From the NCBI GenBank assembly GCA_964645605.1, contig CAZYCE010000006.1, forward strand, positions 2,981 to 66,980: DNA of 64,000 nt. Reading direction: 5' to 3'. Source of the stretch: an uncultured Gammaproteobacteria bacterium. GTDB lineage: Bacteria > Patescibacteriota > Microgenomatia > UBA8517. The position numbers and the translations under genes were made by a program. The notes beneath the pieces were generated by a model. That model worked only from the letters and a program-made list of their open reading frames with translations. It searched no databases and was not told where the DNA came from. Shown one piece after another: positions 1 to 64,000 of this stretch; positions within the stretch are counted from its first letter, which is position 1, and every line of letters begins with the position of its first letter.

Positions 1-1
1 T

Positions 2-1075
2 AAAAACGACAATTTGCCGCTTCCAGTATTTTTCCCCGACGCCACACGTGGGGTAATCAAATCGCTTGATACTACCGATCTCGAATCAACCAAAACGAAG
101 GGGATTCTGGTTAACACTTTTCATCTTTGGCAGGAGCTCGGAGGTGATGTTTTGGAAAAATTTGGCGGAATAGGCAACTTTATGGGCTTTTCGGGGGGGG
201 TTATTTCGGATTCCGGAGGATTTCAGGTAATGTCTATTATTAAATCCGGAAACATCAAAGGAAAAATCACGGATGAAGGAGTAATCTTCCACTCCCCAAA
301 AAAAACAAAAAAAATTCTAACTCCGGAAAAATCAATCGAATTCCAAATGAAGCTTAAGAGCGACATGGTTGTCGTGCTCGATGATTTCACCGACCCTAAG
401 GGGTCTTATGAAGAGGCAGAAAAGTCCGTTGAGCGGACGATTTCCTGGGCTAAAAGAAGTAAAGACGAATTTACCAAACTCTGTAAAGCAAAAAAAATTA
501 ACGAGGAAGACAGACCTTATATTTTAGGGGTAGTTCAGGGTGGAAAATATCAGAATTTAAGGAAATATTGTACGGAAGAATTAGTGGAAATTGGCTTTGA
601 CGGATTGGGATTTGGGGGGTGGCCAATTAATGATGTGGGCGATTTCGATTTTGAATCGGCAAAAACAATTGCGGAAAACACTCCCGAAAATTATTTTCTT
701 TACGGACTGGGGGTGGGGAAGCCTGAGGAAATAGTTAAATGTAGCGAGATGGGATTCAACATTTTTGATTGTGTATTGCCTACGCGTGATGCAAGGCACG
801 GAAGACTCTATGTTTACAATGCCGAAACGATCAATGATATTGATGTAGAAAGGGAAAATTTCTATTCCTTCTATTCTCCCGATAAGGAAAGATATTATAA
901 AGACGATTCCCCCGTAAGTACGGCCTGTGATTGCATCCTCTGTAAAAAATATTCGAAAGCCTACCTGGCACATCTTTTTAGAATCGGCGATTTTACCGCC
1001 GGCAGACTAGCCACAATCCACAACCTCAGGTTCTACTCGATACTTGTGGATAAACTCCGCTTGACAAACCGTTAA
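2..1075 (+). CDS. tgt: Queuine tRNA-ribosyltransferase (tRNA-guanine transglycosylase). Truncated at the N-terminus by the window edge: the reading frame is open back to position 2.
   Basis: LPTRDARHG active-site region; C-terminal zinc motif CDCILCKKYSKAYLAHL (CxCxxC...H); N-terminal region aligns to TGT consensus beginning ~25 aa into the protein. Confidence 0.85.
   Translation, partial: KNDNLPLPVFFPDATRGVIKSLDTTDLESTKTKGILVNTFHLWQELGGDVLEKFGGIGNFMGFSGGVISDSGGFQVMSIIKSGNIKGKITDEGVIFHSPKKTKKILTPEKSIEFQMKLKSDMVVVLDDFTDPKGSYEEAEKSVERTISWAKRSKDEFTKLCKAKKINEEDRPYILGVVQGGKYQNLRKYCTEELVEIGFDGLGFGGWPINDVGDFDFESAKTIAENTPENYFLYGLGVGKPEEIVKCSEMGFNIFDCVLPTRDARHGRLYVYNAETINDIDVERENFYSFYSPDKERYYKDDSPVSTACDCILCKKYSKAYLAHLFRIGDFTAGRLATIHNLRFYSILVDKLRLTNR
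193..200 (+). repeat. G8 homopolymer tract inside the tgt coding sequence
   Basis: tcgggggggg read directly; encodes SGGV in frame. Confidence 0.9.
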
Positions 1076-1101
1076 CTTAATGTTTATACTTGCGCACTAC
1101 T

Positions 1102-1761
1102 ATGGAAGAGTCGCAGAATCAGTCTCAGGGGGAGTCGCAAGAATCTTCTCAAGCTCAGGAAGACAAGGTTTCTTTTCCGACCGTCGGCGAATCCAAAAAG
1201 GGCGGGGGAGCAAAAACACTTTTAATTATTGGAATTTTAGTTTTGGTCGGAATTTTGGGTTATGTTATATATAAAAGCGCTACCGGTGAGAGCCAGGATG
1301 TTGTTGAGACAAACCCTACCCCTTATGAGAATGTAGCTACTCCGGCTTCCACAACTCTAGCAACTCCTTCTTCGAGTCCGTCGGCTAGTGTTGATAAAAC
1401 AAAAATTAAAATTCAGGTTCAGAATGGCACGGGTATTACGGGTGAAGCGGCCTATTTGGAGACTCAACTAGGCGAGCTCGGATACACTAACGTCACGGTA
1501 GGGAATTCTTCTACCCAAGACCAGAGGGAAACAAACGTGAGCTTTGCAAGCAGTGTTCCCGCAACGGTTGTAAATGAGATTACTTCAAAACTTAACACCG
1601 TATACCAAACCGTTACAAAAATCAGTTCAACAGGCACGACATATGATGTAGTTATCGTCACAGGACTTCGAAAAGGGGCCACACCCAAAGCAAGTTCTAC
1701 TCCGACCCCGACGCCGACATCAAGTCCGACTCCGACCACAACGGAAACGCCAACACCTTAA
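1102..1761 (+). CDS. Membrane-anchored protein with a LytR_C-like extracytoplasmic domain and a Pro/Thr-rich C-terminal tail
   Basis: Single TM (LLIIGILVLVGILGYVIY); KIKIQVQNGTGITGEAAYLETQLGELGY motif typical of the LytR/CpsA/Psr C-terminal domain; tail TPTPTPTSSPTPTTTETPTP; ATG at 1102 preferred over TTG at 1090. Confidence 0.55.
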   Translation: MEESQNQSQGESQESSQAQEDKVSFPTVGESKKGGGAKTLLIIGILVLVGILGYVIYKSATGESQDVVETNPTPYENVATPASTTLATPSSSPSASVDKTKIKIQVQNGTGITGEAAYLETQLGELGYTNVTVGNSSTQDQRETNVSFASSVPATVVNEITSKLNTVYQTVTKISSTGTTYDVVIVTGLRKGATPKASSTPTPTPTSSPTPTTTETPTP

Positions 1762-1834
1762 TTTACTCCTTTTGCGGTATAAACAAAGCTTGCCGCTCGG
1801 CAATAGTTTAAGCCTCGTGGTAAAATAAATTGTT

Positions 1835-2296
1835 ATGGAAAAACTGCTCAAAATACCTTCCGGGACATTTAATTTAAATTTGGGAAATTTACATATACCG
1901 ATTCCCTATTGGGAAGCTATTGCCATCGTGGGTTTGGTATTTTTATTGATTGTTTCTCTGGCAATGTATAGGAGACACAGAGTGAATTGGTCATTTAAAG
2001 GCGCACTTTTCGGAATTTTTTTTGGCTTCCTTTTGGCTCTTTTTTTGGAGGGATTTTTAATAATTGGCGGAAAAACAGCCCTAACCTCAGTTTTGGGTTG
2101 GAAAAATGCCCCGCCTGCGATTACACAGGCACTTGATGCGGGGCGTTCCGAACTTATCAAAGTGCTTGGGGTTGACACCGCCACAATTCCCTCTTCATTT
2201 GCAAAGGATAGCCCGACCGTCCAGGGGGCTGTCGAAATGCTTCAAGGTTTGAACCCCGCAGATACAAAAACAGTTCAATCAATTTTTTGCAAATAA
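1835..2296 (+). CDS. Hypothetical membrane protein
   Basis: ORF of 153 aa with two hydrophobic helices; no recognisable motif. Confidence 0.4.
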   Translation: MEKLLKIPSGTFNLNLGNLHIPIPYWEAIAIVGLVFLLIVSLAMYRRHRVNWSFKGALFGIFFGFLLALFLEGFLIIGGKTALTSVLGWKNAPPAITQALDAGRSELIKVLGVDTATIPSSFAKDSPTVQGAVEMLQGLNPADTKTVQSIFCK

Positions 2297-2311
2297 TATA
2301 TACTTCAGATT

Positions 2312-3388
2312 ATGCAGGACAAAAACCATCAGTTAGATGTAAAGCAGCAGGTTAATGAACTCCTGGCGCGTCTTAATAAGCTTGTCGAGGTGGTAAAAAT
2401 TGCCGATAAAAAGGACAAAATCAAAAATCTTGAGGAGAAAGTAGCTGACCCAAATCTTTGGAATGATCCTCAATATGCCAGAGCCGTAACTCAGGAATTG
2501 TCTGATTTGAAAAAAGAAGTTGAAGAAATCGAGGACCTTTCGGGAACCTTGGAGGTTTTGAAAGAGATACCGGACGAATCGGAAACCAGAAAAGCGGAAA
2601 AGAATCTCATACGGCTTGAGTTAATGTCATATCTTTCGGGGGATTATGATGACAAAAATGCCTTAGTTTCAATTCATGCGGGGCAGGGCGGAACTGAGGC
2701 CATGGATTGGGTGGGGATGCTTTACCGTATGTACCTTCGCTTTTGCGAAAGGAAAAATTGGACAACAGAGACCATTGACTACACTGCGGGCGAGGAAGCC
2801 GGAATTAAAAGCGTTACCTTTACGGTAACGGGTCGCCATGCTTATGGATATTTAAAGGGGGAGGCGGGTACGCACCGCTTAGTGCGGCAATCACCTTTCA
2901 ACGCGGACAAGCTAAGACAAACCTCTTTTGCTCTCGTTGAAGTCATGCCTGAACTTGAAGACACCGATCTTAAAGACATTGAGATTAAAAGTGATGACCT
3001 GGATTGGCAATTTATTCACGCCGGTGGGCACGGCGGCCAGAATGTCAATAAAGTTGCCACGGCAGTGCGTCTTACCCATATTCCCACAGGTATTGTTATA
3101 ACGGCTTCAACCGAGCGTTTTCAGGAACAAAATAGAAAAATTGCACTTAATCTTCTTCGCGGCAAGCTTTGGATTAGACAGCAGGAAATTGCCAAAGGGT
3201 TGAAAAAAGAAATAAAGGGGGATTACAGACCGGCCTCGTGGGGCACCCAGATTCGATCTTATGTTCTTCACCCCTATAAAATGGTTAAAGATTTAAGAAC
3301 CGAGGTTGAGACGGGAAATACGGATGCGGTTTTGGATGGTGAGATAGAAGAATTTATAGATGCCGAGCTTAAGCTCGGCAAAAATTAA
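2312..3388 (+). CDS. prfB: Peptide chain release factor 2
   Basis: GGQ motif (HAGGHGGQNVNKV), SPF tripeptide (RQSPFNA) specific to RF2; single uninterrupted ORF with no programmed frameshift site. Confidence 0.9.
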   Translation: MQDKNHQLDVKQQVNELLARLNKLVEVVKIADKKDKIKNLEEKVADPNLWNDPQYARAVTQELSDLKKEVEEIEDLSGTLEVLKEIPDESETRKAEKNLIRLELMSYLSGDYDDKNALVSIHAGQGGTEAMDWVGMLYRMYLRFCERKNWTTETIDYTAGEEAGIKSVTFTVTGRHAYGYLKGEAGTHRLVRQSPFNADKLRQTSFALVEVMPELEDTDLKDIEIKSDDLDWQFIHAGGHGGQNVNKVATAVRLTHIPTGIVITASTERFQEQNRKIALNLLRGKLWIRQQEIAKGLKKEIKGDYRPASWGTQIRSYVLHPYKMVKDLRTEVETGNTDAVLDGEIEEFIDAELKLGKN

Positions 3389-3426
3389 GGTTGCGTTATT
3401 AGTTTTTAAAGTGGTATATTGTGGGT

Positions 3427-3837
3427 ATGCAACCTACGCGTAAAAGTGCTTTACCATTAGTGATCGGTGCGTTTCTGGTTGTTTTGGCAGGAGTTGTCGC
3501 TGCCTGGTTAATTTCATCCAAACTGCTTAACGGCGGGACAAATGAAAAGGCGGCTCCCGGGGTTAAAGTTACTTCGACGGAGGCAGGGTCGCTTGATCCG
3601 AATGTCAGATACGATACGGCAACAGGCGTTTTGGAAGAAGGAGGCATTGGAGGGGAAGGGACGTTTCACCTTGCACGCAATGGCGGCAGTACCGCAAAAG
3701 ATGTTGCCCTTACTTCAAGTACTGTAGATCTGGGTTCGTTTTTGGGTAAGACCGTAAATATTTGGGGGGAAACAATTTCTTCAACAAGACCGGGCGGCTG
3801 GCTTATGGATGTAGCTAAGATTCAAATAGCAGAATAA
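3427..3837 (+). CDS. Hypothetical small secreted/membrane-anchored protein
   Basis: N-terminal hydrophobic helix followed by a Gly/Thr-rich domain; start could be GTG 3421 or ATG 3427. Confidence 0.4.
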   Translation: MQPTRKSALPLVIGAFLVVLAGVVAAWLISSKLLNGGTNEKAAPGVKVTSTEAGSLDPNVRYDTATGVLEEGGIGGEGTFHLARNGGSTAKDVALTSSTVDLGSFLGKTVNIWGETISSTRPGGWLMDVAKIQIAE

Positions 3838-3892
3838 ACTCTAAGACTGGCTTTTTGCGTTTACACCTGATACCCTAAATTATCCCAATAAT

Positions 3893-4612
3893 ATGTCCGA
3901 CGAAGAATCCACATTGATAAGTTTTAAGAATGTGAGTAAATCTTATGGTTCCATTGTTGCTCTTAAAGACATCTCATTTGAAATAAAAAAGGGGGAATTT
4001 GTGTTTATAACTGGCTCATCAGGCGCCGGAAAAACCACAATTTTGAAATTGATTTTGGGTGAGATTATTCCCTCCAAGGGTGAGGTCAGAGTAGACAATC
4101 TGAATATTGTCGATTTAAATGATAAAAACATACCTTCGTATCGGCAAAAAATAGGTGTAATTTTTCAGGATTTTAAAGTCCTTCCCGACCGGACCGTTTT
4201 TGAGAATGTTGCGGTTGCGTTGGCGGTGATAGGGCTGCCCGAAGGCCAATGGGAAGAAAGAGTTAAGCATGTCCTTAAGCTTGTCGGACTAAATCGCCAA
4301 ATTAATTTTTTCCCGTCACAACTTTCAGGCGGGGAGCTCCAGCGGGTCTCGCTTGCAAGGGCGCTTGCGGTTAATCCAAAAATTATTCTGGCGGATGAGC
4401 CGACCGGAAATCTCGATTGGGATACATCGGATGTTTTGATGAAACTTCTTGAAAAGGTTAATGAAGAAGGAAAAACCATAATCATGGCCACCCACAATAT
4501 AGAGATCGTCAATAAGTATAAAAAAAGAGTAATTCATATAGATCGCGACGATGACGGGAAAGATCGGCCCGAAAGTGAAAATGATAGAATAAAAGAGACA
4601 AAAGAGAAATGA
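3893..4612 (+). CDS. ftsE: Cell-division ABC transporter ATP-binding protein FtsE
   Basis: Walker A GSSGAGKTT, ABC signature LSGGELQRVSLARAL, Walker B ILADEPTGNLD; ATGA overlap with the downstream permease gene. Confidence 0.9.
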   Translation: MSDEESTLISFKNVSKSYGSIVALKDISFEIKKGEFVFITGSSGAGKTTILKLILGEIIPSKGEVRVDNLNIVDLNDKNIPSYRQKIGVIFQDFKVLPDRTVFENVAVALAVIGLPEGQWEERVKHVLKLVGLNRQINFFPSQLSGGELQRVSLARALAVNPKIILADEPTGNLDWDTSDVLMKLLEKVNEEGKTIIMATHNIEIVNKYKKRVIHIDRDDDGKDRPESENDRIKETKEK

Positions 4613-5523
4613 ATAATCATTTTAAAACTGCCTGGAGCTATATAAGAAGATCGCCTTTTCAAGCGCTCGCCGCCTCCTTTGTTTTAACTCTAACTTTTTT
4701 TGTAGCGACGGTTGTTTCCGTGCTTGTTTATTCATCTTCCCAGCTCCTCTCTTATTTCGAAACAAGACCGCAGATAATTGCTTTTCTAAAAAGCGATGCC
4801 ACGGAAACGGACATTGCGAGTTTGCAACACAAGCTTGAGGCAAACCCGCGCATAAAAGATGTCGTGTATGTCAGCAAAGAAGAAGCTCTTTCCATCTATA
4901 AAAAAGCAACAAGCGACAATCCCCATTTGGGGGAGCTCGTAAGTCCTTCGATATTTCCTGCATCTTTGGAATTTTCCGTTACGGATTTGTCTTTTGCCCA
5001 AAGCACAATTGACGAAATAAAAGGAGAAGGTGTTGTTGAGTCGGTCGGATTCACGGCGGCGCTTGGAGGGGAGTCAAGCTTAAATGATGTCATAGGACGT
5101 CTGAAAACGATCACCTCTTATGTAAGAATCGGAGGCACCGTCTTTGTCGGACTTTTGGCAGTTACTTCGCTGGTGATCCTTCTGGTTATTACGAGTATGC
5201 GTGTGGTGGGTAGACGCGACGAAGTTGAAATCCTGAACCTGATTGGTGCATCAAAAGGATTTATCAGAAGTCCGCTGGTAATCGAGGCGTTCATTTATAC
5301 TCTTTCGGGGGTACTTCTCGGGTGGGCGATTTCATTTATAGCGGTACTTTATTTATCGCCGTCGGTTGTTACCTATTTCGGGGAAATTCCTATTTTACCC
5401 AGAGATGCAGTTGGGCTTTTCAAACTCTTTGGAATAATTTTGGGAACGGAACTCTTGGCGGGCTCTATACTTGCCCTTTCGGGGAGCCTCATAGCCGTTT
5501 CCAGGGTTAAAAAGGTACGCTAA
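4609..5523 (+). CDS. ftsX: Cell-division permease-like protein FtsX
   Basis: N-terminal TM, large extracytoplasmic domain, three C-terminal TM helices; translationally coupled to ftsE. Confidence 0.8.
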   Translation: MNNHFKTAWSYIRRSPFQALAASFVLTLTFFVATVVSVLVYSSSQLLSYFETRPQIIAFLKSDATETDIASLQHKLEANPRIKDVVYVSKEEALSIYKKATSDNPHLGELVSPSIFPASLEFSVTDLSFAQSTIDEIKGEGVVESVGFTAALGGESSLNDVIGRLKTITSYVRIGGTVFVGLLAVTSLVILLVITSMRVVGRRDEVEILNLIGASKGFIRSPLVIEAFIYTLSGVLLGWAISFIAVLYLSPSVVTYFGEIPILPRDAVGLFKLFGIILGTELLAGSILALSGSLIAVSRVKKVR

Positions 5524-5561
5524 GATTTTACCTTGTTTTGAGATTAGGAAAATGTTACACA

Positions 5562-6725
5562 ATGAAATATGTTATTAATAAAATCTTTTTACTTCTTGGC
5601 ATTCCCCTGCTTCTTTTTGTTTCGGTAAAAAATGTATCAGCTCAGACGTGTGGCAGTTTGGATGAGTGTAATGCTCTAATTTCACAGTATCAAGATCAAA
5701 TAACAAAGCTGCAAGGACAGTCCAATACTCTTAAGAACCAAATTGCTCAATTTGATGCACAAATTAAGCTTACTACTATAAAAATTGCTCAAACCCAAGA
5801 GCAAATAAACATGCTTGGAGGAAGAATCAATCAGCTTGGAGATTCACTTGTATCCCTAACCAAGGCTTTCAATTCCAGGGCGGTGGAGACTTATAAAATT
5901 TCAAAATATGAGGGTGGTTTTTTCTTTATACTTTCCGCAAACGACATGGGAGATGCTTTTTCCAGATATCATTATCTTCAAAAAATTCAAGAAGAAGACA
6001 GAAATTTACTGACAAGGCTTCAAGAAGCCCAAACAATCTATCAAGGTCAAAAAGCCGACCAGGAGGCTTTGCAAAAACAATTAAAAACCCAACAGGCAAG
6101 TTTGAATGCGCAAAAAACTGCAAAAAATAATTTGCTTGTGGCCACAAAAAACGATGAAACAAAATATCAGCAACTTCTGAGGCAGGCTAAAGCTCAACTC
6201 TCAGCTTTTCAAAACTTCGTTACCCGGCAGGGTGGGGCATCGATTCTTAGCAATCAAACAAAATGCAACGACTGGGGTTGTTATTATAATCAAAGGGATG
6301 AACAGTGGGGCAATATCGGAATGGGGGGATCTTCCTATACAATGGCAAATTACGGCTGTTTGGTAACATCTGTTTCAATGCTTGCCAGTCATTACGGAAA
6401 GAATTTCAAACCGGGTGATGTTGCTGTTTCCGGTGATGCTTTTGTGCCGGGGACCGGTTATCTTTACCACTCATTTACCGTAAACGGGGTTTCGGTTTCG
6501 ATTTCTACGGCCTCAAAAAGTATTCTTGATTCGGAGCTTTCCGCGGGCAGGCCGGTTATCGCAGGACTTTACGGGGGACCCGATCATTTTATCGTGATTC
6601 TCCGCAAAGACGGGGATAAATACATAATGAACGATCCATTTTTGGAAAACGGATCCGAAAGACCCCTTACGGATGAATATAATGTATCCGACATCTCCAG
6701 TTTGCGTTTGGTAAGCTTTAATTAA
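5562..6725 (+). CDS. Secreted coiled-coil peptidoglycan hydrolase, PcsB/EnvC-like, with a C-terminal Cys/His (CHAP or C39-like) peptidase domain
   Basis: Signal peptide MKYVINKIFLLLGIPLLLFVSVKNVSAQ; long Q/K/L-rich heptad region (about 5640-6250); C-terminal NYGCLVTSVSMLASHYG (Cys codon 6357-6359) and DHFIVIL (His codon 6585-6587); sits immediately downstream of ftsEX. Confidence 0.6.
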   Translation: MKYVINKIFLLLGIPLLLFVSVKNVSAQTCGSLDECNALISQYQDQITKLQGQSNTLKNQIAQFDAQIKLTTIKIAQTQEQINMLGGRINQLGDSLVSLTKAFNSRAVETYKISKYEGGFFFILSANDMGDAFSRYHYLQKIQEEDRNLLTRLQEAQTIYQGQKADQEALQKQLKTQQASLNAQKTAKNNLLVATKNDETKYQQLLRQAKAQLSAFQNFVTRQGGASILSNQTKCNDWGCYYNQRDEQWGNIGMGGSSYTMANYGCLVTSVSMLASHYGKNFKPGDVAVSGDAFVPGTGYLYHSFTVNGVSVSISTASKSILDSELSAGRPVIAGLYGGPDHFIVILRKDGDKYIMNDPFLENGSERPLTDEYNVSDISSLRLVSFN

Positions 6726-6871
6726 GACGGTTTTTTAAAAAGCCGATATCCCGTATCATATAACATATTCGATAAGACATTTATAGTTATTATAGGGTTA
6801 CGTTAAAAAAGTACTGAATTAGTATGGGAAAAATCATATATTTTGGTGTTTTGGTGGATTGGGCTTTATAG

Positions 6872-7321
6872 GTGTTCCTATATTTAGTATTATTAGAAGT
6901 GGCAAAAAAGATTCTAAAGTTTCTTAGCCTCTGGCTCCCTCCGGTTCTTTGGGCAGCAATGATATTCAAGTTTTCATCCGGTATTGTCCCTTCTGCCTCC
7001 CAGGTTTATTGGCAGGATTTTATTGTAAAAAAGATCGGCCACGTGATCCTTTTTGCTGTCCTGGCCATTCTTGTGTATCGGGGGCTAATCGGACAGGGCG
7101 TCGGCAGAAAAAAGGCGGCTATATCGGCAGTTCTTATTTCCTTTATGTATGGTGTCAGTGATGAGGTTCACCAGATGTTTACCCAAGGAAGGGAATCAAG
7201 ATTTAGGGACACTTTATTTGACGGAATCGGAGCAAGCTTGGCAATGTATCTGATTTATAAATTTTCTTTTGCTTTTCCCAGGAAAGTGCGTGAAACACTA
7301 CTCAAAATTGGTATAAAATAA
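6872..7321 (+). CDS. VanZ-like family membrane protein
   Basis: Four predicted TM helices; VSDEVHQMFTQGRESRFRDTLFDGIG resembles the VanZ signature; GTG start assumed. Confidence 0.5.
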   Translation: MFLYLVLLEVAKKILKFLSLWLPPVLWAAMIFKFSSGIVPSASQVYWQDFIVKKIGHVILFAVLAILVYRGLIGQGVGRKKAAISAVLISFMYGVSDEVHQMFTQGRESRFRDTLFDGIGASLAMYLIYKFSFAFPRKVRETLLKIGIK

Positions 7322-7325
7322 CCAT

Positions 7326-8318
7326 ATGGCCAAGATCTTGGTAACAGGTGGGGCGGGGTATATAGGTTCATTCATGGTTCGCGAACTCCAGTCAAAAGGT
7401 TTTGATCCCGTGATTGTTGATAATTTATCTCAGGGGCACAAAGAAGCGGTTAAAGATTATAGATTGGAAAAAATCGATTTGGTTGCGGATAAGGAAAAAC
7501 TTGACACTCTTTTGTCTTCGGAAAAATTTGACGGAGTGGTGCATATGGCGAGTTTTATCCAAATGGGTGAATCATATCAAAATCCCGCCAAATATTATCA
7601 AAATAATGTTTATGGTTTTATGAACCTTCTGGATGCGATGAGGAAAGGAAATATCAACAAAATTATCATAAGTAGCTCTGCCGGTGTATACGGAAACCCC
7701 GTTAAGCTTCCGATCGAGGAGGACGATCCTAAAAATCCGTTAAATCCGTACGGCGAAACAAAATATATTCTTGAACGGATGCTTGACGATTACGATGCGG
7801 CTTACGGAATCAAGTTTATCAGCATCCGTTACTTTAATGCCGCCGGTGCCGCACTCGACGGCACTCTCGGTGAGGACCATCCGCAGGAAAGTCATTTAAT
7901 TCCCAATATCATCAAAAAAGCCTTAAAAGGTGAAGAAATTGAAATTTTCGGGAATGATTACAAAACACCCGACGGTACAAATGTTAGAGACTATATTCAT
8001 GTTCTCGATCTTGTCGAGACTCACTCCATTGCGATGCAAAAACTCCTAGACGGCGCACAGAGTAATATTTATAATGCCGGAATCGGGAAAGGATATTCAA
8101 ATAAAGAAATTCTGGATATGGTTCAAAATGTTATAGGCACAAACTTGAAAATAAAATATGGACCAAGAAGACCGGGGGATGCCGACGCCCTTTACGCGTC
8201 TATCGATAAGATCAAAAAAGATTTTGGCTGGAATCCCAAATACGGCCTCAGGGAAATAGTAGAAACAGCCTATGCTTGGCATAAAAGTCACCCCTCAGGA
8301 TATGCTAATATTGATTGA
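7326..8318 (+). CDS. galE: UDP-glucose 4-epimerase
   Basis: Rossmann GGAGYIGS, catalytic YGETKYILE (YxxxK), length 330 aa. Confidence 0.9.
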   Translation: MAKILVTGGAGYIGSFMVRELQSKGFDPVIVDNLSQGHKEAVKDYRLEKIDLVADKEKLDTLLSSEKFDGVVHMASFIQMGESYQNPAKYYQNNVYGFMNLLDAMRKGNINKIIISSSAGVYGNPVKLPIEEDDPKNPLNPYGETKYILERMLDDYDAAYGIKFISIRYFNAAGAALDGTLGEDHPQESHLIPNIIKKALKGEEIEIFGNDYKTPDGTNVRDYIHVLDLVETHSIAMQKLLDGAQSNIYNAGIGKGYSNKEILDMVQNVIGTNLKIKYGPRRPGDADALYASIDKIKKDFGWNPKYGLREIVETAYAWHKSHPSGYANID

Positions 8319-9256
8319 TGAAGTTTTTACACCGCCTGCAACATCTTTTTGTTCCACACGAAAGCAATAATCAGAAGGCAAAGATATTGCACCCGGAGGG
8401 TCTTTTTCTAGTCACACTTGGGCTTATTGGTTTTCAGTTAATTCTTGGTCTTGCCGGAAAGTCCTTTCCAAGAGTATTGGGCTATGCGGCCAATATTTCC
8501 CCTGAAGAAGTAATCAGGCTTACCAACGTAGAAAGGACGAATAACGACCTTGCCCCTTTGACATACAATTCCACCCTTTCTCAAGCGGCCTTAGCAAAAG
8601 GCAATGACATGTTAGCCAAAGGTTATTGGGCTCATTTTGCCCCTGACGGAACATCCCCATGGAGCTTTTTCTTAAGTTTTGGCTACAAATACAGGTATGC
8701 CGGTGAAAACCTCGCCCGGGATTTTGCCGATGCGGGTACGGCGGTGAACGCGTGGATGAACTCTCCGACGCATAAGGAAAACATATTAAATCCAAATTAT
8801 AAAGACATAGGAATAGGGGTTGTAGAGGGGAATCTCGCGGGAACCGATACTACGATTATTGTTCAGTTTTTTGGTACCAGCCTTGATGACACTGCCAATA
8901 TTCCGCTTGCCAAAGCCCAAGTGGCTGCAGTTGCCGCCACGACGGAAGCTACTTCGAAGGCGATTACAAGCCCAACTCCCACGCCCGTTCCGCTAGTGAC
9001 CCCAATGCCCACTACTCCTCCGGAACAGGTTGCAAATGCCACAGGGTCATCGGTAGCCTTTGTATCTCCGTTTTCGTCAACCAAGGGGGTATCCCTTTTG
9101 ATTTTAGGGGTTCTTATAATGGTTTTATCGATTGATTTGATGGTGGTTAAGAGGAACAAAATTGTCAGGGCCGGTGGAAACACTTTGGCCCACATAGCAT
9201 TCTTGGGAATGATTTTGGCTGTTATACTTATATTGAAAGCCGGTCAGGTCATCTAA
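8315..9256 (+). CDS. CAP/SCP/PR-1-like extracellular domain protein with a Pro/Thr-rich linker and a C-terminal membrane anchor
   Basis: GYWAHF...YAGENLAR...WMNSPTHKENILNPNYKDIGIG matches CAP domain motifs; TSPTPTPVPLVTPMPTTPPEQ linker; terminal TM helices. Confidence 0.7.
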   Translation: MMKFLHRLQHLFVPHESNNQKAKILHPEGLFLVTLGLIGFQLILGLAGKSFPRVLGYAANISPEEVIRLTNVERTNNDLAPLTYNSTLSQAALAKGNDMLAKGYWAHFAPDGTSPWSFFLSFGYKYRYAGENLARDFADAGTAVNAWMNSPTHKENILNPNYKDIGIGVVEGNLAGTDTTIIVQFFGTSLDDTANIPLAKAQVAAVAATTEATSKAITSPTPTPVPLVTPMPTTPPEQVANATGSSVAFVSPFSSTKGVSLLILGVLIMVLSIDLMVVKRNKIVRAGGNTLAHIAFLGMILAVILILKAGQVI

Positions 9257-9259
9257 TAA

Positions 9260-9520
9260 ATGAAAGCATTTGTAAAAGATCTTAGTCATTATTTGGTCCT
9301 TTTTGGCATACTTCTTGCCGGATTCATCGGTCTCGTACTTTTTTCCTACGATAAAGCTTTTCAAACTGCAGTGGCTTCGGCACTTGTTATGGCCTACACT
9401 TCTTGGGGGATTTCTCATCATTATCTTCATGGAGATTTACACCTTGAGACGGTAATTGAGTATCTGGTTGTGGCTATCCTTGGTTTTGTAATAATATTTT
9501 CAATGATAATCCGGACGTGA
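9260..9520 (+). CDS. Hypothetical small membrane protein
   Basis: 86 aa, two or three hydrophobic helices. Confidence 0.35.
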   Translation: MKAFVKDLSHYLVLFGILLAGFIGLVLFSYDKAFQTAVASALVMAYTSWGISHHYLHGDLHLETVIEYLVVAILGFVIIFSMIIRT

Positions 9521-9558
9521 ATTTGACCCAAAAAACATGTTATACTTCTCTCACTGGT

Positions 9559-10449
9559 ATGAAAAAAGTTAGAAAGGCAGTTATCCCCGCCGCGGGTTTT
9601 GGTACCCGTTTTCTTCCCCAAACCAAGGCCATGCCTAAAGAAATGCTTCCCATTGTCGACAAGCCCGTTATCCAATATGTTGTTGAAGAACTGGTCGAGG
9701 CCGGAATTAAAGACATTATTATCGTCACCGGTTATCACAAACGTACGATTGAAGATCATTTCGATTTTCCCAATATGGATCTTATTGAAAATTTGAAAAT
9801 GGGCGGGGAAAAGAAAAAGCCTCTTCTGGAGGAGGTCGAAAAAATTGCCAATATGGCCAATTTTGTTTATGTCAGGCAAAAGGGTCCGTATGGGAACGGG
9901 ACGCCTCTGATGAATGTCAGACACCTGGTCGGTGATGAACCGTTTATCTACGCCTGGAGTGATGATTTTATTCAGGCTACCCCCTCGAGGTTTAAGCAGC
10001 TTATTGATGTTTACGAAAAATACGGAGGAAGCGTTTTGGGGGGAATGAAAGCTACGAAAGACGAGGATTATGACCGGTACGGTTTTGCGGGAGGAACTGA
10101 GGTTGAAGACGGCCTTATCAAAGCGGATGTTATTATCGAAAAACCCGGTAAGGAAAATGCCCCTTCTGACCTGGCAACGGTATCGGGATTTCTTTTTACG
10201 CCAGATATTTTCGGATACCTTCAGGAAGCCTGCAACAATCTAAAAGACGGGGATGAACTTTACTATAACGATGCCTTAAAGCTGATGCTTAAAGACGGAA
10301 AAGATGTTTATGCAGCTGAAATAAAAAACGGTAAATATTACGATACAGGCAACAAACTTGAATATCTTAAAACCGTTGTTGAATTTGCTCTCAAGCACCC
10401 GGATTTAAACGGAAAATTCAGAGAATATCTTAAATCCCTTGATCTTTAA
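9559..10449 (+). CDS. galU: UTP--glucose-1-phosphate uridylyltransferase
   Basis: MKKVRKAVIPAAGFGTRFLPQTKAMPKEMLPIVDKPVIQYVVEE is the canonical GalU N-terminus; internal ATG 9559 chosen over 9517. Confidence 0.85.
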   Translation: MKKVRKAVIPAAGFGTRFLPQTKAMPKEMLPIVDKPVIQYVVEELVEAGIKDIIIVTGYHKRTIEDHFDFPNMDLIENLKMGGEKKKPLLEEVEKIANMANFVYVRQKGPYGNGTPLMNVRHLVGDEPFIYAWSDDFIQATPSRFKQLIDVYEKYGGSVLGGMKATKDEDYDRYGFAGGTEVEDGLIKADVIIEKPGKENAPSDLATVSGFLFTPDIFGYLQEACNNLKDGDELYYNDALKLMLKDGKDVYAAEIKNGKYYDTGNKLEYLKTVVEFALKHPDLNGKFREYLKSLDL

Positions 10450-10451
10450 TC

Positions 10452-12374
10452 ATGAAGCTACTTGTTACAGGTGCTGCGGGTTTCATTGGCTCTAACTTTG
10501 TTTACTACTGGCTGGGAAAATATCCCAACGACGAGATAAGAGTAATCGACTCCCTAACTTACGCGGGAAATTTGGAAAATCTTACCCCAATAATTAAAAA
10601 AATTAAGTTTTTTGAGGCGGATATTAATGACCGTCCAAAAGTAAGGGAAGCCATGCGGGGGGTTGACGCAGTTGTTCATTATGCAGCAGAGAGCCATGTG
10701 GATAGAAGTATTTTTGACCCCAGCCGTTATTGGGAGACAAACGTTCATGGCACCCTGACGCTTCTTGAGGAGGCTCAGAAGCTGGGGATTGAAAGATTCC
10801 ACCATATTTCTACGGATGAAGTCTATGGAGAGCTCCCTTTGGACTCAAAGGATAAGTTCAGTGAAAAAACTCCCTATGCACCCCGCCCGGACAATCTTTA
10901 CGCTCTTTCCAAAGCCGAAGCCGATAATGTTGTTAAAGATTTTTATAAAAAGACCGGAATGTTTATAACGATATCCAACTGTTCAAATAATTATGGCCCT
11001 TTTCAATTTCCGGAAAAATTTATTCCGATTGTAATTACAAATCTGATCGACGGAATAAAAGTGCCTATTCATGGTGACGGAAAAAATGTGAGGGATTGGA
11101 TCCACACACGTGACCATGCCTCGGCAGTTGATTTAATTTTACAAAAAGGAAAAAAAGGAGAAACTTATTTAGTAGGTTCAAGTAACGACAGAGACAATGA
11201 TTATATAGCCAAAAAGATAGTTAGCCTTTACGGAAAAGATGAAAGCGTTATAAGGTATGTGCCGGATCGTCACAGTAACGATAGACGCTACGCCATTGAT
11301 GCCACAAAAATTATTAAAGAGCTTGGTTGGAAACCGCAAATCGGCAGGGATAATTTTGACGAGGGTTTAAAAGAGACAATAAAGTGGTACAAGGAGAATC
11401 AAGGTTGGTGGAGGCCGCTTCTCAAAAGACGAGCTTCAATTACCGATGATGAAAAGACAATAAGTGCATTTATTTCACTTGATCGCGAGACCGGAAAAAC
11501 AAAGTTTGTTTTTGGAAAACTTGAGGAGCAAACGAGGACGACGCTGCCTAAAAGCAATCTAAGCAAACATTTCATCGAGCAAAATTCAGTCCGCTATGAA
11601 ATTGTCATGAGAAATCTCAAATCCAAGAAATGGTACCGGAAAAGCCCGCATAAAATTAAAAGGGAAATAGAAACTCTTGCCGTAAATCCCGGCACATTCG
11701 GCTATGTGGAGGATCTGTCTCTGAGGGACGACAAGGTGAATGGTGACACGCTTCTGAAACTCGCAAAAATTGAACACGGTGAACCCAGGTATGGTATTTA
11801 CGGTATAGCGTCCTGGTTTGAGGTTGAAAATGAAAAAGGTGAAAAAAGAATGGAAGGTTACTATTCTTGGGGATGGGGACCTAAATCAGGTGCTAAACTT
11901 TTGGTTTTGCTAAAAAGACACGGAGAAATTACCCACATTGCTTTTCAAAAAGAAGTAAGGTTTCCGATGGGGTCAGAAGCTTACAACCTTGCCGGAGGAT
12001 TTCCTAAACTGAATGAAAGCGTGCTCAACTTTATAGTAAGGTCTCTGAAAAAAGATCTGAATTTAGACAGTAAAGACGGAGATTTTACACTGAGTGAAAT
12101 AGTAAGTTTGGGTAGGGTTGTTCCCGATTCAGGCATGACGAATAATCACCCGAATCTATATGCCGTTATTTTGGAAACGGATGATAAAAAGTTTTTAAAA
12201 GCCACTCCCGGCAAGAAATTTGAGAACCATGATATTGTCCTTTGGCCGATTAGCGAAATTTCTGAGGTGGTCAATAAGTGTGACGACTCATATTTTCTTT
12301 CGGCAATGGCCAGACTGACCCTTTCGGGAATTTATACAATGAATCTTTCGGAGAACAACAAGAAGAATGACTGA
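10452..12374 (+). CDS. rfbB: dTDP-glucose 4,6-dehydratase (RmlB) fused to an uncharacterised ~300-aa C-terminal domain
   Basis: First ~330 aa: GAAGFIGSNF, YALSKAEAD (YxxxK), HISTDEVYG. Residues ~330-640 (11442-12374) have no dehydratase similarity and carry a degenerate Nudix-like box GX5EX7R (11994-12059). Confidence 0.8.
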   Translation: MKLLVTGAAGFIGSNFVYYWLGKYPNDEIRVIDSLTYAGNLENLTPIIKKIKFFEADINDRPKVREAMRGVDAVVHYAAESHVDRSIFDPSRYWETNVHGTLTLLEEAQKLGIERFHHISTDEVYGELPLDSKDKFSEKTPYAPRPDNLYALSKAEADNVVKDFYKKTGMFITISNCSNNYGPFQFPEKFIPIVITNLIDGIKVPIHGDGKNVRDWIHTRDHASAVDLILQKGKKGETYLVGSSNDRDNDYIAKKIVSLYGKDESVIRYVPDRHSNDRRYAIDATKIIKELGWKPQIGRDNFDEGLKETIKWYKENQGWWRPLLKRRASITDDEKTISAFISLDRETGKTKFVFGKLEEQTRTTLPKSNLSKHFIEQNSVRYEIVMRNLKSKKWYRKSPHKIKREIETLAVNPGTFGYVEDLSLRDDKVNGDTLLKLAKIEHGEPRYGIYGIASWFEVENEKGEKRMEGYYSWGWGPKSGAKLLVLLKRHGEITHIAFQKEVRFPMGSEAYNLAGGFPKLNESVLNFIVRSLKKDLNLDSKDGDFTLSEIVSLGRVVPDSGMTNNHPNLYAVILETDDKKFLKATPGKKFENHDIVLWPISEISEVVNKCDDSYFLSAMARLTLSGIYTMNLSENNKKND

Positions 12375-12936
12375 TCAATCAAACATAATTAAAACTTCAA
12401 TTTCGGGGGTTGTTTTAATCCAAAGACCCGTTCATGGAGATGCACGGGGTTTCGTCCACGAGCCGTACAATAAACAGGAATTACAGGAGGCAACCGGAGT
12501 GGAATTTAATCCTGTCCAGTGGACCCACGCCTATATAAAACCCGGGGTAATCAAGGCTATACACACTGAAAATTGGAACAAACTTATTTATCCGGTCACG
12601 GGGGTTTTATATGCGCCGATTGCAGACTTAAGACCCGAATCGCCGACTTTTGGTAAGGTTGAATATATCACAATTGATAATACCAAGCCCGATTCTCCCC
12701 GACAGGCAATATTCTTACCCAAGGGAGGCATCGGAAATTCGGTATGTGTTCTGGGAACCGAGATGATGCACTATTTTTACCTTATCGATGAATATTGGGA
12801 TGACTCAAAGGCTAAGGGCGTTGCCTGGAATGATCCGGATTTGGGTATAAAATGGCCGATTGAAAATCCTGTTCTTTCTGAGCGCGATCAACATAACCCT
12901 ACATTGAGAGAAGTTTTCCCCGAAAAATTTAAATGA
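12367..12936 (+). CDS. rfbC: dTDP-4-dehydrorhamnose 3,5-epimerase
   Basis: Cupin-fold RmlC motifs: HGDARGF, AWNDPDLGIKWP. Confidence 0.85.
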   Translation: MTDQSNIIKTSISGVVLIQRPVHGDARGFVHEPYNKQELQEATGVEFNPVQWTHAYIKPGVIKAIHTENWNKLIYPVTGVLYAPIADLRPESPTFGKVEYITIDNTKPDSPRQAIFLPKGGIGNSVCVLGTEMMHYFYLIDEYWDDSKAKGVAWNDPDLGIKWPIENPVLSERDQHNPTLREVFPEKFK

Positions 12937-12952
12937 CATTCAATTCCAAATT

Positions 12953-13849
12953 ATGAAAAAAGTACTCGTTATCGGCGGAAGCGGCATGGTTGCCTCAAGA
13001 GTCATTGATCTGTGGAAAGAAAAATTTGAGGTAATCTCGCCGGATGAAAAAACTCTTGATATAACAAGCAAGGAGGCGGTCAGGAATTATTTTGAGTCTA
13101 ATTTTTATGATGCGGCGATAAATTTTGCGGCATTCACAAATGTTGATGCCGCCGAGGCCCAAAAGAGGGATGAAAAGGGACTTGTTTGGAAACTTAACGT
13201 CCTGGGTCCAAGATATTTGGCAGAGGAGTGTAAAAAGAAAAATATTTTCTTGATTCATATATCAACGGATTTTGTTTTCCCCGGAAATGAAACAAACCCC
13301 GGGCCATATTCCGAGGATTCGTTATTACCTGAAAAAGCCGACGGAATAGGCTGGTATGGATGGAGTAAAAACATGGCAGAAAAAGAGGTATCCTCGTCAG
13401 GCTGTAAAAACGCAATTGTTAGGTACGGATATCCGTTTAGGGCGGATAAATTTGATCTTAAGCTTGATTGGGCTAGAAATTTGCTCAAATTATATAACGA
13501 ACAAAAATTATATCCGCTCTTTACCGACCAAGTTCAAAGTGTGGTTTTTATTGACGATTTAGCTCTTCCTCTAGCCAGGATTATTACGGGTGAAATAGAA
13601 GGTGTTTTCCATATTGCGTCCAAAGACACGACCTCTCCATATGAAATAGGAGCTTATCTCCTGGAAAAATATGCCGGCAAAACCGTTGAAATTCAAAAGG
13701 GGTCAATGGCAGAGTTTTTGGCGGTACCCGGAAGGACCCCAAGGCCACGTTTGGGGGGACTGAGTGTTGAAAAAACCGAAAAACGGTTGGGGATGAATTT
13801 CAAAACCTGGAAAGAAATGGTAGATGAGTTTATTTCTCAGCTTAAGTAA
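12953..13849 (+). CDS. rfbD: dTDP-4-dehydrorhamnose reductase
   Basis: MKKVLVIGGSGMVAS Rossmann fold, LDITSKEAV and AAFTNVDAAE regions typical of RmlD; operon position after rmlB and rmlC. Confidence 0.75.
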   Translation: MKKVLVIGGSGMVASRVIDLWKEKFEVISPDEKTLDITSKEAVRNYFESNFYDAAINFAAFTNVDAAEAQKRDEKGLVWKLNVLGPRYLAEECKKKNIFLIHISTDFVFPGNETNPGPYSEDSLLPEKADGIGWYGWSKNMAEKEVSSSGCKNAIVRYGYPFRADKFDLKLDWARNLLKLYNEQKLYPLFTDQVQSVVFIDDLALPLARIITGEIEGVFHIASKDTTSPYEIGAYLLEKYAGKTVEIQKGSMAEFLAVPGRTPRPRLGGLSVEKTEKRLGMNFKTWKEMVDEFISQLK

Positions 13850-13850
13850 G

Positions 13851-14480
13851 TCATTTTCCTCTCCACTTGTCGATTTCGCCGTGATTTCCGGAAAGCAATA
13901 TTTTTGGTACTTCCCAGTCTTTGTATTTTTCCGGTCTGGTGTACTGAGGATATTCCAGGTATCCCGGCTCCATGTGCGATTCTTCAAGAGACGATTTGTC
14001 TTTGCCCAAAACTCCGGGTATCAGACGGATTACGGAATCAACGATTACCATTGAAGGAATTTCTCCGCCAGTAAGAATATAGTCGCCGATGGAAATTACT
14101 TCATCCGCAAGGTGTTCATGGACCCTATGATCTACACCTTCGTAATGGCCGGCAATTAAAATAATATGCTTTTCCCCGGACAGTTCTTTAGCTTTTCCCT
14201 GCTCAAACTTTGTCCCGGTTGCATCGAGAAGTATTACCTTCGAATTCTTGGTGCGTAAATCTTTGAGGGCTTTGTCGATGATATCAACTCTTAAAATCAT
14301 GCCGACTCCTCCTCCGTAGGGTCTGTCGTCGACATCTTGTCTTTTGCCTTCACCCCAGTCTCTCAGATTGTGAACCTTAACTTCCAGAAATCCTTTCGAC
14401 TGAGCGCGTTTGATAATGGAAGCGTCAAATGGTCCCTTAAACATTTCCGGGAAAAGCGTCAGAACATCAATTTTCAGCAT
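13851..14480 (-). CDS. trmD: tRNA (guanine37-N1)-methyltransferase
   Basis: [15 protein letters not shown]-terminus, SPOUT knot region ILLDATG...GHYEGVD. Confidence 0.9.
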
Positions 14481-14513
14481 GACCCTTGTATTTTAGCAAC
14501 GGATTGAGATAAA

Positions 14514-15665
14514 GTGAACTATATGGATAAAGTTGTAATAATCATGCCCACTTGGAACGAGCTGGAAAATATTAAGGAAATGGTCCAGGTTCTTACGGAA
14601 GAGGAATTTCCCAAAATTAACGCCGATATGGAGCTTCTGGTGGTCGACAATCATTCTACAGACGGTACCGCCGAGGTGGTCGAGGCAGCCGCGAGTACTC
14701 ACAAAAATGTTCACATAGTCCAACAACTAAACAACGGACTTGGCTGGGCATATGTTACCGGTATGCGCTACGCAATGGAAAAACTTAATGCAGATGCCGT
14801 GATGGAAATGGATGCGGATTTTCAACACCCTCCGCGTTTTGTCAAACCCATGGTTGAAGCTTATCTGAATGGAGCGGATTATGTTATCGGTAGCCGTTAT
14901 ATTAAAGGCGGTTCGGTTCCGAAGGATTGGGCAATCAGCAGGAAAGCAGTAAGCTTTTTCGGAAATATGTTTATCCGTATTTGCCTTTTGAATTTTAAAA
15001 TTCACGATCTGACCACAGGTTTCAGACTTACTAAAGTTCATGGAGTGCTGGATAAAATTGAACTCGAAAAACTTCACAACCTTGACAGATTTTCCCATAA
15101 AGTTGACCTTCTTTATCAGTCGCTTAAAAATTCCACAAAAACCGTGGAAGTGCCGTTGGAATTTGCCTCCAGGACTAAAGAGAAATCTAAATTTAATTGG
15201 AAGGAAATGATTGCCACTTTTAAATTGGCGATTGTCTTGGGAATAAAGGATAAAGAACGTTTTATTAAGTTTGGCACGGTTGGGTTTATTGGTTATCTGG
15301 TTAATGCGATTTTCCTTAAAATTCTGACTGTAGCAGGTAGCCCCGGCATTATTGCTTGGTCACTCCCGGTGGAATTGTCGATAATCAGCAATTTTATTTT
15401 GAACAATATTTGGACTTTTAAGAAGGAAAAAATTAAAGGAGTAAAGGCGATCGGTTTAAAGTTTTTGCAGTTTAACGGTACTTCATTAGGAGCTCTTTTG
15501 ATTCAGACTGTTGCCGGAAGCGCTGGCGATATTTTATTCGGGGTTGGTGCCAGGCAAATTCTCTTACCGTTCATAATAGTATTTTTGGTTTTGCCTTATA
15601 ATTATTTTATGTATAATGCTGTTATTTGGAAAACGTGGAAGTTGCCTTGGGCAAAGAAGTCTTAG
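14514..15665 (+). CDS. Polyprenyl-phosphate sugar synthase (DPM1/GtrB-like GT2) fused to a GtrA-like flippase domain
   Basis: N-terminal GT2: IIMPTWNELENI, VVDNHSTDGT, EMDADFQHPP. C-terminal four-TM domain with GtrA signature FIKFGTVGFIGYLVNAIFLKIL...ISNFILNNIWTFK. Confidence 0.75.
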   Translation: MNYMDKVVIIMPTWNELENIKEMVQVLTEEEFPKINADMELLVVDNHSTDGTAEVVEAAASTHKNVHIVQQLNNGLGWAYVTGMRYAMEKLNADAVMEMDADFQHPPRFVKPMVEAYLNGADYVIGSRYIKGGSVPKDWAISRKAVSFFGNMFIRICLLNFKIHDLTTGFRLTKVHGVLDKIELEKLHNLDRFSHKVDLLYQSLKNSTKTVEVPLEFASRTKEKSKFNWKEMIATFKLAIVLGIKDKERFIKFGTVGFIGYLVNAIFLKILTVAGSPGIIAWSLPVELSIISNFILNNIWTFKKEKIKGVKAIGLKFLQFNGTSLGALLIQTVAGSAGDILFGVGARQILLPFIIVFLVLPYNYFMYNAVIWKTWKLPWAKKS

Positions 15666-15670
15666 CTTTT

Positions 15671-15970
15671 TCAGGTCGAAGCTTGGTAGACAACCGTTTC
15701 CTGACGAATATCTTTATATTCCTTCATTTTCTCTTCAATTAAATCGGTTTCAATAAGGTCATGGACCAGGGGACGCACTTCACCCCTTTGGGCATATTGT
15801 GTTTGAGATTTTCCGTCGCAATGCGGGCAAATATCTCTTGGGGGAAAACTTGGTTCATTACAGTTTGAACAAATGCTTCCGGTCAGCCTGTATCTTTGTT
15901 GATTTGCGCGCCAATATCTGGGGGCTTCCATTTGATAAATAGTTAGTCGGGAATCCTGGAAAAAACCCAT
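15671..15970 (-). CDS. Hypothetical zinc-ribbon protein
   Basis: CSNCN...CPHCDG, two CxxC pairs; 99 aa. Confidence 0.4.
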   Translation of the reverse strand: MGFFQDSRLTIYQMEAPRYWRANQQRYRLTGSICSNCNEPSFPPRDICPHCDGKSQTQYAQRGEVRPLVHDLIETDLIEEKMKEYKDIRQETVVYQAST

Positions 15971-15989
15971 GAATTAAGCTCTAAACGTT

Positions 15990-17156
15990 TTAGAGAAATG
16001 GAGCCCAATTGCTGATCGGCATAACGTTTTGGGAGATGAAGGCTAGGGAATATAGATAAATCGGAATTGCAATAATTCCAAGAGCTATTTTAACCTCTCT
16101 TTTGGCCAGTACGTCCGAGAACGCAACAAAAAGAAACGGAACTGCCGGTAGGAAATATCTTAGAATATCCCGGTGGGCCACAAATAAAATTACCAGAAAA
16201 AACAAACCGGCGAACGAAGCATATTCAAATTCCTTTTTCTGAAAGAGTTTATAAACTCCGATCGCACCCATTACATAAATAAATATAATTTCCTCAAGCC
16301 AGTATGTTCCCACCCAGGGCGTTGCATAGTTGAATATCTGAAACGGGGGAAATCCCAGGTGAATATTGTCCCCGGAGTGAAAATAGGCCAAGAAATTCCC
16401 TTGGGTGACTTGATAAAAAACAAAAACCAGGAGTAGTCCTACCGGAATCAACAAAAGCGGGTAGATCTTTTTGAAATTAAAGCTTAATTTTTTATTTCTG
16501 ATCGACTCAAGTAGATAGTAGATTCCGTATGCTCCGAAAAGGAGAATGCCCGGGGATTTAGTAAAAGTTGCAATCATTCCCCAGACACCACTTAGCCAGA
16601 ACTTTTTATTTTTGAAATAATAAACCGAGGCGATAATGCCGGCAACGAAAAGAGGGTCGGCGGACCCTACCGACCTTACGATCAACCATCTCGCAGGGAA
16701 AATTGAAAAAAGAAAGGTCAAAAACATTGCATTTTTTTCATCAACAAACTGAGAAATAAGCTTTTCGAAGAAAAAAATTGCCAAAAATGACGAGATGGCG
16801 GTCACTGCTAGCATTGCGTACGGGTAATTAATAATGACTCCAAACAGCCTTATTAATAACGGGAACAAAGGGAAGTGGGCTGCGTAGTATTCAGTAGGTA
16901 AAGGAAATTGAAAATTGGCTCCAATTAAGGCCTTGTTATATAAGGTTTTGGCAACAACCATATAAAGAGGTCCGTCATAATTTGATACGATGGTTGTCAT
17001 TCCGTCTTGCGGGAGGGGAATTCCCCAAAAAGAATCCAGTCTTAGGAAAAAAGGTAGCCAAACCAAAAGCGTCGGGACAAGAGCAAAAGCTGCAATAAGA
17101 AAAATTTTGCCAAATTTTTTACTCATCAGAATGATATTAGCATGAGATGAGCCCAA
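15990..17156 (-). CDS. Polytopic membrane protein, probable GT-C-fold glycosyltransferase
   Basis: 388 aa, about 10 TM helices, aromatic-rich loops; no precise family assignment possible by eye. Confidence 0.45.
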   Translation of the reverse strand: MGSSHANIILMSKKFGKIFLIAAFALVPTLLVWLPFFLRLDSFWGIPLPQDGMTTIVSNYDGPLYMVVAKTLYNKALIGANFQFPLPTEYYAAHFPLFPLLIRLFGVIINYPYAMLAVTAISSFLAIFFFEKLISQFVDEKNAMFLTFLFSIFPARWLIVRSVGSADPLFVAGIIASVYYFKNKKFWLSGVWGMIATFTKSPGILLFGAYGIYYLLESIRNKKLSFNFKKIYPLLLIPVGLLLVFVFYQVTQGNFLAYFHSGDNIHLGFPPFQIFNYATPWVGTYWLEEIIFIYVMGAIGVYKLFQKKEFEYASFAGLFFLVILFVAHRDILRYFLPAVPFLFVAFSDVLAKREVKIALGIIAIPIYLYSLAFISQNVMPISNWAPFL

Positions 17157-17173
17157 TATGCTAGACTTCGTAT

Positions 17174-17884
17174 GTGGACACTCTTATCAAAGAATTATCC
17201 GTTTTTCTGCCTACATACAACGAGGAAGGTAACATAGCAGGAGTAATTGAAAATGTCGTCAAGGCTGCTTCTCAAAATGCCGAAAAATGGGAATTAATAG
17301 TGGTAGATGACGGTTCTATCGATTCAACGGCAGAAATTGTTTCAAAATTTGTAGAGTCAGACAGCCGCATTAAAATAATTAAGCACAAGAAAAATTCCGG
17401 TTATGGAGCGTCTCTCAAAACAGGGTTATACAATTCGAAATATAATTGGATTTCATTTATAGATTCCGACGGCCAGTTTGATTTCGGCGAAATAAATAAA
17501 TTTATTCAAAAGCAAAAGGAAACGGGAGCGGATATCGTCATTGGTTACTACAAAAAAAGAAAGGCGTCATCCTTAAAAATAATCACCAGTAAAATTTGGG
17601 AAGCCCTGGTGTTCATCCTTTTCGGTCTTAAAGTACGGGATATTGATTGTGGATTTAAACTTATTTCCAAAAGGGTGATTGAAAAAATTCCCAAACTGGA
17701 AAGTGAAAGAGGGGCGTTTATCAGCAGTGAACTATTGGTTAAGGCAAAAAAGAACGGATTCAAAATAGTGGAGATTCCCGTTACTCATTACCCGCGGTTA
17801 AAAGGAGAAGGGACGGGAAGAAAATTAAATGTGATTGTCGAAAGCTTCATAGATCTTTTCAGGCTGTGGAAAAAATTGCGATGA
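17174..17884 (+). CDS. GT2 polyprenyl-phosphate glycosyltransferase (DPM1/GtrB-like)
   Basis: LSVFLPTYNEEGNI, VVDDGSIDST, FIDSDGQFD. Confidence 0.8.
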   Translation: MDTLIKELSVFLPTYNEEGNIAGVIENVVKAASQNAEKWELIVVDDGSIDSTAEIVSKFVESDSRIKIIKHKKNSGYGASLKTGLYNSKYNWISFIDSDGQFDFGEINKFIQKQKETGADIVIGYYKKRKASSLKIITSKIWEALVFILFGLKVRDIDCGFKLISKRVIEKIPKLESERGAFISSELLVKAKKNGFKIVEIPVTHYPRLKGEGTGRKLNVIVESFIDLFRLWKKLR

Positions 17885-19437
17885 GGATTAGAAATTTTAT
17901 ATTTGGCATCAAAAATTGGATCAAAAAAAACCCTGTTGAATTTTGGATGCTTTTAGCGATCTTAATAATCGGGGCATTTTGCCGTCTTTACAAAATTGAC
18001 CAATACATGACTTTTTTAGGAGATGAGGGCCGTGACGTGATTATCGTCCGAAGAATTTTTACTGAGGCCCATCCGCCCTTAATAGGTCCGGGGACATCGG
18101 TTGGGAGTATGTATTTAGGTCCCCTTTATTACTACATGATGGCAATTCCGCTTTTATTAGCCGGTTTTTCGCCCGTGGGGCCGGCCGTGATGGTTGCTCT
18201 TTTGGGGGTTGCTACAATTGGTTTTGTCTGGTGGGTGGGTAGGATTTGGTTTTCCAAAACCGCCGGTCTGATTGCGGCGGGACTTTATGCGATTTCTCCG
18301 ACCGTTATAACTTTTTCCCGCTCTTCATGGAACCCGGACGTAATGCCTTTTTTTGCACTTTTGTTAACTTATTCTATATGGAAAGTTTGGAGGAAAGGCG
18401 AATTTAATTGGTTAATTGTTATGGGGATTTCTTTTGCCTTTGTGCTCCAATCACACTACTTGGGGCTTCTTTTGGCCCCAACGCTTTTTATATTTTGGTT
18501 TTTAACATGGAGAAATCTTAAATCGATTGGAAACTCAAAATCAAAAATTAGAAATTTCATTAAAAAATCACTCTTGGGTTTAGGATTTTTCCTACTGTTA
18601 ATGAGCCCTCTCCTAATTTTTGATTTAAGGCACGACTTTTTAAACTCAAAAGCTATTTATCAATTTATTGTTAACCGTGATGTGGCCCTTTCCGGAAGCC
18701 TTTTTGTGGCATTTTCCAAAATTCCCAAAGTATTTAATTTAATAAATTCAAGTTTACTTGCAGGAAAAAATACCCTGGCGGCGGTTGCCTCTTCAGTCTT
18801 TATCGTTTCCGGGGTGGTTTACGTTTTTGCCGAAAGTTTTGTCAAAAAGAAAAATTTTAAAATTAAGCCGGAGTATTGGCTTCTTTTTTCCTGGCTTTTC
18901 TTTGGTCTGATTGGCCTTAGTCTTTATAAAATGGAAATCTATGACCATTATTTTGGTTTCCTTTTCCCTGTGCCCTTTATTATTTTCGGATCGTTTATGG
19001 CTAAATTAATTGAAGACGGAAAAATTGCTAAGGTATTGGGTACGGCGGCGATACTTTATTTGGTAGTTATGGGCCTGATTCAGAATCCATTCAGATATGC
19101 TCCAAACCGCCAGCTGCAAAGGTCGCAAGATGTGGCTAAAAAAATATTAAGCCTATCCGCTGACAATTCTTTTAATTTGGCCGTTATTGCCGAAAGGAAC
19201 TACGAAGACGGTTATCGATATTTTCTTGAACTTTGGGGAGGAAAGGTTCTTCATGCCGATAGGTGGGATCCCGCAACCATTTCTGACCAACTTTTTGTTG
19301 TTTGCGAAAATGAACCTTCAAAATGTGATCCGACACACTCCCCGAAAGCGGAAGTTGCAAACTTCGGCATGAGTAAAATTGACGGGCAATGGGAGGTGGA
19401 TGGGGTTATAATATATAAACTTGCTCACGCACAATGA
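17866..19437 (+). CDS. GT-C-fold membrane glycosyltransferase (ArnT/PMT-like), subfamily B
   Basis: First extracytoplasmic loop FLGDEGRDVIIVRRIF...LIGPGTSVGSMYLGPLYYY; about 11 TM; overlaps upstream GT2 by 19 bp. Confidence 0.65.
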   Translation: MEKIAMRIRNFIFGIKNWIKKNPVEFWMLLAILIIGAFCRLYKIDQYMTFLGDEGRDVIIVRRIFTEAHPPLIGPGTSVGSMYLGPLYYYMMAIPLLLAGFSPVGPAVMVALLGVATIGFVWWVGRIWFSKTAGLIAAGLYAISPTVITFSRSSWNPDVMPFFALLLTYSIWKVWRKGEFNWLIVMGISFAFVLQSHYLGLLLAPTLFIFWFLTWRNLKSIGNSKSKIRNFIKKSLLGLGFFLLLMSPLLIFDLRHDFLNSKAIYQFIVNRDVALSGSLFVAFSKIPKVFNLINSSLLAGKNTLAAVASSVFIVSGVVYVFAESFVKKKNFKIKPEYWLLFSWLFFGLIGLSLYKMEIYDHYFGFLFPVPFIIFGSFMAKLIEDGKIAKVLGTAAILYLVVMGLIQNPFRYAPNRQLQRSQDVAKKILSLSADNSFNLAVIAERNYEDGYRYFLELWGGKVLHADRWDPATISDQLFVVCENEPSKCDPTHSPKAEVANFGMSKIDGQWEVDGVIIYKLAHAQ

Positions 19438-20417
19438 ACTACAAAAAATCAGCCGAAATACTTTCAGAGATTAAAACATCTAACGATATTTTAATTAATT
19501 GTCACAGAGGACCGGACTCAGACTCGGTAGGCTCCGCCCTGGCTTTATCGCAAGCTTTGAAAAGTTTAGGGAAAGAAGCCACGGTAATTTGCCCCAGCGA
19601 CATTCCTCCGGATCTGGCTTTTTTAAAGGGTGCTAACGAAATCGTACGGGTTAATTTTACATCCTTTGATTTTTCAGCTTACGATCTGTTTTTGATTCTT
19701 GATTCCTCGACATACTCGATGGTTACGGGTTTAAAAGATTCGGACAGACCCAACATAAAATCAGTTGTAATTGACCATCATCCTTCAAAGGAAAAGTTCG
19801 GGGATATAAACTTGATTGATCCTGCTATGACGTCCACAGGTGAACTTCTTTATAGAATATTGGACGATTGGGGAGTTTCTCTTACTAAAGATATATCCGA
19901 GTGTCTGTTGACGGGAATAATCGGAGATACGGGAACCTTCCAATATCAAAATGTGGGAGAGGCCACTTTGAGGATTGCCGCGGAGTTAATGGAAAAAGGT
20001 GCCGACAAAGACAAAATTGTTTACAACCTTTATAGAAATATCGATTTCAAAGAATTAAAAATGTGGGGTAAATTTATTGAAAGTATGAAAATCGAGGACG
20101 GTTTTGTCTGGTCGGCGCTGCCGCTTTCGACATACAAAGACTTTGGAGAATATTCTTATGCGAAAGAAGATGTTGCAAATTTATTTTTTCCGATTGTTAA
20201 AGGAACGGAATTTGGAATTGTAATGGTTGAAACGTCAGAAAACGTTTTGTCTGTAAGTTTTAGATCCAGAAACGGATTTGATGTTTCAAAGATTGCGAAC
20301 GAAATCGGAGGAGGAGGGCATAAAGCCGCCTCCGGTGCCAGGATAGAGGGGGTTCCTTTTCAAGAGGCTGTAAATCGTGTTCTTGCTGCGGCCGGAAAGC
20401 ATGTTAAAAAAGATTAA
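19434..20417 (+). CDS. DHH/DHHA1 phosphoesterase (NrnA-like nanoRNase/pAp phosphatase)
   Basis: DHH motifs (CHRGPDSDSVGS, VIDHHPS) and DHHA1 GGGGHKAASGA. Confidence 0.8.
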   Translation: MNYKKSAEILSEIKTSNDILINCHRGPDSDSVGSALALSQALKSLGKEATVICPSDIPPDLAFLKGANEIVRVNFTSFDFSAYDLFLILDSSTYSMVTGLKDSDRPNIKSVVIDHHPSKEKFGDINLIDPAMTSTGELLYRILDDWGVSLTKDISECLLTGIIGDTGTFQYQNVGEATLRIAAELMEKGADKDKIVYNLYRNIDFKELKMWGKFIESMKIEDGFVWSALPLSTYKDFGEYSYAKEDVANLFFPIVKGTEFGIVMVETSENVLSVSFRSRNGFDVSKIANEIGGGGHKAASGARIEGVPFQEAVNRVLAAAGKHVKKD

Positions 20418-21894
20418 AGGCGCTCAAATATATAATTTTCTTCTGGTTTTGGTCTTAGGGGTTGCGGCGTTCTTAAGATTTTTCCGTTTGTCCGATTTGC
20501 TTGGTTTTTGGTACGATCAGGGAAGGGACGCGCTGGTCATTTGGGACATGGTTTACCAAGGTAAGTTTACCTTGATTGGACCCATGATGGGATTTACGGG
20601 AATTTTCAGAGGGGCTTGGTACTACTGGATGATTGCTCCCTTTTATTGGTTAGGACACGGCAATCCAATTTATCCCTCGGTATTTTTGATATTGACTTCT
20701 ATTGTTGCAATTCTCCTTCTTTATAAGTTGGGTCATGAAATGGAGGGTTCAAAGACGGGACTCTTGGCGGCTTTTATCGCCTCTGTCTCAGGATATATTA
20801 TTGGAGCTTCACGTTGGTTGTCGGATCCGACACCAACGCTTTTGGTAAGTGTTGTCTTGGTTTGGTCACTTTTTAAATTTTCTAAAGGTAGCCGTTGGGC
20901 GCTGCCTCTTTCGGGATTTTTGGCCGGAATGGCACTTCAATTTAGTGCCGCAACGGAAATATTTTACGTTCCTGCAATTATTCTGATAGTTTTCCTTTTC
21001 AGAAAAAAGCTGAAAATCAGATTGACCAATTTGCTGCTGACGGGGGCGGCTTTTGTTATCCCTTTTGTGCCACAGCTACTTTTCGAGGTACGTCATCCCG
21101 GTGTTCAAAGCAGTGCCCTTTTGAATTTTCTTTTCCATGAAAAAACATTTACATATGCGTTTTGGGAAATAATCAAAACCAGAATTCCTTTTGATTACAA
21201 TATGATTGCTTCCAAGTTTTGGATAAACGGAGGTATGTTTTTTGCTCCGTTTTTTGGCATTTTTCTGGTTCTTTTAATTTTAAATTGGAAAAAACTTTGG
21301 CAGTCGGACAAATTTAAAATTATTTTTATTTTGGCTCTTGCCCCGCTTATCGGGACGTTGTTCTTTGTCAGCAATTTGGGAGGAGTATACGAGTATTATT
21401 TTACAGGCTATTATTTGATTTGGATTCTTCTTTTCTCGTATGTTTATATGACTGCCTTCAAAAGCAAATTAGTGAAAGTTACTTTAGCGGTATTTATGGC
21501 TTTCCTTTTGTTTTTCAATATAAAAGACTTTAGGGAATCTTATTTTAAACCTCTATCCGATCCGAAAATTATAGCTTTTAAAAACCAAATTTCGGCGGTT
21601 GATTGGGTCTACGAAAATGCCTCGGAAAGGCCCTTCAATGTTGATGAATATGTTCCTCCGGTCATTCCCTATGCCTATCAATATTTATTTTTGTGGAGAG
21701 GCGAAACCGTGCATAAAACTCAGCCTCTTACCAAAAACGTAGACTTACTTTATACTCTATATGAGGTGGATCCAAATCACCCCGAAAGGTTGCAGGCTTG
21801 GCTGGATAGACAAAAGGGCATCGGCAAGGTTTTAAAGGAAGAAACCTTCGGGGGGATAACAGTTCAGGAGAGAGAAAGAATAACTAAAAAATGA
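20401..21894 (+). CDS. GT-C-fold membrane glycosyltransferase, subfamily B
   Basis: FWYDQGRDALVIWDMV...LIGPMMGFTGIFRGAWYYW, a paralog of the 17866 and 28073 products; internal ATG 20401 chosen. Confidence 0.65.
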   Translation: MLKKIKGAQIYNFLLVLVLGVAAFLRFFRLSDLLGFWYDQGRDALVIWDMVYQGKFTLIGPMMGFTGIFRGAWYYWMIAPFYWLGHGNPIYPSVFLILTSIVAILLLYKLGHEMEGSKTGLLAAFIASVSGYIIGASRWLSDPTPTLLVSVVLVWSLFKFSKGSRWALPLSGFLAGMALQFSAATEIFYVPAIILIVFLFRKKLKIRLTNLLLTGAAFVIPFVPQLLFEVRHPGVQSSALLNFLFHEKTFTYAFWEIIKTRIPFDYNMIASKFWINGGMFFAPFFGIFLVLLILNWKKLWQSDKFKIIFILALAPLIGTLFFVSNLGGVYEYYFTGYYLIWILLFSYVYMTAFKSKLVKVTLAVFMAFLLFFNIKDFRESYFKPLSDPKIIAFKNQISAVDWVYENASERPFNVDEYVPPVIPYAYQYLFLWRGETVHKTQPLTKNVDLLYTLYEVDPNHPERLQAWLDRQKGIGKVLKEETFGGITVQERERITKK

Positions 21895-21972
21895 ATCAGG
21901 GTAGAAATATTACATTAAACAAAAGGCCAAATATTGTTCAGGCAAATAAATTTGAGAAGAATTTCTGACGCA

Positions 21973-22722
21973 ATGAAACCATTTTTGAGTGTAGTTATAC
22001 CGGCATATAACGAGGAAATTAATCTTAAGCGCGGAGTTTTGGATAGTGTTTATGGTTACCTGAAAAGTAAAGACTTTACTTGGGAAGTAATTGTGATGGA
22101 TGATGGGTCTTCCGACGGAACTGCCGACTTTGTTGAAAAATTCGCGAAAAAACACCAGGGCTTTTCGGTGAGACGTGAGCCGCACAGGGGAAAGGGCGGA
22201 ACAATAATTGCCGGTGCCGAGGTGGCAAAGGGCGAATATATTCTTTTTGCCGACATGGATCAATCCACTCCCATGGATCAATTTGATAAGTTTATTCCAA
22301 AGCTCAAAGGCGGCTACGATATTGCGATTGGCAGCCGCTCAGGACGTCCGGGCCAGCCAATAATTCGAAAAATCATGGCTTACGGGTTTGTGATCCTGAG
22401 GACGATAATTCTAAGATTACCGTTCAAAGACACCCAATGCGGATTCAAAGTTTATAAAAGCCGGGTTGCCAAAGAGATATTTAAAAGGACTCAAATATAC
22501 CGGAAAAACCAAATCGCCAAAGTAGGTTCCGTGACGGCAGGTTTTGACCTCGAAGTTTTATACATTGCGCGTAAATTGAAGTTAAAAATTGCCGAAATTC
22601 CGGTAGAGTGGTATGAGTATGGACAGAGGAAAGAGGTTAACCCCATTACGGACTCAATAGAAGGATTTCGGGGCATGATGATGGTTAGAATTAATGCTCT
22701 TCAGGGAAAATACAAAGTTTAG
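21973..22722 (+). CDS. GT2 polyprenyl-phosphate glycosyltransferase (DPM1/GtrB-like)
   Basis: LSVVIPAYNEEINL, VMDDGSSDGT, FADMDQSTP. Confidence 0.8.
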   Translation: MKPFLSVVIPAYNEEINLKRGVLDSVYGYLKSKDFTWEVIVMDDGSSDGTADFVEKFAKKHQGFSVRREPHRGKGGTIIAGAEVAKGEYILFADMDQSTPMDQFDKFIPKLKGGYDIAIGSRSGRPGQPIIRKIMAYGFVILRTIILRLPFKDTQCGFKVYKSRVAKEIFKRTQIYRKNQIAKVGSVTAGFDLEVLYIARKLKLKIAEIPVEWYEYGQRKEVNPITDSIEGFRGMMMVRINALQGKYKV

Positions 22723-22730
22723 GTTATACG

Positions 22731-22739
22731 TGCTACAAT
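22731..22739 (+). promoter_or_regulatory. Extended -10 element TGcTACAAT, 6 nt upstream of ATG 22746 (candidate leaderless promoter)
   Basis: Sequence read directly; no Shine-Dalgarno between the element and the start codon. Confidence 0.3.
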
Positions 22740-22745
22740 TTAGGC

Positions 22746-23645
22746 ATGGCTTCCAAGATTTCGGTAGTGATTAATACACTAAACGAGGAAAAAAATATCT
22801 CCCGGGCTATATCCTCAACGAAAATTTTTGCAGACGAAGTTGTCGTGGTGGATATGGAATCCTCCGATAAAACATGCGAAATTGCCAAAAAAATGGGAGC
22901 GAAGGTTTTCACTCACGAAAAAACCGGATATGTTGAACCGGCCAGAAATTTTGCCATTAGTAAAGCCATTAATCCTTGGGTTTTAATATTGGATGCTGAT
23001 GAAGAAATACCGGCAAACCTTGCTTCCCGGATTCAGAAAATTCTGAAAGAGCCGAAGGCTGATTATTACAGAATCCCGCGGAAAAACATTATTTTCGGAA
23101 AGTGGATCAAACATGCCCGTTGGTGGCCGGATATGAATATCCGTTTGTTTAAAAAAGGACATGTATCCTGGAACGAAGTAATCCATGCCGTACCCATGAC
23201 TCAAGGTATAGGCGGAGACATTGAGGAAAGGGAAGACCTGGCAATAATTCATTACAATTACGATTCGATTGAAGACTATCTTTCGCGGATGAACAACTAT
23301 ACGACTCACCACGCAAGAATAAAAATTGACGAAGGTTATAAATTTACTTGGAAAGATATTGTTGTAAAACCCGTTGGAGAATTCTTAAGCAGATATTTTT
23401 ACGGTCAAGGCTATAAAGACGGTCTTCACGGTCTTGCCTTGTCAATGCTCCAGGCTTTTTCGGAACTGGCGGTTTATTTGAAGATTTGGCAGAAAGAAAA
23501 ATTTACCGAAAAGGATCTGAAACTGGATGAGGTTACGGCTCTTTTCCAGGAACAGGAAAAAGAAATCCGATATTGGCAGGCGGACGCTTCCGTAAAAGAA
23601 GGCGGAAACTTTTATGATAGGATCCGTAGAAAATTCAAAATTTAA
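22746..23645 (+). CDS. GT2 glycosyltransferase (WaaE/KdtX-like subfamily)
   Basis: ISVVINTLNEEKNI; C-terminal block YRIPRKNIIFGKWIKHARWWPDMNIRLFKKG shared with the 24605 and 54769 products. Confidence 0.75.
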   Translation: MASKISVVINTLNEEKNISRAISSTKIFADEVVVVDMESSDKTCEIAKKMGAKVFTHEKTGYVEPARNFAISKAINPWVLILDADEEIPANLASRIQKILKEPKADYYRIPRKNIIFGKWIKHARWWPDMNIRLFKKGHVSWNEVIHAVPMTQGIGGDIEEREDLAIIHYNYDSIEDYLSRMNNYTTHHARIKIDEGYKFTWKDIVVKPVGEFLSRYFYGQGYKDGLHGLALSMLQAFSELAVYLKIWQKEKFTEKDLKLDEVTALFQEQEKEIRYWQADASVKEGGNFYDRIRRKFKI

Positions 23646-23646
23646 A

Positions 23647-24594
23647 ATGAGCAATTCCCCGAAGGTTTCTATCATTATCTTAACTACAAATGGGTTGGCG
23701 ATGATGCGTGACGAGCTTGAAAACATCGGCAAACTTGACGTCAATGGTGTCAATGCGGAATGCATCGTTGTTGATAACGACAGTTCCGACGGAACGGAAA
23801 AAGAACTGGCGGACTATAAACTTCCGAATATGGAATATAAGTTTATGGAAGCCGGAAAAAATTTGGGATTTGCCGGCGGAAACAATATCGGGATCAAGAA
23901 TGCACTTAAAAGAGGGGCTGACTATATAATTTTAATGAACAATGATTTGGTTTTACCCGGTGATATTCTTAAAAAACTTGTCAGCTACATGGAAGGCAGT
24001 CCGGAAGCCGGCCTGGCCTCACCAAAAATGTATTTTGCTGAAGGGTATGAGTTTCATAAGGACAGATATAAAAAATCGGAGCTTGGAAAGGTGATTTGGT
24101 ACGCCGGAGGCGTGATTGACAGAAAAAATGCTTATTCAAGTCACAGGGGCGTTGATGAGGTCGACCATGGACAGTATGATCAAATCAAGGATACGGATTA
24201 TGCAAGCGGAGCTTGTGTAATAATCCGCCGCGCAGTTTTTGAGAAAATCGGATATCTCGATGATTCGTTTTTTTTGTATTGGGAAGATGCGGATTTCAGT
24301 GAAAGAGCAAAAAAAGCCGGTTTTGGAGTAATGTACTATCCAGGGACACACCTTTGGCACAAAGTATCCGCATCAACCGGCGGCTCGGGAAGCCCTACAA
24401 ATGATTATTTTTTAACCAGGAATAGGTTGTATTTTGCCGAAAGATATCTAAGTCCGAGAACCAAATTTGCCGTATGGAGAGATACGCTTAAACTCATTTT
24501 CGCGGGAAGGACATGGCAGAAAAAAGGTGCAATTGATGCTATTTTGGGAATAAAGGGAATGGGCGCATGGCGTAAATATCTGATTTCTAGATAA
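23647..24594 (+). CDS. GT2 glycosyltransferase (rhamnosyltransferase-like)
   Basis: VSIIILTTNG, VVDNDSSDGT, WEDADFSERA (DxD/ED region). Confidence 0.75.
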   Translation: MSNSPKVSIIILTTNGLAMMRDELENIGKLDVNGVNAECIVVDNDSSDGTEKELADYKLPNMEYKFMEAGKNLGFAGGNNIGIKNALKRGADYIILMNNDLVLPGDILKKLVSYMEGSPEAGLASPKMYFAEGYEFHKDRYKKSELGKVIWYAGGVIDRKNAYSSHRGVDEVDHGQYDQIKDTDYASGACVIIRRAVFEKIGYLDDSFFLYWEDADFSERAKKAGFGVMYYPGTHLWHKVSASTGGSGSPTNDYFLTRNRLYFAERYLSPRTKFAVWRDTLKLIFAGRTWQKKGAIDAILGIKGMGAWRKYLISR

Positions 24595-24604
24595 CCAATT
24601 TCTA

Positions 24605-25333
24605 ATGACAACACAAAATACAATTTCTGCCATCATATTGGTGGGGGGCGATTACGACAGGGATCTTTTGAAAAAGTGCCTTAATTCTGTTTCCTGGTGC
24701 GACGAAGTTGTGAAAGTAGAAACCGAAAATATCAGGGGGAGTTTTTCGGAATGGCGCAACGAGGGAGCAAAAATGGCAAAAAGCGATTGGCTTTTTTATG
24801 TAGATAGCGACGAAGAAGTTACACCGGCACTCAAAAAAAATATTCTTCAGGTGATCGATGCGGGTGAGTTTGCCGGCTATGCGATTCCGCGAAGAAATAA
24901 ATTTTTGGGCCATATTATGCACTGGGGCGGCTGGTATCCCGATTATGTTTTAAGGCTTATCAGGAAAGATAAATTAAAAGGATGGTCCGGGGAACTGCAT
25001 GAACAACCTTTGGTTGACGGAACTATCGGGCACCTGAAAGAACCGTTATTACATGATAGCCATAGGTCTTTGCATAATATGGTGGAAAAGACCAACGGGT
25101 GGTCGGAAATTGAGGCAAAACTTTTATACGAATCGGGACACCCTAAAATGAATTTTTTCAGATTTTGCTCGGCTGCTTTCCGTGAATTTTGGTATAGAGG
25201 GATTGTTAAATTGGGTTTTTTGGACGGAACCGTCGGGGTAATCGAAGTAATTTACCAAATGTACAGCAGATTAATTACTTATTCCAAACTTTGGGAGTTG
25301 CAATTGAAAAATGAAAAAAGCCGCAATATATAA
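24605..25333 (+). CDS. GT2 glycosyltransferase (WaaE/KdtX-like subfamily)
   Basis: ISAIILVGGD, YVDSDEEV, YAIPRRNKFLGHIMHWGGWYPDYVLRLIRKD. Confidence 0.7.
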   Translation: MTTQNTISAIILVGGDYDRDLLKKCLNSVSWCDEVVKVETENIRGSFSEWRNEGAKMAKSDWLFYVDSDEEVTPALKKNILQVIDAGEFAGYAIPRRNKFLGHIMHWGGWYPDYVLRLIRKDKLKGWSGELHEQPLVDGTIGHLKEPLLHDSHRSLHNMVEKTNGWSEIEAKLLYESGHPKMNFFRFCSAAFREFWYRGIVKLGFLDGTVGVIEVIYQMYSRLITYSKLWELQLKNEKSRNI

Positions 25334-26351
25334 TCCGTATTTAGATACGTTGGGAGGAGGGGAGCGCTATGCCTTAAGTTTTGCCAAGGTATTGGCGAAT
25401 AACGGATATGAAGTGGATCTGGAGTGGAAAGACTCTGCGATTAAAGAAATTCTTGAAAAAAGGTTCGGGATGGATCTACCCGGAATCAATGTGATTCCCG
25501 ATGTCAAAAAAGGCGACGGTTATGATCTTTGTTTCTGGGTCTCCGACGGAAGTATTCCTCTAATGCACGCCAGGCACAATATACTTCACTTTCAGGTTCC
25601 TTTCCGTGGGGTAAACGGAAAAAGTCTGGTGAACAAAATGAAGCTTTTCAGGATAAACAATATTGTCTGCAATTCCCGGTTCACCAAAAATGTCATAGAC
25701 AAAGAATTTGGAGTCGAAAGCATCGTGATTTATCCTCCCGTTGATACGGAAGCTTTTAAACCGAAACGTAAAGAAAATATAATTTTGTACGTCGGAAGGT
25801 TTTCAAAAATTCTCCAGAGTAAAGGGCAGGACATTCTTGTAGAGGCTTTTAAAAAACTCTATGACGGCGGAGAAACAAATTGGAAACTGATTCTTGCCGG
25901 AGGAGTTGAGGTAGGGGTAGGCGACTGGGTAGCGGAGTTAAGGAGGCAGGCTGAGGGTTACCCGGTGGAGCTTGTCGAAAGCCCGGACTTAAATACGCTT
26001 AAGGACTTGTACGGCAAAGCAAAAATATTCTGGAGCGCAGCCGGTTTCGGTCAGGATGAGACAGAAAACCCCGAGAAAATGGAGCATTTTGGCATTACGG
26101 TAATTGAGGCAATGGCCTCCGGGGACGTACCGCTAATTTTTAACGGGGGAGGACATAAAGAAATCATTGAAGACGGCGTTAACGGGTTTTTATGGGATAG
26201 CGTGGAAAGTTTAGTAGAAAAAACAAAACAATTAGTAGAAAATAAACAGTTTCATACTTTCGAAGTAAATGCAAAAAGAAAAGCAGGGGATTTTTCGGAA
26301 AATATTTTTGAGAATAAAATTATTTCCTATATAATTCCAAAAAATAAATGA
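25311..26351 (+). CDS. GT4 (GT-B fold) glycosyltransferase
   Basis: EHFGITVIEAMASGDVPL (EX7E motif), GGERYAL N-terminal region. Confidence 0.8.
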   Translation: MKKAAIYNPYLDTLGGGERYALSFAKVLANNGYEVDLEWKDSAIKEILEKRFGMDLPGINVIPDVKKGDGYDLCFWVSDGSIPLMHARHNILHFQVPFRGVNGKSLVNKMKLFRINNIVCNSRFTKNVIDKEFGVESIVIYPPVDTEAFKPKRKENIILYVGRFSKILQSKGQDILVEAFKKLYDGGETNWKLILAGGVEVGVGDWVAELRRQAEGYPVELVESPDLNTLKDLYGKAKIFWSAAGFGQDETENPEKMEHFGITVIEAMASGDVPLIFNGGGHKEIIEDGVNGFLWDSVESLVEKTKQLVENKQFHTFEVNAKRKAGDFSENIFENKIISYIIPKNK

Positions 26352-27244
26352 ATAATTACAATGTTTCAGCAATAATTACAAACTTTAACGGCAAAAAACT
26401 GCTGGAAAAAAATTTACCATCGGTTTTAAGCGCTGCCAAAAATCCTGAAAATAGGATTTCTGAAATAATAGTAGTTGATGACGGTTCAAGTGACGATAGT
26501 GTTAAATTTCTTATTAAAAACTTTCCAGAGGTAAAATTGATAAGACACAAAATCAATCGAGGTTTTTCGGCGGCGGTAAATACGGGAGTCAGAATGGCTA
26601 AAGGAGATCTCGTTCTTCTTCTTAATAATGATGTAGTTCCGGAGGACAATTTTTTGGCATCGGCACTTGTTCATTTTGAAAACGAAAGAGTCTTTGCCGT
26701 CACCCTGCACGAAGCCGGATATGGATATGCAAAAGCAAAATTTTCGGCAGGATTCATAGAATTGTCTATGGGTGAAGAATCATCTATGGCTTACCCCAGC
26801 TTTTATGTAAGCGGCGGTAGCGGTATTTTTAGGAGAGAATATTGGATGAAGCTTTCCGGGATGGATGAAAAATTATTTTCCCCATTTTATTGGGAGGACA
26901 TCGATATTTGTTATAGAGCCCAGAAACGTGGCTATATAAACATGTGGGAACCAAAAAGTAATGTAATCCATAATCACGAATCAACGATTGGGAAATTACC
27001 CAAACTTCGCGTACAAAGAATTAGGGAAAGAAACCAGCTTTTGATGATATGGAAAAATATTCATAGCCCAAAACTAACCCGCAATCATGTTGTAGGAGTT
27101 TTAAGAAGGGTAAGTAAACACCCGGGCTACATAAAAATAGTATTAATGGCTCTGAGCAAGTTGGGAGTTGTACTGAAAGAGCGTAAAAAAGAGATACGTT
27201 TAAGTAAGGTGTCCGATGAAGTGATATTCATGAATTTCAGATGA
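26348..27244 (+). CDS. GT2 glycosyltransferase
   Basis: VSAIITNFNG, VVDDGSSDDS, LLLNNDVV. Confidence 0.8.
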   Translation: MNNYNVSAIITNFNGKKLLEKNLPSVLSAAKNPENRISEIIVVDDGSSDDSVKFLIKNFPEVKLIRHKINRGFSAAVNTGVRMAKGDLVLLLNNDVVPEDNFLASALVHFENERVFAVTLHEAGYGYAKAKFSAGFIELSMGEESSMAYPSFYVSGGSGIFRREYWMKLSGMDEKLFSPFYWEDIDICYRAQKRGYINMWEPKSNVIHNHESTIGKLPKLRVQRIRERNQLLMIWKNIHSPKLTRNHVVGVLRRVSKHPGYIKIVLMALSKLGVVLKERKKEIRLSKVSDEVIFMNFR

Positions 27245-28071
27245 AGAACATGGTAGAACTATCTATAGTAATAGTTAATCTTAATACTAAAGACCTGACT
27301 CTCGAATGCTTGAGATCAATCGAAAAAGAAGCGCTTGGTTTGGACTTCGAAGTACTTCTGGCGGATAACGGGAGCACTGATGGATCGGTTAAGGCTTTCG
27401 AAAAAATTAAAGAAGAAAAATATTGGAAAAATAGGTTTAGCCTAATTTTAAACGATACCAATATCGGCTACGCAAAAGCCAATAATCAAGGAATCAGAAA
27501 AGCCAAAGGAAAATATATTCTTCTTTTGAATAATGACACAATTGTTCACAAAGACGCTCTTCAAAATTTTCTAAAGTTTGCCCAAAAGACTTCCGATGCA
27601 GGAGTCGTCGGCGCAAAACTATTAAATACCGACGGAACGCTACAGATGTCCTGTTATCATTTCCCGACAATCAAAAATGCCATAAGAGAATATTGGTTGG
27701 GGCAAAAAGGTCTTTTTGAGAAATTTGCCCCTCATGAGCAAAATCCGGTTACTGTGGATTCTGTTGTGGGAGCGGCGTTTTTAATTACTCCTGAAGCGAG
27801 AAAACGTGTAGGCATTTTGGATGAACGATATTTTGCCTATTTTGAAGATATAGATTATTGCCGTGAGGTTTGGAAGCATGGTTTAAAAGTATATTATTTG
27901 CCGGACGCCGTAATTACACATTATCACGGCGCTACATTTAAGAAGCTTGCCGATGAGGAAGAAAGGTGGAAGAAATTGATTCCTTCAAGCAAGATTTACC
28001 ACGGACTCCTTAAACACTATTTGATAACTGCGATTCTTTGGTTGGGGCAAAAGAAAAACTTGAATAAGTGA
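27241..28071 (+). CDS. GT2 glycosyltransferase
   Basis: LSIVIVNLNT, LADNGSTDGS, LLLNNDTIV, YFEDIDYC. Confidence 0.8.
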   Translation: MKNMVELSIVIVNLNTKDLTLECLRSIEKEALGLDFEVLLADNGSTDGSVKAFEKIKEEKYWKNRFSLILNDTNIGYAKANNQGIRKAKGKYILLLNNDTIVHKDALQNFLKFAQKTSDAGVVGAKLLNTDGTLQMSCYHFPTIKNAIREYWLGQKGLFEKFAPHEQNPVTVDSVVGAAFLITPEARKRVGILDERYFAYFEDIDYCREVWKHGLKVYYLPDAVITHYHGATFKKLADEEERWKKLIPSSKIYHGLLKHYLITAILWLGQKKNLNK

Positions 28072-28072
28072 C

Positions 28073-29554
28073 ATGAATAAATATTTAAAATATCTCCCCA
28101 TAATTTTAATTATTGGTTTAGCACTTTTTCTTAGAGTATATCGGGCCGAGGCTCTTTTTTATTATGCCCACGATAATGATTTGGCGTCCTGGGTGGTCAA
28201 AGATATTCTGGTTAATCATCATCTAAGACTCATTGGCCAACAAACGTCAGTACTTGGAGTTTTTATCGGGGGACTTTTTTATTATTTACAAATTCCGTTT
28301 TATCTTTTAGGACACATGGACCCCATTTATACGACTCTTCTACCCGCCATACTTGGAACCTTTTCCACCTTTAGCTTTTATTTTGTTTTTTCGAAAATAT
28401 TCGGAAAGAAAGTCGGTATTATTGCGGCGCTTATTTATGCGGTATCCAGTATCATAGTGTTTTCCGATCGCCAGGTTTTTCCGACAACGCCGGTGATGCT
28501 TTGGACGGCTTGGTTCTTTTATGACCTTTGTGTAATTTATAAAGGAAGACAAAAAACCGGATTTATTCTCTTTGCAGTTCTTTTTTCCCTGATTTGGCAT
28601 ATAAACATTGCTTTACTTATTATTACCCCATTGGCACTTTTATCATTTATAGCTTCTAAAAAAAGAATTAATTGGAAATATTTAATTCTTGGTTTAGGTA
28701 TAACGGCGGTACTTAGTTCTCCGTTAATTGTTTTTGAGCTGCGGCATGGATTTCAGCAGACTAGGGCGGTATTTTCTTCTTTGACTACTCAAAGGAATTT
28801 ATTGCCTGAAACGGGGACCGGTTGGGCTAAACTTGACCGAGTAATGCAACTTGTTGAGAAAAATACGACAAATATATTCTTTCCGTCGATTTCAATAGTA
28901 TCCAACAAAGTTGCGCTGGTAATGCTTATCGGGATATTTGGATTTTTAATCTACATTAAAAAAATATCTCGGAATGTAGCAATTACATTTTTCTTGTGGC
29001 AGGTGCTTTATATAGGTTTTTTTTCGATCAATTCGTTAAATGTCTCTGAATATTATTTGGATGGGATGAATATTATCTGGATTGGAATAATTTCAATATT
29101 TATGGGTTACCTGTTGGAAAAGAAAAAACTAAAACTTGCCGTAACTTTATTGCTTTCGTGGTACTGTTTTTGGAATTTTCATCTGATAACGAGCGCACCG
29201 GATAGTACCAATGGATATGTTTACAAAAAGGCTATTGTCGAATATATAAAGACCGATTCGGTAGAACACAATTTTCCTTGTGTTTCGGTTTCTTATATTA
29301 CAGATCCCGGATATGACTTGGGCTATAGATACCTATTCTATCTGAGCGACTTGCATGTTAATCAACCCAAGAGCGGGAGCCCCGTATATACAATTGTTTT
29401 TCCGCTTAAGCTGGTAAACAGGTTTGATATGAGATTTGGGGATTTGGGCTTAATACTTCCGGAATATGATAAATATAGCGCTGACGAAGTTGACAAGAGC
29501 TGTCAGGGAGAAAACGCCAACCTTACGGATCCGATGTTCGGCTTTACGGAATAA
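28073..29554 (+). CDS. GT-C-fold membrane glycosyltransferase, subfamily B
   Basis: YYAHDNDLASWVVKDIL...LIGQQTSVLGVFIGGLFYYLQIPFY; about 12 TM. Confidence 0.6.
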   Translation: MNKYLKYLPIILIIGLALFLRVYRAEALFYYAHDNDLASWVVKDILVNHHLRLIGQQTSVLGVFIGGLFYYLQIPFYLLGHMDPIYTTLLPAILGTFSTFSFYFVFSKIFGKKVGIIAALIYAVSSIIVFSDRQVFPTTPVMLWTAWFFYDLCVIYKGRQKTGFILFAVLFSLIWHINIALLIITPLALLSFIASKKRINWKYLILGLGITAVLSSPLIVFELRHGFQQTRAVFSSLTTQRNLLPETGTGWAKLDRVMQLVEKNTTNIFFPSISIVSNKVALVMLIGIFGFLIYIKKISRNVAITFFLWQVLYIGFFSINSLNVSEYYLDGMNIIWIGIISIFMGYLLEKKKLKLAVTLLLSWYCFWNFHLITSAPDSTNGYVYKKAIVEYIKTDSVEHNFPCVSVSYITDPGYDLGYRYLFYLSDLHVNQPKSGSPVYTIVFPLKLVNRFDMRFGDLGLILPEYDKYSADEVDKSCQGENANLTDPMFGFTE

Positions 29555-29572
29555 AAATGGTAGAATTTAGGC

Positions 29573-31138
29573 ATGAGAAAATTCTTTAAAAATAATTGGC
29601 TCTATCTTTTGGGTGTGGGGATGGTGTTGCTTCTTTTTTCCCTCCGTTTCTACCACCTGACAATTCTACCAATCTTTGCGGATGAAGCAATCTATATCCG
29701 TTGGGCACAGGTGATGAGGGCGGAGGAAACTCTTAGATTTCTTCCCCTTTCCGACGGGAAAGAACCTCTTTTTATGTGGGCTGTCATACCCTTTTTAAAA
29801 ATATTTTCCGACCCTCTTGTTGCCGGAAGAGTAGTTTCAGTGCTGTCGGGTCTTGCAACAATGATCGGAACAAGTTTTCTTTCTTATCTTCTTTTTAAAA
29901 ACAAAAAAGTCGCTTTAATGGCAGCTTTAATCTACGCGGTTTCGCCGTTTACTTTTTTCTTTGACAGAATGGCACTTGTGGATTCAATGCTTACAATGTT
30001 TGGCGTCTGGACTTTTATATTTTCTTTTCTTGCCGTTAGAAACAAAAGGTTTGATTTTGCTATGTTGGCGGGTTTTTCCCTTGGCGGCGCGTGGTTAACT
30101 AAATCATCGGCATTGTTTTTTGCCTTAATGCTTCCGGTGTTTTTGTTGGTGGCTCCATGGAAAAGGAAAACAAAGGAAAATTTTCCAATATTGGTTAAAT
30201 CAATCGGCTTGCTTTTGGCAACGGCAGTAATCGGATACGGATTTTTTAATATTCTAAGACTTGGGCCGAACTTTCATCTCATATCATCCCGCAATATGGA
30301 TTATGTTTATCCGATAAGCCATATATTTACCAGTCCGTTTGACCCTTTCAGGGTATTTATAGAGGCTTCGGCAAGATGGATATCTGCAATGGGGCCGTGG
30401 CCGTTATATTTATTGGCAGTTGCCGGTATTTTGGTGAATTTTAAAAAGAGGTGGAAAGAGATCGTAATTGTTGCGATTTGGTTGTTATTGCCCATAATTG
30501 TAAATTCTGAATTCGCAAAGTCTTTTACGGCAAGATATATTTTATATAACGTCCCATACCTAATGGTTTTGGCAGCTTCTGTTTTTACAGCAAAACTCAG
30601 TAGAATCAAAAGTATTTTATTGTATTTAGTTTTAGCGGTTTTTGTATTTCTATCTATTCGATTCGATTATTATCTACTGTTTAATCCCTACAAAGCCGAT
30701 CTTCCAAGAAGTGAAAGATCCGGGTATCTTGAGGAGTGGACTGCGGGACAAGGAATTGCCGAAACCGCCAAATACCTGATAGAAGAGCAGGCCGCCTCGC
30801 CGAATGAAAAGATTGTTGTTGGCACTGAAGGTTATTTCGGAACACTTCCCGATGGTCTTCAAATTTACCTTCAAAAATATCCCCAAATTACGGCAATCGG
30901 GGTAGGTCTAAGGTTCGATAATATACCGTCTCCTCTCATGGGTTCCAAGGCCTACGGAGACAAAACCTATCTTCTGGTCAATGCATCAAGATTCAGCGGC
31001 AATGCCCAATATTTAGGGTTAAAGCTTGTTAAAGAGTTTCCGAAAGCCGAAAAACCAAACGGTACTCATGACTCCCTGCTTTTATTTGAGGTGACAAATG
31101 AAGCGCTTAAAGTTAAGGCCAATTTTACGGACCTGTAA
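29573..31138 (+). CDS. GT-C-fold membrane glycosyltransferase (ArnT/PMT-like)
   Basis: PIFADEAIYIRWAQVM...LPLSDGKEPLFMW first-loop motif; about 12 TM with a C-terminal soluble domain. Confidence 0.65.
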   Translation: MRKFFKNNWLYLLGVGMVLLLFSLRFYHLTILPIFADEAIYIRWAQVMRAEETLRFLPLSDGKEPLFMWAVIPFLKIFSDPLVAGRVVSVLSGLATMIGTSFLSYLLFKNKKVALMAALIYAVSPFTFFFDRMALVDSMLTMFGVWTFIFSFLAVRNKRFDFAMLAGFSLGGAWLTKSSALFFALMLPVFLLVAPWKRKTKENFPILVKSIGLLLATAVIGYGFFNILRLGPNFHLISSRNMDYVYPISHIFTSPFDPFRVFIEASARWISAMGPWPLYLLAVAGILVNFKKRWKEIVIVAIWLLLPIIVNSEFAKSFTARYILYNVPYLMVLAASVFTAKLSRIKSILLYLVLAVFVFLSIRFDYYLLFNPYKADLPRSERSGYLEEWTAGQGIAETAKYLIEEQAASPNEKIVVGTEGYFGTLPDGLQIYLQKYPQITAIGVGLRFDNIPSPLMGSKAYGDKTYLLVNASRFSGNAQYLGLKLVKEFPKAEKPNGTHDSLLLFEVTNEALKVKANFTDL

Positions 31139-32480
31139 AAAATACCTTCCCATTATTCTGATTATCGCTCTGGCGGTTTTTCTTAGATTCTATCTTTTGG
31201 AAAGAAGAGCTGCCTTTGATGCCGACCAGGAAGAAATTGCATTTAAGGCTAAAGAACTTTTGTCCGGAAACCCCGTACTTCTCGGTCCCAAAACGAGCTT
31301 GGGAGGTTTCTCAATAGGCCCCGGTTTTACCTATCTCTGGGCACTATTTGCTTTGTTTTTAAAGGGGGATCCCATTGCGGGTGCATATCTTTCCGTGTTT
31401 TTGGGAATTTTGTTTATTATTGGAACATACCTTATTTCGAGGAAAATATTTTCGGAAAGGGTCGGGTTAATTCTCTCTTTTATAATTGCGGTTTCCGTCA
31501 GCTTCATACAATGGGATCAAAATTCTTGGGCGCCTTCACTGTTCTATCTGTCGGAATTGATTACTTTTTACGGGGCGTACATTTCAAAAGACAATAAAAA
31601 TGGGTTGCCGCTTGTCGCACTGGGTTTAGGATTAGGGTTCCAATCCCATTTTGCAGTCTTTTTGCTTTTGCTGCCCCTAGCTGTTTATTTATTATTTTAT
31701 AAACCGATCATTAACAGGAAGACTTTAATTACACTTTTATCGATTCTTATTGTCTCGATACTTCCGGTAATACTCTTTGACCTCCTAAACGGATTTGTTA
31801 ATCTACAAAGGCTTCTTTCGATCTTTACTCTCGGCAGGGCGGGGGTTGCCGTTCCGAAAATAAAAATAATTACGACACTTATGTCAAATTCTTCAGGTAT
31901 TCTCTGGCCGCATTTTTCGATTCTTCCTGTTGTTCTGATTTTTGCCATAACTGTTTTGTATTCCTTTAGGGGAATATATAGAGACAAAACTTCTCGCCCT
32001 CTTCTGGTTCTTATAAACCTTTTCCTCTTTGCCCCATTTCTTATTTTTCTTTTTTATAAATCAAATTTTTCAGAATATTATCTAATGACTGCGGTTGTAC
32101 CGTTTTTGTTTCTTTTGGGATACCTATTTTCGGCTGTCAAAAGTAAATACGCACTTCTTTTAATCCTTGGTATTTTTTCATTTTTGAATGTGAGAAGCTT
32201 TATTTCTATTTATAAGCCGATGAATCTTTACGCAAAGGAACAAATAGTCCGGGAAGTTATTGAAAGAGGGGGGAAGAACGGGTACGGTGTTTCCTTGAGT
32301 GTTAAGCCCGGATACGGTTTTGGCTACTCCTATCTATTTGGTTATTACAATGCAAAACCTGATTTACCACCTTTAAAAAATCAAAAGAAAATATTTACAG
32401 TTATATCCCCGCCCGGATATAAAGGAATAGAGCCCATGATCGAGGTAGACGGCGTTGGCCTGCGGTGGGAAGGATATTAA
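31098..32480 (+). CDS. GT-C-fold membrane glycosyltransferase, subfamily B
   Basis: FDADQEEIAFKAKELL...LLGPKTSLGGFSIGPGFTY; about 12 TM. Confidence 0.6.
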   Translation: MKRLKLRPILRTCKKYLPIILIIALAVFLRFYLLERRAAFDADQEEIAFKAKELLSGNPVLLGPKTSLGGFSIGPGFTYLWALFALFLKGDPIAGAYLSVFLGILFIIGTYLISRKIFSERVGLILSFIIAVSVSFIQWDQNSWAPSLFYLSELITFYGAYISKDNKNGLPLVALGLGLGFQSHFAVFLLLLPLAVYLLFYKPIINRKTLITLLSILIVSILPVILFDLLNGFVNLQRLLSIFTLGRAGVAVPKIKIITTLMSNSSGILWPHFSILPVVLIFAITVLYSFRGIYRDKTSRPLLVLINLFLFAPFLIFLFYKSNFSEYYLMTAVVPFLFLLGYLFSAVKSKYALLLILGIFSFLNVRSFISIYKPMNLYAKEQIVREVIERGGKNGYGVSLSVKPGYGFGYSYLFGYYNAKPDLPPLKNQKKIFTVISPPGYKGIEPMIEVDGVGLRWEGY

Positions 32481-32519
32481 ATTTTACTAACCCCATAAGT
32501 GGTCTTAGCGTGCTAGAAC

Positions 32520-32528
32520 TGGTAAAAT
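32520..32528 (+). promoter_or_regulatory. Extended -10 element TGgTAAAAT, 7 nt upstream of the wzx ATG 32536 (candidate leaderless promoter)
   Basis: Sequence read directly; no Shine-Dalgarno; 55-nt intergenic region. Confidence 0.3.
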
Positions 32529-32535
32529 TTAGATT

Positions 32536-34032
32536 ATGAATGAAGAAGATGGCGTAGCGCCTTCGGATCCCACTACGGAAATCCCTCTTGAAACCGTGAA
32601 GAAGCGTTCCGTACGGGGGGTAGTCGTTCTTACGGGCAGGACATTCTTACTTCAGGTTATTAGCCTTGTTGCCCAGTTATTTCTTTTTGCCTATCTTAAT
32701 AAATACGAATTCGGCGTCTTTGCGATAGTCAGTGCAATTATTAACTTTTTGGTTTATTTCTCCGATATCGGTCTGGCCGCGGCGTTAATTCAGAAAAAGG
32801 AAAAACCCACGGATACGGATTTAAAAACTACTTTTCTTGTTCAACAACTTCTGGTTTTGATAATAATCGCGGTTGTTTTTCTCTTAAGCCCGTTTCTCGC
32901 TCAAAAATTTTCACTCGACCATGATGGACAAATACTTTTGTATGCACTTGCCGTGTCACTCCTTTTCTCCTCGTTAAAAGGCATTCCGTCGGTCCTTTTG
33001 GAGCGCAAGCTTGAGTTTGTGAAATTGGCTTTTCCTCAAATTCTGGAACAGGTTGTCTATAACGTTGTCTTGGTTTATCTTGCCATGAAAGGCTTCGGGC
33101 TTAAAAGTTTTACTTTTGCCGTTCTTATCCGTGGAATTGTCGGGCTTGTAACTATTTACATTCTTCAACCCTGGAAGCCGGGCATCGCGTTTTCCGGAAA
33201 AACCTTGAAAGGTCTTTTTAAATTTGGCATTCCCTACCAAATCAATACTTTTCTGGCTACTTTTAAGGATGACGGAATGACGCTTGTTCTGGGAAGTATT
33301 TTGGGGCCGGTTGGGGTAGGTGTTCTTTCATTCGCCCAAAAAATAGCCAGATTCCCATTGACATTTTTTATGGACACGGTGACCCGGGTAACATTCCCGG
33401 CTTTCTCCCGGATGCAGGACGCGAAGGACGACCTTGAAAGAAGTGTCACAAGATCAATATTTTTCATTTGCCTTTTAGTGTTCCCGAGCTTAGCCGGTAT
33501 TTCAATATTGGCTCCGATCTTGGTGCGCGTTATACCAAGATATAATCAATGGGTGCCGGCCCTTGTTCCGATCGTTTTTGTTTCGATTAATTTTGCTTTC
33601 GCCGCGGCCACAACACAACTTACGAACCTCCTTAATGCTATCGGGAAAATCAAGATTACTTTCTATTTAATGATCATGTGGACGGTACTGACCTGGGCTT
33701 TTGTTCCGTTTTTGGCTATTAAATTTAATGTGACGGGTGCGGCGATAGGATATTCACTGGTCGGAGCCTCCTCACTTGTCGCAATATTTGTGGCCAAAAG
33801 ATACGTCAACTTTTCAATTACCGATTCGGTGATAAAACCTTTAGTGGGAACAATCGTCATGAGTGTGGCGCTTATTGTAGCGCGTAGGTTTTTACCTGTA
33901 ACCCTCACCTCCTTGGAAATATTGGTGGCAATAGGAGCAGCTATTTATGTTACCTCAATGATTTCTATGGTGGGCGTCAGTCTTATTGAAGATGCTAAAA
34001 AAAGCTTCAAAACAATTTTTACGAAGAAGTAA
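32536..34032 (+). CDS. wzx: Wzx-type polysaccharide/O-unit flippase (MOP superfamily)
   Basis: About 14 TM, N-terminal region LQVISLVAQLFLFAYLNKYEFGVFAIVSAIINFLVYFSDIGLAAALIQ typical of polysaccharide biosynthesis protein family. Confidence 0.7.
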   Translation: MNEEDGVAPSDPTTEIPLETVKKRSVRGVVVLTGRTFLLQVISLVAQLFLFAYLNKYEFGVFAIVSAIINFLVYFSDIGLAAALIQKKEKPTDTDLKTTFLVQQLLVLIIIAVVFLLSPFLAQKFSLDHDGQILLYALAVSLLFSSLKGIPSVLLERKLEFVKLAFPQILEQVVYNVVLVYLAMKGFGLKSFTFAVLIRGIVGLVTIYILQPWKPGIAFSGKTLKGLFKFGIPYQINTFLATFKDDGMTLVLGSILGPVGVGVLSFAQKIARFPLTFFMDTVTRVTFPAFSRMQDAKDDLERSVTRSIFFICLLVFPSLAGISILAPILVRVIPRYNQWVPALVPIVFVSINFAFAAATTQLTNLLNAIGKIKITFYLMIMWTVLTWAFVPFLAIKFNVTGAAIGYSLVGASSLVAIFVAKRYVNFSITDSVIKPLVGTIVMSVALIVARRFLPVTLTSLEILVAIGAAIYVTSMISMVGVSLIEDAKKSFKTIFTKK

Positions 34033-35719
34033 GGCGATCATTCTTGTTTTAACAGGTACGATTGTTTGGTCTTTAGTTATGGTCAGAAACAGCCTTTGTT
34101 GGGATGCCGGATGCACGGGAGGACTTGGTTTTTGGGGGGCAAACGGACACGACGGTATTTGGCATATTGCCCTGATCAGAAGTCTTGCGAAAGGCAATTT
34201 TCAAATGCCGATTTTTTCAGGCGATAGTATCCAAAATTATCACATTGGTTTTGATTGGATACTCTCCCGGATAGTGAGGCTGACCGGGATTACGCCATCC
34301 ATCCTGTATTTTCAGGTTATTCCGCCGATACTGGCAATACTGGTGGGGGTTCTCACATATAGATTCGTTTATCTTTGGCGCAAGTCGGAAAGCGAGTCTT
34401 TGTGGGCTACATTTTTTGTATATTTTGGCGGAAGTTTCGGATGGTTGGTTTCTCTCATCAGAGGGCAAGGTTTAGAGGGGGAGAGTATGTTTTGGTCAAT
34501 GCAGTCGGTATCTACATTAATTAACCCTCCCTTTGCTCTTTCTCTTATAACGATTCTTTTGGGCCTTATTTATCTTTTAAAATATTTAAAAAATAAATCC
34601 GCAGTCAATTTTTTTCTGACGGTATTCTTTTTTGGTGTATCAATTTTTATTAAAGTGTATGCCGGTCTTTTAGTTTTGACTTCGCTGCTGGCAATTTGCA
34701 TTTGTCAAATTCTGAAAAAGAGAGACCATTCCGTTTTGGCAATTTTTCTGGCCGCTTCAGTGATATCAGTAAGTTTATTTTTGCCTTTTAATAAATCTTC
34801 AAGCGGACTGATTTCTTATAGTCCGTTCTGGTTTTTGGAATCGATGATGGCCCTCTCGGATAGATTTAATTGGCAAAAAATGTATTCGGCAATGACTACC
34901 TACAGAATGGGGCAGATTTGGGTAAAGGCAATTTTGGCTTACGGCCTATCTTTTGTAATTTTTATAGTTGGAAATTTCGGAACCAGAGTAATTGCTCTAA
35001 AGGCTGTATTGAAAAAGCCCGGAAAGCTTCTTTCGGCCGGCCCGATGGAAATATTTTTGTTTATTTTGATTTTGGCCGGAATAGTTGTTCCGACGTTTTT
35101 TGTCCAAAAAGGCACGCCTTGGAATACGATTCAGTTTTTCTATTATTCTTTGATTTTTAGCGGCATTGCCGCAGGAATTGAGGTTTCCAAACTGGTGAAT
35201 AAAAGCTCCCCGTTCAAAGGTGCTCTGATCGCAATTTTCCTGATACTTATTACCGTTCCTACCACAATTAATTCAATCGGAAATTATTTTCCCGGAAAAC
35301 CGCAATCGATTCTTCCGAAGGGGGAGGCGGAAGCATTGAAATTTTTATCAATGCAGCCTGCCGGTATTATCTTGACATATCCATTCGATGCAGATAAGGC
35401 AAAGACTGCGGTTGCTCCAAAACCTCTTTATTTATACACTTCCACTGCTTATGTTTCTGCTTTTTCCGGGCATCCTATCTATATTGAAGATCAAATAAAC
35501 CTTGATATCATGCAATATCCGTGGCATGAAAGAAGACAATTGGTGGAAAATTTTCTTAATACCCTTGATATCGACTATGCCAGGCGCTTCCTTAAGGAAA
35601 ATAACATATCATATATATATTGGGTAGGTGATCAACATGCACGGATTGGGGATTCTCAACTTGGGCTTACCAAGATTTATCAAGGAGGCGACGTTACCAT
35701 TTTTAAAGTAAATGAATAA
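33986..35719 (+). CDS. Large polytopic membrane protein, paralog family D (candidate GT-C or polymerase-like)
   Basis: GANGHDGIWHIALIRSLAKG...PIFSGDSIQNYHIGFDWIL, shared with the 42469-44316 product; at least 12 TM. Confidence 0.5.
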   Translation: MKMLKKASKQFLRRSKAIILVLTGTIVWSLVMVRNSLCWDAGCTGGLGFWGANGHDGIWHIALIRSLAKGNFQMPIFSGDSIQNYHIGFDWILSRIVRLTGITPSILYFQVIPPILAILVGVLTYRFVYLWRKSESESLWATFFVYFGGSFGWLVSLIRGQGLEGESMFWSMQSVSTLINPPFALSLITILLGLIYLLKYLKNKSAVNFFLTVFFFGVSIFIKVYAGLLVLTSLLAICICQILKKRDHSVLAIFLAASVISVSLFLPFNKSSSGLISYSPFWFLESMMALSDRFNWQKMYSAMTTYRMGQIWVKAILAYGLSFVIFIVGNFGTRVIALKAVLKKPGKLLSAGPMEIFLFILILAGIVVPTFFVQKGTPWNTIQFFYYSLIFSGIAAGIEVSKLVNKSSPFKGALIAIFLILITVPTTINSIGNYFPGKPQSILPKGEAEALKFLSMQPAGIILTYPFDADKAKTAVAPKPLYLYTSTAYVSAFSGHPIYIEDQINLDIMQYPWHERRQLVENFLNTLDIDYARRFLKENNISYIYWVGDQHARIGDSQLGLTKIYQGGDVTIFKVNE

Positions 35720-37427
35720 AATGCGCGGATTAATAAAAAAAATATCAATATTTTCAAAAAAGAAAATCTTTTGGATTATTCTTATTACGCTTTTCACTAT
35801 TCCGACATTTTCTGCATTATTAAAACCGGGCTTTTTTGCAATGCAGGATGATCTTCAGGCTTTTAGGGTCTACGAGATGGACAAATGCTTTGCGGATCTG
35901 CAGATTCCTTGCAGATGGGTACCGGATGCGGGATATAAATACGGTTACCCCCAGTTTAACTTTTACCCACCCCTTCCTTATTATATCGGCGCCGCAATGC
36001 ACCGGGTTGGAATTCAATATATAGATACCGTAAAAATACTGTTTATTTTTGGATATGTCCTTTCGGCAATTACCATGTTTCTTCTCGTATCCGAACTGAC
36101 CGGAAGCTACTGGCCGAGTTTCGTTGCATCGCTTGCCTATTCATATATTCCATATAAAGCCGTCGAAGTTTACGTGAGGGGTGCTCTTAGCGAATTTTGG
36201 GCACAAATATTCTTCCCGCTGATTTTTTGGGCGATATATAAACTGATCAAATCCGGAAAAACCAAATATCTTATTTGGACCGGTCTTTCCATATCCTTAC
36301 TTTTGACAACTCACACTTTAATGACAATGATTTTTGCCCCCGTTGCCGTGATCTGGGCGGCCTATTGGTTATTTAAGACCAAGTGGAAAAATTTGGGTAA
36401 AGTAATTGGCGGCGGAATTTTAGGATTTTGCCTCTCCGCATTTTTTATTCTTCCCGTAATCTTTGAAAAGCAGTTCGCGCACACCGAAAGTATGTTGTCC
36501 GGATATTTTGATTACCGGCAGCATTTTGTCAGTCTTTATAAACTTTTTATTTCCAGGGAGTGGGGTTATGGTTCTTCCGGTTTTCCAAATGAAAAATTAA
36601 ATCTTTCTTTGGGTATAGTGCAATGGATTGCCGGCCTGGTGATTGCACCCGTTGTGGCTTTAATTAATTTAAAAAAACATAAAAGATTTTCAATTCTTGT
36701 TTTGGGCCTTACTGCTTTGGCCCTCTTCAGTATTTTTATGATCCATATGAAATCAAGCTTCATTTGGGCCCAACTTCCCTTTTTGTGGTATTTGCAATTT
36801 CCCTGGAGATTTTTGGCCGTTTCAATATTTCTTCTTTGCTTGCTGGTTGGACTGACTGTGCATATGTTTGGAAAATACAAATATATTTTTGGTATTTTAT
36901 TGATTGTGACCTCCTTTGCCCTTACGATATCTTTTTATGTTCCTAAAGCCTGGTTTAATATCAAAGACTCGGATAAATTTTCCGGAGTCTCTTGGCAAAA
37001 ACAAATGACAATCAGTATTTTCGATTATCTGCCGATTTATGCAAAACTTCCGCCGATTACTCAGGCACCCGATTTTCCCGAGGTCATAGACGGCAAAGCC
37101 GAGTTTTCCGATTACAAAAAAGGCAGTGATTTTCAAACGGGAAATGTGAGCGTTGACTCGGAGGCGACAATTCGTTTGCCGCTTTTTGACTTTCCGGGTA
37201 TGCGGGTTAAAGCGGATGGAAAATTGGTGAACCATGGGCATGATGATTGTAGAAATGAAGAATTTTGTTTGGGACTAATAAGCTTTAAGCTTCCGAAAGG
37301 GGAGCATAAAATTGAGGTAGAATTAACTGACACTCCGGTTAGAAGAATCGGAAATTATTTGTCAATTGCCGGAGCAGCTTTCGTCGTTTGGCTTTTGATA
37401 AAAAAGAATGAAAAAAATAATAACTAA
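35712..37427 (+). CDS. Polytopic membrane protein, paralog family C (candidate GT-C glycosyltransferase)
   Basis: MQDDLQAFRVYEMDKCFADLQIPCRWVPDAGYKYGYPQFNFYPPLPYYIGA; C-terminal extracytoplasmic domain followed by a terminal TM. Confidence 0.55.
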   Translation: MNKMRGLIKKISIFSKKKIFWIILITLFTIPTFSALLKPGFFAMQDDLQAFRVYEMDKCFADLQIPCRWVPDAGYKYGYPQFNFYPPLPYYIGAAMHRVGIQYIDTVKILFIFGYVLSAITMFLLVSELTGSYWPSFVASLAYSYIPYKAVEVYVRGALSEFWAQIFFPLIFWAIYKLIKSGKTKYLIWTGLSISLLLTTHTLMTMIFAPVAVIWAAYWLFKTKWKNLGKVIGGGILGFCLSAFFILPVIFEKQFAHTESMLSGYFDYRQHFVSLYKLFISREWGYGSSGFPNEKLNLSLGIVQWIAGLVIAPVVALINLKKHKRFSILVLGLTALALFSIFMIHMKSSFIWAQLPFLWYLQFPWRFLAVSIFLLCLLVGLTVHMFGKYKYIFGILLIVTSFALTISFYVPKAWFNIKDSDKFSGVSWQKQMTISIFDYLPIYAKLPPITQAPDFPEVIDGKAEFSDYKKGSDFQTGNVSVDSEATIRLPLFDFPGMRVKADGKLVNHGHDDCRNEEFCLGLISFKLPKGEHKIEVELTDTPVRRIGNYLSIAGAAFVVWLLIKKNEKNNN

Positions 37428-39072
37428 ATATTGGCCTTATTTGATTATCTTTGGCCTAAGTTTTCTTGTCACATGGCCTCTCTTGCGGTACGGTTATTTT
37501 TCCCATCAGGACGATTTGCAGGTGATCAGAATTTTTGAGATGCGGAGATGCTTTACCGATTTACAGATTCCCTGCCGATGGGTTCCCGATATGGGCTGGG
37601 GAAACGGGTATCCTTTATTCAATTTTTATGGGGTATTTATCTACTACCTTGGTGCGATATTTAGCTATGTTTTGGGCTTTATAGGCGCTTCTAAAGCTCT
37701 TTTTTACTTATCGCTTGTTGCAGGTAGTTTTGGGGTATATTTACTCGCCAAAAGTCTTTGGGGAAAACTCCCGGGGCTGGTCTCTGCGGTTCTTTATATG
37801 TTTGCTCCTTATAAGGCCCTGGATGTCTACGTCAGGGGTGCTTTAGCCGAAAGCTTTGCTCTGGCGGTAATTCCATTTGTTTTTTACTTCGGATACAAGT
37901 TGATAGCATCAACGGAAAAGAAGAAATACGGAACTCTTTTTGCACTTTCCGTATTCATATTTATGATAACCCACAACATTATGGTTATCATTTTTTTACC
38001 GATATTAATCTGCTGGCTGGTTTACTGGTTGGCTCTGGGCAAATGGAAAGATATTAAAACAGTCGCGGTGCCTTTGGCATTGGGTGTGGGACTTTCCGCA
38101 TTCTTTTTGCTTCCGGCCTTTTTAGAAAAAAATCTTGTTCAGACGGAGTCTTTGCTTCGCTTTGAATTGGATTTTCGGGCTAATTATTTAAAATTGGCCC
38201 AGCTTTTTGCTGATCGTGTGTGGGGATACGGCACATCCATTCCCGGTCCTGAAGGGGGAATGAATTTCCAGATAGGTTGGCCGCATTGGTGGCTGGCTGT
38301 AATCTCGTCGATCCTTCTTTTTGTCTCAAAGTCCAAAAAGAGTATGAAAGTTTTGGTGTCCTTAATTCTTGCAACCTTTGCTTTGTCGGTTTTTATGACA
38401 CACAATAAATCAACTTTTATCTGGGTAAATATAAGTCTTCTTAAATATTTCCAATTTCCCTGGCGGTTTTTATCTCTTTCAATTTTTACCTCATCACTTC
38501 TCGGAGGATTTGTTGTTTCATCAGTGAAAAACAAATGGCAAATTTGTGTAACTCTTCTGATTATTGCACTGACAGCGGCTCTTAACTGGAATTATTTCAG
38601 ACCAAAAGTAATCTACCCCATAAACGATTCGCAAAAACTTTCGGGAGATCTTTGGGATCAGGAGAGGCGGGGAGCGCTTCTCGACTATCTGCCTAAAACC
38701 GCACTAGAACCGCGTGAGGCAGCTCCTGATGCCCCGCTGGTAAGATCCGGGGAAGCGATAATAACGGATTTTACCAATCGCTCAAACAGATGGGAATTTA
38801 CGGCTAATGTGACAGAGAGGGCCGAGATCGAAGTTCCTGTTTTCTATTTTCCAAATTGGAAAGTTTATATAGGGGGGGCGCCATATTCTTTTACCTACGA
38901 TAATCTTTTGGGGAGAATTTCTGTAACCCTTGAGCCCGGCAGCTATAAAGTAGAAGGAAAATTTGAAAATACGCCTTTAAGAACTGTCTCAAATGTTATA
39001 TCACTTATAAGTTTGGCAGGACTTAATGTTTACATTTTTTATGCAAAAAACCAAAAAAAGCATTCTATCTAA
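37408..39072 (+). CDS. Polytopic membrane protein, paralog family C
   Basis: HQDDLQVIRIFEMRRCFTDLQIPCRWVPDMGWGNGYPLFNFYGVFIYYLGA; same architecture as the 35712 product; 20-bp overlap with the upstream gene. Confidence 0.55.
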   Translation: MKKIITKYWPYLIIFGLSFLVTWPLLRYGYFSHQDDLQVIRIFEMRRCFTDLQIPCRWVPDMGWGNGYPLFNFYGVFIYYLGAIFSYVLGFIGASKALFYLSLVAGSFGVYLLAKSLWGKLPGLVSAVLYMFAPYKALDVYVRGALAESFALAVIPFVFYFGYKLIASTEKKKYGTLFALSVFIFMITHNIMVIIFLPILICWLVYWLALGKWKDIKTVAVPLALGVGLSAFFLLPAFLEKNLVQTESLLRFELDFRANYLKLAQLFADRVWGYGTSIPGPEGGMNFQIGWPHWWLAVISSILLFVSKSKKSMKVLVSLILATFALSVFMTHNKSTFIWVNISLLKYFQFPWRFLSLSIFTSSLLGGFVVSSVKNKWQICVTLLIIALTAALNWNYFRPKVIYPINDSQKLSGDLWDQERRGALLDYLPKTALEPREAAPDAPLVRSGEAIITDFTNRSNRWEFTANVTERAEIEVPVFYFPNWKVYIGGAPYSFTYDNLLGRISVTLEPGSYKVEGKFENTPLRTVSNVISLISLAGLNVYIFYAKNQKKHSI

Positions 39073-40702
39073 ATATTTAATCCCTTTGGTTCTAGTTTTG
39101 TCGATTCCGGCAATAAGATATCTTTTCGTCTATGGTTTTTTTGGGGTTTCCGATGATCTGCATATCGCCTGGCTTTATGAAATGGATAGGGCTGTCAAAA
39201 TGCTTCAGTTTCCGCCCCGTTTTGTCCCGGATTTAAGTTTTGGATTCGGTTACCCGCTTTTTAATTTCGTTTACCCGCTCCCGTTTTATATAGGAGAACT
39301 AATACACCTTCTGGGGTTTTCTCTGGTTGATAGCGTCAAGATGGTTTTCGGCTTATCGATTCCTTTTTCCATGTACTTTATGTACAAATTCCTAAAGGAA
39401 TTTTTGCCTGAAGAGCTATCTTTGGCCGGCTCCGTGCTCTATGTTTATGCTCCTTACCGGGCCACGGAAATTTTTGTCCGGGGGACGATAGGGGAGATTG
39501 TTGCCTTTGCGGTGGTTCCGGTTGTCGCATTGGCTTTTGTGAACCTAACCAAAGAAAAAGTGTCCGCAAAATGGATCGGAATAGCAGGTCTGTCGGTCGC
39601 TGCATTGGTTCTGTCGCACAATATTATGGCCTATATGTTCATGCCTTTTGCCCTTCTTCTTTTGGTTTCCAGGTTAATATTTATAACAAAAAACAAAAAG
39701 CAGGCAGTTATCCGCAGTTTTTCCGGCATTTTTTTGGGACTTTTGGCATCCGGATATTTTTGGTTTCCTGCAATTTATGAAAGCAGACTAATGCATTATG
39801 ATACGGTTTTTAATTTCTACGACCACTTCCCCACATTGAAGCAATTTGTTACACCTTACTTTGGTTATGGAGCTTCGGTTCCGGGGCCATACGACACGAT
39901 GTCATTTTATTTTGGTCTGACGGGAATCGTGGTGGCAGCTATTGGTCTGATCCTTTTTGTCTTAAAACATAAAAAGTTTTCTCCGGAGGAGAAAGTCTAT
40001 TTTGGTTGGGGAATGGTGATACTTTTGGTGAGTATATTTATGATGAATTTCCGCTCTGCGTTTTTGTGGAGAAACCTGCCTCTTTTGCCGTATTTTCAGT
40101 TTCCTTGGAGATTTCTGGCAATGGTAGTCTTTGCTATTCCGATACTCCTTGTGGGCTTTTCCAAATATAAATTCGGGAAAATAGCCTCGTATATTGTTAT
40201 TATCGGGGCAATTGTGCTCAATTTTAATTATTTTAAAACCAGCGAATATCTGGGAAGGGACGACGCATATTACCTTAATAGATATATTCCCGTTCCAGTT
40301 GCGTCAGAAGAATATAAAAAAACATTGGAAGAATACTTGAGGCTGCCTGCGGGCACCGAGGTAAGGCCCTCGGATAATTTTCCCAGAGCCTATGCGGAAG
40401 TTCCGGCAATATCCCAAGTAGAAGAAATAAATGCATTGGATGCAAAAATCACCACCAATTACGGAGAAAGCTTTATACTCAATTACAGTAAGTACTATTT
40501 TCCGGGTTGGTTTGCTAAGATAGATGGGAAGAGTGCTGAGGTAACGGCCGGGAAACCTTATGGCCAGATCGCCTTGTCTGTTCCGGCGGGTACACATACG
40601 GTTGAAGTTTATTACAGTGAATCAACCTTGAGGTTGGTATTTGATTTGATTTCGCTGGTTGGCATCGGGACCGCCGTATTTCTTGTATTAAGGAAAAAAT
40701 GA
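39026..40702 (+). CDS. Polytopic membrane protein, paralog family C (most divergent copy)
   Basis: VSDDLHIAWLYEMDRAVKMLQFPPRFVPDLSFGFGYPLFNFVYPLPFYIGE; 47-bp overlap with the upstream gene. Confidence 0.55.
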   Translation: MFTFFMQKTKKSILSKYLIPLVLVLSIPAIRYLFVYGFFGVSDDLHIAWLYEMDRAVKMLQFPPRFVPDLSFGFGYPLFNFVYPLPFYIGELIHLLGFSLVDSVKMVFGLSIPFSMYFMYKFLKEFLPEELSLAGSVLYVYAPYRATEIFVRGTIGEIVAFAVVPVVALAFVNLTKEKVSAKWIGIAGLSVAALVLSHNIMAYMFMPFALLLLVSRLIFITKNKKQAVIRSFSGIFLGLLASGYFWFPAIYESRLMHYDTVFNFYDHFPTLKQFVTPYFGYGASVPGPYDTMSFYFGLTGIVVAAIGLILFVLKHKKFSPEEKVYFGWGMVILLVSIFMMNFRSAFLWRNLPLLPYFQFPWRFLAMVVFAIPILLVGFSKYKFGKIASYIVIIGAIVLNFNYFKTSEYLGRDDAYYLNRYIPVPVASEEYKKTLEEYLRLPAGTEVRPSDNFPRAYAEVPAISQVEEINALDAKITTNYGESFILNYSKYYFPGWFAKIDGKSAEVTAGKPYGQIALSVPAGTHTVEVYYSESTLRLVFDLISLVGIGTAVFLVLRKK

Positions 40703-41913
40703 AAAAATTACTGGTTTTAGCAATTGCTTTAAGGGTTTTGGTTGGCGCCTTTTTGTTTCACCCCGACATAAAAACATTTAACTTTCAGGCATCTTTTCTT
40801 AAAAAGGGTGTATTTAATATTTATTCCTACCTGGTGGAAAACAAACAAACCCTTCCCCTTAAAGAAGAGTTTGTTTACTTTCCGCTTACATATTTTACCC
40901 TTGGTGCTTATCAGGCAATAGCTTCTCCCGTATTGGGGAGTGGGTTTGACGCATGGCTTGGTAACGCCGACTCAAACGGCGTCGTGCAGGACCCAAATAT
41001 TTTTAAATATTTACTTGTTTTGAAATTGCCATACCTAATTCTTGATATCTCGATAGCATTTTTACTGTTGAAATACTTTGATGACAGAAAGATGGGTAAA
41101 AAAGCTTTTACTATCTGGCTTTTTAATCCATTCACAATTTTTATTATTTATGCGTTTGGGAATGTTGATATCTTCCCGGTTTTCATTACCTTGATTTCCT
41201 TGCTCCTTATTAAGAAAGAAAAATTACTTTGGGCTGCTGCGGCACTGGGAATTGCGGCAGGATTCAAACTGTATCCGCTTCTCTTTGTTCCGTTCCTGGT
41301 ACTGGCCGGTAAAAACCCTAAAGAAAAAGTGCTTCTTGGTGCGATACCTTTAGCCGTATTTGCGGCAATATCGGTTCCGTTCCTGTCGCAGGCGTTTCTC
41401 CGGTCCACTCTGATTTCAGGGCTTACCACGAGAATATTTAACCCGGGTTTTAGCGTTGGTTTTGGCGAATCAATAATTGTAGGACTGCTTCTTTTTTCTG
41501 CACTGTTTTTCGGTGCATGGCTTACGGACAAAAAACCGAACATGTTCAATTACTGGATAGTAATACTTTTGATAATATTTTCTTTCGCACATTTTCATAT
41601 TGCCTGGCTTCTATGGATTGCGCCGCTGGTCGTAATTTTAGTAGTTAAAAAACAGTCCTTTTCCTGGCCAGTCTTTTTATTATCTCTTGCCGCAGTAGTC
41701 ATACCTCTTCTTTACCAGGACAGATCTATGACAATTTCGTTATACAGGGCTTACAGCACATGGTTCGATCTTTTGCCGACTCCCTTTAACGCAATTCAAA
41801 GATTTTACGACCCCTACAATTTACAAAGTATTTTACATACGCTTTTCGCCGGCGGTGCCTTGACTATTTGTTATCTAATATTTAAAAAAGAAGAAAAAGT
41901 AAAAACATCATGA
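40699..41913 (+). CDS. Polytopic membrane protein, GT87/DUF2029-like mannosyltransferase candidate
   Basis: 404 aa, about 10 TM; LKLPYLILDISIAF...FNPFTIFIIYAFGNVDIFP...GFKLYPLLFVP pattern resembles PimE-type GT-C enzymes. Confidence 0.45.
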   Translation: MKKLLVLAIALRVLVGAFLFHPDIKTFNFQASFLKKGVFNIYSYLVENKQTLPLKEEFVYFPLTYFTLGAYQAIASPVLGSGFDAWLGNADSNGVVQDPNIFKYLLVLKLPYLILDISIAFLLLKYFDDRKMGKKAFTIWLFNPFTIFIIYAFGNVDIFPVFITLISLLLIKKEKLLWAAAALGIAAGFKLYPLLFVPFLVLAGKNPKEKVLLGAIPLAVFAAISVPFLSQAFLRSTLISGLTTRIFNPGFSVGFGESIIVGLLLFSALFFGAWLTDKKPNMFNYWIVILLIIFSFAHFHIAWLLWIAPLVVILVVKKQSFSWPVFLLSLAAVVIPLLYQDRSMTISLYRAYSTWFDLLPTPFNAIQRFYDPYNLQSILHTLFAGGALTICYLIFKKEEKVKTS

Positions 41914-42518
41914 AAAAAATGGTCTGGTTAACAACTGTTTCGGTGCTGCTACTGGTATTCGTGGCACCGGCGGTACTTGCCTCATCTCTTAAAATGATTC
42001 CGGTTAACAATCAACCGGGCTATAATCCAAATTTGAGACTCTCTATTTATAAAATTAGAGATTTCTCGCAAAAAATTGTAGCCAAAGAAGAAAACCTTAC
42101 CGCAATCGGAACCTCAATCAGAAATCCTAATCTGAAAAACAAAACAGACGTAATTTTTACTTTATATGACAACTCAGGCAGCGTGATAAGAACATCTGTC
42201 CTTAATGGTCAGAATCTGGAGGATGGATCTTTTGTCAAATTCGTTTTTCCGGTCATTCCCGACTCCTTGGGAAAAGAATACTTATTTACGATAACTTCTC
42301 CGGGAGCAGGACCTGAAGAAACGATTGAGGTGTTTATTATGAATGCCCCTGAGGCATCCTCAGGCATTATAGAATATACTTACGAAGGTGAAACCCACCC
42401 CGGAGGAATTCCACTGGTTGCCTACAGTCAACCAGGGAGCAAGTTGGAGACTATAAAAAATGTTTATTCTAATTGGCTTTCCAGACTTCTGCATCTCCGT
42501 TCTCAAAAATCAGAGTAA
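41910..42518 (+). CDS. Hypothetical secreted protein
   Basis: Signal peptide MKKMVWLTTVSVLLLVFVAPAVLASS; 202 aa; 3' end overlaps a convergent gene by 50 bp. Confidence 0.45.
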   Translation: MKKMVWLTTVSVLLLVFVAPAVLASSLKMIPVNNQPGYNPNLRLSIYKIRDFSQKIVAKEENLTAIGTSIRNPNLKNKTDVIFTLYDNSGSVIRTSVLNGQNLEDGSFVKFVFPVIPDSLGKEYLFTITSPGAGPEETIEVFIMNAPEASSGIIEYTYEGETHPGGIPLVAYSQPGSKLETIKNVYSNWLSRLLHLRSQKSE

Positions 42519-44316
42519 AACCCAGATTTATCGGATTGACTTTGGGACTCAAAACTTTTGGAAAATAAAGGATATCCGCCTTGGTTTCGGAGAAAGCGCT
42601 TTTAACCTCGGTAGCATTTTCGCTTGAGAAGATAACCTTCTTGGTTTCCAGTCTGGATTTCCAATCGTAGCCCATGATATCAACCTGCTCATAGTCGTCA
42701 AAATATGTTCTTCTTGCCGACAAGGCCGATACATAAGAGGTATCAAACCAATCCCAAATGTTTGGAGTCGATCCGCCTAAATTGAGGTATTGATCATAAG
42801 GGGGAGTCAACAGGATTGCATTTTCCTGAGTATTCTCCTTTACGTAGTTAAGTGCTTCAATTTCACCATGGGAAATTTTGGCAAAAGCAGGCCTGGAATA
42901 AAATTCGTGCAGGAGTCCAACCTGCGTTGGAATCATTAATATTATCAATATTGGTCCGATAAAATATTTTGCTTTTTTGGGAAATTCTGCAAATTGAACC
43001 CCTGCAAGTATTCCAAAAAATAGAACAAAATATTGCAGGAACTGGCTGGTGTTGCTGGCAACACCTTTTTGGATGAAGAGCATGGGGAGTATTAACGAGA
43101 AAGAAATAATCAATTTGATAATTGGGTGTGTTTTAATAAATTCTTTTAGGCCAATAAATCTCATACCGAGATTTCCAAAAAAGAAAATAATGAAAGCAAT
43201 ACCTTCGTATTCCAATATCCTTAAAATAGATTTGATGCCTCCTCGGGCAACATAAAATTGTCTACGAAGCTCCAAATCCAGCCAGTTTAACCTTGAAGGT
43301 TCCACAACCATTGTTCTTATATACCACCAAGGTTGAAAAATGAGGAAAGCTGTTGAGCCCGAAGTATTGGGAAAATAAAGTACAATTGATAAAATTCCGC
43401 CTACAAAAGTTAAGATTAATGTTTCGAGCTTTTTTTCTTTAATAAACTGCCAAAGGCCGGTAAAGCCGAGTGCGGTAAGAGCTACAACTCCTGCGTAGAC
43501 CTTAAAGCTTACTAAAGTCCCAAATAGTATTGTGCAAATTATAAATAATATGTTTTTTCCTTTTCCTTTTCCTTTTTCCTCTTTAAATAAAATATAAAAA
43601 TATACTGCGGCAAGAATCATAAAATCGGAAATAATTTGAGGCGGGTTGCCGCCGGCACTCTGCGGTTGGGTTGCCCAAAAGATGCTTTCGCCCCCGATAG
43701 TTTTACCCTTGATGTAAGTAACAATGTATCCGAAACTACCCGCGAAATATGTGAAGATTGTTGCCCAGATAGGTGCAGTTTTGTTCTTGGACAATTTTTT
43801 GGTCAAAAAATATGCAGAAGCGCCTAAAAAGATTGAGTAAATGAAAGGAAATATTCTGAAATATAGATCGGCATTATCGATGGGGAGGTATTTACTGGCC
43901 ATTGCCGGCAAAATATCACTGAAGAAATGATAGTTCACGAGTTTTTCGCCGGCGAAAATGGGGTTTTGAAACGGCCAGCCTCTTTTAATTTCCTCCATGA
44001 GTGCAATATGCCATGTCCCATCGTGTCCGTGTGCGCTCCAGAAAAGTAAATCTCCGTTTTGGACAGTTCCGCTCGGAGAGATTACTGCCAGTTGTCCGGC
44101 AATTCCCAAGGAAAAGACGGCAAGAACCAGAAATGTTTGAAGATTAAACTTAACTTTAATTTGCTTGACGGTCTTTACTGCGGGTTTGGCACCGAAAATG
44201 ATTGCAAGAAGTACTATCGGAATAATCAAAAATGGGACATTGAGCACAATTAGAATGTAGGAAATAAGAGTAAGGCCTGCAAAACCCACAATTCCTCCCA
44301 TGAGTATTTTTTCCAT
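42469..44316 (-). CDS. Large polytopic membrane protein, paralog family D
   Basis: LLFWSAHGHDGTWHIALMEEIKRGWPFQNPIFAGEKLVNYHFFSDIL, matching the 33986 product; 615 aa. Confidence 0.5.
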   Translation of the reverse strand: MEKILMGGIVGFAGLTLISYILIVLNVPFLIIPIVLLAIIFGAKPAVKTVKQIKVKFNLQTFLVLAVFSLGIAGQLAVISPSGTVQNGDLLFWSAHGHDGTWHIALMEEIKRGWPFQNPIFAGEKLVNYHFFSDILPAMASKYLPIDNADLYFRIFPFIYSIFLGASAYFLTKKLSKNKTAPIWATIFTYFAGSFGYIVTYIKGKTIGGESIFWATQPQSAGGNPPQIISDFMILAAVYFYILFKEEKGKGKGKNILFIICTILFGTLVSFKVYAGVVALTALGFTGLWQFIKEKKLETLILTFVGGILSIVLYFPNTSGSTAFLIFQPWWYIRTMVVEPSRLNWLDLELRRQFYVARGGIKSILRILEYEGIAFIIFFFGNLGMRFIGLKEFIKTHPIIKLIISFSLILPMLFIQKGVASNTSQFLQYFVLFFGILAGVQFAEFPKKAKYFIGPILIILMIPTQVGLLHEFYSRPAFAKISHGEIEALNYVKENTQENAILLTPPYDQYLNLGGSTPNIWDWFDTSYVSALSARRTYFDDYEQVDIMGYDWKSRLETKKVIFSSENATEVKSAFSETKADILYFPKVLSPKVNPINLGFTLIFENGDAEVWKAN

Positions 44317-44340
44317 AGATAAAGTATATATAATAATATT

Positions 44341-45756
44341 ATGAGAAGGAAACTTTGGTTGGTTTTGGCCGGAATTGTTCTTCTCGGTCTGGCAATTAGA
44401 ATTTATAAAATTCAGGCTCTACCTATGTATGGTGACGAGCTTACAATGGTTTACGATATTTATTCGATAGAAAAAACCAGTATGGATTCTACCGGGCAAA
44501 AGCTTCCCCTGACTTTTAGGATGGGTGCCGGCCGCCCTGCCGGATATATTTATTTTTCTGTTCCTTTCGTGGCAATTTTCGGTCCGACCGTTTGGGGTGT
44601 CCGGTCTCTTTCCCTCCTTTCCGGGTTAGGAATCATTGTTTTAATGTACTTTTTGGGTAAGAAACTTTTTGGTGATAAAGTCGGCATAATTGCAAGTTTT
44701 TTGGCTGCGGTTTCTCCATGGGATATTTATCTAAGCCGCGGCGGTTTTGAAGCCCATTTTGCCCTATTTTTGGCGCTTCTCGGGGTTACAATGTTCCTGT
44801 ATAAAAAATATGTTTGGTGGGCAATTGCCTGGGGAATAGCAATTTTAACCTATCCGACGTTCAAGTTAACTCTGCCGGTTCTTTTCCTGGCGCTTGTCTG
44901 GTTTAGCGGCTTTAAGAAATTGGCAAAAGACAAAGTTTTTATTATCGGCCTTGTCGTACTTTTACTTTTCGGCGGAGTTACCCTAAGGGAAACTTTCAGG
45001 GCGGGCAGTGAACAAAGATTTTTAAGCATCAATATTTTTTCAGATAATAATCTGACTCAAAACATCATACAAAAGGTGAACTACGAAAGAACTATTTCAA
45101 CATTGCCCGAGATCATTAAGCCAATTTTTATAAACCGTGAGATCGAATATTCGAGGGTGCTTTTGGATAATTATGTTAAAAACATTTCTCCCGACTTTTT
45201 GATTTTAAGAGGGGACGGAAATCCGAGACATAATCCCGGAGAAATGGGAATGCTTTTCCTGGTAGACTTGCCCCTGATACTTATAGGGTTAATGTATCTC
45301 CTGAAGGAAAGAACGAAGGAGTCGGTTCTACTTTTGGCTTGGGTTTTAATTACACCACTTGCCACAATGTTTTTACCCGAGGCGCACGCTCTTAGAAACA
45401 ATCTGATGCTCCCACCACTTCTTTTAATCATCTCGTATGCCCTCACCAGGATTCCAAGAAAGGCTTGCTACGTCGCCGGAGGACTGATTGCACTTCAACT
45501 AATCTATATTCTGGTACGCATCTATACAATTGCTCCTGCAAAATTTGCCTCTTTCTGGTCAGCTGAAGCGAAAACAGAAGCTCTTTTGGCGATGGATAGG
45601 GTAAACAGCGGGCAAAAGGTGGTCTTGAATGTTAATAAAATCGACAACATTGAGTATGCCTATGAGGTTTATGCAAGACTTGATCCCCGTTTGGTAATTT
45701 CTCAATATGGTAAATTACCAAAAATTTTCGGTAATGTCACTATTACCGACAGATAA
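44341..45756 (+). CDS. GT-C-fold membrane glycosyltransferase (ArnT/PMT-like)
   Basis: LPMYGDELTMVYDIYSIEKTSMDSTGQKLPLTF first-loop motif; about 11 TM. Confidence 0.6.
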   Translation: MRRKLWLVLAGIVLLGLAIRIYKIQALPMYGDELTMVYDIYSIEKTSMDSTGQKLPLTFRMGAGRPAGYIYFSVPFVAIFGPTVWGVRSLSLLSGLGIIVLMYFLGKKLFGDKVGIIASFLAAVSPWDIYLSRGGFEAHFALFLALLGVTMFLYKKYVWWAIAWGIAILTYPTFKLTLPVLFLALVWFSGFKKLAKDKVFIIGLVVLLLFGGVTLRETFRAGSEQRFLSINIFSDNNLTQNIIQKVNYERTISTLPEIIKPIFINREIEYSRVLLDNYVKNISPDFLILRGDGNPRHNPGEMGMLFLVDLPLILIGLMYLLKERTKESVLLLAWVLITPLATMFLPEAHALRNNLMLPPLLLIISYALTRIPRKACYVAGGLIALQLIYILVRIYTIAPAKFASFWSAEAKTEALLAMDRVNSGQKVVLNVNKIDNIEYAYEVYARLDPRLVISQYGKLPKIFGNVTITDR

Positions 45757-45768
45757 TAATCTCTGAAA

Positions 45769-47403
45769 TTATTTTGGTGAGACGATGTAAAAGGCGGGTG
45801 AGCCATTTGATATGTATATTTTTTGAAGAATTTCTCCGTCTTTGAGTCCGTCTACCGGGAAACTCCAAGGACTTCCGATGAAAAGTACACCCTTTTTGCC
45901 TTTATCCAAAGTCCAATTAATATGGCGGAACGTATATTTGCCGAATTTATAGTAGGGTTCATCTCTATCTGAACCCAGATATTTCTGTTCCGTCTGATAG
46001 ATTGCGGGATCGTACTTTAAATAGAAAAGTACATAAAGAAATGGGTTACTGACCATATTTGGGGCATCAACTCCACGTCTCTGGTCGAAAACAATTTCAC
46101 TGTATTCATTTTGATGGTCCTTTACATAAAAAACGGCTTCTCTCCAACCTTCATCAAATGATTCACCTTTGTCTCTTGGAAAGTCCGAGGAGATGATAAG
46201 AAAAGCATGGATGAAGACTATTAATACCACTGCGCCGGAAACGCAAGCAATTAGATATTTCAGATAAGCTTTGTCGATCTTCTTGAAAAATTTATAAATT
46301 TCAATTGCGCCAAGTGTGGTAAAAAATATTAAGATAGGGAAAAGATGTAGGAGACGTCCTGTATGCTTTTGGTTGTTTGTTAGGGAATCGGGCAAAATTC
46401 CGATCAAGGCCCATACTGTGAAAATTCCCTTGTGCGGAATTTTATTTTTAATAAAGCTTACAATTCCGGCGATAAAGAATGGGATTTCAAAAACATAAAA
46501 TATTCCAAGTCCGATAGGGCCGGGCATTGTTGCTTCCAAGCCATTGAAGAACAAAAATCCGGGATCCAAATAACTTAAATACCGTTTGATCCAGAAGAAA
46601 AACAACATAGGTATATCGGAGACTGAATTAAAGTACTTCAATATTACATAGCGGCTGAATTCGATGTCGTTACCGATGAATACCATTTGCATTCTTGTTC
46701 CCGCTCCCTGGAATAAGGTTGTATAAACAAGCGGAAGCCCTAAAACCAGACAAACCGCCCCAAAAGCAATAATAACTCTCCAATTCTTTTTAAGTTTGGA
46801 AAAACTGACGATGAATGCACCTATTAAAAACGGAGGAATAAAAAGTCTTGGTGCGAAAGACGTGTACATTGTTAATACAAAGAAAAACGCCGAAAGAACT
46901 GCCCAAATAATTTTTCCGTCTAACATTTTTATGAAAAACCAGACCCCAAGTAGAATAAAAAGACTTGCAATTATTGCTTCGTAGGCAAATCTTGAGTAGA
47001 AAATATGCCAGGCGGAAATTGCCAGAAAGAAACTGCCGACCAGGGCAATATCTTTTCTTTTGAATACAGATAATAGGAACAGAAAAAAGATGGGGATGGA
47101 GAGCGTCCCTATTAACGCATTTGGAAACCTGACTGCAAAATCGGTAAGTCCGAATAATTTTATTGAAGGAACCATGAGATAGACGGGGAGAGGGTTTTTA
47201 TAATCACCTATTGATTCAAAAGTTAGCGGCATAAACTTACCGTGTTCGTCTTTGCCGGTTTCCAGGATTGAATAAGCAGAGTAGCCAAAAGAAATTTCAT
47301 CACCGGTTAAGCTTGGAGGATTTACGGTTATTTTATAAAACCTCAAAAATCCCCCAATCAGGGTAATTAGTATGACCAGTATCAACAAAGTTCTTTTTTT
47401 CAT
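45769..47403 (-). CDS. GT-C-fold membrane glycosyltransferase, paralog family A (PMT_2/ArnT-like)
   Basis: PSLTGDEISFGYSAYSILETGKDEHGKFMPLTF; C-terminal DG..AF motif (SNGSPAFYIVSPK). Confidence 0.65.
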   Translation of the reverse strand: MKKRTLLILVILITLIGGFLRFYKITVNPPSLTGDEISFGYSAYSILETGKDEHGKFMPLTFESIGDYKNPLPVYLMVPSIKLFGLTDFAVRFPNALIGTLSIPIFFLFLLSVFKRKDIALVGSFFLAISAWHIFYSRFAYEAIIASLFILLGVWFFIKMLDGKIIWAVLSAFFFVLTMYTSFAPRLFIPPFLIGAFIVSFSKLKKNWRVIIAFGAVCLVLGLPLVYTTLFQGAGTRMQMVFIGNDIEFSRYVILKYFNSVSDIPMLFFFWIKRYLSYLDPGFLFFNGLEATMPGPIGLGIFYVFEIPFFIAGIVSFIKNKIPHKGIFTVWALIGILPDSLTNNQKHTGRLLHLFPILIFFTTLGAIEIYKFFKKIDKAYLKYLIACVSGAVVLIVFIHAFLIISSDFPRDKGESFDEGWREAVFYVKDHQNEYSEIVFDQRRGVDAPNMVSNPFLYVLFYLKYDPAIYQTEQKYLGSDRDEPYYKFGKYTFRHINWTLDKGKKGVLFIGSPWSFPVDGLKDGEILQKIYISNGSPAFYIVSPK

Positions 47404-48482
47404 TGTTCCTTTATCTCGTAGGTGCTACCTAGATACTTTTCAAGTCTGAGTGATTCTCTGGTTTTTACATCGATAGATATAACTGCAATTTGGAAAATTA
47501 CGAAAATGATAGTGATGGCTAAAAATATTCTACCGATTATATTCCCCTTTAGATTTAGTAGGCTGAAAATTCCCTGCGAAATTACAAAAATTATTATTGG
47601 GAAGAAAAGAATAAGGCGGTTTAACGACACAATATCTTTTGCAAGGATCGATGGAATTGTCAATATAGTAGAGATTAATAAAATTTTTCTTGTACGTGAA
47701 TTTTGGAGTAGTTTATACAGTCCGTAGGCAAAAGGGATTATGAAACCCAAAATTATCGGTGGACTAAATGAAAATCCTAAAAGCTTGTATTGCGGGGTAA
47801 AAAAAGCCACGGGCATCAGCTGAGAAATATATTTTAAGACAAAGTACTCGCTAAAAAATAGATATTTATTCTCGGAAAGTCTAGCCAGATTTTTATATCC
47901 TTTTTCAGCGGCAGCACCCTGGTAACGGTTTACAGTATTAAGAAGACCGGGATCGGAAAAAATTTGTATCTCGTTACTCAAACTGTTTCTAAATCCGGTT
48001 ACATTTCTAATGGTAAATAGAAAAAGCGGAATTAATAGTACAGTAGTAATCAGTAAAGAAGTTTTCAAGTCTTTTTTGGGCACTATCTTAAATAAAATTA
48101 ACGCTGAAAATATAAGGGGAACAATCAATAAAAAGTTTATGGAGCTGTAAATCCCAATTATCAAACCGGAAATCAAAGTAATGTTCCCCAAAATTCTATT
48201 TTTTCCCCGAACGAGCAAAAGCCCATGGATGGTCAGCAGTGTCGGGAAGAGTAGAAAAACATAAAATGAATGGGCAAGTGTTAAGTAATAAACCCATGGG
48301 GAAAGAAGGTAAATTAAAATCGGAATAAATCGAGTTTTGCCTTTCAAAAAGTGTCCCGCTATAAGCCAGATTATAAGGGCGTTAATTATAAAAATTGGGA
48401 TGTAAAATTGATCCGGAATTGTTACTGTTGTGCGTAGTACATCGGCAAAAAATAAATTTTTCACTGTATAATGAAGAGGCAT
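47400..48482 (-). CDS. Polytopic membrane protein, shorter family-A-related paralog lacking the N-terminal DE loop
   Basis: C-terminal half resembles family A (KYLFFSEYFVLKYISQLMP compared with NYLSHFTPDFLF); start set to the internal ATG because the 5' end overlaps a divergent gene. Confidence 0.4.
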   Translation of the reverse strand: MPLHYTVKNLFFADVLRTTVTIPDQFYIPIFIINALIIWLIAGHFLKGKTRFIPILIYLLSPWVYYLTLAHSFYVFLLFPTLLTIHGLLLVRGKNRILGNITLISGLIIGIYSSINFLLIVPLIFSALILFKIVPKKDLKTSLLITTVLLIPLFLFTIRNVTGFRNSLSNEIQIFSDPGLLNTVNRYQGAAAEKGYKNLARLSENKYLFFSEYFVLKYISQLMPVAFFTPQYKLLGFSFSPPIILGFIIPFAYGLYKLLQNSRTRKILLISTILTIPSILAKDIVSLNRLILFFPIIIFVISQGIFSLLNLKGNIIGRIFLAITIIFVIFQIAVISIDVKTRESLRLEKYLGSTYEIKEQ

Positions 48483-48484
48483 AT

Positions 48485-49969
48485 ATGCATAGGTTACCAT
48501 ATTTAAAAATAGTTGTCTTCACTATTGTTTTGATATTTACCTTCATTCTTAGAGCTCACAATTATGAAAGGGTTCCGACCTCAAACCATTTAGATGAGCA
48601 GCTCTATGCGCTTTCCGGAATTAATTTAATTGAAACAGGAACTCCGGTCTCGTGGTCAACTCTGGATTACCCGAAAAGTGCAGAGGTTTTTAAAGGTGCA
48701 ATCTCATATAAAGGAGGAGCGCCTTCCGCGTCGGTAACTTTGTATAAACCCTGGCTGGATGAGCCGCCTGCCTTTTCTTTAATAGTTGGCGAGGCAGCCC
48801 ATCTTTTCCATGCCGACAGGAACGGTTTTATCCCATCCTCCTACATCCGGTTTCCGATGATTTTTATATCTGCCCTAACTTCGATTTTCGTATTTCTGAT
48901 AGCCAGAAAAGTCAGCGGCTACTGGACGGGGATATTGGCAATGCTGATTTACGGAACTGAACCGATTATGGTAATGGCTTCAAGATCGGCCATGCCGGAG
49001 ACTTTTATTGCACTTCTTTTCTGTTTAAGCGTTTATCTGCTCTTAAAATATCAAGATTCTAAAAAATTTATATATATTGCCCCGATTCCTATTCTGGCCG
49101 GAATTGCGGGGCTTTCTAAACCAACAGGCTACTTTATATTGCCGCTGGCTATTTTTGTAGTTTTTGTAAGGCTTTATAAGGATAAGCCTGTTAAATGGCG
49201 GCCGATAATTAAAAACCTTGCCTATTTAATTCTTGCAACCCTGCCTTTTCTTGCGATTTACATCTGGTACGGCAATCATTTTAGTCCGGAAATATTTTCA
49301 AGGATTCTTTCTATTCAAGGTTCCCGTCCCGCAGGTTTTAACAGTCTTGCCTGGTTTTTCATAACCCCCAGTTTTGATACATCAATTTTCAGGAGCAGCT
49401 GGTATGTTTTTTGCCTTGCCGCGGCCGCCTTCTTTGTTTTCCGACCTAAAGAAAAATCGGCGCAACTTATTAGTTTGAGTTTTGTTTATTGGCTGGCCGT
49501 TATAATGCTGTCCTCGGGTGAAAATGATCTTTTAGCCTGGTACCGTTTTCCGATATTGCCTTTTTTGGCAATTTTTGGCGCATGGGGGATTCAATATCTT
49601 TTTAAGAAAGCTGATTTCTTTGCGACATTCTTTGCTGCAGGGTTTCTGCTTGGAAGCAGAATGCTTTTAGTTAACGCTTTTCGTCCGAATATTGCAGTCG
49701 GAACCTATCGTCTGGCTTTTTGTAGCCTGGTTGCCCCCTCTTTACTTAATTTGGTGTTCAAAAAAGACTGGCTTAAGAAAATTTCTCAAATTGTAATTAT
49801 TGGTGTGGTAATTGTGGGTATGTGGTGGAACGTTAAATATATTTACAATGCTTATGAACTTGCTTGCGAGAGCCAAACTTGTCCTATGGTTCCGTCTACC
49901 GCGCTCTCAAGCCTTCACTATCCCTTGATCTGGCGCTTCTTTGTATTAGGCAAACCTGCCCTACAATAA
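48485..49969 (+). CDS. GT-C-fold membrane glycosyltransferase (ArnT/PMT-like)
   Basis: NHLDEQLYALSGINLIETGTPVSW first-loop motif; internal ATG 48485 chosen to minimise the divergent overlap. Confidence 0.55.
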   Translation: MHRLPYLKIVVFTIVLIFTFILRAHNYERVPTSNHLDEQLYALSGINLIETGTPVSWSTLDYPKSAEVFKGAISYKGGAPSASVTLYKPWLDEPPAFSLIVGEAAHLFHADRNGFIPSSYIRFPMIFISALTSIFVFLIARKVSGYWTGILAMLIYGTEPIMVMASRSAMPETFIALLFCLSVYLLLKYQDSKKFIYIAPIPILAGIAGLSKPTGYFILPLAIFVVFVRLYKDKPVKWRPIIKNLAYLILATLPFLAIYIWYGNHFSPEIFSRILSIQGSRPAGFNSLAWFFITPSFDTSIFRSSWYVFCLAAAAFFVFRPKEKSAQLISLSFVYWLAVIMLSSGENDLLAWYRFPILPFLAIFGAWGIQYLFKKADFFATFFAAGFLLGSRMLLVNAFRPNIAVGTYRLAFCSLVAPSLLNLVFKKDWLKKISQIVIIGVVIVGMWWNVKYIYNAYELACESQTCPMVPSTALSSLHYPLIWRFFVLGKPALQ

Positions 49970-50009
49970 TTTACATGACGTTTTGAAGCTGGTAACATTG
50001 AGGTAATAT

Positions 50010-51659
50010 ATGAAGAAGAAACTTTATCCGTTTTTTTTGGGGCTGATTCTTATTACCGCTTTCTTTCTGAGAATTTACAAAGTTACTTCCATTCCCCCTT
50101 CCCTAAACTGGGATGAAGTTTCAATAGGTTACAATGCCTATTCCATCCTTAAAACCGGACGCGACGAGTGGGGGGTAAAATTCCCGTTAAATTTTAAATC
50201 GTACGGAGAGTATAAACTTCCCGGGCAGATTTATGCCTCGATACCGGCGATTGCCGTTTTTGGATTAAATGAATTTGGGGTAAGGATTACTCCCGTAATT
50301 TACGGCACACTAAGCGTTTTATTGCTTTATCTTTTAGTCCAGGAATCTTTTGGTAAAAAAGAAATATCCTTAATGTCAGCCTTTTTCCTGGCGGTTTCCC
50401 CTTGGCACATACAGCTGACTAGGGCATCTTTAGAGTCTTCTTTTGCGCTTTTCTGGGTGGTGATGGGAGTTTGGTTTTTCCTTAAAGGTTTGAAAAAACC
50501 AAAGTGGCTGGTTTTTTCAATGCTTCCTTTTGCGGTTTCCGTTTATACCTACAATAGTGCCCGCGCCTTCATTCCGCTTTTTCTTTTTGCCTTGGTGATT
50601 ATTTATAGAAAGTATTTCCGGAAAGTTAAAAAATGGTTTTTTGCGGCGGGGATTTTGTTTGCCGTTCTGATGGCTCCTTTGATTCCGATGGTTGTTTCGG
50701 GAGAAGCCTCCGCCAGATACAAACTTGTAAGCATCACCGATGAAAAGGGTTTGATTCCCAGAATTGAAGAGAGAAGAAACAATTCAACTTTGCCGTCTAC
50801 CGTCAACAAAATGATAAACAATAGATATACGTATGTAAGTTACTATTTTGCAAGAAATTATTTGTCCCATTTTACTCCGGACTTTCTTTTTATCCACGGA
50901 GCAGGACATAGACAGCACCATGTTCAGGGGGTGGGAGAACTTTACTGGTTCCAGGCCCCATTCATTATTTTGGGGATCTATTATTTGTTAAAGAAAAAAA
51001 ATCCCAATTTGAAAGTTCTTGTTCCGTGGTTTTTACTGGCGTTTGTTCCGGTATCCGTAACAAATGACAGTATTCCGAATGCCTTAAGGACCTTAAATGC
51101 GGTTCCTGTTTACCAAATTTTTACGGCCTTGGGAATTTATTATGCTTATAAGCTGATCAAGAATAAAAAAGTTTTTAATGTACTTATCGGTGCGGTAACG
51201 GCTCTATTCTTAATTAATTTTGCCGTTTATTTTACTAACCTTTTTGTATATTATCCGCTCAGGTACTCCCGGGATTGGCAATATGGCAATAAAGAAGCTG
51301 TCGAATATATAAAAAACCACCGGGATAATTACGATTTAATTGTTTACAGCCGTACCTATGGCGAACCGCATATGTTCACTTTGTTTTATCTTGGTTATGA
51401 TCCCGCCAAGTTTCAAAATAGCCCAAACTTAGACAGGTTTGAAACATACGATTGGGTTAGGGTTTTGCGTTTTGATAAATTTTATTTTCCGGATCTGGGG
51501 GATGCGGGTACAAAGTATCAGGATGTAGTTAATGCGAATCCCGGCCAGAGAATTCTTTTTATAGGTAAACCTCAGGATTTTCCTGCGGAAGCGGCAGTGC
51601 TTGAACAAATTAATTTTCTTGACGGCACCGGCGCCTTCAAAATAGTTGAAAAGATATGA
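50010..51659 (+). CDS. GT-C-fold membrane glycosyltransferase, paralog family A
   Basis: PSLNWDEVSIGYNAYSILKTGRDEWGVKFPLNF; GAGGT Shine-Dalgarno-like sequence 5 nt upstream; C-terminal DGTGAFKIVEKI. Confidence 0.65.
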   Translation: MKKKLYPFFLGLILITAFFLRIYKVTSIPPSLNWDEVSIGYNAYSILKTGRDEWGVKFPLNFKSYGEYKLPGQIYASIPAIAVFGLNEFGVRITPVIYGTLSVLLLYLLVQESFGKKEISLMSAFFLAVSPWHIQLTRASLESSFALFWVVMGVWFFLKGLKKPKWLVFSMLPFAVSVYTYNSARAFIPLFLFALVIIYRKYFRKVKKWFFAAGILFAVLMAPLIPMVVSGEASARYKLVSITDEKGLIPRIEERRNNSTLPSTVNKMINNRYTYVSYYFARNYLSHFTPDFLFIHGAGHRQHHVQGVGELYWFQAPFIILGIYYLLKKKNPNLKVLVPWFLLAFVPVSVTNDSIPNALRTLNAVPVYQIFTALGIYYAYKLIKNKKVFNVLIGAVTALFLINFAVYFTNLFVYYPLRYSRDWQYGNKEAVEYIKNHRDNYDLIVYSRTYGEPHMFTLFYLGYDPAKFQNSPNLDRFETYDWVRVLRFDKFYFPDLGDAGTKYQDVVNANPGQRILFIGKPQDFPAEAAVLEQINFLDGTGAFKIVEKI

Positions 51660-53170
51660 AAAAAGAACGGATTTTTTTATTTCTAATTCTTGGATTTTTC
51701 TTGTTTACAAGGTTTTATAAAATTAGCCAAATCCCGCCCTCCGTTTACTGGGATGAAGCTTCGATCGGGTATAACGCCTATTCCGTTTTACAGGACGGCC
51801 GGGATGAGTGGGGGAATTTTCTGCCTCTTCATTTTAGGGCTTTTGGTGAATTTAAATTACCGGTTTATATTTATTCCGTCGCAATATCGGAAAAATTATT
51901 CGGATTGAATTCTTTTTCTGTCCGTCTTCCGTCCGTTATTTATTCCGCCTTTTCCCTGATTCTGGTTTACCTTATTTCCAAAAAGATTTTTAGTGGAAGC
52001 TCGGGACTCCTTTCTGCCTTGGTTTTTTCGGCTTGTCCTTGGTATTTTATCTTTAGCCGTACGGGTTATGAAGTATCTGCCGGTTTATTCTTTTTCCTTT
52101 TGGGAACATACTTTTTCCTGAAAACCGAGAAAAAAAATTACTTTTTCCCGTTTGGCATTTTGTCTTTTATTCTTTCTTTTTATAGTTACAACTCATTTCG
52201 CATCCTCATTCCTATTTTCTTACTGGTTTTCGGTTTGGCCTTTATCTTAAGAAAGGATGTAAAAACAAAAGCTAAATTATTTTATATAGTTTCCGGGATA
52301 GTTTTGTTTCTATTGGTTTTGTTTCCCGTTTATCGTCTTTACAAATTTGATGCCGGTGGCGCGCGCTTGACACAGGTACAAGTCTCGGGAGCGGCGGATG
52401 TATTTAAAAATTATCTTTCCCATTTTTCCCCGCAATTTCTTTTTAATAGCGGAGACTCCAACTCCAGGAGTAGTGTTCCCGGTTTTGGAGAGCTTTTTCC
52501 GGTGATTGCTCCATTTTTGATAATCGGTACTTTTGTTATATTCAAGAAAAAGCAAAAATTTTGGTGGTTGCCGTTTTTGGCAATATTGCTAGGTCCGATT
52601 CCCGCCGCGGTCACCAGGGAGTCTCCCCATGCCTTAAGGGCAATCTTAATGATTCCCTTTCTTTCGATGGTTGCCGGAGTGGGTATTGATAGTTTTGCAG
52701 GTTTTTTCGGAAGAGCTAAAAAGATGTTTATCTTTGGAGTGCTTTTCTTGCTTGCCGTATCTTTTAAAAATTATTTTATCGATTTTACAACAAAATATTC
52801 TTCTGATTCGTCTGCCCAGTGGCAATTTGGCTACAAGAAAATTTTTGAGGATTATCTTGCCGATTTTGCCGAATATGACAAGGTTGTAATTTCCGATGCC
52901 TATGCCCAGCCTTATATTTTTGGGCTTTTTTATCAAAAATATGACCCGGGATATTTCAGACAAAGTGTTGTCTACAATACGGTTGATCAATGGGGCTTTT
53001 CGACCGTCAAAAGTTTTGATAAATTCCTGTTTAAGAAAGTAACAGCGGACGATTTATCCGAAAACTCAATAGTTTTTGCAACCGTACAAGACAAAATAAA
53101 CGATGAAAAACCGGTGGAAGAAATTAAGAACCCCGACGGGACAACTGCTTTTTGGGTGTACACAAAATGA
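51656..53170 (+). CDS. GT-C-fold membrane glycosyltransferase, paralog family A
   Basis: PSVYWDEASIGYNAYSVLQDGRDEWGNFLPLHF; C-terminal NPDGTTAFWVYTK; ATGA overlap with upstream gene. Confidence 0.65.
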   Translation: MKKERIFLFLILGFFLFTRFYKISQIPPSVYWDEASIGYNAYSVLQDGRDEWGNFLPLHFRAFGEFKLPVYIYSVAISEKLFGLNSFSVRLPSVIYSAFSLILVYLISKKIFSGSSGLLSALVFSACPWYFIFSRTGYEVSAGLFFFLLGTYFFLKTEKKNYFFPFGILSFILSFYSYNSFRILIPIFLLVFGLAFILRKDVKTKAKLFYIVSGIVLFLLVLFPVYRLYKFDAGGARLTQVQVSGAADVFKNYLSHFSPQFLFNSGDSNSRSSVPGFGELFPVIAPFLIIGTFVIFKKKQKFWWLPFLAILLGPIPAAVTRESPHALRAILMIPFLSMVAGVGIDSFAGFFGRAKKMFIFGVLFLLAVSFKNYFIDFTTKYSSDSSAQWQFGYKKIFEDYLADFAEYDKVVISDAYAQPYIFGLFYQKYDPGYFRQSVVYNTVDQWGFSTVKSFDKFLFKKVTADDLSENSIVFATVQDKINDEKPVEEIKNPDGTTAFWVYTK

Positions 53171-54768
53171 GAAAGTATCTAAGCTGCATAATTCTTTTTA
53201 CTATTTTTATAGGAGCGCTTTTTTTAAGAATTTATAAGTTGGATCAAGTTCCTGCTTCCCTGAATTGGGACGAGGTGGATGCGGGCTATAATGCCTACAC
53301 TATTGCGAATTGGGGTGTTGATGAATGGGGCCGTAAGTTTCCTCTGGTTTTTCGCTCGTTTTATGACGATAAACATCCGGTCCACATTTATATAACAGCG
53401 GTTTTTGTTAAGTTTTTTGGACTCAGTGATTTTACAACGCGTCTTCCCAGCGCGATTTTTGGAGCTTTAGGGGTCTTAGTTGTTTTTTATCTGGGCAGAC
53501 GTTTATTCAAAAATGATTTGCCTGCATATTTTGCGGCAATTTTTCTGGCGGTCTCACCATACCATCTTCAGTTCTCCAGAGGACTTTGGGAAGTTAACTT
53601 CGCCTTCTTTTTCTTTATATTGGGGCTTCTGTTTTTTTACCTCGGGAGAGATAAAAATAGATGGTTCTTCCCGTTTTCTTTTTTAGGGTTCGGACTTTCA
53701 ATGTACTCATATCATTCGGCCAAAGTCGTGGTTCCTCCGATGATAATCCTTCTTTGCATTTTATATTTCAAGGATTTGATAAAAAACAAAAAAGCCCTTT
53801 TACTCAGTTTTATTGTTTTAGCCGTTTTTATAGCAGGTTTTATTTTTAATCCCGGATTATTGGGTTTCGCCCGTGCCGAACAAAACCGATTTCCCGAAGG
53901 GTCAATAAAGGAAACTTATCTTTATCAAAAAACGGGGAATAGATACTTGGCTACTTTAGAAATTGCAGCCGGAAATTATACAAAATACTTTACTCCGGAT
54001 TACCTTTTTGTACACGGCGATCAAAACCCGCGGAATTCGGTTAAAGTGTTCGGGGAGTTCTATAAAATTGAAGCACTTTTTATTGCCGCCGGAATTGTCT
54101 TTATGTTGGTAAGGCCAAGAAAGGAATGGCTCGTTCTTGCCGTCTGGCTTGCGCTTGCACCGATTCCGGGTGCTCTTTCAGGTTTCACTCCAAACGCAGC
54201 CAGAGGGCTTTTTATGATGGGTAGCATGCATCTTGTTGGCGCATACGGGCTTTATAGCTTAGCGAATTTATTCAGAAACAAGACGGTTCGGGGTGCCGTT
54301 GTAGTTGCCCTTCTGGCCCCCCTTTTTTGGGAATTTTCAAATTATCTTAACTATTACTACACAAATTATTACAAGAAAGACGCTATTGAGTGGCAATACG
54401 GCATGAAACAGATTGTTGCCTACATTAAGAACAATCCCTACTATGACAAAATATATATGACCAAAGAAAGACAACAACCATATATATTTATCCTGAATTA
54501 TCTGGAGTATCCCGTAAAAAAATACCTGGCCTCGGTTCGGTATGACGAAAGTCAGAGTAAAAGTTACAATGTAGCCAGATCCTTCGGAAAATTCCAGTTC
54601 TCGGATTGGAATACGGTTGAGAGTTACCCCGCCCCTTATGTGCTTTATGTTCTTACTCCAAGCCAGTATGATGGGTTAAGGTACAGACTGATGTTTGATG
54701 TGGTTGATTTGATAAAATATCCCGACGGATCAGATGCTTATTTTTTGGTAACCGCCAAAGTATATTAA
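53152..54768 (+). CDS. GT-C-fold membrane glycosyltransferase, paralog family A
   Basis: ASLNWDEVDAGYNAYTIANWGVDEWGRKFPLVF; C-terminal YPDGSDAYFLVTAKVY. Confidence 0.65.
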   Translation: MGVHKMRKYLSCIILFTIFIGALFLRIYKLDQVPASLNWDEVDAGYNAYTIANWGVDEWGRKFPLVFRSFYDDKHPVHIYITAVFVKFFGLSDFTTRLPSAIFGALGVLVVFYLGRRLFKNDLPAYFAAIFLAVSPYHLQFSRGLWEVNFAFFFFILGLLFFYLGRDKNRWFFPFSFLGFGLSMYSYHSAKVVVPPMIILLCILYFKDLIKNKKALLLSFIVLAVFIAGFIFNPGLLGFARAEQNRFPEGSIKETYLYQKTGNRYLATLEIAAGNYTKYFTPDYLFVHGDQNPRNSVKVFGEFYKIEALFIAAGIVFMLVRPRKEWLVLAVWLALAPIPGALSGFTPNAARGLFMMGSMHLVGAYGLYSLANLFRNKTVRGAVVVALLAPLFWEFSNYLNYYYTNYYKKDAIEWQYGMKQIVAYIKNNPYYDKIYMTKERQQPYIFILNYLEYPVKKYLASVRYDESQSKSYNVARSFGKFQFSDWNTVESYPAPYVLYVLTPSQYDGLRYRLMFDVVDLIKYPDGSDAYFLVTAKVY

Positions 54769-55647
54769 ATGAACAAATTGTCACAAAACAAAAAGGTACG
54801 TCTATCGGTTGTTCTTGCCACCCGCAATGAAGAAGAAAATATCGGCAGATGTCTTGAATCGGTAAAAGATATTGCTGATGAAATTATAGTTTTTGACGAA
54901 TTCTCAGATGATTTAACCCGTGAGATTGCGGAAAAGTACGGCGCCAAGGTATTTGAGGAGCCTCATCATGAAATTTTCCATATAACCAAAGAAAAAGCTT
55001 TGGAAAAAGCGGAAGGGGAGTGGATCCTGCAACTTGATGCCGATGAAGTTGTAACCCCGGAGCTTTCGGAAGAAATTAAATTAGTAATTAATAATCAGAA
55101 ATCGGAAATTCCGTCCGGGAAACTTAAATTATTTGAACGCCATCAAAAACTACTCGAAAAAAGGGACGGCCGAATCGGAACCGGCTCGGGCGGCCCGATT
55201 GTCGGTTATTTTATTCCCAGACGCAATATGTTTTTGGGCCGTCCCCTGATCCATGCCGGTGTTTATCCCGATGGGGTAATACGTTTGGTTAAAAAGGGAT
55301 TTGCTCATTTTCCCCAAAAATCCGTTCACGAGCAAATAAGTCTTGACGGGGAGGTTTCCTGGTTGGGCAGTGACCTTTTGCATTACGACTCCCCGACACT
55401 CAAGAAATATCTTATGAGGCTAAACCGCTACACTGATCTTCATGCCCAGGAATTGAAAAACAAAAAGGTCTCCAAAAATCCGTTTTCATTTATTTATTAC
55501 ATATTTTTTAAGCCTTTGGGCGTATTTCTCAACCTGTATTTCCGTCACTTGGGAATTCTTGACGGGGCGAGGGGTTTTTTGTGGAGTTTTTTTTCGGCAA
55601 CGCATTATCCCGTTGCCTACTTTAAATATATTACGGGTAAGGTTTAG
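54769..55647 (+). CDS. GT2 glycosyltransferase (WaaE/KdtX-like subfamily)
   Basis: LSVVLATRNEEENI, LQLDADEVV, YFIPRRNMFLGRPLIHAGVYPDGVIRLVKKG. Confidence 0.75.
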   Translation: MNKLSQNKKVRLSVVLATRNEEENIGRCLESVKDIADEIIVFDEFSDDLTREIAEKYGAKVFEEPHHEIFHITKEKALEKAEGEWILQLDADEVVTPELSEEIKLVINNQKSEIPSGKLKLFERHQKLLEKRDGRIGTGSGGPIVGYFIPRRNMFLGRPLIHAGVYPDGVIRLVKKGFAHFPQKSVHEQISLDGEVSWLGSDLLHYDSPTLKKYLMRLNRYTDLHAQELKNKKVSKNPFSFIYYIFFKPLGVFLNLYFRHLGILDGARGFLWSFFSATHYPVAYFKYITGKV

Positions 55648-55656
55648 AATTAATTT

Positions 55657-56394
55657 ATGAATCTTCAAAATAAAAATATTGTGGTAACAGGCGCCACCGG
55701 AGGGATTTGCAGGGAACTTGTCAAAAACTTAGACAGTGAGGGAGCCAATTTAATTTTGATTTCCAAATCGGCCGATGAACTTGAAAATCAAACCGGGCAG
55801 CTTCAAAGTAAATCCTTTTCTTTTGCCTGCGATTTTACCAAACCCGGCGAGGTTGAGGATTTGGCGAAAAAAATCTCAAAGCAGTTTAAATCCGTCGACG
55901 TATTAATTAATGCGGCCGGGATTGGGGTATATAAATCCCTTGAAGAAGAAACTCTCGAGGAATGGAACAACTCGATGAATATTAATGTGACCTCGCAATT
56001 TTTGATGAGTAAATACCTTATTAAAAATTTAAAGAAGGCCCGAGGGGCGGTCGTAATAAATATCGGATCCGGTGCCGGAGTTATTCCCATGGCGGGCAGA
56101 AGTATTTATTGTGCCACAAAATTTGCGGTAAGGGGTCTGACCCTCAGTTTGGCTGAAGAATTTAGACGTACTTCGGTAGACTTTTGTCTGATAACCCTGG
56201 GAAGCGTGCTTACGGGTTTTGGCCCCATGAGTTTTGAGGAAAAGAAAAAGGAGATGGAAAAGGGGAAGAAGGCGTATTTTACGCCGGATTGGGTAGCCAA
56301 GAAGCTTATTTCGATAATTAAGGATGACGATAGGAGGAGAGAATATACACTTTTCCCTTCAAATTATGCCTCCGAGTGGCAGAAACCCTCATAA
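55657..56394 (+). CDS. Short-chain dehydrogenase/reductase (SDR) family oxidoreductase
   Basis: VVTGATGGICREL (TGxxxGxG), NAAG, YCATK (YxxxK). Confidence 0.8.
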   Translation: MNLQNKNIVVTGATGGICRELVKNLDSEGANLILISKSADELENQTGQLQSKSFSFACDFTKPGEVEDLAKKISKQFKSVDVLINAAGIGVYKSLEEETLEEWNNSMNINVTSQFLMSKYLIKNLKKARGAVVINIGSGAGVIPMAGRSIYCATKFAVRGLTLSLAEEFRRTSVDFCLITLGSVLTGFGPMSFEEKKKEMEKGKKAYFTPDWVAKKLISIIKDDDRRREYTLFPSNYASEWQKPS

Positions 56395-56426
56395 ATCAAA
56401 TCTTTTTATATAGGCGGTTTATTAAA

Positions 56427-57047
56427 CTACTTTTCTCCCAGAAATATTCTTGGGTTTACCGGAATTCCGAATATATTAATTTGAAAATGAAGATGCGGTC
56501 CTGTTGCCCAACCGGTTTGCCCCTCTGCCCCGATTAGGTCACCGGGTTCTACAATTTGACCCGCAGATACATAAATATTACTGAGATGTGCGTAAATTGA
56601 TTGGATTCCGTCTCCGTTGTCTATTATAACGTGCTTTCCGAAACCCCACGATATTTTTCCCGCGTATATAACTTTCCCCTCCATAAACGCCCTAACCGGG
56701 TCTCCTATCCGGTGTTCCGGATTTGCGATGTCTATTCCTGTATGTAAAGGCTGGTAGGGAAGATTGCTTTGACCAAACTCAAGAGTGATCACGCCTTTTA
56801 CGGGCCAGACTATTTTTTTATCAATTGTGGCGACTATCGATCCGTTCAGCGGATTATAGATCTCTATCCTTTGGGTTTTTGAATTAAAAGATGCGAGTTT
56901 ATCTGAAACCATGTCTATTCCGGTTTGGGTTAGGGTAACTACGGCAATAACCGGCATCGCCAATATAAAAAGAAAAGCCAGAAAGACGTAGGTCAGCTCC
57001 TTTCTGAATGACCAAACGGCGGCGATACCGCCGGGAGATATTCCCAT
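56427..57047 (-). CDS. Membrane-anchored M23/LytM-family peptidoglycan endopeptidase
   Basis: HTGIDIANPEH (HxxxD) and GQTGWATGPHLHFQI (HxH) zinc-binding motifs; N-terminal TM; its start codon directly abuts the VirB4 stop. Confidence 0.85.
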   Translation of the reverse strand: MGISPGGIAAVWSFRKELTYVFLAFLFILAMPVIAVVTLTQTGIDMVSDKLASFNSKTQRIEIYNPLNGSIVATIDKKIVWPVKGVITLEFGQSNLPYQPLHTGIDIANPEHRIGDPVRAFMEGKVIYAGKISWGFGKHVIIDNGDGIQSIYAHLSNIYVSAGQIVEPGDLIGAEGQTGWATGPHLHFQINIFGIPVNPRIFLGEK

Positions 57048-58802
57048 TTAAGTGTAGATTTCCCTGGGATCGGTGGTTAAAAGAGGATGTTCTTTTTCGG
57101 ATGCGACTACTTTAATTGCCACATGGTTCTGGTCCGCAATAATAAGTGCCTCACCTTTGTCACAAGTTAAGAGGAACTTTTGTTCATATTCGCTGAGATT
57201 AAATTCGCCGGCAACTTTTTTGATTGTGGTCGTGTCCTGTTTCATCAAAATACGGAGTGCGGATTGGGAAGCAATGGCCCGCCCGTACTCCTGAGCCAGA
57301 AAATCCTGAGCCTGCTGGGATATGATGGTTACCCCCAGATAGTACTTTCTGGCACGTCTGACAAGCCCTGCCATGAATCTTGCGCTTTCCTCCTGGGCCA
57401 GAAGGATCCAACCCTCATCAATGACAAGTATTCTTTTTCTGGGGTTGGTTTTAACTTGCGATTGAACAAAGTTGGCCAGAACCAACATCATAATCGGCCT
57501 GATGGTTTCGCTTAAGTCTTTTATATCAAACACCACAAGTCGGTTATCCAATTCAATGTTTGTCTGGGAGTCAAACATTGACGAAAGGGAACCTTTAATA
57601 AATCTTTCGAGCCGGTCACAAAGATTTTTTTGCCCCATTTTCTTAAGGACCCTATAGAAATCCTTAAGCAGTGGATACTTTTTGTGTTTTTCTTTCTTTG
57701 TTTTTATTGACCAGCCGAACTTTTTATAAGTTGCAATCAGGGCTTTATCGGTAATTGCTTTTTCCTCATCATTAAGAGTTCCCACCATGAGGGAAATTAT
57801 TTCGGTCAGATTTTGGATATGTTCGGCCAGATTGTTTTCTCCGGTGAAACCGGTGAGGGCAAAATCAAAAGGGTTAATCTTCTCCAAAGACCGAGCGGAG
57901 AGCTTTATGTAGGTTCCGGAAACACTGGAAGCAAGCTGTTTGTATTCCCTTTCCGGGTCGATGACGATAACGCTGGTTCTTTGCATAAGATGTCTCAAAA
58001 TTTCCACTTTTGCGGTATAACTTTTTCCGGAACCCGATTGGGCAAATAGGATTGAGTTGGCATTGTTTAGTGAAAATCTGTCAACTATGACCAGGGAATT
58101 GTTTGATCGGTTAATGCCATATAGGATGCCGGTTTCCTGAACGAGTTCCGATGAAATAAAAGGAAAAGTCAAAGCGGCACTTGAACTGTCCAGGTTTCTT
58201 TTTTGGGCAAGCAAATTTTCTCCCCGGGGAAGAATTGATTGCAGTGCTTCGATTTGTTGGAATGTTGCAATCTTTGTGTAAAAGAGCCTTGTGGACATCA
58301 TTGTTTCGAGAAGTTTTGTAATTTTATCCAGATCAGGCAAAGTATCGGCGGAAATGGCCAGATAGATTGAAACTTGAAAAAGTTTTTGCTGACCTCTTTG
58401 GATTTTGTCTCTAAGCTCCGTAGCCGATTCCAAAGGATCGGTTAATTCCGATCCGAAAACACGGCCTTCTTTTTGATAGGTTCTTTTTGTCGATTCAAGT
58501 TCGGTAATTTTCCTATTTAATTTCGGCAGAGCCGTTAATGGGTCCACTTGCTCAATGTGGTAGCTGATGTCGATGTTGTGATTGAAATTGACAAGCATAT
58601 TAAGCCAGCCGGTTGAGGCGATATAGGGGTAACCGGAAATAAACAGGCTTCGCACAAACTTGTTTTCAATCTGAATATAGGTTGGTTCTTCGGCCAGACC
58701 GGAATAGGAAATAAGATCGACCTGATCTTCCTCCCCGAAATCAAACTGAAAAGATTTCTTTAAAGTTTCCTTTTGTGATATTTTGCCCTTTTTGAATTTC
58801 AT
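57048..58802 (-). CDS. virB4: VirB4/TrbE/TraC-family type IV secretion ATPase, C-terminal ATPase portion
   Basis: Walker A AQSGSGKS, Walker B ILVIDEGW, VIVIDPEREY, VRSLFISGYPYIASTGWLNMLVNF region typical of CagE/TrbE/VirB4. Confidence 0.8.
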   Translation of the reverse strand: MKFKKGKISQKETLKKSFQFDFGEEDQVDLISYSGLAEEPTYIQIENKFVRSLFISGYPYIASTGWLNMLVNFNHNIDISYHIEQVDPLTALPKLNRKITELESTKRTYQKEGRVFGSELTDPLESATELRDKIQRGQQKLFQVSIYLAISADTLPDLDKITKLLETMMSTRLFYTKIATFQQIEALQSILPRGENLLAQKRNLDSSSAALTFPFISSELVQETGILYGINRSNNSLVIVDRFSLNNANSILFAQSGSGKSYTAKVEILRHLMQRTSVIVIDPEREYKQLASSVSGTYIKLSARSLEKINPFDFALTGFTGENNLAEHIQNLTEIISLMVGTLNDEEKAITDKALIATYKKFGWSIKTKKEKHKKYPLLKDFYRVLKKMGQKNLCDRLERFIKGSLSSMFDSQTNIELDNRLVVFDIKDLSETIRPIMMLVLANFVQSQVKTNPRKRILVIDEGWILLAQEESARFMAGLVRRARKYYLGVTIISQQAQDFLAQEYGRAIASQSALRILMKQDTTTIKKVAGEFNLSEYEQKFLLTCDKGEALIIADQNHVAIKVVASEKEHPLLTTDPREIYT

Positions 58803-58803
58803 A

Positions 58804-59472
58804 TTATTTGCCCTCCAAAAGAGCCCGGACCACCTCGCCTTTAAGCTCTTGGGTTTTTATTTGATCGGGGTTATAAAAGCTATAGAAAAGATCAAGAATT
58901 TCCAGGCTTTCCAGGATTTTAGATTTCATTCCCAGCTTTTCCAAACCTTTTATTACAATATCGCGGTTCAATTCGATCTGTTCTTTGATAAATTTAAAGT
59001 CGCTTCCGTGGTCGCTCCCTTTATAAGGGATGATCACATAGAAACGGCGGGAGAGAATTTTATTTCCGGCGATAAGATTTTTAACAAATAGGGAATAGTT
59101 ATCGAGTTGATTTTTGTATACCTTTTCTTTTTCCCCGTCCCTCATTTTCGATATTTGTTCCAGATACCTTTCAATATCGATTTCCCTTACCCTTATTAAA
59201 ATTTGAAGCGAGGTCGGAAGGGAATTGAGAAAATTCTCAAATTCATCAATAATTACATCCTGCTCATCTTCGCTTTTGAGTTCAAAGTTGACCGAAGAGG
59301 TTTCAATAATTGACCTGTATTCGTTACACGGTAAGACCAAAATTCCGTCCCTGACCTCTTTTATTTGAATTTGCCGTCTGGAACTTACTTTATTTTTCGA
59401 TTTGGTCCAAAACAACATTAAACCCTCCTTTCTTTTTGATCTTGAACGTAATATTTTCCTTGTCTTTTTCAA
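58804..59472 (-). CDS. VirB4-family N-terminal domain encoded as a separate ORF
   Basis: IKEVRDGILVLPCNEYRSIIETSSVNFELKSEDEQDVIIDEFENFLNSL matches the start of VirB4/TrbE proteins; its stop lies 1 nt before the ATPase ORF start and in a different frame; 222 + 584 aa is about a full-length VirB4. Confidence 0.6.
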   Translation of the reverse strand: MKKTRKILRSRSKRKEGLMLFWTKSKNKVSSRRQIQIKEVRDGILVLPCNEYRSIIETSSVNFELKSEDEQDVIIDEFENFLNSLPTSLQILIRVREIDIERYLEQISKMRDGEKEKVYKNQLDNYSLFVKNLIAGNKILSRRFYVIIPYKGSDHGSDFKFIKEQIELNRDIVIKGLEKLGMKSKILESLEILDLFYSFYNPDQIKTQELKGEVVRALLEGK

Positions 59473-59890
59473 AAATGCTTTGCTCCCTTACTCCGATCGG
59501 TTGTAGACGGGACTTTCTTTTCGATTCGGAGGGTCTAACCGATTTGGCGTGTTTTTTCCCGGGGTCAACTATGCCTGCCTCTCTCAGATAGGCGTCATTT
59601 TTATTGAATACGTAGTATTTAGGCCGGATGTTGTAGCGCAAGATAAGGATCAGCCAGTTAATTATTAATTTCTCATCAATTTTTAACGATAATATAAACG
59701 AAATTATGAGAACGGGTATTGTTAAAACCAGCTTATACCAGGCGATTGACATAGTTGGAACAAAAAGTATGTAAACTATACCTGCCCAAAAAACAGGAAA
59801 CATCAGAATTAGAATTTGCGTCAAACTTAAGTTCCCGGCAATTTTGTCTTCAACCGTCGTAATTTGAGCCGGAATTATAGTTGTCTTCAT
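59390..59890 (-). CDS. Small integral membrane protein, VirB3-like by position and topology
   Basis: Two to three TM helices in the N-terminal half, charged C-terminal tail; located immediately upstream of the VirB4 ORFs. Confidence 0.3.
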   Translation of the reverse strand: MKTTIIPAQITTVEDKIAGNLSLTQILILMFPVFWAGIVYILFVPTMSIAWYKLVLTIPVLIISFILSLKIDEKLIINWLILILRYNIRPKYYVFNKNDAYLREAGIVDPGKKHAKSVRPSESKRKSRLQPIGVREQSIFEKDKENITFKIKKKGGFNVVLDQIEK

Positions 59891-61179
59891 GGCTTTTCTG
59901 CCCTTTTATAAACTTTTGTTAACTCATTCTTTATGGTACTTTCTTTGGAAAACTCTTCGGTACCGGAACTTACCACGTTGACTACCTGTCTGCCTATACC
60001 TTTGAAGGTTTCATTACGTGAGGCTGAAAGAAGCATTTCCATCGCAAGCGATGGCGTTTTTAAGAGAGTTGCGAAAAGGCCGATAGCTACGGCAATTGAA
60101 ATAAGTGAACCATTGGAATTGCCCGGAATTGTTAAAAATGCTGAGGCCAGTTGGATGATCACAACATGGATGAAAACCGTAAATACGCTAACAAAGTAGC
60201 TTTTGACGGCCATTTCGGCAAATCCCGATAATTTTGGAATAGACCACAAAAGAAACACAAAAGGCGACAGAGCGCCGGCAATGGAAATTAAGATAAGTCT
60301 GCTTATATAGAATAAGAGAAGAACCACCGCAATTATTAGGAAAAGCATCAGGAAAATCAGGGTAATGAGGGGAGTTTCTCCCGTAATCAAACTCGCCGGG
60401 TTGATTGCATCCAAAATCCAGGCCTGATTTAAGCCGCCCGTTGCGTTTAACACGGTTTTTACCAGAACATTTGCTGTTGTTATCACATAATCCGTCAGAA
60501 ATAGTGAGACGTTAGCGCCGAGGAATGCGATACCTATTCTCGGTAGGATTATTCTGGATTCAAGCTCCTCAAAACCTAAGGTGGAGGCACTCATTATTCG
60601 AAATCCCAAAAGTGCCGTCACTATTACGAAAAGAGAATCAACGATGCCCAGACTGATCAGCCAAAAGTTGCTGATCACAGAATTTTCCAAGAGGCTTGGG
60701 GTAGTTGTAAGAAAACCGATAATACCATCGACAATCGGTTTTGTGGCACTTTGCACGATATTTTGCATAAAACTTGAAACGGCGTCTATTAAGACCTGCG
60801 TCAGGCCGTCGGTTGGGGTTACCGGGGATATTTGTGTAATCGGAATAACCGATCCTGATTCGGTTGGGGCATTGGAGCCGACCGCACCTCTGAAAACTGA
60901 AATTATTAAACCCGATGCGAGAACAACAACCAGACCGATAAGGGCGTTTCTGATGGTTTTTTTCGCATCCTCAAGACGGTCGGGACTACCGGATGAGGTT
61001 ATGTAGCCAATTCCGCCCTTGATGATGAAAAAAACCGCAGCAACGGAGGCGATTGTTGTAATTATTCCGAGAGTATTATTGGTGTAATCGGTTATTCCGG
61101 AAGGGACGTCGGCTGCCGCAACCGGTGTGGCAAATAGAAAGAAAAGAACTATTGTTAGAAAAAAGATAACCTTTTTCAT
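59887..61179 (-). CDS. Fusion protein: N-terminal VirB2/TrbC-like pilin domain plus a C-terminal VirB6/TrbL-like polytopic membrane domain
   Basis: Signal peptide MKKVIFFLTIVLFFLFATPVAAAD; residues ~40-95 (GGIGYITSSGSPDRLEDAKKTIRNALIGLVVVLA) are near-identical in pattern to the standalone pilin at 61226-61558; followed by at least 6 TM helices. Confidence 0.5.
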   Translation of the reverse strand: MKKVIFFLTIVLFFLFATPVAAADVPSGITDYTNNTLGIITTIASVAAVFFIIKGGIGYITSSGSPDRLEDAKKTIRNALIGLVVVLASGLIISVFRGAVGSNAPTESGSVIPITQISPVTPTDGLTQVLIDAVSSFMQNIVQSATKPIVDGIIGFLTTTPSLLENSVISNFWLISLGIVDSLFVIVTALLGFRIMSASTLGFEELESRIILPRIGIAFLGANVSLFLTDYVITTANVLVKTVLNATGGLNQAWILDAINPASLITGETPLITLIFLMLFLIIAVVLLLFYISRLILISIAGALSPFVFLLWSIPKLSGFAEMAVKSYFVSVFTVFIHVVIIQLASAFLTIPGNSNGSLISIAVAIGLFATLLKTPSLAMEMLLSASRNETFKGIGRQVVNVVSSGTEEFSKESTIKNELTKVYKRAEKP

Positions 61180-61225
61180 TTAAGTTATGTTCAGACTTTT
61201 TCATAGGCAGGACCTTTTTTAAACC

Positions 61226-61558
61226 TTATTGCATTCCGCCAAAAGCGGATGTTGCAAGTTGTGTGACAATATTTGACAAAACAAAAGCAGCAAGAACTAT
61301 TACAAGTCCGACCACCGAATAACGTATAGTTCTTTTGGATTTATCAAGCGACTCAGGATTACCTGAACTGGTAATGTATCCGATACCTCCCCACACCAAA
61401 AATCCGGTTGCCGTAATTCCTGCCAGGGTTACCAGAATTTGAATAATACTCTGAATAAAGGTTTGAATTTTGGTGACGTCGGTGGATTGTGCGTAGACAC
61501 TAGTCGCGTAAATTAGTGAGGTAATTAAAACCGATTGTAGAAAAATTAATTTCTTCAT
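61226..61558 (-). CDS. VirB2/TrbC-like conjugative-type pilin
   Basis: 110 aa; signal peptide MKKLIFLQSVLITSLIYATSVYAQS, two hydrophobic helices separated by GGIGYITSSGNPESLDKSKRTIR; GGGGTGA Shine-Dalgarno-like sequence 8 nt upstream of ATG 61558. Confidence 0.55.
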   Translation of the reverse strand: MKKLIFLQSVLITSLIYATSVYAQSTDVTKIQTFIQSIIQILVTLAGITATGFLVWGGIGYITSSGNPESLDKSKRTIRYSVVGLVIVLAAFVLSNIVTQLATSAFGGMQ

Positions 61559-61801
61559 CTTATTCACCCCCATTCGTAATTAAAAAGGTTTCACTTTAAC
61601 CAAAATATGAAATCGTTGAAATGTATACCAGAGTTACCCATATATGTCAACAGGGTAATTTATTTATTCATAGATCTTATACTTATGAGGATTTGGCAAG
61701 AATGTAAAAATGGTCGGTCGCTTAGTAGACTTATTTAGAACAAAGCAATTTTTAATAGAAATAAATTATGATGAAGTTAGAAAATTACTGGAAAAACATT
61801 G

Positions 61802-62509
61802 CTATTCTCTATAGGAGCATTTAGTTTCACCAAAATCCTTTTTAAGGGTACCTAAATCCAAAGTGGTATATATATCGATGGCTGAGACACCTCCCTTATC
61901 TTTATTATTTAAATAATCTGGACAGTTTTCTTCATTGGCTACCTGATTCGTAGGTTCCCAATAAGAAACGGTGTTATTTAAAATAATTGGTTTACCTTCT
62001 CCTCCTGCATACATACCTTGATAAATTTTTGATTTTTTATCTAAATCATAAACCATTAGCCCTCTTATTCCGGCTGACGAGCCACTATCCAGTACGAGAA
62101 AGTTGTTATATAGGCCAATACAAAAAGTTCTTTCCTCTTTTATTATAAAATCTTGGTTTCCGTTATTATATTTAACCAAAAACTCACTTGTTGCATTATT
62201 TTGTGACGGTTCTTTAATTGTTATTGAATACTTGTCGTTGGCAGAGCAGTCGCTAACAACGATAGGTTCAGTATTGGGTTCGTCGGATAAAGCTGGTGTG
62301 GGGGTTGTAATAGGCACTGTTGTAAGTAGTGATATTTGTTTTTTCAGTTGTATATTTTGATAAACAAGATAGCCGATGGAGGCAACTGCCAGTATGTGGA
62401 TAGCAATCATTAGTGCTAAAGACTTCTTGGTCTTCTGTGGTTGAATGGGAGATGTAGTAGGCGGAGTTTGTGGAATAGCCGGTTGTGTTTGGGTCAGACT
62501 TTCATTCAT
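61802..62509 (-). CDS. Hypothetical bitopic protein with a Pro/Thr-rich N-terminus, one TM and a Cys-containing extracytoplasmic domain (VirB8-like topology)
   Basis: PAIPQTPPTTSPIQPQ N-terminus, TM LALMIAIHILAVASIGYLVY, ~170-aa C-terminal domain with 5 Cys. Confidence 0.4.
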   Translation of the reverse strand: MNESLTQTQPAIPQTPPTTSPIQPQKTKKSLALMIAIHILAVASIGYLVYQNIQLKKQISLLTTVPITTPTPALSDEPNTEPIVVSDCSANDKYSITIKEPSQNNATSEFLVKYNNGNQDFIIKEERTFCIGLYNNFLVLDSGSSAGIRGLMVYDLDKKSKIYQGMYAGGEGKPIILNNTVSYWEPTNQVANEENCPDYLNNKDKGGVSAIDIYTTLDLGTLKKDFGETKCSYRE

Positions 62510-62660
62510 ATAGTTAAGTATTAGTTACTGAGATAAAAAAGTCAAATTTAAGGCCAATCGAGGTTCTGTACCAACTTTCTTTAAAACTTTAATATCCTCG
62601 AGTTTTTTTAATTTCAATTGAGTTGTTCGTCTTGGGACATTAGTTCTTAGTTGTATTATG

Positions 62661-62678
62661 CTGTACATATATGTACAG
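62661..62678. promoter_or_regulatory. Perfect 18-bp palindrome CTGTACATATATGTACAG overlapping the start codon of the AbiEi-like ORF, preceded by TATTAT (62654-62659); candidate autoregulatory operator
   Basis: Reverse complement is identical to the forward sequence; ATG at 62671-62673 lies at the palindrome centre. Confidence 0.4.
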
Positions 62679-63027
62679 GATAAATGAACTAATCAAGCTT
62701 GATCGGAGACTGTATCACACCAACGATTTAGCCATTCTGTGGGGTGTTTCCAATAAAAACACTTTATATACAACCATTAAACGGTATGTTCAGAAAGAAA
62801 TTCTGATCCCTGTCTATAAAGGTTTGTGTTCTACAATTCCTCTATCTCAGCTAAACCCCCTGGAGATGGGAGTGGCGATTGTTCATAAATATGCATATCT
62901 GAGTACCGAATCTGTATTGGCTCAAAAAAGGAATTATTTATCAGGCTACTTACGGGTACACTTTTGTAAGCAGTGTATCAAAAAAAATAACCGTTGGTGG
63001 AATATCGTTTACTTATCGGATGCTTAA
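62671..63027 (+). CDS. AbiEi-like antitoxin N-terminal domain protein, possibly truncated
   Basis: YHTNDLAILWGVSNKNTLYTTIKRYVQKEILIPVYKGLCSTIP and AYLSTESVLAQ resemble AbiEi_4 motifs (F.T.DLA.L.G.S...L.R.V..G.L..V.KGLY / YLSlESAL); only 118 aa. Confidence 0.4.
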   Translation: MYRINELIKLDRRLYHTNDLAILWGVSNKNTLYTTIKRYVQKEILIPVYKGLCSTIPLSQLNPLEMGVAIVHKYAYLSTESVLAQKRNYLSGYLRVHFCKQCIKKNNRWWNIVYLSDA

Positions 63028-63129
63028 AGATAAATTTTTGAATAACCCATCGGGTTTTACAAACCAAAATGTGGGGAAAACTTTCTGACTAACGGCAACA
63101 GCTTTTGCTGAGATTCCGACAAAATTTCG

Positions 63130-63441
63130 TCATGCATATTGTCTGAAATAATTTGTAAAGTAATTTTTTGTTTGGGGGCGCAAATTCACTCTTTTTCCAC
63201 GGATAATTTCCTTAAATAAGCCTTGGGTTTTTTTAAGACCGAAAACCGACTCTGCTACTAGGTAATCTTCCCATGTTCCATAATTTAATATATGCTCAAG
63301 CATGCTTTTTTCGGAAAGCTTTTGAGTGTCTTTTACATACCAGGCTAAATACGGTTTTTGCCTGAATAACCCCACTAACTTATCCATATGCTTATTATAT
63401 AACAAACCGGTCACCATTTCCTGAGTTTCAGGCACCGCCAA
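63130..63441 (-). CDS. Hypothetical protein
   Basis: 103-aa ORF downstream of the AbiEii-like gene in a different frame; no motif recognised. Confidence 0.3.
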   Translation of the reverse strand: MAVPETQEMVTGLLYNKHMDKLVGLFRQKPYLAWYVKDTQKLSEKSMLEHILNYGTWEDYLVAESVFGLKKTQGLFKEIIRGKRVNLRPQTKNYFTNYFRQYA

Positions 63442-63468
63442 TTGTTGATAACCACAATTTTAACAGAC

Positions 63469-64000
63469 CTATTTGAGGAGCGAATCGGCAAGGCGAATAG
63501 ATTCACGAGTAAAAAACGTTTTTACTTCACTCCATTTAATATCCGCGAGCATTGTTGGCATGACAGTTTCCTTTTCCGCATCCTCAAAATAATCAAGTGA
63601 TCGCAAGGTCGCATACAGGCGGTCGCCTGAGATATTGTATTTTTTTTGATACAAGCTAATCATCTCTTGTAATGAAAATTTCTTTGCAAGAACATAGACA
63701 TCAATAAAATCGCGGCGGGTACCTCTATCCTCAATGGCATGGATTTTCATTGCGGCAATGTCAGATAAACTTGCCAAATGAAGTCCTTCAAATGGCACGG
63801 TGGGCTCAAGGAGTGGATACTTGTAGTGAAATATACTAAACTTCGTTTTTCCAATCGTTCCCCAAACTGTCCACTTAGCAGTACCGGCTTCGTGGAACGA
63901 TGTATGGGTGGCAAGTTTTCGAGAAAGTTTTTCTTCGTCAAACGTTTCGAGTGTAAAAAAATCCAGATCAACCGAAATGCGGTGTCCCATCTGTAGAGCC
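63469..64000 (-). CDS. AbiEii/DUF1814-family nucleotidyltransferase (type IV TA toxin-like), N-terminus beyond the window edge
   Basis: ALQMGHRISVDLDFF (R.S.DlDF motif) and GTRRDFIDVYVL (R.rDlyDl motif); frame remains open through position 64000. Confidence 0.6.
   Translation of the reverse strand, partial: ALQMGHRISVDLDFFTLETFDEEKLSRKLATHTSFHEAGTAKWTVWGTIGKTKFSIFHYKYPLLEPTVPFEGLHLASLSDIAAMKIHAIEDRGTRRDFIDVYVLAKKFSLQEMISLYQKKYNISGDRLYATLRSLDYFEDAEKETVMPTMLADIKWSEVKTFFTRESIRLADSLLK

Follow-up and report, generated by a model that had tools for sequence, protein, structure and literature searches.

An ftsE–ftsX gene pair followed directly by the gene of a secreted coiled-coil protein raises the question of whether that protein is a wall hydrolase under FtsEX control and, if so, of what kind. 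Such a locus occupies positions 3893–6725 of the 64,000-nucleotide stretch of DNA analyzed here (the window), and the initial annotation read it as a complete, divisome-coupled cell-wall hydrolase module. Overall, it appears fairly probable that this locus of a Microgenomates-group (CPR/Patescibacteria) bacterium is a cassette for an extracellular cell-wall hydrolase under FtsEX control, with the third protein acting as an FtsEX-gated peptidoglycan peptidase, whose FtsX binding, substrate, and role in division are proposed by analogy to characterized systems.

The first two genes overlap through an ATGA at 4609–4612, as originally described. The upstream gene, ftsE (3893–4612, + strand, 239 aa), passes the FtsE equivalog cut-off (NCBIfam TIGR02673, 277.4 bits vs. 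264.85) and matches Pfam ABC_tran (E = 5e-37). With its Walker A GSSGAGKT (41), Q-loop, signature LSGGE (144), Walker B IILADEP (164), and H-loop ATH (199) all preserved, the product is an intact ABC ATPase. For the permease-like subunit encoded by ftsX (4609–5523, + strand, 304 aa), both Pfam FtsX_ECD (57.2 bits, residues 55–146, profile positions 2–96 of 96) and Pfam FtsX (42.5 bits) score above their cut-offs, phmmer matches the FtsX chains of the solved FtsEX complexes 8i6o, 8hd0, and 8idb, and hydropathy indicates four membrane segments (about residues 17–46, 171–202, 223–258, and 267–300), the first and second of which flank a large extracellular domain. Its scores lie below all NCBIfam FtsX equivalog cut-offs (TIGR00439, 134.5 vs. 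255; NF038347, 106.5 vs. 225; NF038346, 72.6 vs. 250), and we regard it as a divergent FtsX, as expected in a CPR lineage. When aligned with FtsX of E. coli and P. aeruginosa, the protein is matched across the stretch that separates its first and second membrane segments; the extracellular domain located there (about residues 47–170; 4747–5118, + strand) is the presumed docking site of the coiled coil, by analogy with the EnvC–FtsX structure as summarised in PMC11627006.

Beyond the ftsX stop codon (TAA, 5521–5523) and a 38-nt gap, as initially noted, the third gene opens at ATG 5562 and extends to 6725 on the + strand. It encodes 387 aa plus a stop codon, one residue fewer than the 388 first counted, and a public gene call (P0001, 387 aa) is 100% identical; 1580 homologues share the same architecture. 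Secretion of the product, also claimed at the outset, is indicated by a signal-peptide-like hydrophobic segment without a lipobox (residues 1–27; 5562–5642, + strand), which ends in KNVSA and would be cleaved between VSA and QT.

The N-terminal ~200 residues had been described as a Q/L/K-rich heptad coiled coil, and composition, periodicity, and structure prediction all bear this out. Residues 28–224 comprise 15.7% Q, 11.2% L, 9.1% A, and 8.1% K, with no proline, and hydrophobic 3.5-residue periodicity exceeds that of shuffled sequences in both long helices (a fraction of about 0.002 of 2000 shuffles reaches it), while in the C-terminal domain it does not beat shuffles. AlphaFold2 predicts two long helices at residues 33–114 and 129–223 (34–115 and 130–224 in the model, where numbering equals the true residue + 1), connected by a short tip element (115–128), i.e., a coiled-coil hairpin encoded at 5658–6230 (+ strand). 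When the single hydrolase sequence was searched against PDB sequences with phmmer, only chance coiled-coil matches were returned, and a family profile was needed. Searched against PDB sequences, the family profile matched EnvC (8hd0_E, E = 2.4e-19, profile 18–240 vs. EnvC 20–243; further EnvC matches at 2.3e-15 and 3e-14) and PcsB (4cgk, residues 1–230, E = 5e-9), colinearly over about 220 residues in both cases, whereas generic coiled coils reached only about 1e-5 to 1e-2; RipA and RipC were matched at 4e-5 and 5e-3, respectively. The proposed likeness to PcsB and EnvC is thus specific, and the top Foldseek matches of the full-length hydrolase model were PcsB 4cgk and EnvC 8tzl_E / 6tpi_A.

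The tip region of this hairpin (residues 100–157, containing SRAVETYKISKYEGGFFFILSANDMGDAFSRYHYLQKIQEED; 5859–6032, + strand) matches Pfam CC_PcsB at 20.5 bits, below the cut-off of 27, and the same model is matched by 38 of the 81 family members, with a best E-value of 8e-9. In the profile alignment, the tip segment of the family consensus lies opposite EnvC residues about 120–158, and EnvC 114–160 is the FtsX-contacting segment (PMC11627006). Taken together, sequence and model identify the N-terminal half as a two-helix hairpin that shares its family with the coiled coils by which EnvC and PcsB bind FtsX. The tip was also considered as the best-conserved part of the stalk, but conservation is higher in the segments closest to the head (about residues 52–70 and 186–220).

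Between stalk and head lies a conserved linker (residues 224–240, GGASILSNQTKCNDWGC; 6231–6281, + strand), nearly invariant in close relatives and with a mean conservation across 103 diverged sequences (0.50) equal to that of the catalytic domain; as a guess, it might serve as a hinge or an autoinhibitory element. Conserved cysteines (C30/C36 and C235/C240) were evaluated as a staple holding the head to the stalk and set aside as a general feature, since they occur in no more than roughly one third to one half of the 103 representatives.

The C-terminal domain (residues 241–387; 6282–6722, + strand) had been likened to CHAP and C39-like papain-fold peptidases. The C39-like part of that proposal stands, with Pfam Peptidase_C39_2 (PF13529) matching residues 241–359 at 31.8 bits (cut-off 24) and recurring in 77 of 81 diverged relatives (best E = 3.6e-14), whereas the CHAP part has to be dropped, as neither CHAP nor NLPC_P60 yields a Pfam match in the hydrolase at E ≤ 0.1. 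NLPC_P60 is also absent among the 25 most often matched families of the 81 scanned members, no Pfam match to Peptidase_M23 was found in the window hydrolase, and the bacteriocin leader peptidase family PF03412 (Peptidase_C39) scores 20.9 bits, below its cut-off of 22. The AlphaFold2 model of the head (pLDDT 84.7, pTM 0.85) displays a papain-like alpha+beta fold, for which Foldseek returned the ComA C39 domain (3k8u), PCAT1 (7n87), the pseudomurein endoisopeptidase PeiR (8z4h), and a C39-like protein (3erv), at moderate TM-scores of 0.43–0.6. The two residues singled out in the initial annotation are both present, namely the Cys of NYGCLVTS (Cys266) and, 76 residues downstream, the His of DHFIVIL (His342). 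Along with Gln244 and Asp358, they are invariant in 103/103 diverged representatives (≤ about 50% identity), and we assign them as the predicted oxyanion-hole Gln (Gln244, in YYNQRD; codon 6291–6293), nucleophile (Cys266, in NYGC; 6357–6359), general base (His342, in PDHF; 6585–6587), and third triad residue (Asp358, in MNDPF and invariant with Pro359; 6633–6635), all on the + strand. By these matches the head is best classed as C39-like and not CHAP. Of the two observations named beforehand as fatal to the reading, i.e., the lack of a coiled coil and a non-peptidase fold of the C-terminal domain, neither was made.

Whether the hydrolase belongs with ftsEX was evaluated across related Microgenomates loci. 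Of the 68 loci with enough flanking sequence, which span 37–82% hydrolase identity, 65 have ftsE–ftsX immediately before the hydrolase gene on the same strand, and because of this synteny the adjacency is not due to chance, in line with the weight first placed on a partner encoded directly downstream. The same architecture also occurs away from ftsEX in more distant lineages (L086). Two cassettes (L088 and L092) encode a small protein, FtsE, FtsX, and coiled coil that are 47–68% identical to those of the window (53–56% for the coiled coil), and carry a Peptidase_M23 head without similarity to the C39-like one. This M23 head has both HxxxD and HxH, but with their order reversed, suggestive of circular permutation. 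The junction of the head swap lies at about residue 217, just before the linker, and the swap speaks for the coiled coil as the module that docks to FtsX. Compared across these loci, the slot after ftsX shows interchangeable predicted hydrolase heads on what appears to be one docking scaffold.

All three genes of the initial description are present, but "complete" may be a premature term for the module, as a conserved gene for a small membrane protein travels with the cassette. Located at 3421–3837 (+ strand), it encodes 138 aa, with an N-terminal transmembrane segment (residues 7–38) and, outside the cytoplasm, a conserved domain of about 90 aa (motif EGGI.GEGTHHL...VYLTSS..DL...VWG.T...AGWLMDVG, alignment A4). 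A tblastn search found this protein in 68 of 83 loci, next to ftsE on its upstream side, and it sits between prfB and ftsE in every locus inspected. It has no match in Pfam or among PDB sequences, its clusters (at least 7995) are all unnamed or "hypothetical", and it may represent a fourth cassette component or accessory subunit. The neighboring genes read beside the cassette include prfB, VanZ, a sugar epimerase, and envelope-glycan genes; they include no identified divisome gene (ftsZ, ftsA). Promoter and terminator scans performed no better than shuffles and do not delimit an operon, and no tRNA or Rfam features were found in the window. A broader reading is possible and is offered tentatively: that Microgenomates-group CPR possess a four-gene FtsEX cassette in which the head on one orthologous stalk has been exchanged (C39-like vs. 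apparently circularly permuted M23), that the C39-like head adds a fourth class, not described so far, to the peptidoglycan hydrolases gated by FtsEX, and that the small protein acts as an obligatory cofactor of a new kind, with a role comparable to SweC/SweD or SteA/SteB.

By analogy with FtsEX–EnvC, FtsEX–PcsB, and FtsEX–RipC, the hairpin tip would dock between the two FtsX extracellular domains, the FtsE ATP cycle would move these domains along with the coiled coil, and this motion would free the cysteine-peptidase head from an autoinhibited state; the freed head could then cut peptidoglycan peptide stems or cross-links, most likely for the purpose of daughter-cell separation. We infer the coupling of the cassette to the divisome; characterized FtsEX partners are not all division enzymes, and FtsEX–CwlO of B. 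subtilis reportedly acts in elongation. A variant of the main reading, not exclusive with it, would accordingly parallel FtsEX–CwlO and place the FtsEX-gated hydrolase in wall growth or turnover instead of septal splitting, which would also fit the automatic JGI family name ("peptidoglycan hydrolase CwlO-like protein") and the composition of the genes read beside the cassette, among which ftsZ and ftsA were not identified. However, the CwlO-like name reflects the coiled coil only, NLPC_P60 being unmatched, and that coiled coil has its closest sequence relatives in two division factors, EnvC and PcsB; we consider this variant rather unlikely.

The substrate of the head could also be a protein. 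Characterized C39 peptidases cut peptide leaders and not peptidoglycan, ComA and PCAT1 are among the top fold matches, and our literature search returned no biochemically demonstrated peptidoglycan cleavage by a PF13529 member. What speaks for peptidoglycan cleavage by this family is its classification, by annotation, as a phage-lysin catalytic domain, and the similarity of a lysin domain from a mycobacteriophage to the C39-like peptidase of B. anthracis; tblastn found no match of the head in 50,697 phage records, so that lysins lend the head itself no support. The head might thus be a protease involved in surface, pilus, or S-layer processing, or in activating another hydrolase, with FtsEX only positioning or gating it. 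This would be at odds with all characterized FtsEX coiled-coil partners, which act on peptidoglycan either directly or by activating amidases (PMC11627006), and with the alternative head of the orthologous cassettes, which belongs to a typical peptidoglycan endopeptidase family (M23). The head fold also matches the wall-cleaving pseudomurein endoisopeptidase, and the cassette has no conserved gene for a candidate double-glycine substrate, all of which makes a protein substrate improbable. A further reading takes its cue from EnvC, the closest coiled-coil sequence match, which works as an adaptor via a degenerate LytM domain: the window protein would bind FtsX and activate a separate amidase, its C39-like domain being a non-catalytic binding module. 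Since degenerate adaptor domains have lost their catalytic residues (PMC11627006) while Gln244, Cys266, His342, and Asp358 are invariant in the 103 representatives, and no amidase gene is linked to the cassette, we hold this to be very improbable.

Two last readings have slimmer chances still. A non-peptidase hydrolytic activity of the head, e.g., on glycans, has a precedent in an archaeal Q-C-H C39-like protein that is reported to be weakly active on beta-galactoside analogues and inactive on peptides, but the triad Asp, invariant as Asp358 in the window family, is replaced by Asn in the archaeal protein, and its activity was very low and measured on artificial substrates (PMC13642728). Likewise strongly disfavoured is an incidental adjacency, or an ABC pair forming a MacB-type exporter with an export-associated C39 leader peptidase: although C39 domains are classically associated with ABC exporters and FtsX falls below the NCBIfam FtsX cut-offs, the synteny persists down to 37% identity, FtsE passes its equivalog cut-off, FtsX_ECD is matched end to end, PF03412 stays below its cut-off, and the peptidase is a separate, predicted secreted protein with an EnvC/PcsB-type coiled coil, unlike a cytoplasmic domain at the N-terminus of a transporter.

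Wall hydrolysis under the control of FtsEX, a type VII ABC system, is conserved and essential for bacteria to grow and divide, and the FtsEX-gated peptidase cassette proposed here would provide a first concrete lead on how wall splitting may work in the ultra-small, uncultivated CPR bacteria, with the small membrane protein as a testable candidate cofactor. The M23-headed orthologous cassettes represent a natural domain-swap series that separates coiled-coil docking and transmission from catalysis, and this series is of use in experiments on the release of different heads by mechanical signals. As the underlying design is already known, the practical impact is modest.

Among characterized systems, the window protein shares its layout with PcsB of Streptococcus pneumoniae (FtsEX–PcsB, 4CGK), likewise a secreted protein in which a coiled coil at the N-terminus precedes a Cys-His hydrolase of the papain superfamily at the C-terminus; PcsB is also the top Foldseek match of the full-length model, and the CC_PcsB model falls on the hairpin tip, albeit below its cut-off. 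The two differ in that the PcsB head is CHAP and the window head Peptidase_C39_2, in their Cys–His spacing (51 in PcsB, C292 and H343, vs. 76 here; PMC11627006), in their coiled coils (three long and two short helices in PcsB, PMC11627006, vs. two long helices in our model), and in the position of the window hydrolase gene directly after ftsX. NCBIfam PcsB (NF046104) scores 22.7 bits against a cut-off of 450, in a match that spans the coiled coil only, and we thus place the window protein outside the PcsB family, yet predict that it works like PcsB. EnvC of E. coli and Vibrio cholerae (FtsEX–EnvC–amidase; 6TPI, 8HD0, 8TZL) shares the two-helix hairpin with a short tip element, gives the best coiled-coil sequence match, and has its FtsX-contacting region aligned with the window tip; NCBIfam EnvC (NF008644) reaches 13.1 bits against a cut-off of 270. 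Unlike the window head with its intact catalytic set, EnvC ends in a degenerate, non-catalytic LytM/M23 domain that activates AmiA/AmiB (PMC11627006), and no equivalent of its restraining arm was identified in the window protein.

The overall design is also that of CwlO (B. subtilis) and RipC/RipA (Mycobacterium, Corynebacterium), in which a coiled coil precedes NlpC/P60; CwlO and RipC are FtsEX-dependent (PMC11627006), and RipA/RipC were recovered by Foldseek (6ewy, 9hmx_A; target-normalised TM 0.72–0.75). The window protein has neither an NLPC_P60 match nor a proline-rich linker. For the head itself, the nearest solved folds are ComA (3K8U), PCAT1, and the B. anthracis C39-like protein (3ERV), which have the same Gln/Cys/His/Asp arrangement; however, the C39 domains of ComA and PCAT1 lie in the cytoplasm as parts of ABC exporters and cleave double-glycine leaders, whereas the window domain is predicted to be secreted on a coiled-coil stalk. 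The coiled-coil proteins with a Peptidase_M23 head (L088, L092) occupy the same slot after ftsX in the same gene order. In our literature search, no C39-type FtsEX partner had been described and no study of FtsEX or its partners in CPR was found. A 2024 review describes three kinds of FtsEX partner heads, LytM, CHAP, and NlpC/P60 (PMC11627006), and to these the cassette would add a C39-like head.

On re-reading the sequence, we found the coordinates and motifs that the initial annotation had given for the ftsE, ftsX and hydrolase genes to be correct. Four tightly packed plus-strand genes lie between 3.4 and 6.7 kb: a small ORF (3421–3837), ftsE (3893–4612), ftsX (4609–5523, with an ATGA overlap with ftsE), and, 38 nt after ftsX, the 387-codon hydrolase gene (5562–6725). 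Since this gene starts with the ATG at 5562, as in the identical public gene call, its secreted product is 387 aa long rather than the 388 aa originally proposed. The source genome belongs to the Microgenomates group of the CPR/Patescibacteria, and its nearest relatives are labelled Woesebacteria. Among the related loci from other genomes, L004, L006, L010, and many others display CPR-type gene content and proteins, yet are titled “uncultured Gammaproteobacteria bacterium” or “uncultured Pseudomonadales bacterium”, titles that seem to be placeholders or mistaken taxonomic assignments.

FtsE scored 277.4 bits against a cut-off of 264.85 for the curated FtsE equivalog model, and its Walker A, Q-loop, signature, Walker B, and H-loop motifs are all intact. 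FtsX matched both the FtsX_ECD and FtsX domains of Pfam as well as FtsX chains in solved structures of FtsEX complexes, and includes four hydrophobic segments, the first two separated by a ~125-residue loop; since it did not reach the NCBIfam FtsX cut-offs, we consider it divergent. The window FtsE also bears a charged C-terminal tail (DRDDDGKDRPESENDRIKETKEK; residues ~218–239, 4544–4609), which is missing in several relatives (FtsE of 216–217 aa) and of variable length in others (234–264 aa). Upstream, the small ORF (3421–3837, plus strand) encodes a 138-aa protein composed of an N-terminal transmembrane segment and a conserved ~90-aa extracytoplasmic domain (EGGI.GEGTHHL…VYLTSS..DL…VWG.T…AGWLMDVG). 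This protein was present in 68 of the 83 loci, and its gene sat between prfB and ftsE wherever a locus was inspected. Its relatives fill at least 7995 clusters, all unnamed or “hypothetical”, with zero matches in Pfam or to PDB sequences; the protein may represent an FtsEX accessory subunit. A programmed +1 frameshift is usual in prfB, but the copy found here (2312–3388) shows no sign of one, as it is a single uninterrupted 358-codon ORF.

The hydrolase begins with a signal-peptide-like sequence (...VSA|QT), followed by a region (residues 28–224) abundant in Q, L, A, and K and containing zero proline. The N-terminal heptad coiled coil initially proposed for this region was borne out by two lines of evidence: AlphaFold2 predicted two long helices with a short joining element, and in each long helix the hydrophobic 3.5-residue periodicity was equaled by only ~0.2% of shuffles, while the same test detected none in the C-terminal domain. 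Pfam CC_PcsB matched at the hairpin-tip region; for the window hydrolase the score was below the cut-off, but 38 of the 81 diverged family members also gave a match, with 8e-9 as the best E-value. A family profile built from these 81 members was colinear across ~220 residues with the coiled coils of EnvC, PcsB, RipA, and RipC, and aligned without gaps to E. coli EnvC. E-values were 2.4e-19 and 2.3e-15 for E. coli EnvC, 3e-14 for V. cholerae EnvC, 5e-9 for S. pneumoniae PcsB, 1e-7 for P. aeruginosa EnvC, 4e-5 for RipA, and 5e-3 for RipC, compared to only ~1e-5 to 1e-2 for ordinary coiled coils (tropomyosin, lamin, phage tail needle); an uncharacterised “conserved membrane protein” (8qox_B) reached 1.4e-8. 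The first Foldseek matches of the full-length model were likewise PcsB (4cgk) and EnvC from FtsEX complexes (8tzl_E, 6tpi_A), with the RipA N-terminal coiled coil at a target-normalised TM of 0.72–0.75. In the family consensus, the hairpin-tip segment corresponding to SRAVETYK…FFFILSAND…SRYHYLQKIQEED of the window hydrolase aligns with EnvC ~120–158, inside the stretch (114–160) through which EnvC touches both periplasmic domains of FtsX (PMC11627006).

Outside of the catalytic residues, the best-conserved parts of the protein are the two stretches of the stalk that lie closest to the head (~52–70 and 186–220) and the linker GGASILSNQTKC..WGC, a pattern that fits, but does not prove, an autoinhibitory contact between head and stalk. 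Two cysteine pairs, Cys30 and Cys36 at the start of helix 1 (5649–5669) and Cys235 and Cys240 in the linker before the head (6264–6281), are nearly invariant in close relatives, but only roughly one third to one half of the diverged representatives retain them; they may form lineage-specific disulfides.

For the C-terminal domain, the proposed CHAP/C39-like papain-fold peptidase was upheld on the C39 side, with Peptidase_C39_2 matching residues 241–359 at 31.8 bits (gathering score 24) and Peptidase_C39 scoring just under its cut-off, but not for CHAP, which, like NLPC_P60 and Peptidase_M23, had no Pfam match at E ≤ 0.1. Strict conservation across 103 representatives, and across an 81-sequence alignment averaging 31% identity, is confined to Gln244, Gly265-Cys266, His342, and Asp358-Pro359, of which the Gln, Cys, His, and Asp constitute a predicted papain-like oxyanion glutamine and Cys-His-Asp triad. 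When the head alone was searched against 1.84 billion cluster representatives (E ≤ 1e-3), 892 clusters were matched; 102 of the best 150 are 370–460 aa long, and the head is at the C-terminal end of the protein in the matches listed, from which we consider the coiled-coil/C39-like architecture to be stable. No phage homologue of the head was detected by tblastn. Support for a wall activity of PF13529 domains is at the level of annotation: we found no biochemical proof of peptidoglycan cleavage in the literature, and weak glycosidase-like activity has been reported for one C39-like archaeal protein.

A relative of the hydrolase was present in 319 genomes when considering one genome per GTDB species, and the best 80 of the related loci all belong to Microgenomates-group CPR, several of them under evidently wrong Gammaproteobacteria or Pseudomonadales titles. 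Upstream sequence of at least 2.1 kb was available for 68 loci, and in 65 of these ftsE-ftsX immediately precedes the hydrolase gene in the same orientation, at hydrolase identities of 37 to 82%, so that the placement of the FtsEX partner directly downstream, which the initial annotation had emphasized, is a conserved arrangement. The typical order is prfB, small ORF, ftsE, ftsX, hydrolase; in L083, one of the exceptions among the 68, the only difference is a membrane glycosyltransferase gene inserted between ftsX and the hydrolase. A more distant member of the hydrolase family (L086) shows no linkage to ftsEX. In a high-GC, apparently non-CPR locus (L084:5001–10595), a coiled-coil/C39-like gene (434 aa) lies two genes upstream of ftsE-ftsX, separated by an acetyltransferase-like gene, and the gene right after ftsX is of the canonical coiled-coil/M23 type (444 aa); two different coiled-coil partners therefore flank one ftsEX. 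In relatives, a 260–294 aa gene lies between the hydrolase and VanZ (L001:6228–7043, L003:6161–6943, L088:7956–8840), and the products from L088 and L003 match the Lamin Tail Domain; this gene is missing from the window, where just 146 nt (6726–6871) separate the hydrolase from VanZ.

Five further loci were sampled via the small upstream protein. Three of these (L089, L090, L091) carry a coiled-coil/C39_2 protein after ftsX; in the other two, a coiled-coil/Peptidase_M23 protein takes this position (L088:6779–7909 and L092:6208–7347). Judging from their identity to the window proteins, the non-head components of these M23 cassettes are clearly orthologous (47–50% for the small protein, 61–68% for FtsE, 61–64% for FtsX, and 53–56% for the coiled coil, E about 1e-66). 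The M23-headed proteins cease to resemble the window hydrolase at about residue 217, where helix 2 finishes, and their heads are unrelated to its own. Such a natural head swap on a single stalk, always located after ftsX, is the outcome expected if the stalk were an FtsX-binding transmission element and the head an effector. M23 being a classical family of peptidoglycan endopeptidases, the swap also argues that the C39-like head would act on the wall. In both M23 heads, the HxH motif (…STGKHLHFEV…) precedes HxxxD (…GGVHTGLD…) and the proteins terminate where a canonical M23 domain would go on; given this reversed order and early end, the domain appears to have undergone circular permutation while keeping its catalytic residues intact.

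Further along the window, a large envelope-glycan region (14500–55600) includes at least seven ORFs of ~500–550 aa matching PMT_2/PMT (GT-C type membrane glycosyltransferases), among them those at 17866–19437, 20377–21894, 29573–31138, 45769–47403 (minus strand), 48395–49969, and 51656–53170, with similar unmatched neighbours alongside. The same region encodes a GT2-GtrA fusion (14514–15665), a Polysacc_synt_3 flippase (32536–34032), and a PTPS_related membrane protein (39026–40702). A plus-strand gene at 10452–12374 encodes a protein of 640 aa, in which a sugar-nucleotide 4,6-dehydratase/epimerase takes up the first ~310 residues and the C-terminal ~300 residues have no Pfam match; this long form (639 aa) also occurs in relatives L001 and L002. 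On the minus strand, a TraG/VirB4-like P-loop ATPase (57048–58802) and a T4SS_pilin-domain protein of 430 aa (59887–61179) suggest an apparatus for type IV secretion or a conjugation-like process. Searches of the 64-kb window detected neither a tRNA gene nor an Rfam family at the gathering threshold.

Overall, the cassette combines an intact ATPase, an FtsX topology, and a secreted partner with an EnvC/PcsB-type stalk and intact cysteine-peptidase centre; the linkage of ftsEX to the hydrolase is conserved, and heads are swapped between orthologous cassettes. Known FtsEX partners include EnvC (degenerate LytM), PcsB (CHAP), CwlO and RipC (NlpC/P60), and RipA with SteAB, and no C39-type partner is in this reviewed list (PMC11627006). 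Similarly, our literature searches turned up neither a published FtsEX partner of the C39 type nor any work on FtsEX partners in CPR bacteria. Both halves of the protein are hinted at by existing automatic names, “peptidoglycan hydrolase CwlO-like protein” at JGI and “C39 family peptidase” at NCBI. The window hydrolase may serve division or, like CwlO, wall growth. From the solved FtsEX–EnvC and FtsEX–RipC complexes and from PcsB (PMC11627006), we infer that the hairpin tip of the hydrolase would sit between the two FtsX extracellular domains, that ATP binding and hydrolysis by FtsE would shift these domains and the stalk, and that this shift would free the head from an autoinhibited position, allowing it to cleave peptidoglycan peptides. 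The window hydrolase would in this way work like PcsB, CwlO, and RipC, although it is a member of none of those families and instead, by profile assignment, a member of PF13529.

What the first reader, a model, noticed from the sequence alone, without database searches (positions are those of the whole stretch)
10452..12374. RmlB dTDP-glucose 4,6-dehydratase fused to an unknown 300-aa domain with a degenerate Nudix-like box
Canonical RmlB ends near residue 330, but this ORF continues uninterrupted for another ~310 aa (11442-12374). It then overlaps rmlC in the usual operon order. The extension contains GGFPKLNESVLNFIVRSLKKDL (11994-12059), which fits the Nudix spacing GX5EX7R but replaces the REUXEE catalytic glutamates with S/K/D. 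That could indicate a Nudix-fold domain retained for dTDP-sugar binding or regulation rather than hydrolysis. A dehydratase fused to a nucleotide-sugar-binding module in front of rmlC/rmlD is not a standard architecture.
Basis: partly seen in the sequence, partly recalled or inferred. Interest (0 to 1): 0.6.

Follow-up and report, generated by a model that had tools for sequence, protein, structure and literature searches.

The report
RmlB fused to a degenerate Nudix domain
A rhamnose-pathway enzyme (RmlB) in a group of tiny uncultured bacteria carries a conserved extra C-terminal domain that has the Nudix nucleotide-sugar-hydrolase fold but has lost most of its catalytic glutamates, so it most likely binds a pathway nucleotide-sugar without cutting it.

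Summary
ORF 10452-12374 encodes 640 aa. Residues 2-323 are a complete dTDP-glucose 4,6-dehydratase (TIGR01181, above cut-off, catalytic motifs intact). The C-terminal ~310 aa match no Pfam or NCBIfam model.

The extension is a real domain, not a lost stop codon. The same single ORF occurs in 13 Patescibacteria/Woesebacteria-type genomes and 44 metagenome contigs, with dN/dS of about 0.04-0.12.

An AlphaFold model (pLDDT 70) hits ADP-sugar/NDP-sugar Nudix hydrolases such as NUDT5, NudE and YffH (Foldseek E~1e-8). A profile of the wider family (158 clusters, mostly stand-alone ~260-aa proteins) hits NUDT5 by sequence (E=1.8e-9). Some stand-alone members carry canonical Nudix boxes and pass Pfam NUDIX.

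In the window the box reads R-S-L-K-K-D-L-N where the family consensus is R-E-U-x-E-E-x-G. The structural half of the box and the other family motifs are retained.

Stand-alone relatives in three lineages also sit beside rml operons.

Best reading: a catalytically impaired Nudix-fold module that binds a pathway nucleotide-sugar. The fold is shown; the function is inferred. It is a new variant of a known kind and moderately interesting.

The parts
10452..12374 (+). Whole fusion ORF, 640 aa plus stop: RmlB::Nudix-like
   Evidence: Single ORF. The same ORF occurs in 13 genomes and 44 metagenome loci. The exact protein is in public collections without a name.
10452..11426 (+). RmlB domain (residues 1-325), dTDP-glucose 4,6-dehydratase of the extended SDR type
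   Evidence: TIGR01181 392 bits, above the 365 cut-off, covering residues 2-323. GxxGxxG (GAAGFIGS), S-TDE and YxxxK (YALSK) are intact here and in all fused orthologs.
11427..11576 (+). Junction region (residues 326-375), predicted beta-strands. Specific to the fused clade and the least conserved part.
   Evidence: Strands are predicted but pLDDT is below 50. Mean entropy 1.48, 5 of 50 positions invariant, dN/dS about 0.05-0.12. The conserved core reads SAFIxLDRETGKTKF.
11577..11741 (+). Helical sub-domain (residues 376-430), shared with the stand-alone family members
   Evidence: Four to five helices with pLDDT 88-94 over roughly residues 381-420. It corresponds to profile positions ~55-110, which are matched by stand-alone proteins.
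11742..12326 (+). Nudix-fold core (residues 431-625), ADP-sugar/NDP-sugar pyrophosphatase-like
   Evidence: Foldseek against the PDB: NUDT5, NudE, YffH and ADPRases at E 7e-9 to 1e-6, probability 1.00. Profile A3 hits NUDT5 at E=1.8e-9. 34 of 195 positions are invariant across 42 fusion proteins.
11994..12065 (+). Degenerate Nudix box, G515-L538: GGFPKLNESVLNFIVRSLKKDLNL
   Evidence: G515, G516, P518, E522 and R530 are invariant in the fused clade. Position 531 is S, K or Q and never E; 534 is K, E, D or R; 535 is D or E; 537 is N, G, D, K or E. The family majority at these four positions is E, E, E, G.
12123..12152 (+). Invariant family loop P558-D-S-G-M-T-N-N-H-P567
   Evidence: D559, G561, T563, N564, N565 and P567 are invariant in fused proteins, and the loop is conserved family-wide. 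It aligns to NUDT5 D133-P-G-L-S-N138.
9517..10449 (+). Upstream operon partner: a GalU-like sugar-1-phosphate nucleotidyltransferase in the position normally held by rmlA
   Evidence: TIGR01099 galU 267 bits (below the 326.8 cut-off); rmlA models score only 42-95 bits. The window holds no true RmlA. The gene is syntenic in fused genomes.
12367..12936 (+). rmlC (dTDP-4-dehydrorhamnose 3,5-epimerase); overlaps the fusion ORF by 8 nt
   Evidence: TIGR01221 E=9e-32, 110 bits, below the 155.75 cut-off. Conserved downstream in the great majority of fused loci long enough to show it.
12953..13849 (+). rmlD (dTDP-4-dehydrorhamnose reductase)
   Evidence: TIGR01214 E=1.6e-41, 142 bits, below the 224 cut-off. 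Conserved synteny.

Best explanation
The gene encodes a genuine two-part protein. The N-terminal half is a complete, presumably active dTDP-glucose 4,6-dehydratase (RmlB). The C-terminal half (a junction, a small helical sub-domain and a Nudix-fold core) descends from a family of stand-alone ~260-aa Nudix proteins of the ADP-sugar/NDP-sugar pyrophosphatase type. That family occurs in Patescibacteria-type uncultured bacteria, often beside rhamnose-pathway genes.

After fusion to RmlB, the metal-binding glutamates of the Nudix box were lost. In this window REUxEE became R-S-L-K-K-D. The scaffold of the box and the other conserved pocket motifs stayed under purifying selection.

The most likely mechanism is that the domain no longer hydrolyses but still binds a nucleotide-sugar of the pathway: substrate, the 4-keto-6-deoxy intermediate, or the end product dTDP-L-rhamnose. 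It would then tune or assist the attached dehydratase. The options are feedback or feed-forward control, or holding the labile intermediate for RmlC.

Shown: the fusion, the fold, the residue losses, the selection and the gene context. Inferred: ligand binding, ligand identity and the effect on RmlB. My confidence is about 0.95 that it is a conserved Nudix-fold domain with a degenerate box, about 0.55 that it is a non-hydrolytic nucleotide-sugar binder, and about 0.3 that it acts specifically as a feedback sensor.
For: - Fusion is real. One ORF in 13 species-level genomes and in 44 of 52 fused-type metagenome loci; of the other 8, seven are cut by contig ends and one is fragmented. The two apparent splits are a ~29-nt near-duplication (L001) and a T10 homopolymer (L002).
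- RmlB is intact.
- Nudix fold. Foldseek top 50 are all Nudix hydrolases, chiefly of the ADP-sugar/NDP-sugar kind, led by NUDT5 at E=6.9e-9. Profile A1 against the PDB has four Nudix-fold proteins on top. The broader profile A3 hits NUDT5 at 1.8e-9, Bdellovibrio NDP-sugar hydrolase at 2e-7 and AraR at 5e-5. Family members P0074, P0083, P0085 and P0109 pass the Pfam NUDIX threshold and match the window-seeded profile at E 1e-26 to 5e-40.
- Loss of catalytic residues. Window S531, K534, D535, N537 against a family majority of E (97 of 132), E (83), E (86), G (95). Among 42 distinct fusion proteins position 531 is never acidic.
- Retention of the rest. G515, G516, P518, E522, R530, S472, W473, G476, G480, D559, G561, T563, N564, N565, D612 and R621 are invariant. 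dN/dS is 0.04-0.12 where dS can be estimated.
- Pathway link. Conserved order GalU-like, fusion, rmlC, rmlD. Stand-alone relatives lie next to rmlABCD or rmlBCD in three lineages.
- Precedents. Nudix domains with two or three glutamates substituted act as ligand sensors in NrtR and AraR (PMC4666351). Nudix-fold pockets bind dTDP-sugars in EvaA, including a non-catalytic pocket holding dTDP-L-rhamnose (PMC8987622).
Against: - No binding or activity data exist.
- One acidic residue (D or E at 535) is always kept. Subclade B of the fusions keeps two acidic residues and the Gly (R-K-L-E-[DE]-[DE]-L-G), so residual metal binding or hydrolysis is not excluded.
- The model has only moderate confidence (pLDDT 70.5, pTM 0.57), and the full-length model is uninformative about domain contacts.
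- The rml association is not shown for the whole family. The canonical-box member P0074 sits next to a GT2 glycosyltransferase with no rml genes visible.
- The nucleotide could be UDP rather than dTDP, since the operon's nucleotidyltransferase is GalU-like.
Confidence: 0.55

Rival explanations
1. The Nudix-like domain is still an active, if unusual, nucleotide-sugar pyrophosphatase. It would trim the dTDP-sugar pool or destroy off-pathway or stalled intermediates, as Nudix hydrolases encoded in other sugar-nucleotide clusters are thought to do.
For: An acidic residue at position 535, E522 and R530 are always kept, and E591 is conserved family-wide (90 of 132). Subclade B fusions retain E/D-E/D and the Gly. 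The closest folds are true hydrolases. Stand-alone relatives beside rml operons keep an E-x-x-E-E-x-G set, for example L018 RELKEEMGV.
Against: The REU glutamate is replaced in all 42 fusion proteins. In the window's subclade the next one is Lys or Arg, leaving a single Asp. [quoted passage not shown] A hydrolase tethered to the enzyme whose substrate or product it destroys would be a futile cycle.
Confidence: 0.2
2. The domain is a non-hydrolytic Nudix-fold enzyme acting on the RmlB product. It could be an EvaA-like 2,3-dehydratase or another sugar-modifying activity, using the invariant polar residues (D559, T563, N564, N565, H495, D612) instead of the Nudix-box metals.
For: EvaA-type 2,3-dehydratases belong to the Nudix superfamily and use dTDP-4-keto-6-deoxyglucose, the RmlB product (PMC8987622). 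Many polar residues outside the box are invariant.
Against: None of the 31 family members scanned hit any Pfam model other than NUDIX in the extension. No EvaA chain appeared among the 57 PDB sequence hits at E<=1 or the top 50 Foldseek hits. EvaA has two tandem Nudix-like domains, whereas this protein has one. The operon already encodes a complete route (nucleotidyltransferase, RmlB, RmlC, RmlD), and the rml genes identified in the loci reveal no 3-ketoreductase partner.
Confidence: 0.1
3. The domain has a purely structural role, such as oligomerisation or a docking platform for RmlC, RmlD or a glycosyltransferase, and binds no ligand.
For: ADP-ribose pyrophosphatase-type Nudix proteins and RmlB are both obligate dimers (established knowledge), so a fusion could build higher-order assemblies. 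The fusion gene overlaps rmlC.
Against: The invariant residues cluster in motifs that correspond to the ligand cleft of NUDT5-like enzymes, namely the box scaffold and the D-x-G-M-T-N loop. The same motifs are conserved in stand-alone family members that have no RmlB attached.
Confidence: 0.12
4. Artefact: two adjacent genes were joined by a sequencing or assembly error that removed a stop codon or shifted the frame.
For: In L001 and L002 the two parts are called as separate genes.
Against: Both splits are local lesions inside the RmlB tail: a near-duplicated 29-nt segment and a T10 run. The extension's frame stays open back into RmlB. The single ORF recurs in 57 independent assemblies, down to 43-50% identity in the extension.
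Confidence: 0.01

Closest known systems
ADP-sugar / NDP-sugar pyrophosphatases of the Nudix superfamily (human NUDT5, E. coli NudE, NudK/YffH GDP-mannose hydrolase, Bdellovibrio NDP-sugar hydrolase, bacterial ADPRases)
   Same: They are the best structural matches (Foldseek E 7e-9 to 1e-6) and the best sequence-profile matches (NUDT5 1.8e-9). They share the same core fold, the same position of the box, and the D-P-G-L-S-N loop, which is equivalent to the family's D-x-G-M-T-N.
   Different: The window's domain lacks two of the three box glutamates and the box glycine. It has an extra N-terminal helical sub-domain and is fused to RmlB. Identity is only 13-16%. The window sequence itself does not hit Pfam NUDIX.
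Non-catalytic Nudix-like ligand-sensor domains: NrtR and Bacteroides AraR regulators
   Same: The Nudix fold has an impaired signature (two or three glutamates substituted) and is used to bind a small sugar or ADP-ribose ligand and pass the signal to an attached domain (PMC4666351). AraR (5bs6) was the best PDB hit of the first profile (E=0.0012).
   Different: In NrtR and AraR the partner is a winged-helix DNA-binding domain. Here the partner is an enzyme, it sits N-terminal to the Nudix domain, and there is no wHTH: the protein ends about 15 residues after the Nudix core.
EvaA-type dTDP-sugar 2,3-dehydratases (Nudix superfamily)
   Same: They show that a Nudix fold can bind dTDP-hexoses made by RmlB. 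EvaA's second pocket is an inactive remnant that still binds dTDP-L-rhamnose (PMC8987622).
   Different: EvaA has two tandem Nudix-like domains and a dehydratase active site. No sequence or top-ranked fold similarity to EvaA was found here, and the gene context is the plain rhamnose pathway.
Canonical stand-alone RmlB (dTDP-glucose 4,6-dehydratase) and other rhamnose-pathway fusions (plant RHM, algal RmlC/D fusion)
   Same: The N-terminal 325 aa is an ordinary RmlB (TIGR01181 above cut-off). Fusions of pathway enzymes are known, for example RmlC/D (PMC6556577, listed).
   Different: Known fusions join two catalytic steps of the pathway. Here the added domain is not a pathway enzyme but a degenerate Nudix module.

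Membership tests
RmlB, dTDP-glucose 4,6-dehydratase (TIGR01181) | Full-length match to the equivalog model above its curated cut-off | tested here: met
   392.1 bits against a cut-off of 365.1, residues 2-323 matching profile positions 1-321.
RmlB, dTDP-glucose 4,6-dehydratase (TIGR01181) | NAD-binding GxxGxxG, the catalytic S/T-D-E and YxxxK motifs of extended SDR dehydratases | tested here: met
   GAAGFIGS, S-TDEVYGE and YALSK are present and conserved in all fused orthologs.
RmlB, dTDP-glucose 4,6-dehydratase (TIGR01181) | Dehydratase activity on dTDP-glucose (rather than UDP-glucose) | not testable with these tools
   The operon's nucleotidyltransferase is GalU-like, so the nucleotide specificity is uncertain.
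Nudix superfamily | Alpha/beta/alpha Nudix fold | tested here: met
   AF2 model with pLDDT 70.5. Foldseek against the PDB gave 121 hits at E<=1e-3, and the top 50 are all Nudix hydrolases, probability 1.00.
Nudix superfamily | Sequence homology to recognised Nudix proteins | tested here: met
   The window alone gives no Pfam hit. The family profile hits NUDT5 at 1.8e-9, MutT at 2e-3 and about 50 other Nudix chains. Family members pass the Pfam NUDIX threshold.
Nudix superfamily | Complete signature GX5EX7REUXEEXGU (the metal-binding glutamates) | tested here: not met
   G516-X5-E522-X7-R530 is present, but the rest reads S531-L-K-K534-D535-L-N537-L. E is replaced by S, E by K, E by D and G by N.
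ADP-sugar / NDP-sugar pyrophosphatase subgroup (NUDT5 / NudF / NudK-like) | Closest fold and profile similarity, including the D-P-G-x-S/T-N loop downstream of the box | tested here: met
   D559-S-G-M-T-N564 aligns with NUDT5 D133-P-G-L-S-N138.
ADP-sugar / NDP-sugar pyrophosphatase subgroup (NUDT5 / NudF / NudK-like) | Mg2+-dependent hydrolysis of an NDP-sugar | not testable with these tools
   Predicted to be lost or strongly impaired on the basis of the box substitutions. This is an inference only.
NrtR/AraR Nudix-related transcriptional regulators | Nudix-like effector domain followed by a C-terminal winged-helix DNA-binding domain | tested here: not met
   The protein ends at residue 640, about 15 residues after the last Nudix helix. 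There is no HTH model hit, and the partner domain is RmlB.
EvaA-type NDP-hexose 2,3-dehydratase | Two tandem Nudix-like domains and a match to the family's sequence model or structure | tested here: not met
   There is a single Nudix core. The only Pfam model hit in the extension of any family member scanned was NUDIX. EvaA is absent from the PDB profile hits at E<=1 and from the top 50 Foldseek hits. No direct superposition on 4J7G could be run.

The most novel reading that the evidence does not exclude
The degenerate Nudix domain is a built-in nucleotide-sugar sensor that allosterically controls RmlB, for example through feedback by dTDP-L-rhamnose. It would do this in lineages whose operon has a GalU-type nucleotidyltransferase in place of RmlA, the enzyme that normally carries the pathway's feedback site. 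That would be the first regulated RmlB and the first case of a pseudo-Nudix sensor wired directly to an enzyme rather than to a DNA-binding or channel domain.
Probability: 0.3. Interest if true: 0.6.

Novelty: new variant of a known kind. Interest (0 to 1): 0.45.

Why it matters
It defines an unannotated Nudix subfamily: about 158 clusters at 50% identity, most of them invisible to Pfam and named 'hypothetical protein'. The subfamily is linked to rhamnose biosynthesis in candidate-phyla bacteria.

It also provides a natural series running from canonical-box stand-alone proteins to progressively eroded boxes in fused proteins. That series illustrates how a hydrolase can become a ligand-binding pseudoenzyme.

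If the domain regulates RmlB, it would reveal a different control point for dTDP-rhamnose synthesis. This pathway is of interest as an antibacterial target and for cell-surface glycan biology in organisms with minimal genomes.

In practical terms, the roughly 640-aa 'dTDP-glucose 4,6-dehydratase' entries in databases deserve a second domain annotation.

Tried and rejected
- Single-sequence searches of the extension against Pfam, NCBIfam and PDB sequences gave nothing, or only spurious T4-lysozyme matches (E~1). Profiles were needed.
- The full-length AF2 model, built from a 22-sequence alignment, was poor (pLDDT 60, pTM 0.42, junction below 50). It gives no information on how the domains pack.
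- dN/dS: dS is saturated for most pairs, so only a few ratios are usable.
- Context of the canonical-box member P0074: short contigs with only a GT2 neighbour, so it is inconclusive for a family-wide rml link.
- 'Two genes joined by error' was considered and rejected.
- Membership in the EvaA-like dehydratase and NrtR/AraR families was considered and rejected on architecture and the lack of hits.
- tRNA and Rfam scans of the window found nothing.
- Four literature searches found no prior description of an RmlB-Nudix fusion. The library is limited to open-access papers.
Full report
**1. Observation**

The window contains one uninterrupted ORF at 10452..12374 (+), 640 aa. Residues 2-323 match the dTDP-glucose 4,6-dehydratase equivalog TIGR01181 over its full length, at 392 bits against a cut-off of 365. 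Pfam places the SDR dehydratase domain at residues 4-308. The remaining ~315 residues hit no Pfam or NCBIfam model even at E<=10. A single-sequence search of PDB sequences returned only noise.

The motif GGFPKLNESVLNFIVRSLKKDL lies exactly at 11994-12059. The ORF's stop overlaps the rmlC start by 8 nt. The loose pattern GX5EX7R alone occurs in 8% of shuffles of the extension, so the motif by itself was only a hint.

**2. The fusion is real and conserved**

The extension has few relatives: 19 proteins among 5.8 billion by the word-indexed search. A genome scan found 18 species-level genomes. Most records are labelled Patescibacteria or Woesebacteria; the rest carry generic or other names. In all 13 closer genomes (46-75% identity in the extension), RmlB and the extension form one ORF. 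Twelve of these are 630-652 aa, and one is a 998-aa variant that carries an insertion.

A metagenome scan added 65 loci. Among the 52 of the fused type, 44 show one continuous frame, 7 are cut by a contig end and 1 is fragmented.

Two relatives are called as separate genes, and both are explained by local lesions. L001 carries a near-duplicated ~29-nt segment inside the RmlB tail (GLKETVNW / GLEKTVEW) that shifts the frame. L002 breaks at a T10 run. In both, the extension's frame stays open back into RmlB.

Across 42 distinct full-length fusion proteins the extension is under purifying selection. dN is 0.11-0.35 with saturated dS. Where dS can be estimated, dN/dS is 0.04-0.12, against 0.02-0.05 for RmlB. 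The RmlB motifs GxxGxxG, S-TDE and YxxxK are intact throughout.

**3. What the extension is**

An AlphaFold2 model of residues 321-640 (16-sequence alignment) has pLDDT 70.5 and pTM 0.57. It shows a poorly defined beta-stranded junction, a confident small helical bundle (pLDDT up to 94), and an alpha/beta core.

Foldseek against the PDB gave 121 matches at E<=1e-3. The top 50 are all Nudix hydrolases, chiefly of the ADP-sugar/NDP-sugar kind: human NUDT5 (E=6.9e-9), E. coli NudE, GDP-mannose hydrolase YffH/NudK, the Klebsiella and Mycobacterium ADPRases, and the Bdellovibrio NDP-sugar hydrolase.

Sequence evidence is independent of the model. A profile of the close relatives already placed four Nudix-fold proteins on top of the PDB list, led by Bacteroides AraR at E=0.0012. 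An exhaustive profile search of 1.84 billion cluster representatives found 158 family members (87 at E<=1e-30). Most are stand-alone proteins of 250-290 aa that start at the helical sub-domain. A 93-sequence profile of this wider family hits NUDT5 at E=1.8e-9, the Bdellovibrio enzyme at 2e-7, AraR at 5e-5, Thermus ADPRase at 3e-4 and MutT at 2e-3. Of the 57 chains matched, all but one are Nudix-fold proteins.

Several stand-alone members have textbook boxes, for example P0074 GGFIEEGEDFNTAFIREVEEELGV. These pass Pfam's NUDIX gathering threshold. The extension is therefore a divergent member of the Nudix superfamily, closest to the ADP-sugar pyrophosphatase group.

**4. State of the catalytic box**

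Counts are from 132 family sequences of at least 200 aa.

| Box position | Family majority | Window |
|---|---|---|
| R of REU | R (69) | R530 |
| E of REU | E (97) | S531 |
| first E of EE | E (83) | K534 |
| second E of EE | E (86) | D535 |
| G of xGU | G (95) | N537 |

Within the 42 fusion proteins, G515, G516, P518, E522, S523, I528 and R530 are invariant. Position 531 is S, K or Q and never acidic. Position 534 is K, E, D or R, and position 535 is D or E.

There are two subclades. The window's subclade reads R-S-[LIF]-x-[KR..]-[DE]-L. A deeper one still reads R-K-L-E-[DE]-[DE]-L-G. The erosion is thus graded and follows the fusion.

The other family motifs are retained: S472-W473-x-x-G476-x-x-x-G480-x-K482, the loop D559-x-G-M-T-N-N, E591 and D612. 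The loop aligns with NUDT5 D133-P-G-L-S-N138.

[quoted passage not shown] NrtR and AraR, with two or three glutamates substituted, use the fold for ligand binding (PMC4666351).

**5. Context**

In fused genomes the order is GalE ... GalU-like, RmlB::Nudix-like, RmlC, RmlD, then TrmD on the opposite strand. The window holds no true RmlA. The upstream gene is GalU-like: TIGR01099 at 267 bits, with rmlA models scoring only 42-95 bits.

Stand-alone relatives (26-30% identical) lie divergently beside rmlA-B-C-D (L017, L074, L077), beside rmlB-C-D (L018, L079, L080), or between rmlD and rhamnosyltransferase-like genes (L016, L075, L076). That makes three distinct lineages. These stand-alone proteins keep an E-x-x-E-E-x-G set, for example RELKEEMGV in L018.

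A canonical-box member (P0074) sits next to a GT2 glycosyltransferase on a short contig, which is uninformative for rml. The link to the rhamnose pathway is therefore solid for the fused clade and its nearest stand-alone relatives, but it is not shown for the entire family.

**6. Mechanism**

Shown: a complete RmlB, a covalently attached Nudix-fold domain of the NDP-sugar type, loss of the metal-ligand glutamates with retention of the scaffold and pocket motifs, purifying selection, and rhamnose-pathway context.

Inferred: the domain binds, but does not hydrolyse, a nucleotide-sugar of the pathway and modulates or assists RmlB.

A specific version is feedback sensing of dTDP-L-rhamnose. It is attractive because RmlA, the classical feedback-inhibited step (my own knowledge of the RmlA literature, not tested here), is replaced in these operons by a GalU-type enzyme. 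Nudix-fold pockets binding dTDP-sugars, including an inactive remnant pocket holding dTDP-L-rhamnose, are documented for EvaA (PMC8987622).

Rivals:
- Residual hydrolase activity. One acidic residue is always kept, and subclade B keeps two.
- A non-hydrolytic catalytic role on the 4-keto intermediate, as in EvaA. There was no sequence or top-ranked fold similarity, there is a single domain, and the pathway is already complete.
- A purely structural role.
- An assembly artefact, which is excluded.

**7. Comparison and novelty**

The protein works most like the pseudo-Nudix ligand sensors NrtR and AraR, but it is not a member of that family because it has no wHTH domain. It belongs to the Nudix superfamily by fold and homology but fails the catalytic-signature criterion. 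Its N-terminal half is an ordinary RmlB.

Public records name the fusion 'hypothetical protein' or 'dTDP-glucose 4,6-dehydratase', and the stand-alone form 'hypothetical protein'. Four literature searches found no description of this fusion.

I rate it a new variant of a known kind, with moderate interest of 0.45. The architecture and the graded decay of the box are neat and testable, but pseudo-Nudix sensors and pathway-enzyme fusions are both established concepts, and the function remains inferred.

Noticed in passing
L014:3952-6930 (CAZIPM010000001.1); the insertion lies between RmlB residues ~121 and 122: The RmlB::Nudix-like ORF is 993-998 aa because about 360 aa are inserted in-frame exactly at the catalytic S|TDE motif. 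The insert starts with Cys, ends ...GN followed by Thr, and contains LAGLIDADG-like motifs. Pfam Intein_splicing, Hint_2 and LAGLIDADG_3 hit below their thresholds. It is probably an intein with a homing endonuclease in RmlB.
   Followed up: partly
window 9517-10449: The gene in the rmlA position is GalU-like (a UTP-glucose-1-phosphate uridylyltransferase type), and the 64-kb window holds no true RmlA. The pathway may start from a promiscuous GalU-type enzyme or may use UDP-sugars.
   Followed up: partly
window ~17866-19437 and ~28073-54768: A long run of ~500-580-aa ORFs with strong T-over-A skew. Several are PMT_2/PMT-type (GT-C) glycosyltransferases or PTPS_related membrane proteins, and one is a Polysacc_synt_3 flippase. 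It is a large paralog-rich surface-glycan locus next to the rhamnose operon.
   Followed up: partly
L001:5850-6000 and L002:1700-1760: Apparent gene splits in relatives are caused by a ~29-nt near-duplication (GLKETVNW/GLEKTVEW) and by a T10 homopolymer. They are probably assembly or sequencing artefacts in metagenome contigs.
   Followed up: yes
P0018, P0019 (369 aa): These are RmlB proteins that carry only the first ~45 residues of the extension (…SAYISLDRESGKTKFVFGKIEKPVKKDKVAFD) and then stop. Either they are a clade with the junction hairpin but no Nudix domain, or they are truncated genes.
   Followed up: no
P0021 (571 aa); L083:6707-8248: P0021 matches the family profile in two stretches, and its N-terminal 313 aa have no Pfam hit. 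L083 has two family genes in tandem. These may be duplications of the Nudix-like unit, reminiscent of the two-domain EvaA layout.
   Followed up: no
L018, L079, L080 (stand-alone relative beside rmlBCD): The open frame stops after ~183-186 aa (at ...YSPD) in all three contigs, while the tblastn similarity continues to the end of the domain. This could be a shared frameshift or pseudogene in that lineage.
   Followed up: no
L003, L008-L010, L014 (record titles): Several MAG records whose loci are syntenic and 46-75% identical (in the extension) to the Woesebacteria-labelled loci are titled 'uncultured Gammaproteobacteria bacterium'. These are probably taxonomic mislabels of the submissions.
   Followed up: no
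L035-L037, L039, L040, L042, L044, L061: In one subclade, 1.5-6 kb of extra DNA separates the fusion gene from rmlC-rmlD, which are otherwise adjacent. The content of the insertion was not examined.
   Followed up: no
window 1-64000: No tRNA or tmRNA gene and no Rfam family at gathering threshold in 64 kb. GC content is 37-44%.
   Followed up: yes

Follow-up and report, generated by a model that had tools for sequence, protein, structure and literature searches.

A conserved tandem array of PF10131-related GT-C membrane proteins in a Patescibacteria glycan island

The stretch of DNA analysed here (64,000 nucleotides, hereafter the window) comes from a Woesebacteria-like genome (Microgenomates, Patescibacteria) and carries three consecutive genes, A, B and C, which form an old and conserved three-gene module whose copies diverged anciently. 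With moderate confidence, we propose that their products are three non-redundant GT-C glycosyltransferases of the uncharacterised family PF10131 that would use polyprenyl-phosphate-sugar donors in the synthesis of an envelope glycan. The array that an earlier sequence-only reading had pointed out is real; its family already has a Pfam entry and an NCBI name, and it does not represent a new kind of system.

Three full-length paralogs and their family

All three genes lie on the forward strand and encode PF10131-like GT-C membrane proteins. Copy A (35712..37427) encodes 571 aa with a DD motif at residues 46-47 (35847-35852), copy B (37408..39072) encodes 554 aa with the motif at residues 35-36 (37510-37515), and copy C (39026..40702) encodes 558 aa, or 553 aa from the ATG at 39041, with the motif at residues 43-44 (39152-39157). 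When the first ATG of each gene is used, A and B overlap by 20 bp and B and C by 47 bp, as the sequence-only reading had stated; the second overlap shortens to 32 bp if copy C starts at its second ATG (39041), which agrees with the 553 aa length of the nearest cluster of copy C orthologs. There is also an 8 bp overlap between copy A and the gene before it, and the gene located 3' of copy C overlaps the stop codon of C by 4 bp (ATGA). These tight junctions are compatible with the translational coupling that had been suggested. Scans for promoters and terminators yielded no enrichment over shuffled sequences and do not define the limits of the operon.

The three proteins are paralogs over their full length, with a similarity far above chance. 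BLASTP yielded 39% identity between A and B (E 4e-118), 30% between A and C (E 1e-67) and 31% between B and C (E 2e-63), and copy C is the most diverged of the three. The similarity is thus not confined to the N-terminal motif, and the description of the array as three clearly paralogous consecutive genes stands. The motifs quoted in that description are present.

PF10131 ('PTPS_related') was the best Pfam profile match for each copy, with scores of 22.2, 27.1 and 45.0 bits for A, B and C, respectively; relative to the gathering cut-off of 26.4 bits, A falls below and both B and C above, and we regard these matches as marginal. The match spans the N-terminal ~320 residues, from TM2 to about TM10, and ~320 of the 621 profile positions, leaving the C-terminal half of the profile unmatched by all three proteins. 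Of 71 relatives, 53 also match this profile (E <= 0.01), and many orthologs carry the NCBI name '6-pyruvoyl-tetrahydropterin synthase-related protein'. This is a large family: our search recovered 2448 homologs of copy B, and clustering at 50% identity divides PF10131 into no fewer than 6,649 clusters (E <= 1e-30). Pfam places it in the GT-C clan CL0111, and its function was still listed as unknown in 2021 (PMC7801869). We found no experimentally characterised member of PF10131 in the literature, and membership in this family therefore says nothing about the substrate; likewise, we found no publication dealing specifically with the A/B/C family or with GT-C enzymes in Patescibacteria.

Two family candidates had been put forward from the sequence, PTPS-related and YfhO-like proteins. 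The former is supported by the PF10131 match. The latter is only a weak relative: none of A, B and C matched YfhO (PF09586) at E <= 0.1, and 9 of the 71 relatives matched it weakly at E <= 0.01 (best E 1.4e-8). No NCBIfam model matched A, B or C, and none of the three exceeded the gathering cut-offs of the GT39/PMT and PMT_2 profiles (PF02366, PF13231), copy C alone presenting a PMT_2 match of 21.6 bits against a cut-off of 26.1. Sequence searches of the PDB with copy C alone and with a family profile returned nothing meaningful (best E 0.16 and 1.3, respectively). Profile-profile comparison identifies the A/B/C family as remotely homologous to the PMT_2/GT39-like paralogs of the same island (hhalign probability 97.5%, E 7.6e-12). 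Both groups present an acidic pair (DD/DE) after TM1 and an aligned R-x-x-x-x-E in the second outer loop, where VRGALAE of copy B is aligned with SRxxxE of PMT_2, but they share no BLAST similarity, differ in C-terminal architecture and constitute separate paralog families.

The AlphaFold model of copy B (pLDDT 92.6, pTM 0.92) assigns A, B and C to the GT-C superfamily. Indeed, all 18 Foldseek matches of this model to PDB structures at E <= 1e-3 are GT-C enzymes (STT3, AglB, PglB, ArnT and AftD), and weaker matches include EmbC, AftA, AftB and ALG12. The TM-scores of the Foldseek matches are modest, at 0.40-0.49. The model and its matches bear out the earlier suggestion of a GT-C fold with an acidic residue straight after TM1. 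A beta-rich domain followed by a terminal TM helix had also been described, and the model of copy B agrees, with strands at residues 444-519 and a helix at 523-552. Each protein would cross the membrane with ~12 helices and have its N- and C-termini on the cytoplasmic side, as suggested by the positive-inside rule and by the gene fusions described below, and the beta-sandwich domain is predicted to lie between the last two helices of each copy. The loop that follows TM1 (EL1) is predicted to be structured and extracytoplasmic, in line with the basic residues at the N-terminus and with fusions to a cytoplasmic GT2. When the C-terminal domain was modelled alone (pLDDT 79.8, beta part above 90), it yielded no significant match to PDB folds. 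Its best low-rmsd partial matches come from glycoside hydrolases and correspond to their accessory beta-sandwich domains, no more than a hint of carbohydrate binding.

Across 213 family members, D35, R57, R143, E148, H189 and the motif QFPWR are invariant (B numbering, here and below; D35 bar one gap), and D36 is kept in more than 90%. EL1 carries D35, then R57 and D61, and the other invariant polar residues of the outer loops are R143/E148, H189, E240 and QFPWR (349-353). Over the A, B and C clades, 41 columns are invariant and none of these falls in the predicted cytoplasmic loops, while 7 of the 13 clade-specific columns are located in EL1. From its position in the sequence and by analogy with known enzymes, D35 is a candidate active-site residue.

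An old module conserved across Microgenomates

Each copy has its own orthologs in other genomes, at 55-90% identity, compared to 30-39% between the copies; the orthologs of copy A reach 64-100%. Woesebacteria GWC2_33_12 presents one-to-one orthologs of A, B and C at 61-64% identity and in unchanged order. In a midpoint-rooted neighbor-joining tree, each copy forms a monophyletic clade that spans Woesebacteria and Daviesbacteria; the deep branches are short, and the tree does not settle how A, B, C and the single-copy forms branched from one another. Among 80 species-representative loci, 50 show the order A-B-C (Woesebacteria, Daviesbacteria and other Microgenomates), with junctions that nearly always overlap; a single copy is present in 14 of these loci and a fourth copy in 12. 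Other Patescibacteria possess one copy, at the equivalent position of the island. The sequence-only reading had spoken of a tandem triplication; it is not a recent event in this genome, given that each copy has its own orthologs and that the A-B-C order recurs in so many loci.

The distribution of cysteines follows the same clades. The EL1 pair (C59/C67 in copy A, C48/C56 in copy B) was found in 49/49 orthologs of A and 50/50 orthologs of B, and in 0/48 orthologs of C. Copy A possesses a second pair in its C-terminal domain (C513/C519), and copy C contains no cysteine in the whole protein. It had been proposed from the sequence that copy C lost the pair and may have diverged in function: the loss is real and C is a diverged copy, but the loss characterises the entire C clade and is no sign of decay. 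Indeed, the 48 orthologs of this clade keep D35, R57, D61, K96, R143, E148, H189, E/D240 and QFPWR. Because it retains every invariant polar residue, copy C is probably active as an enzyme.

The glycan island and the proposed function

The A-B-C triple is accompanied by further GT-C paralog arrays in an island of ~37 kb that contains at least 15 GT-C genes, together with GT2 and GT4 genes and a Wzx flippase. This flippase, of the Wzx/MOP family of lipid-linked glycan flippases (32536..34032, forward strand; PF13440 8.8e-56, NCBIfam MOP flippase below cut-off), adjoins the A/B/C family in most loci, and the family lies directly upstream of it in single-copy genomes. The gene directly upstream of A, and overlapping it, encodes a polytopic membrane protein of 577 aa (U577; 33986..35719, forward strand) of unknown family and without a Pfam match, which comes after Wzx in most loci. 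U577 is a paralog of a 615 aa protein (U615; 42469-44316, reverse strand; 29% identity, E 5e-81), and hhalign detected no relation of U577/U615 to the A/B/C family. Copy C is followed by a homolog of GT87/PIG-M/MptA_B-like GT-C mannosyltransferases (40699..41913, forward strand; PF09594 34.1 bits, PF05007 28 bits), whose ortholog in one other locus (L002) matches PF26314 MptA_B_family, and then by a protein of 202 aa whose N-terminus includes a hydrophobic segment (41910..42518, forward strand). The latter has no significant Pfam or NCBIfam match; its orthologs in Woesebacteria loci (43-82% identity) are conserved 3' of the GT87-like gene.

Several genes of the window might supply sugars to this island. 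A GT2 of the polyprenyl-phosphate-sugar synthase type (DPMS/GtrB/ArnC-like; 21934..22722, forward strand) has DPMS 5mlz (7.6e-16), GtrB 5ekp and ArnC as its best PDB sequence matches and may provide the lipid-linked donor. Its counterpart is found upstream of the family in most Daviesbacteria-like and single-copy loci, separated by one gene (similar to the PMT_2 gene at 29573). Two other GT2s resemble it (17174-17884 and 14514-15665), and the protein encoded at 14514 carries the Pfam transmembrane domain GtrA_DPMS_TM. The genes for dTDP-rhamnose synthesis (rmlA, rmlB-like, rmlC and rmlD; 9517..13849, forward strand; Pfam NTP_transferase, GDP_Man_Dehyd/Epimerase, dTDP_sugar_isom and RmlD_sub_bind) likely represent a sugar supply for the island.

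Another GT2, cytoplasmic and rhamnosyltransferase-like (27241..28071, forward strand; TIGR01556 66 bits, below cut-off), is the ortholog of a GT2 domain that is fused to the N-terminus of A in many relatives. It shares 50-57% identity with the N-terminal 280 aa of these GT2-A fusion proteins. Such N-terminal fusions were found in 38 of the best 120 matches of copy A, and an ortholog of this GT2 is located immediately before A, or is fused to A, in 11 loci. B and C are also found fused in frame with a basic linker (L052 / P0361), and further multi-copy fusions exist (P0362, and P0371 with 6 matched stretches). Taken together, the GT2-A and B-C fusions fit a topology with both termini inside the cell and a functional linkage with a cytoplasmic GT2. 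Because the fused GT2 resembles chain-building enzymes and not polyprenyl-phosphate-sugar synthases, the fusion does not identify the donor.

These results suggest that A, B and C would be produced together from an operon of overlapping genes, possibly with translational coupling, and that each enzyme would act on the outer side of the membrane, adding to a growing envelope glycan a sugar taken from a polyprenyl-phosphate-linked donor. The DPMS/GtrB-like GT2s of the island would synthesise this donor. The GT2/GT4 genes, among them the GT2 at 27241, would account for the cytoplasmic assembly of the backbone, which the adjacent Wzx flippase would then export. The glycan possibly includes rhamnose. 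We propose that A, B and C catalyse three different steps because their clade-specific residues cluster in EL1 beside the putative catalytic Asp. With no characterised member of PF10131 found, the donor and the acceptor are guesses from genomic context.

Patescibacteria are generally regarded as monoderm. Three-component systems composed of a GT-A, a flippase and a GT-C glycosylate wall polymers in monoderm bacteria, and in the CsbB/GtcA/YfhO type of Firmicutes the GT-C acts outside the membrane on a C55-P-sugar provided by a GT2 and a flippase (PMC8035078). The island presents the same three kinds of genes. However, its flippase is of the Wzx type rather than the GtrA type, and it carries three to four tandem paralogs where those systems pair one gene with its GT2.

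Alternative readings and implications

A, B and C may work as a complex. In the strictest form, which we consider rather unlikely, they would constitute an obligate hetero-oligomeric GT-C complex (cf. PMT1-PMT2 and EmbA-EmbB) that functions as a single machine, possibly with the cytoplasmic GT2 attached to it. This machine could be a processive polymerase or an assembly line, and it differs from our main reading mainly in physical association. The fixed gene order with nearly always overlapping junctions and the fusions of GT2 to A, of B to C and of several copies are in its favour. The mycobacterial embCAB operon, which consists of tandem GT-C paralogs and whose EmbA and EmbB form a heterodimer, offers a precedent by analogy, and 7bvc and 7bvf are among the fold matches of copy B. 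Both systems are arrays of three tandem GT-C genes, and the Emb copies serve different acceptor steps in envelope glycan synthesis, but the solved Emb chains measure ~1,050-1,090 residues and belong to another Pfam family. Emb proteins rank 20th or lower among the fold matches (E 2e-3 to 0.2) with no detectable close sequence relation, and the analogy is organisational only. Moreover, tandem copies are seldom fused, and such fusions could reflect frameshift errors in the assemblies. The 14 single-copy and 12 four-copy loci indicate that the stoichiometry is not fixed, and the full set of catalytic-type residues in A, B and C indicates that none of them looks like a purely structural subunit. 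A more specific form of this idea is a Microgenomates-specific heterotrimeric GT-C machine docked to a GT2 of the type fused to A, which would couple cytoplasmic chain synthesis to the elaboration or attachment of an outer wall glycopolymer; we regard this proposal as speculative and unlikely.

It is doubtful that one or more copies represent a new oligosaccharyltransferase, ligase or polymerase. Rather than adding single sugars, such an enzyme would transfer en bloc a Wzx-flipped, polyprenyl-diphosphate-linked oligosaccharide to a protein, to peptidoglycan or to another polymer. The best fold matches of copy B (STT3, AglB and PglB, E 1e-5 to 8e-4) are indeed oligosaccharyltransferases and not monosaccharide transferases, the family is directly upstream of Wzx in single-copy genomes, the GT2/GT4 genes of the island would be able to make a lipid-linked oligosaccharide, and no ligase or polymerase of the Wzy_C type was recognised within the window. 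However, the fold scores of ArnT, AftD, AftA and AftB are nearly equal, and U577/U615 beside Wzx could be the polymerase or ligase instead. The STT3 profile (PF02516) was matched by 2 of the 71 relatives, weakly. The motif WWDxG of STT3, AglB and PglB, searched as WWD[YFWN]G, was found in 0/213 family members, and WW[DE] is absent from A, B and C; membership in the STT3-type oligosaccharyltransferases is rejected on this basis. Among solved structures, these enzymes and ArnT come closest in fold (Foldseek E 1e-5 to 1e-3, probability 1.0), and their first outer loop likewise contains an acidic residue, but the identity is 11-16% and the TM-scores are 0.26-0.49. Their chain ends in a C-terminal periplasmic domain, whereas here a small beta-sandwich forms the outer domain and one more TM helix comes after it.

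A recent tandem triplication restricted to this lineage, with redundant or decaying copies of which C would be losing its function, is very improbable. Nothing speaks for it except that the genes stand in tandem and that C lacks the Cys pair, and it is ruled out by orthologs that are closer than paralogs, by the monophyly of the clades and by the residues retained in 48/48 orthologs of C. A relation to 6-pyruvoyl-tetrahydropterin synthase with a role in pterin metabolism, suggested by the historical name of the family alone, can practically be dismissed, as it is contradicted by the polytopic GT-C fold of the copy B model, by the glycan biosynthesis island and by the position of PF10131 in the GT-C clan (PMC7801869).

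Our main reading, three enzymes for three steps of an envelope glycan, provides a handle on an uncharacterised GT-C family through its invariant residues (D35, R57, R143, E148, H189 and QFPWR in copy B), its GT2 fusion partner and its defined orthologous groups. If the heterotrimeric machine were true, A, B and C would form a fixed assembly line of several enzymes and not a loose set of decorating enzymes, the large PF10131 family would gain its first function, and the glycopolymer would be specific to Patescibacteria. The genomes of Patescibacteria are very small, yet GT-C genes (at least 15) take up 23 kb of this window. Together with this investment, the conservation of A-B-C in Woesebacteria and Daviesbacteria points to an elaborate and chemically undescribed surface glycan that is important to these mostly uncultured, possibly host-attached bacteria.

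A family of overlapping GT-C-like genes

The three adjacent membrane-protein genes A, B and C were recovered as plus-strand ORFs at 35712-37427 (571 aa), 37408-39072 (554 aa) and 39026-40702 (558 aa from the first ATG), in exact agreement with the sequence-only reading. The overlaps that it gave, 20 bp for A/B and 47 bp for B/C, were reproduced using the first ATG of each gene. An alternative ATG for C at 39041 shortens the overlap with B to 32 bp and agrees with the 553 aa of the closest C ortholog cluster. Because A also overlaps its upstream gene by 8 bp and C is overlapped by its downstream gene by 4 bp (ATGA), intergenic DNA is absent from 33986 to 42518. Pairwise BLASTP aligned the proteins over their full length, well beyond the N-terminal motif (A/B, 39% identity, E 4e-118; A/C, 30%, E 1e-67; B/C, 31%, E 2e-63), and the three are indeed paralogs.

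A single Pfam family, PF10131 'PTPS_related', was matched by A (22.2 bits), B (27.1 bits) and C (45.0 bits) over approximately residues 70-407; with a cut-off of 26.4 bits, A falls below the threshold and B and C above it. C presented an additional, sub-threshold match to PMT_2. Among 71 relatives scanned singly, PF10131 was matched by 53, PMT_2 by 22, DUF6541 by 9, STT3 by 2 and YfhO by only 9; PTPS-related is thus the better of the two family candidates put forward earlier, the other being YfhO. We take PF10131, PMT_2, YfhO and STT3 to be families of the GT-C clan. A 2021 analysis (PMC7801869) assigned PF10131 to Pfam clan CL0111 (GT-C) and gave its function as unknown. NCBIfam holds no model for A, B or C, and sequence search of the PDB detected no solved structure for the family.

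The AlphaFold model of B, based on an alignment of 138 sequences, was confident (pLDDT 92.6, pTM 0.92). Foldseek against the PDB returned 18 matches at E <= 1e-3, every one a GT-C enzyme, with yeast and human STT3, archaeal AglB, PglB, ArnT and AftD in the top group and weaker E-values for EmbC, AftA, ALG12, ALG3, AftB and DPY19. Although the solved proteins are all distant (TM-score 0.40-0.49, 11-16% identity), the predicted fold class of B is clear, in line with the GT-C fold suspected at the outset. Profile-profile comparison of the family with the PMT_2 paralogs of the window gave a probability of 97.5% (E 7.6e-12) and aligned 'VRGALAE' of B with the PMT_2 motif 'SRxxxE'.

Combining model helices, hydrophobicity, the positive-inside rule and gene fusions, we infer that the chain of B starts in the cytoplasm, crosses the membrane as TM1 (residues 9-26) and forms the outer loop EL1 (27-76, 50 residues). 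About ten more helices, connected on the inner side by short, basic loops, would follow, then a beta-sandwich on the outside (strands 444-519) and a final TM helix (523-548) that returns the basic C-terminus to the cytoplasm. The beta-rich domain and terminal helix described previously are present in the model of B. The acidic residues D35 and D36 fall in EL1, in agreement with the acidic loop noted earlier after TM1, together with a short helix, the C48/C56 cysteines, R57, D61 and the GYPxFNF motif. Across 213 members from 80 genomes, clades A, B and C share one residue, conserved at 90% or more, in 41 columns; 29 of these lie in outer loops or the outer domain and none in the inferred inner loops, a pattern that supports the topology. 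The invariant polar residues of the family are D35, R57, D61, K96, R143, E148, H189, E240 and QFPWR 349-353. Modelled alone, the outer domain had no significant PDB match; its best low-rmsd partial matches were accessory beta-sandwich domains of glycoside hydrolases, a weak hint that it may bind carbohydrate.

Age, divergence and fusion of the three copies

Searches with each copy returned separate ortholog sets with 55-90% identity, versus 30-39% between paralogs, from sources named Woesebacteria, Microgenomates and Patescibacteria. A scaffold of Woesebacteria GWC2_33_12 has three family genes in identical order, each the best match of a different copy (64% identity for A, 61% for B and 62% for C). 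Scanning one genome per species yielded 532 relatives, and 80 loci were kept. HMM classification and a neighbour-joining tree assigned monophyletic clades A (n=61), B (n=63) and C (n=60), together with clade D (n=12), located after C in Daviesbacteria-like loci, and clade S (n=16), nearly all from single-copy loci. The tree was midpoint-rooted with short internal branches, and its deep branching order is tentative. The pattern ABC was found in 39 of the 80 loci, ABCD in 10, ABC with a distant copy in 1, a single S copy in 14, rearrangements in 4 (ACB 2, ACS 2) and other incomplete patterns, mostly cut by contig ends, in 12. Junctions between family copies overlap in nearly all loci. A triplication within this genome, which the earlier term 'tandem triplication' would suggest, is contradicted by the per-copy orthologs, the GWC2_33_12 synteny and the monophyletic clades; the triple is old and conserved rather than local.

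The clade D copy, sister to A in the tree, follows C in L016-L018, L023, L024, L036, L039, L041, L046 and L047, a group that includes MAGs named Daviesbacteria, and a GT87-like gene sometimes lies between the two. Many MAG records in the related set bear the title 'uncultured Gammaproteobacteria bacterium'; by gene content and nearest relatives they belong with Microgenomates/Patescibacteria, and these titles are probably placeholder or wrong labels.

The EL1 cysteine pair was present in A (49/49), B (50/50) and 53 of 66 other members. Since it is universal in A and B and absent from all 48 C orthologs, the pair is probably ancestral and was lost once in the C lineage. The first position is V, A or T in C orthologs, and the second is P in 46 and A in 2. 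The window's C has no cysteines, and A has a second pair (C513/C519) in its outer domain. All invariant polar residues are kept in C. Thirteen columns are conserved within clades and differ between them; 7 lie in EL1, and C is the differing clade in 8. These patterns are those expected of an enzyme that is still active and whose substrate loop has changed, rather than of a copy in decay. The suspected cysteine loss is thus real and clade-wide, and the functional divergence suggested with it is consistent with these data.

In 38 of the 120 top-ranking homologs of A, and in 5 of the 80 loci (L033, L045, L051, L078, L080; proteins P0259-P0358), a GT2 at the N-terminus runs straight into TM1 of A, so that GT-A and GT-C parts are combined in one protein of about 800 aa. 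The fused GT2 is the ortholog of the rhamnosyltransferase-like gene at 27241-28071 (50-57% identity), and a GT2 of this type directly precedes A in 6 further loci. At L052 10001-13285 (P0361), B and C are fused in frame through a short basic linker, and other lineages present two to six family copies in one polypeptide. P0362, P0371, P0385, P0510, P0419 and P0496 are in-frame fusions of several family copies or join a family copy to another GT-C-like half; one fused protein, from a high-GC organism, has 3,329 aa and six matched stretches. The rare multi-copy fusions could be assembly frameshifts or gene-calling artefacts. The fusions fit an N-in/C-in topology and hint that the paralogs may associate physically, and the GT2-A fusions connect A with a chain-building GT2 of the cytoplasm.

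The surrounding glycan island

A, B and C are embedded in an island of glycan genes. Upstream, the window encodes rmlA, rmlB-like, rmlC and rmlD genes (9517-13849). GT2s at 14514, 17174 and 21934 have as closest solved relatives the polyprenyl-phosphate-sugar synthases DPMS, GtrB and ArnC, and the first carries a GtrA/DPMS TM domain. The stretch 22746-28071 adds five GT2 genes and a GT4 gene, three of them rhamnosyltransferase-like below cut-off; a Wzx flippase gene lies at 32536 and a GT87/MptA_B-like gene at 40699. The 37 kb from 17866 to 54768 hold 15 or more recognisable GT-C genes, which add up to 23.2 kb. The island is conserved. Single-copy genomes present the order DPMS-like GT2, PMT_2, family gene, Wzx, U577 (a polytopic membrane protein) and cytoplasmic glycosyltransferases. 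In most loci one to four family copies occupy the slot between PMT_2 and Wzx; in the closest relatives of the window, the copies come after the cytoplasmic GT2s or after Wzx-U577.

A second, PMT_2/GT39-like expansion spans 44341-54768 (genes 44341+, 45769-, 48395+, 50010+, 51656+, 53152+), five of whose genes are mutually paralogous (25-34% identity), including another tandem triple with overlapping junctions (50010-54768, 32-34%). Another group of PMT_2 genes is found at 17866, 20377, 28073 and 31098. U577 (33986-35719, plus strand, 577 aa) and U615 (42469-44316, minus strand, 615 aa) are both polytopic membrane proteins and paralogs (29% identity, E 5e-81) that share a conserved GHDGxWH motif near the N-terminus; the Pfam scan assigned them no family, and hhalign found them unrelated to A, B and C. 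A U577-type gene follows Wzx in most related loci, and both proteins are candidates for the island's missing polymerase or ligase. A DHH/DHHA1 phosphoesterase gene (19434-20417), an unexpected companion in a glycosylation island, sits between two PMT_2 genes, as in many related loci. The RmlB-like dehydratase (10452-12374, 640 aa) matches epimerase/dehydratase families in residues 1-308 only, its C-terminal ~330 residues having no Pfam match. The minus-strand gene at 15990-17156, whose 388 aa product has no Pfam match, is conserved at the beginning of the island, with 38-62% identity, across most related loci. Type IV secretion genes at 57048-61179 (minus strand) encode a P-loop ATPase of the TraG/VirB4 type (584 aa) and a 430 aa protein containing a T4SS pilin/TrbC domain, and adjoin an M23 peptidase gene (56427-57047). 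Type IV secretion in Patescibacteria is the subject of a published paper (PMC12102498).

Proposed function of A, B and C

The feature is confirmed as real, and the family was already in Pfam and named by NCBI. The family is large: among sequences clustered at 50% identity, it has 19,655 representatives when the threshold is E <= 1e-3, or 6,649 when it is E <= 1e-30. Our literature search found no experimental work on the PF10131 family, no paper on it in Patescibacteria, and no description of the A-B-C module, the clade-wide cysteine loss in C or the GT2-A fusion; these three are refinements within a known superfamily.

The best-supported interpretation is that A, B and C are three non-redundant extracytoplasmic GT-C transferases, with donor, acceptor and distinct specificities inferred. 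A less likely rival, compatible with this reading, is a hetero-oligomeric complex of the three. Another less likely rival is an en bloc role as oligosaccharyltransferase, ligase or polymerase: Wzx is adjacent and OST enzymes are the top Foldseek matches, but ArnT and the Aft enzymes score nearly as high and the WWDxG motif was absent from all 213 family members.

The embCAB operon of mycobacteria parallels A-B-C in gene organisation, and Emb structures are among the Foldseek matches of B. In proposed mechanism, the likeness is to GT-A/flippase/GT-C wall-polymer systems of Firmicutes (PMC8035078). As separate transferases, A, B and C would each take sugars from polyprenyl-phosphate carriers made by the island's DPMS-like GT2s and transfer them to an envelope glycan, whose backbone the cytoplasmic GT2/GT4 enzymes would assemble and Wzx would flip across the membrane.
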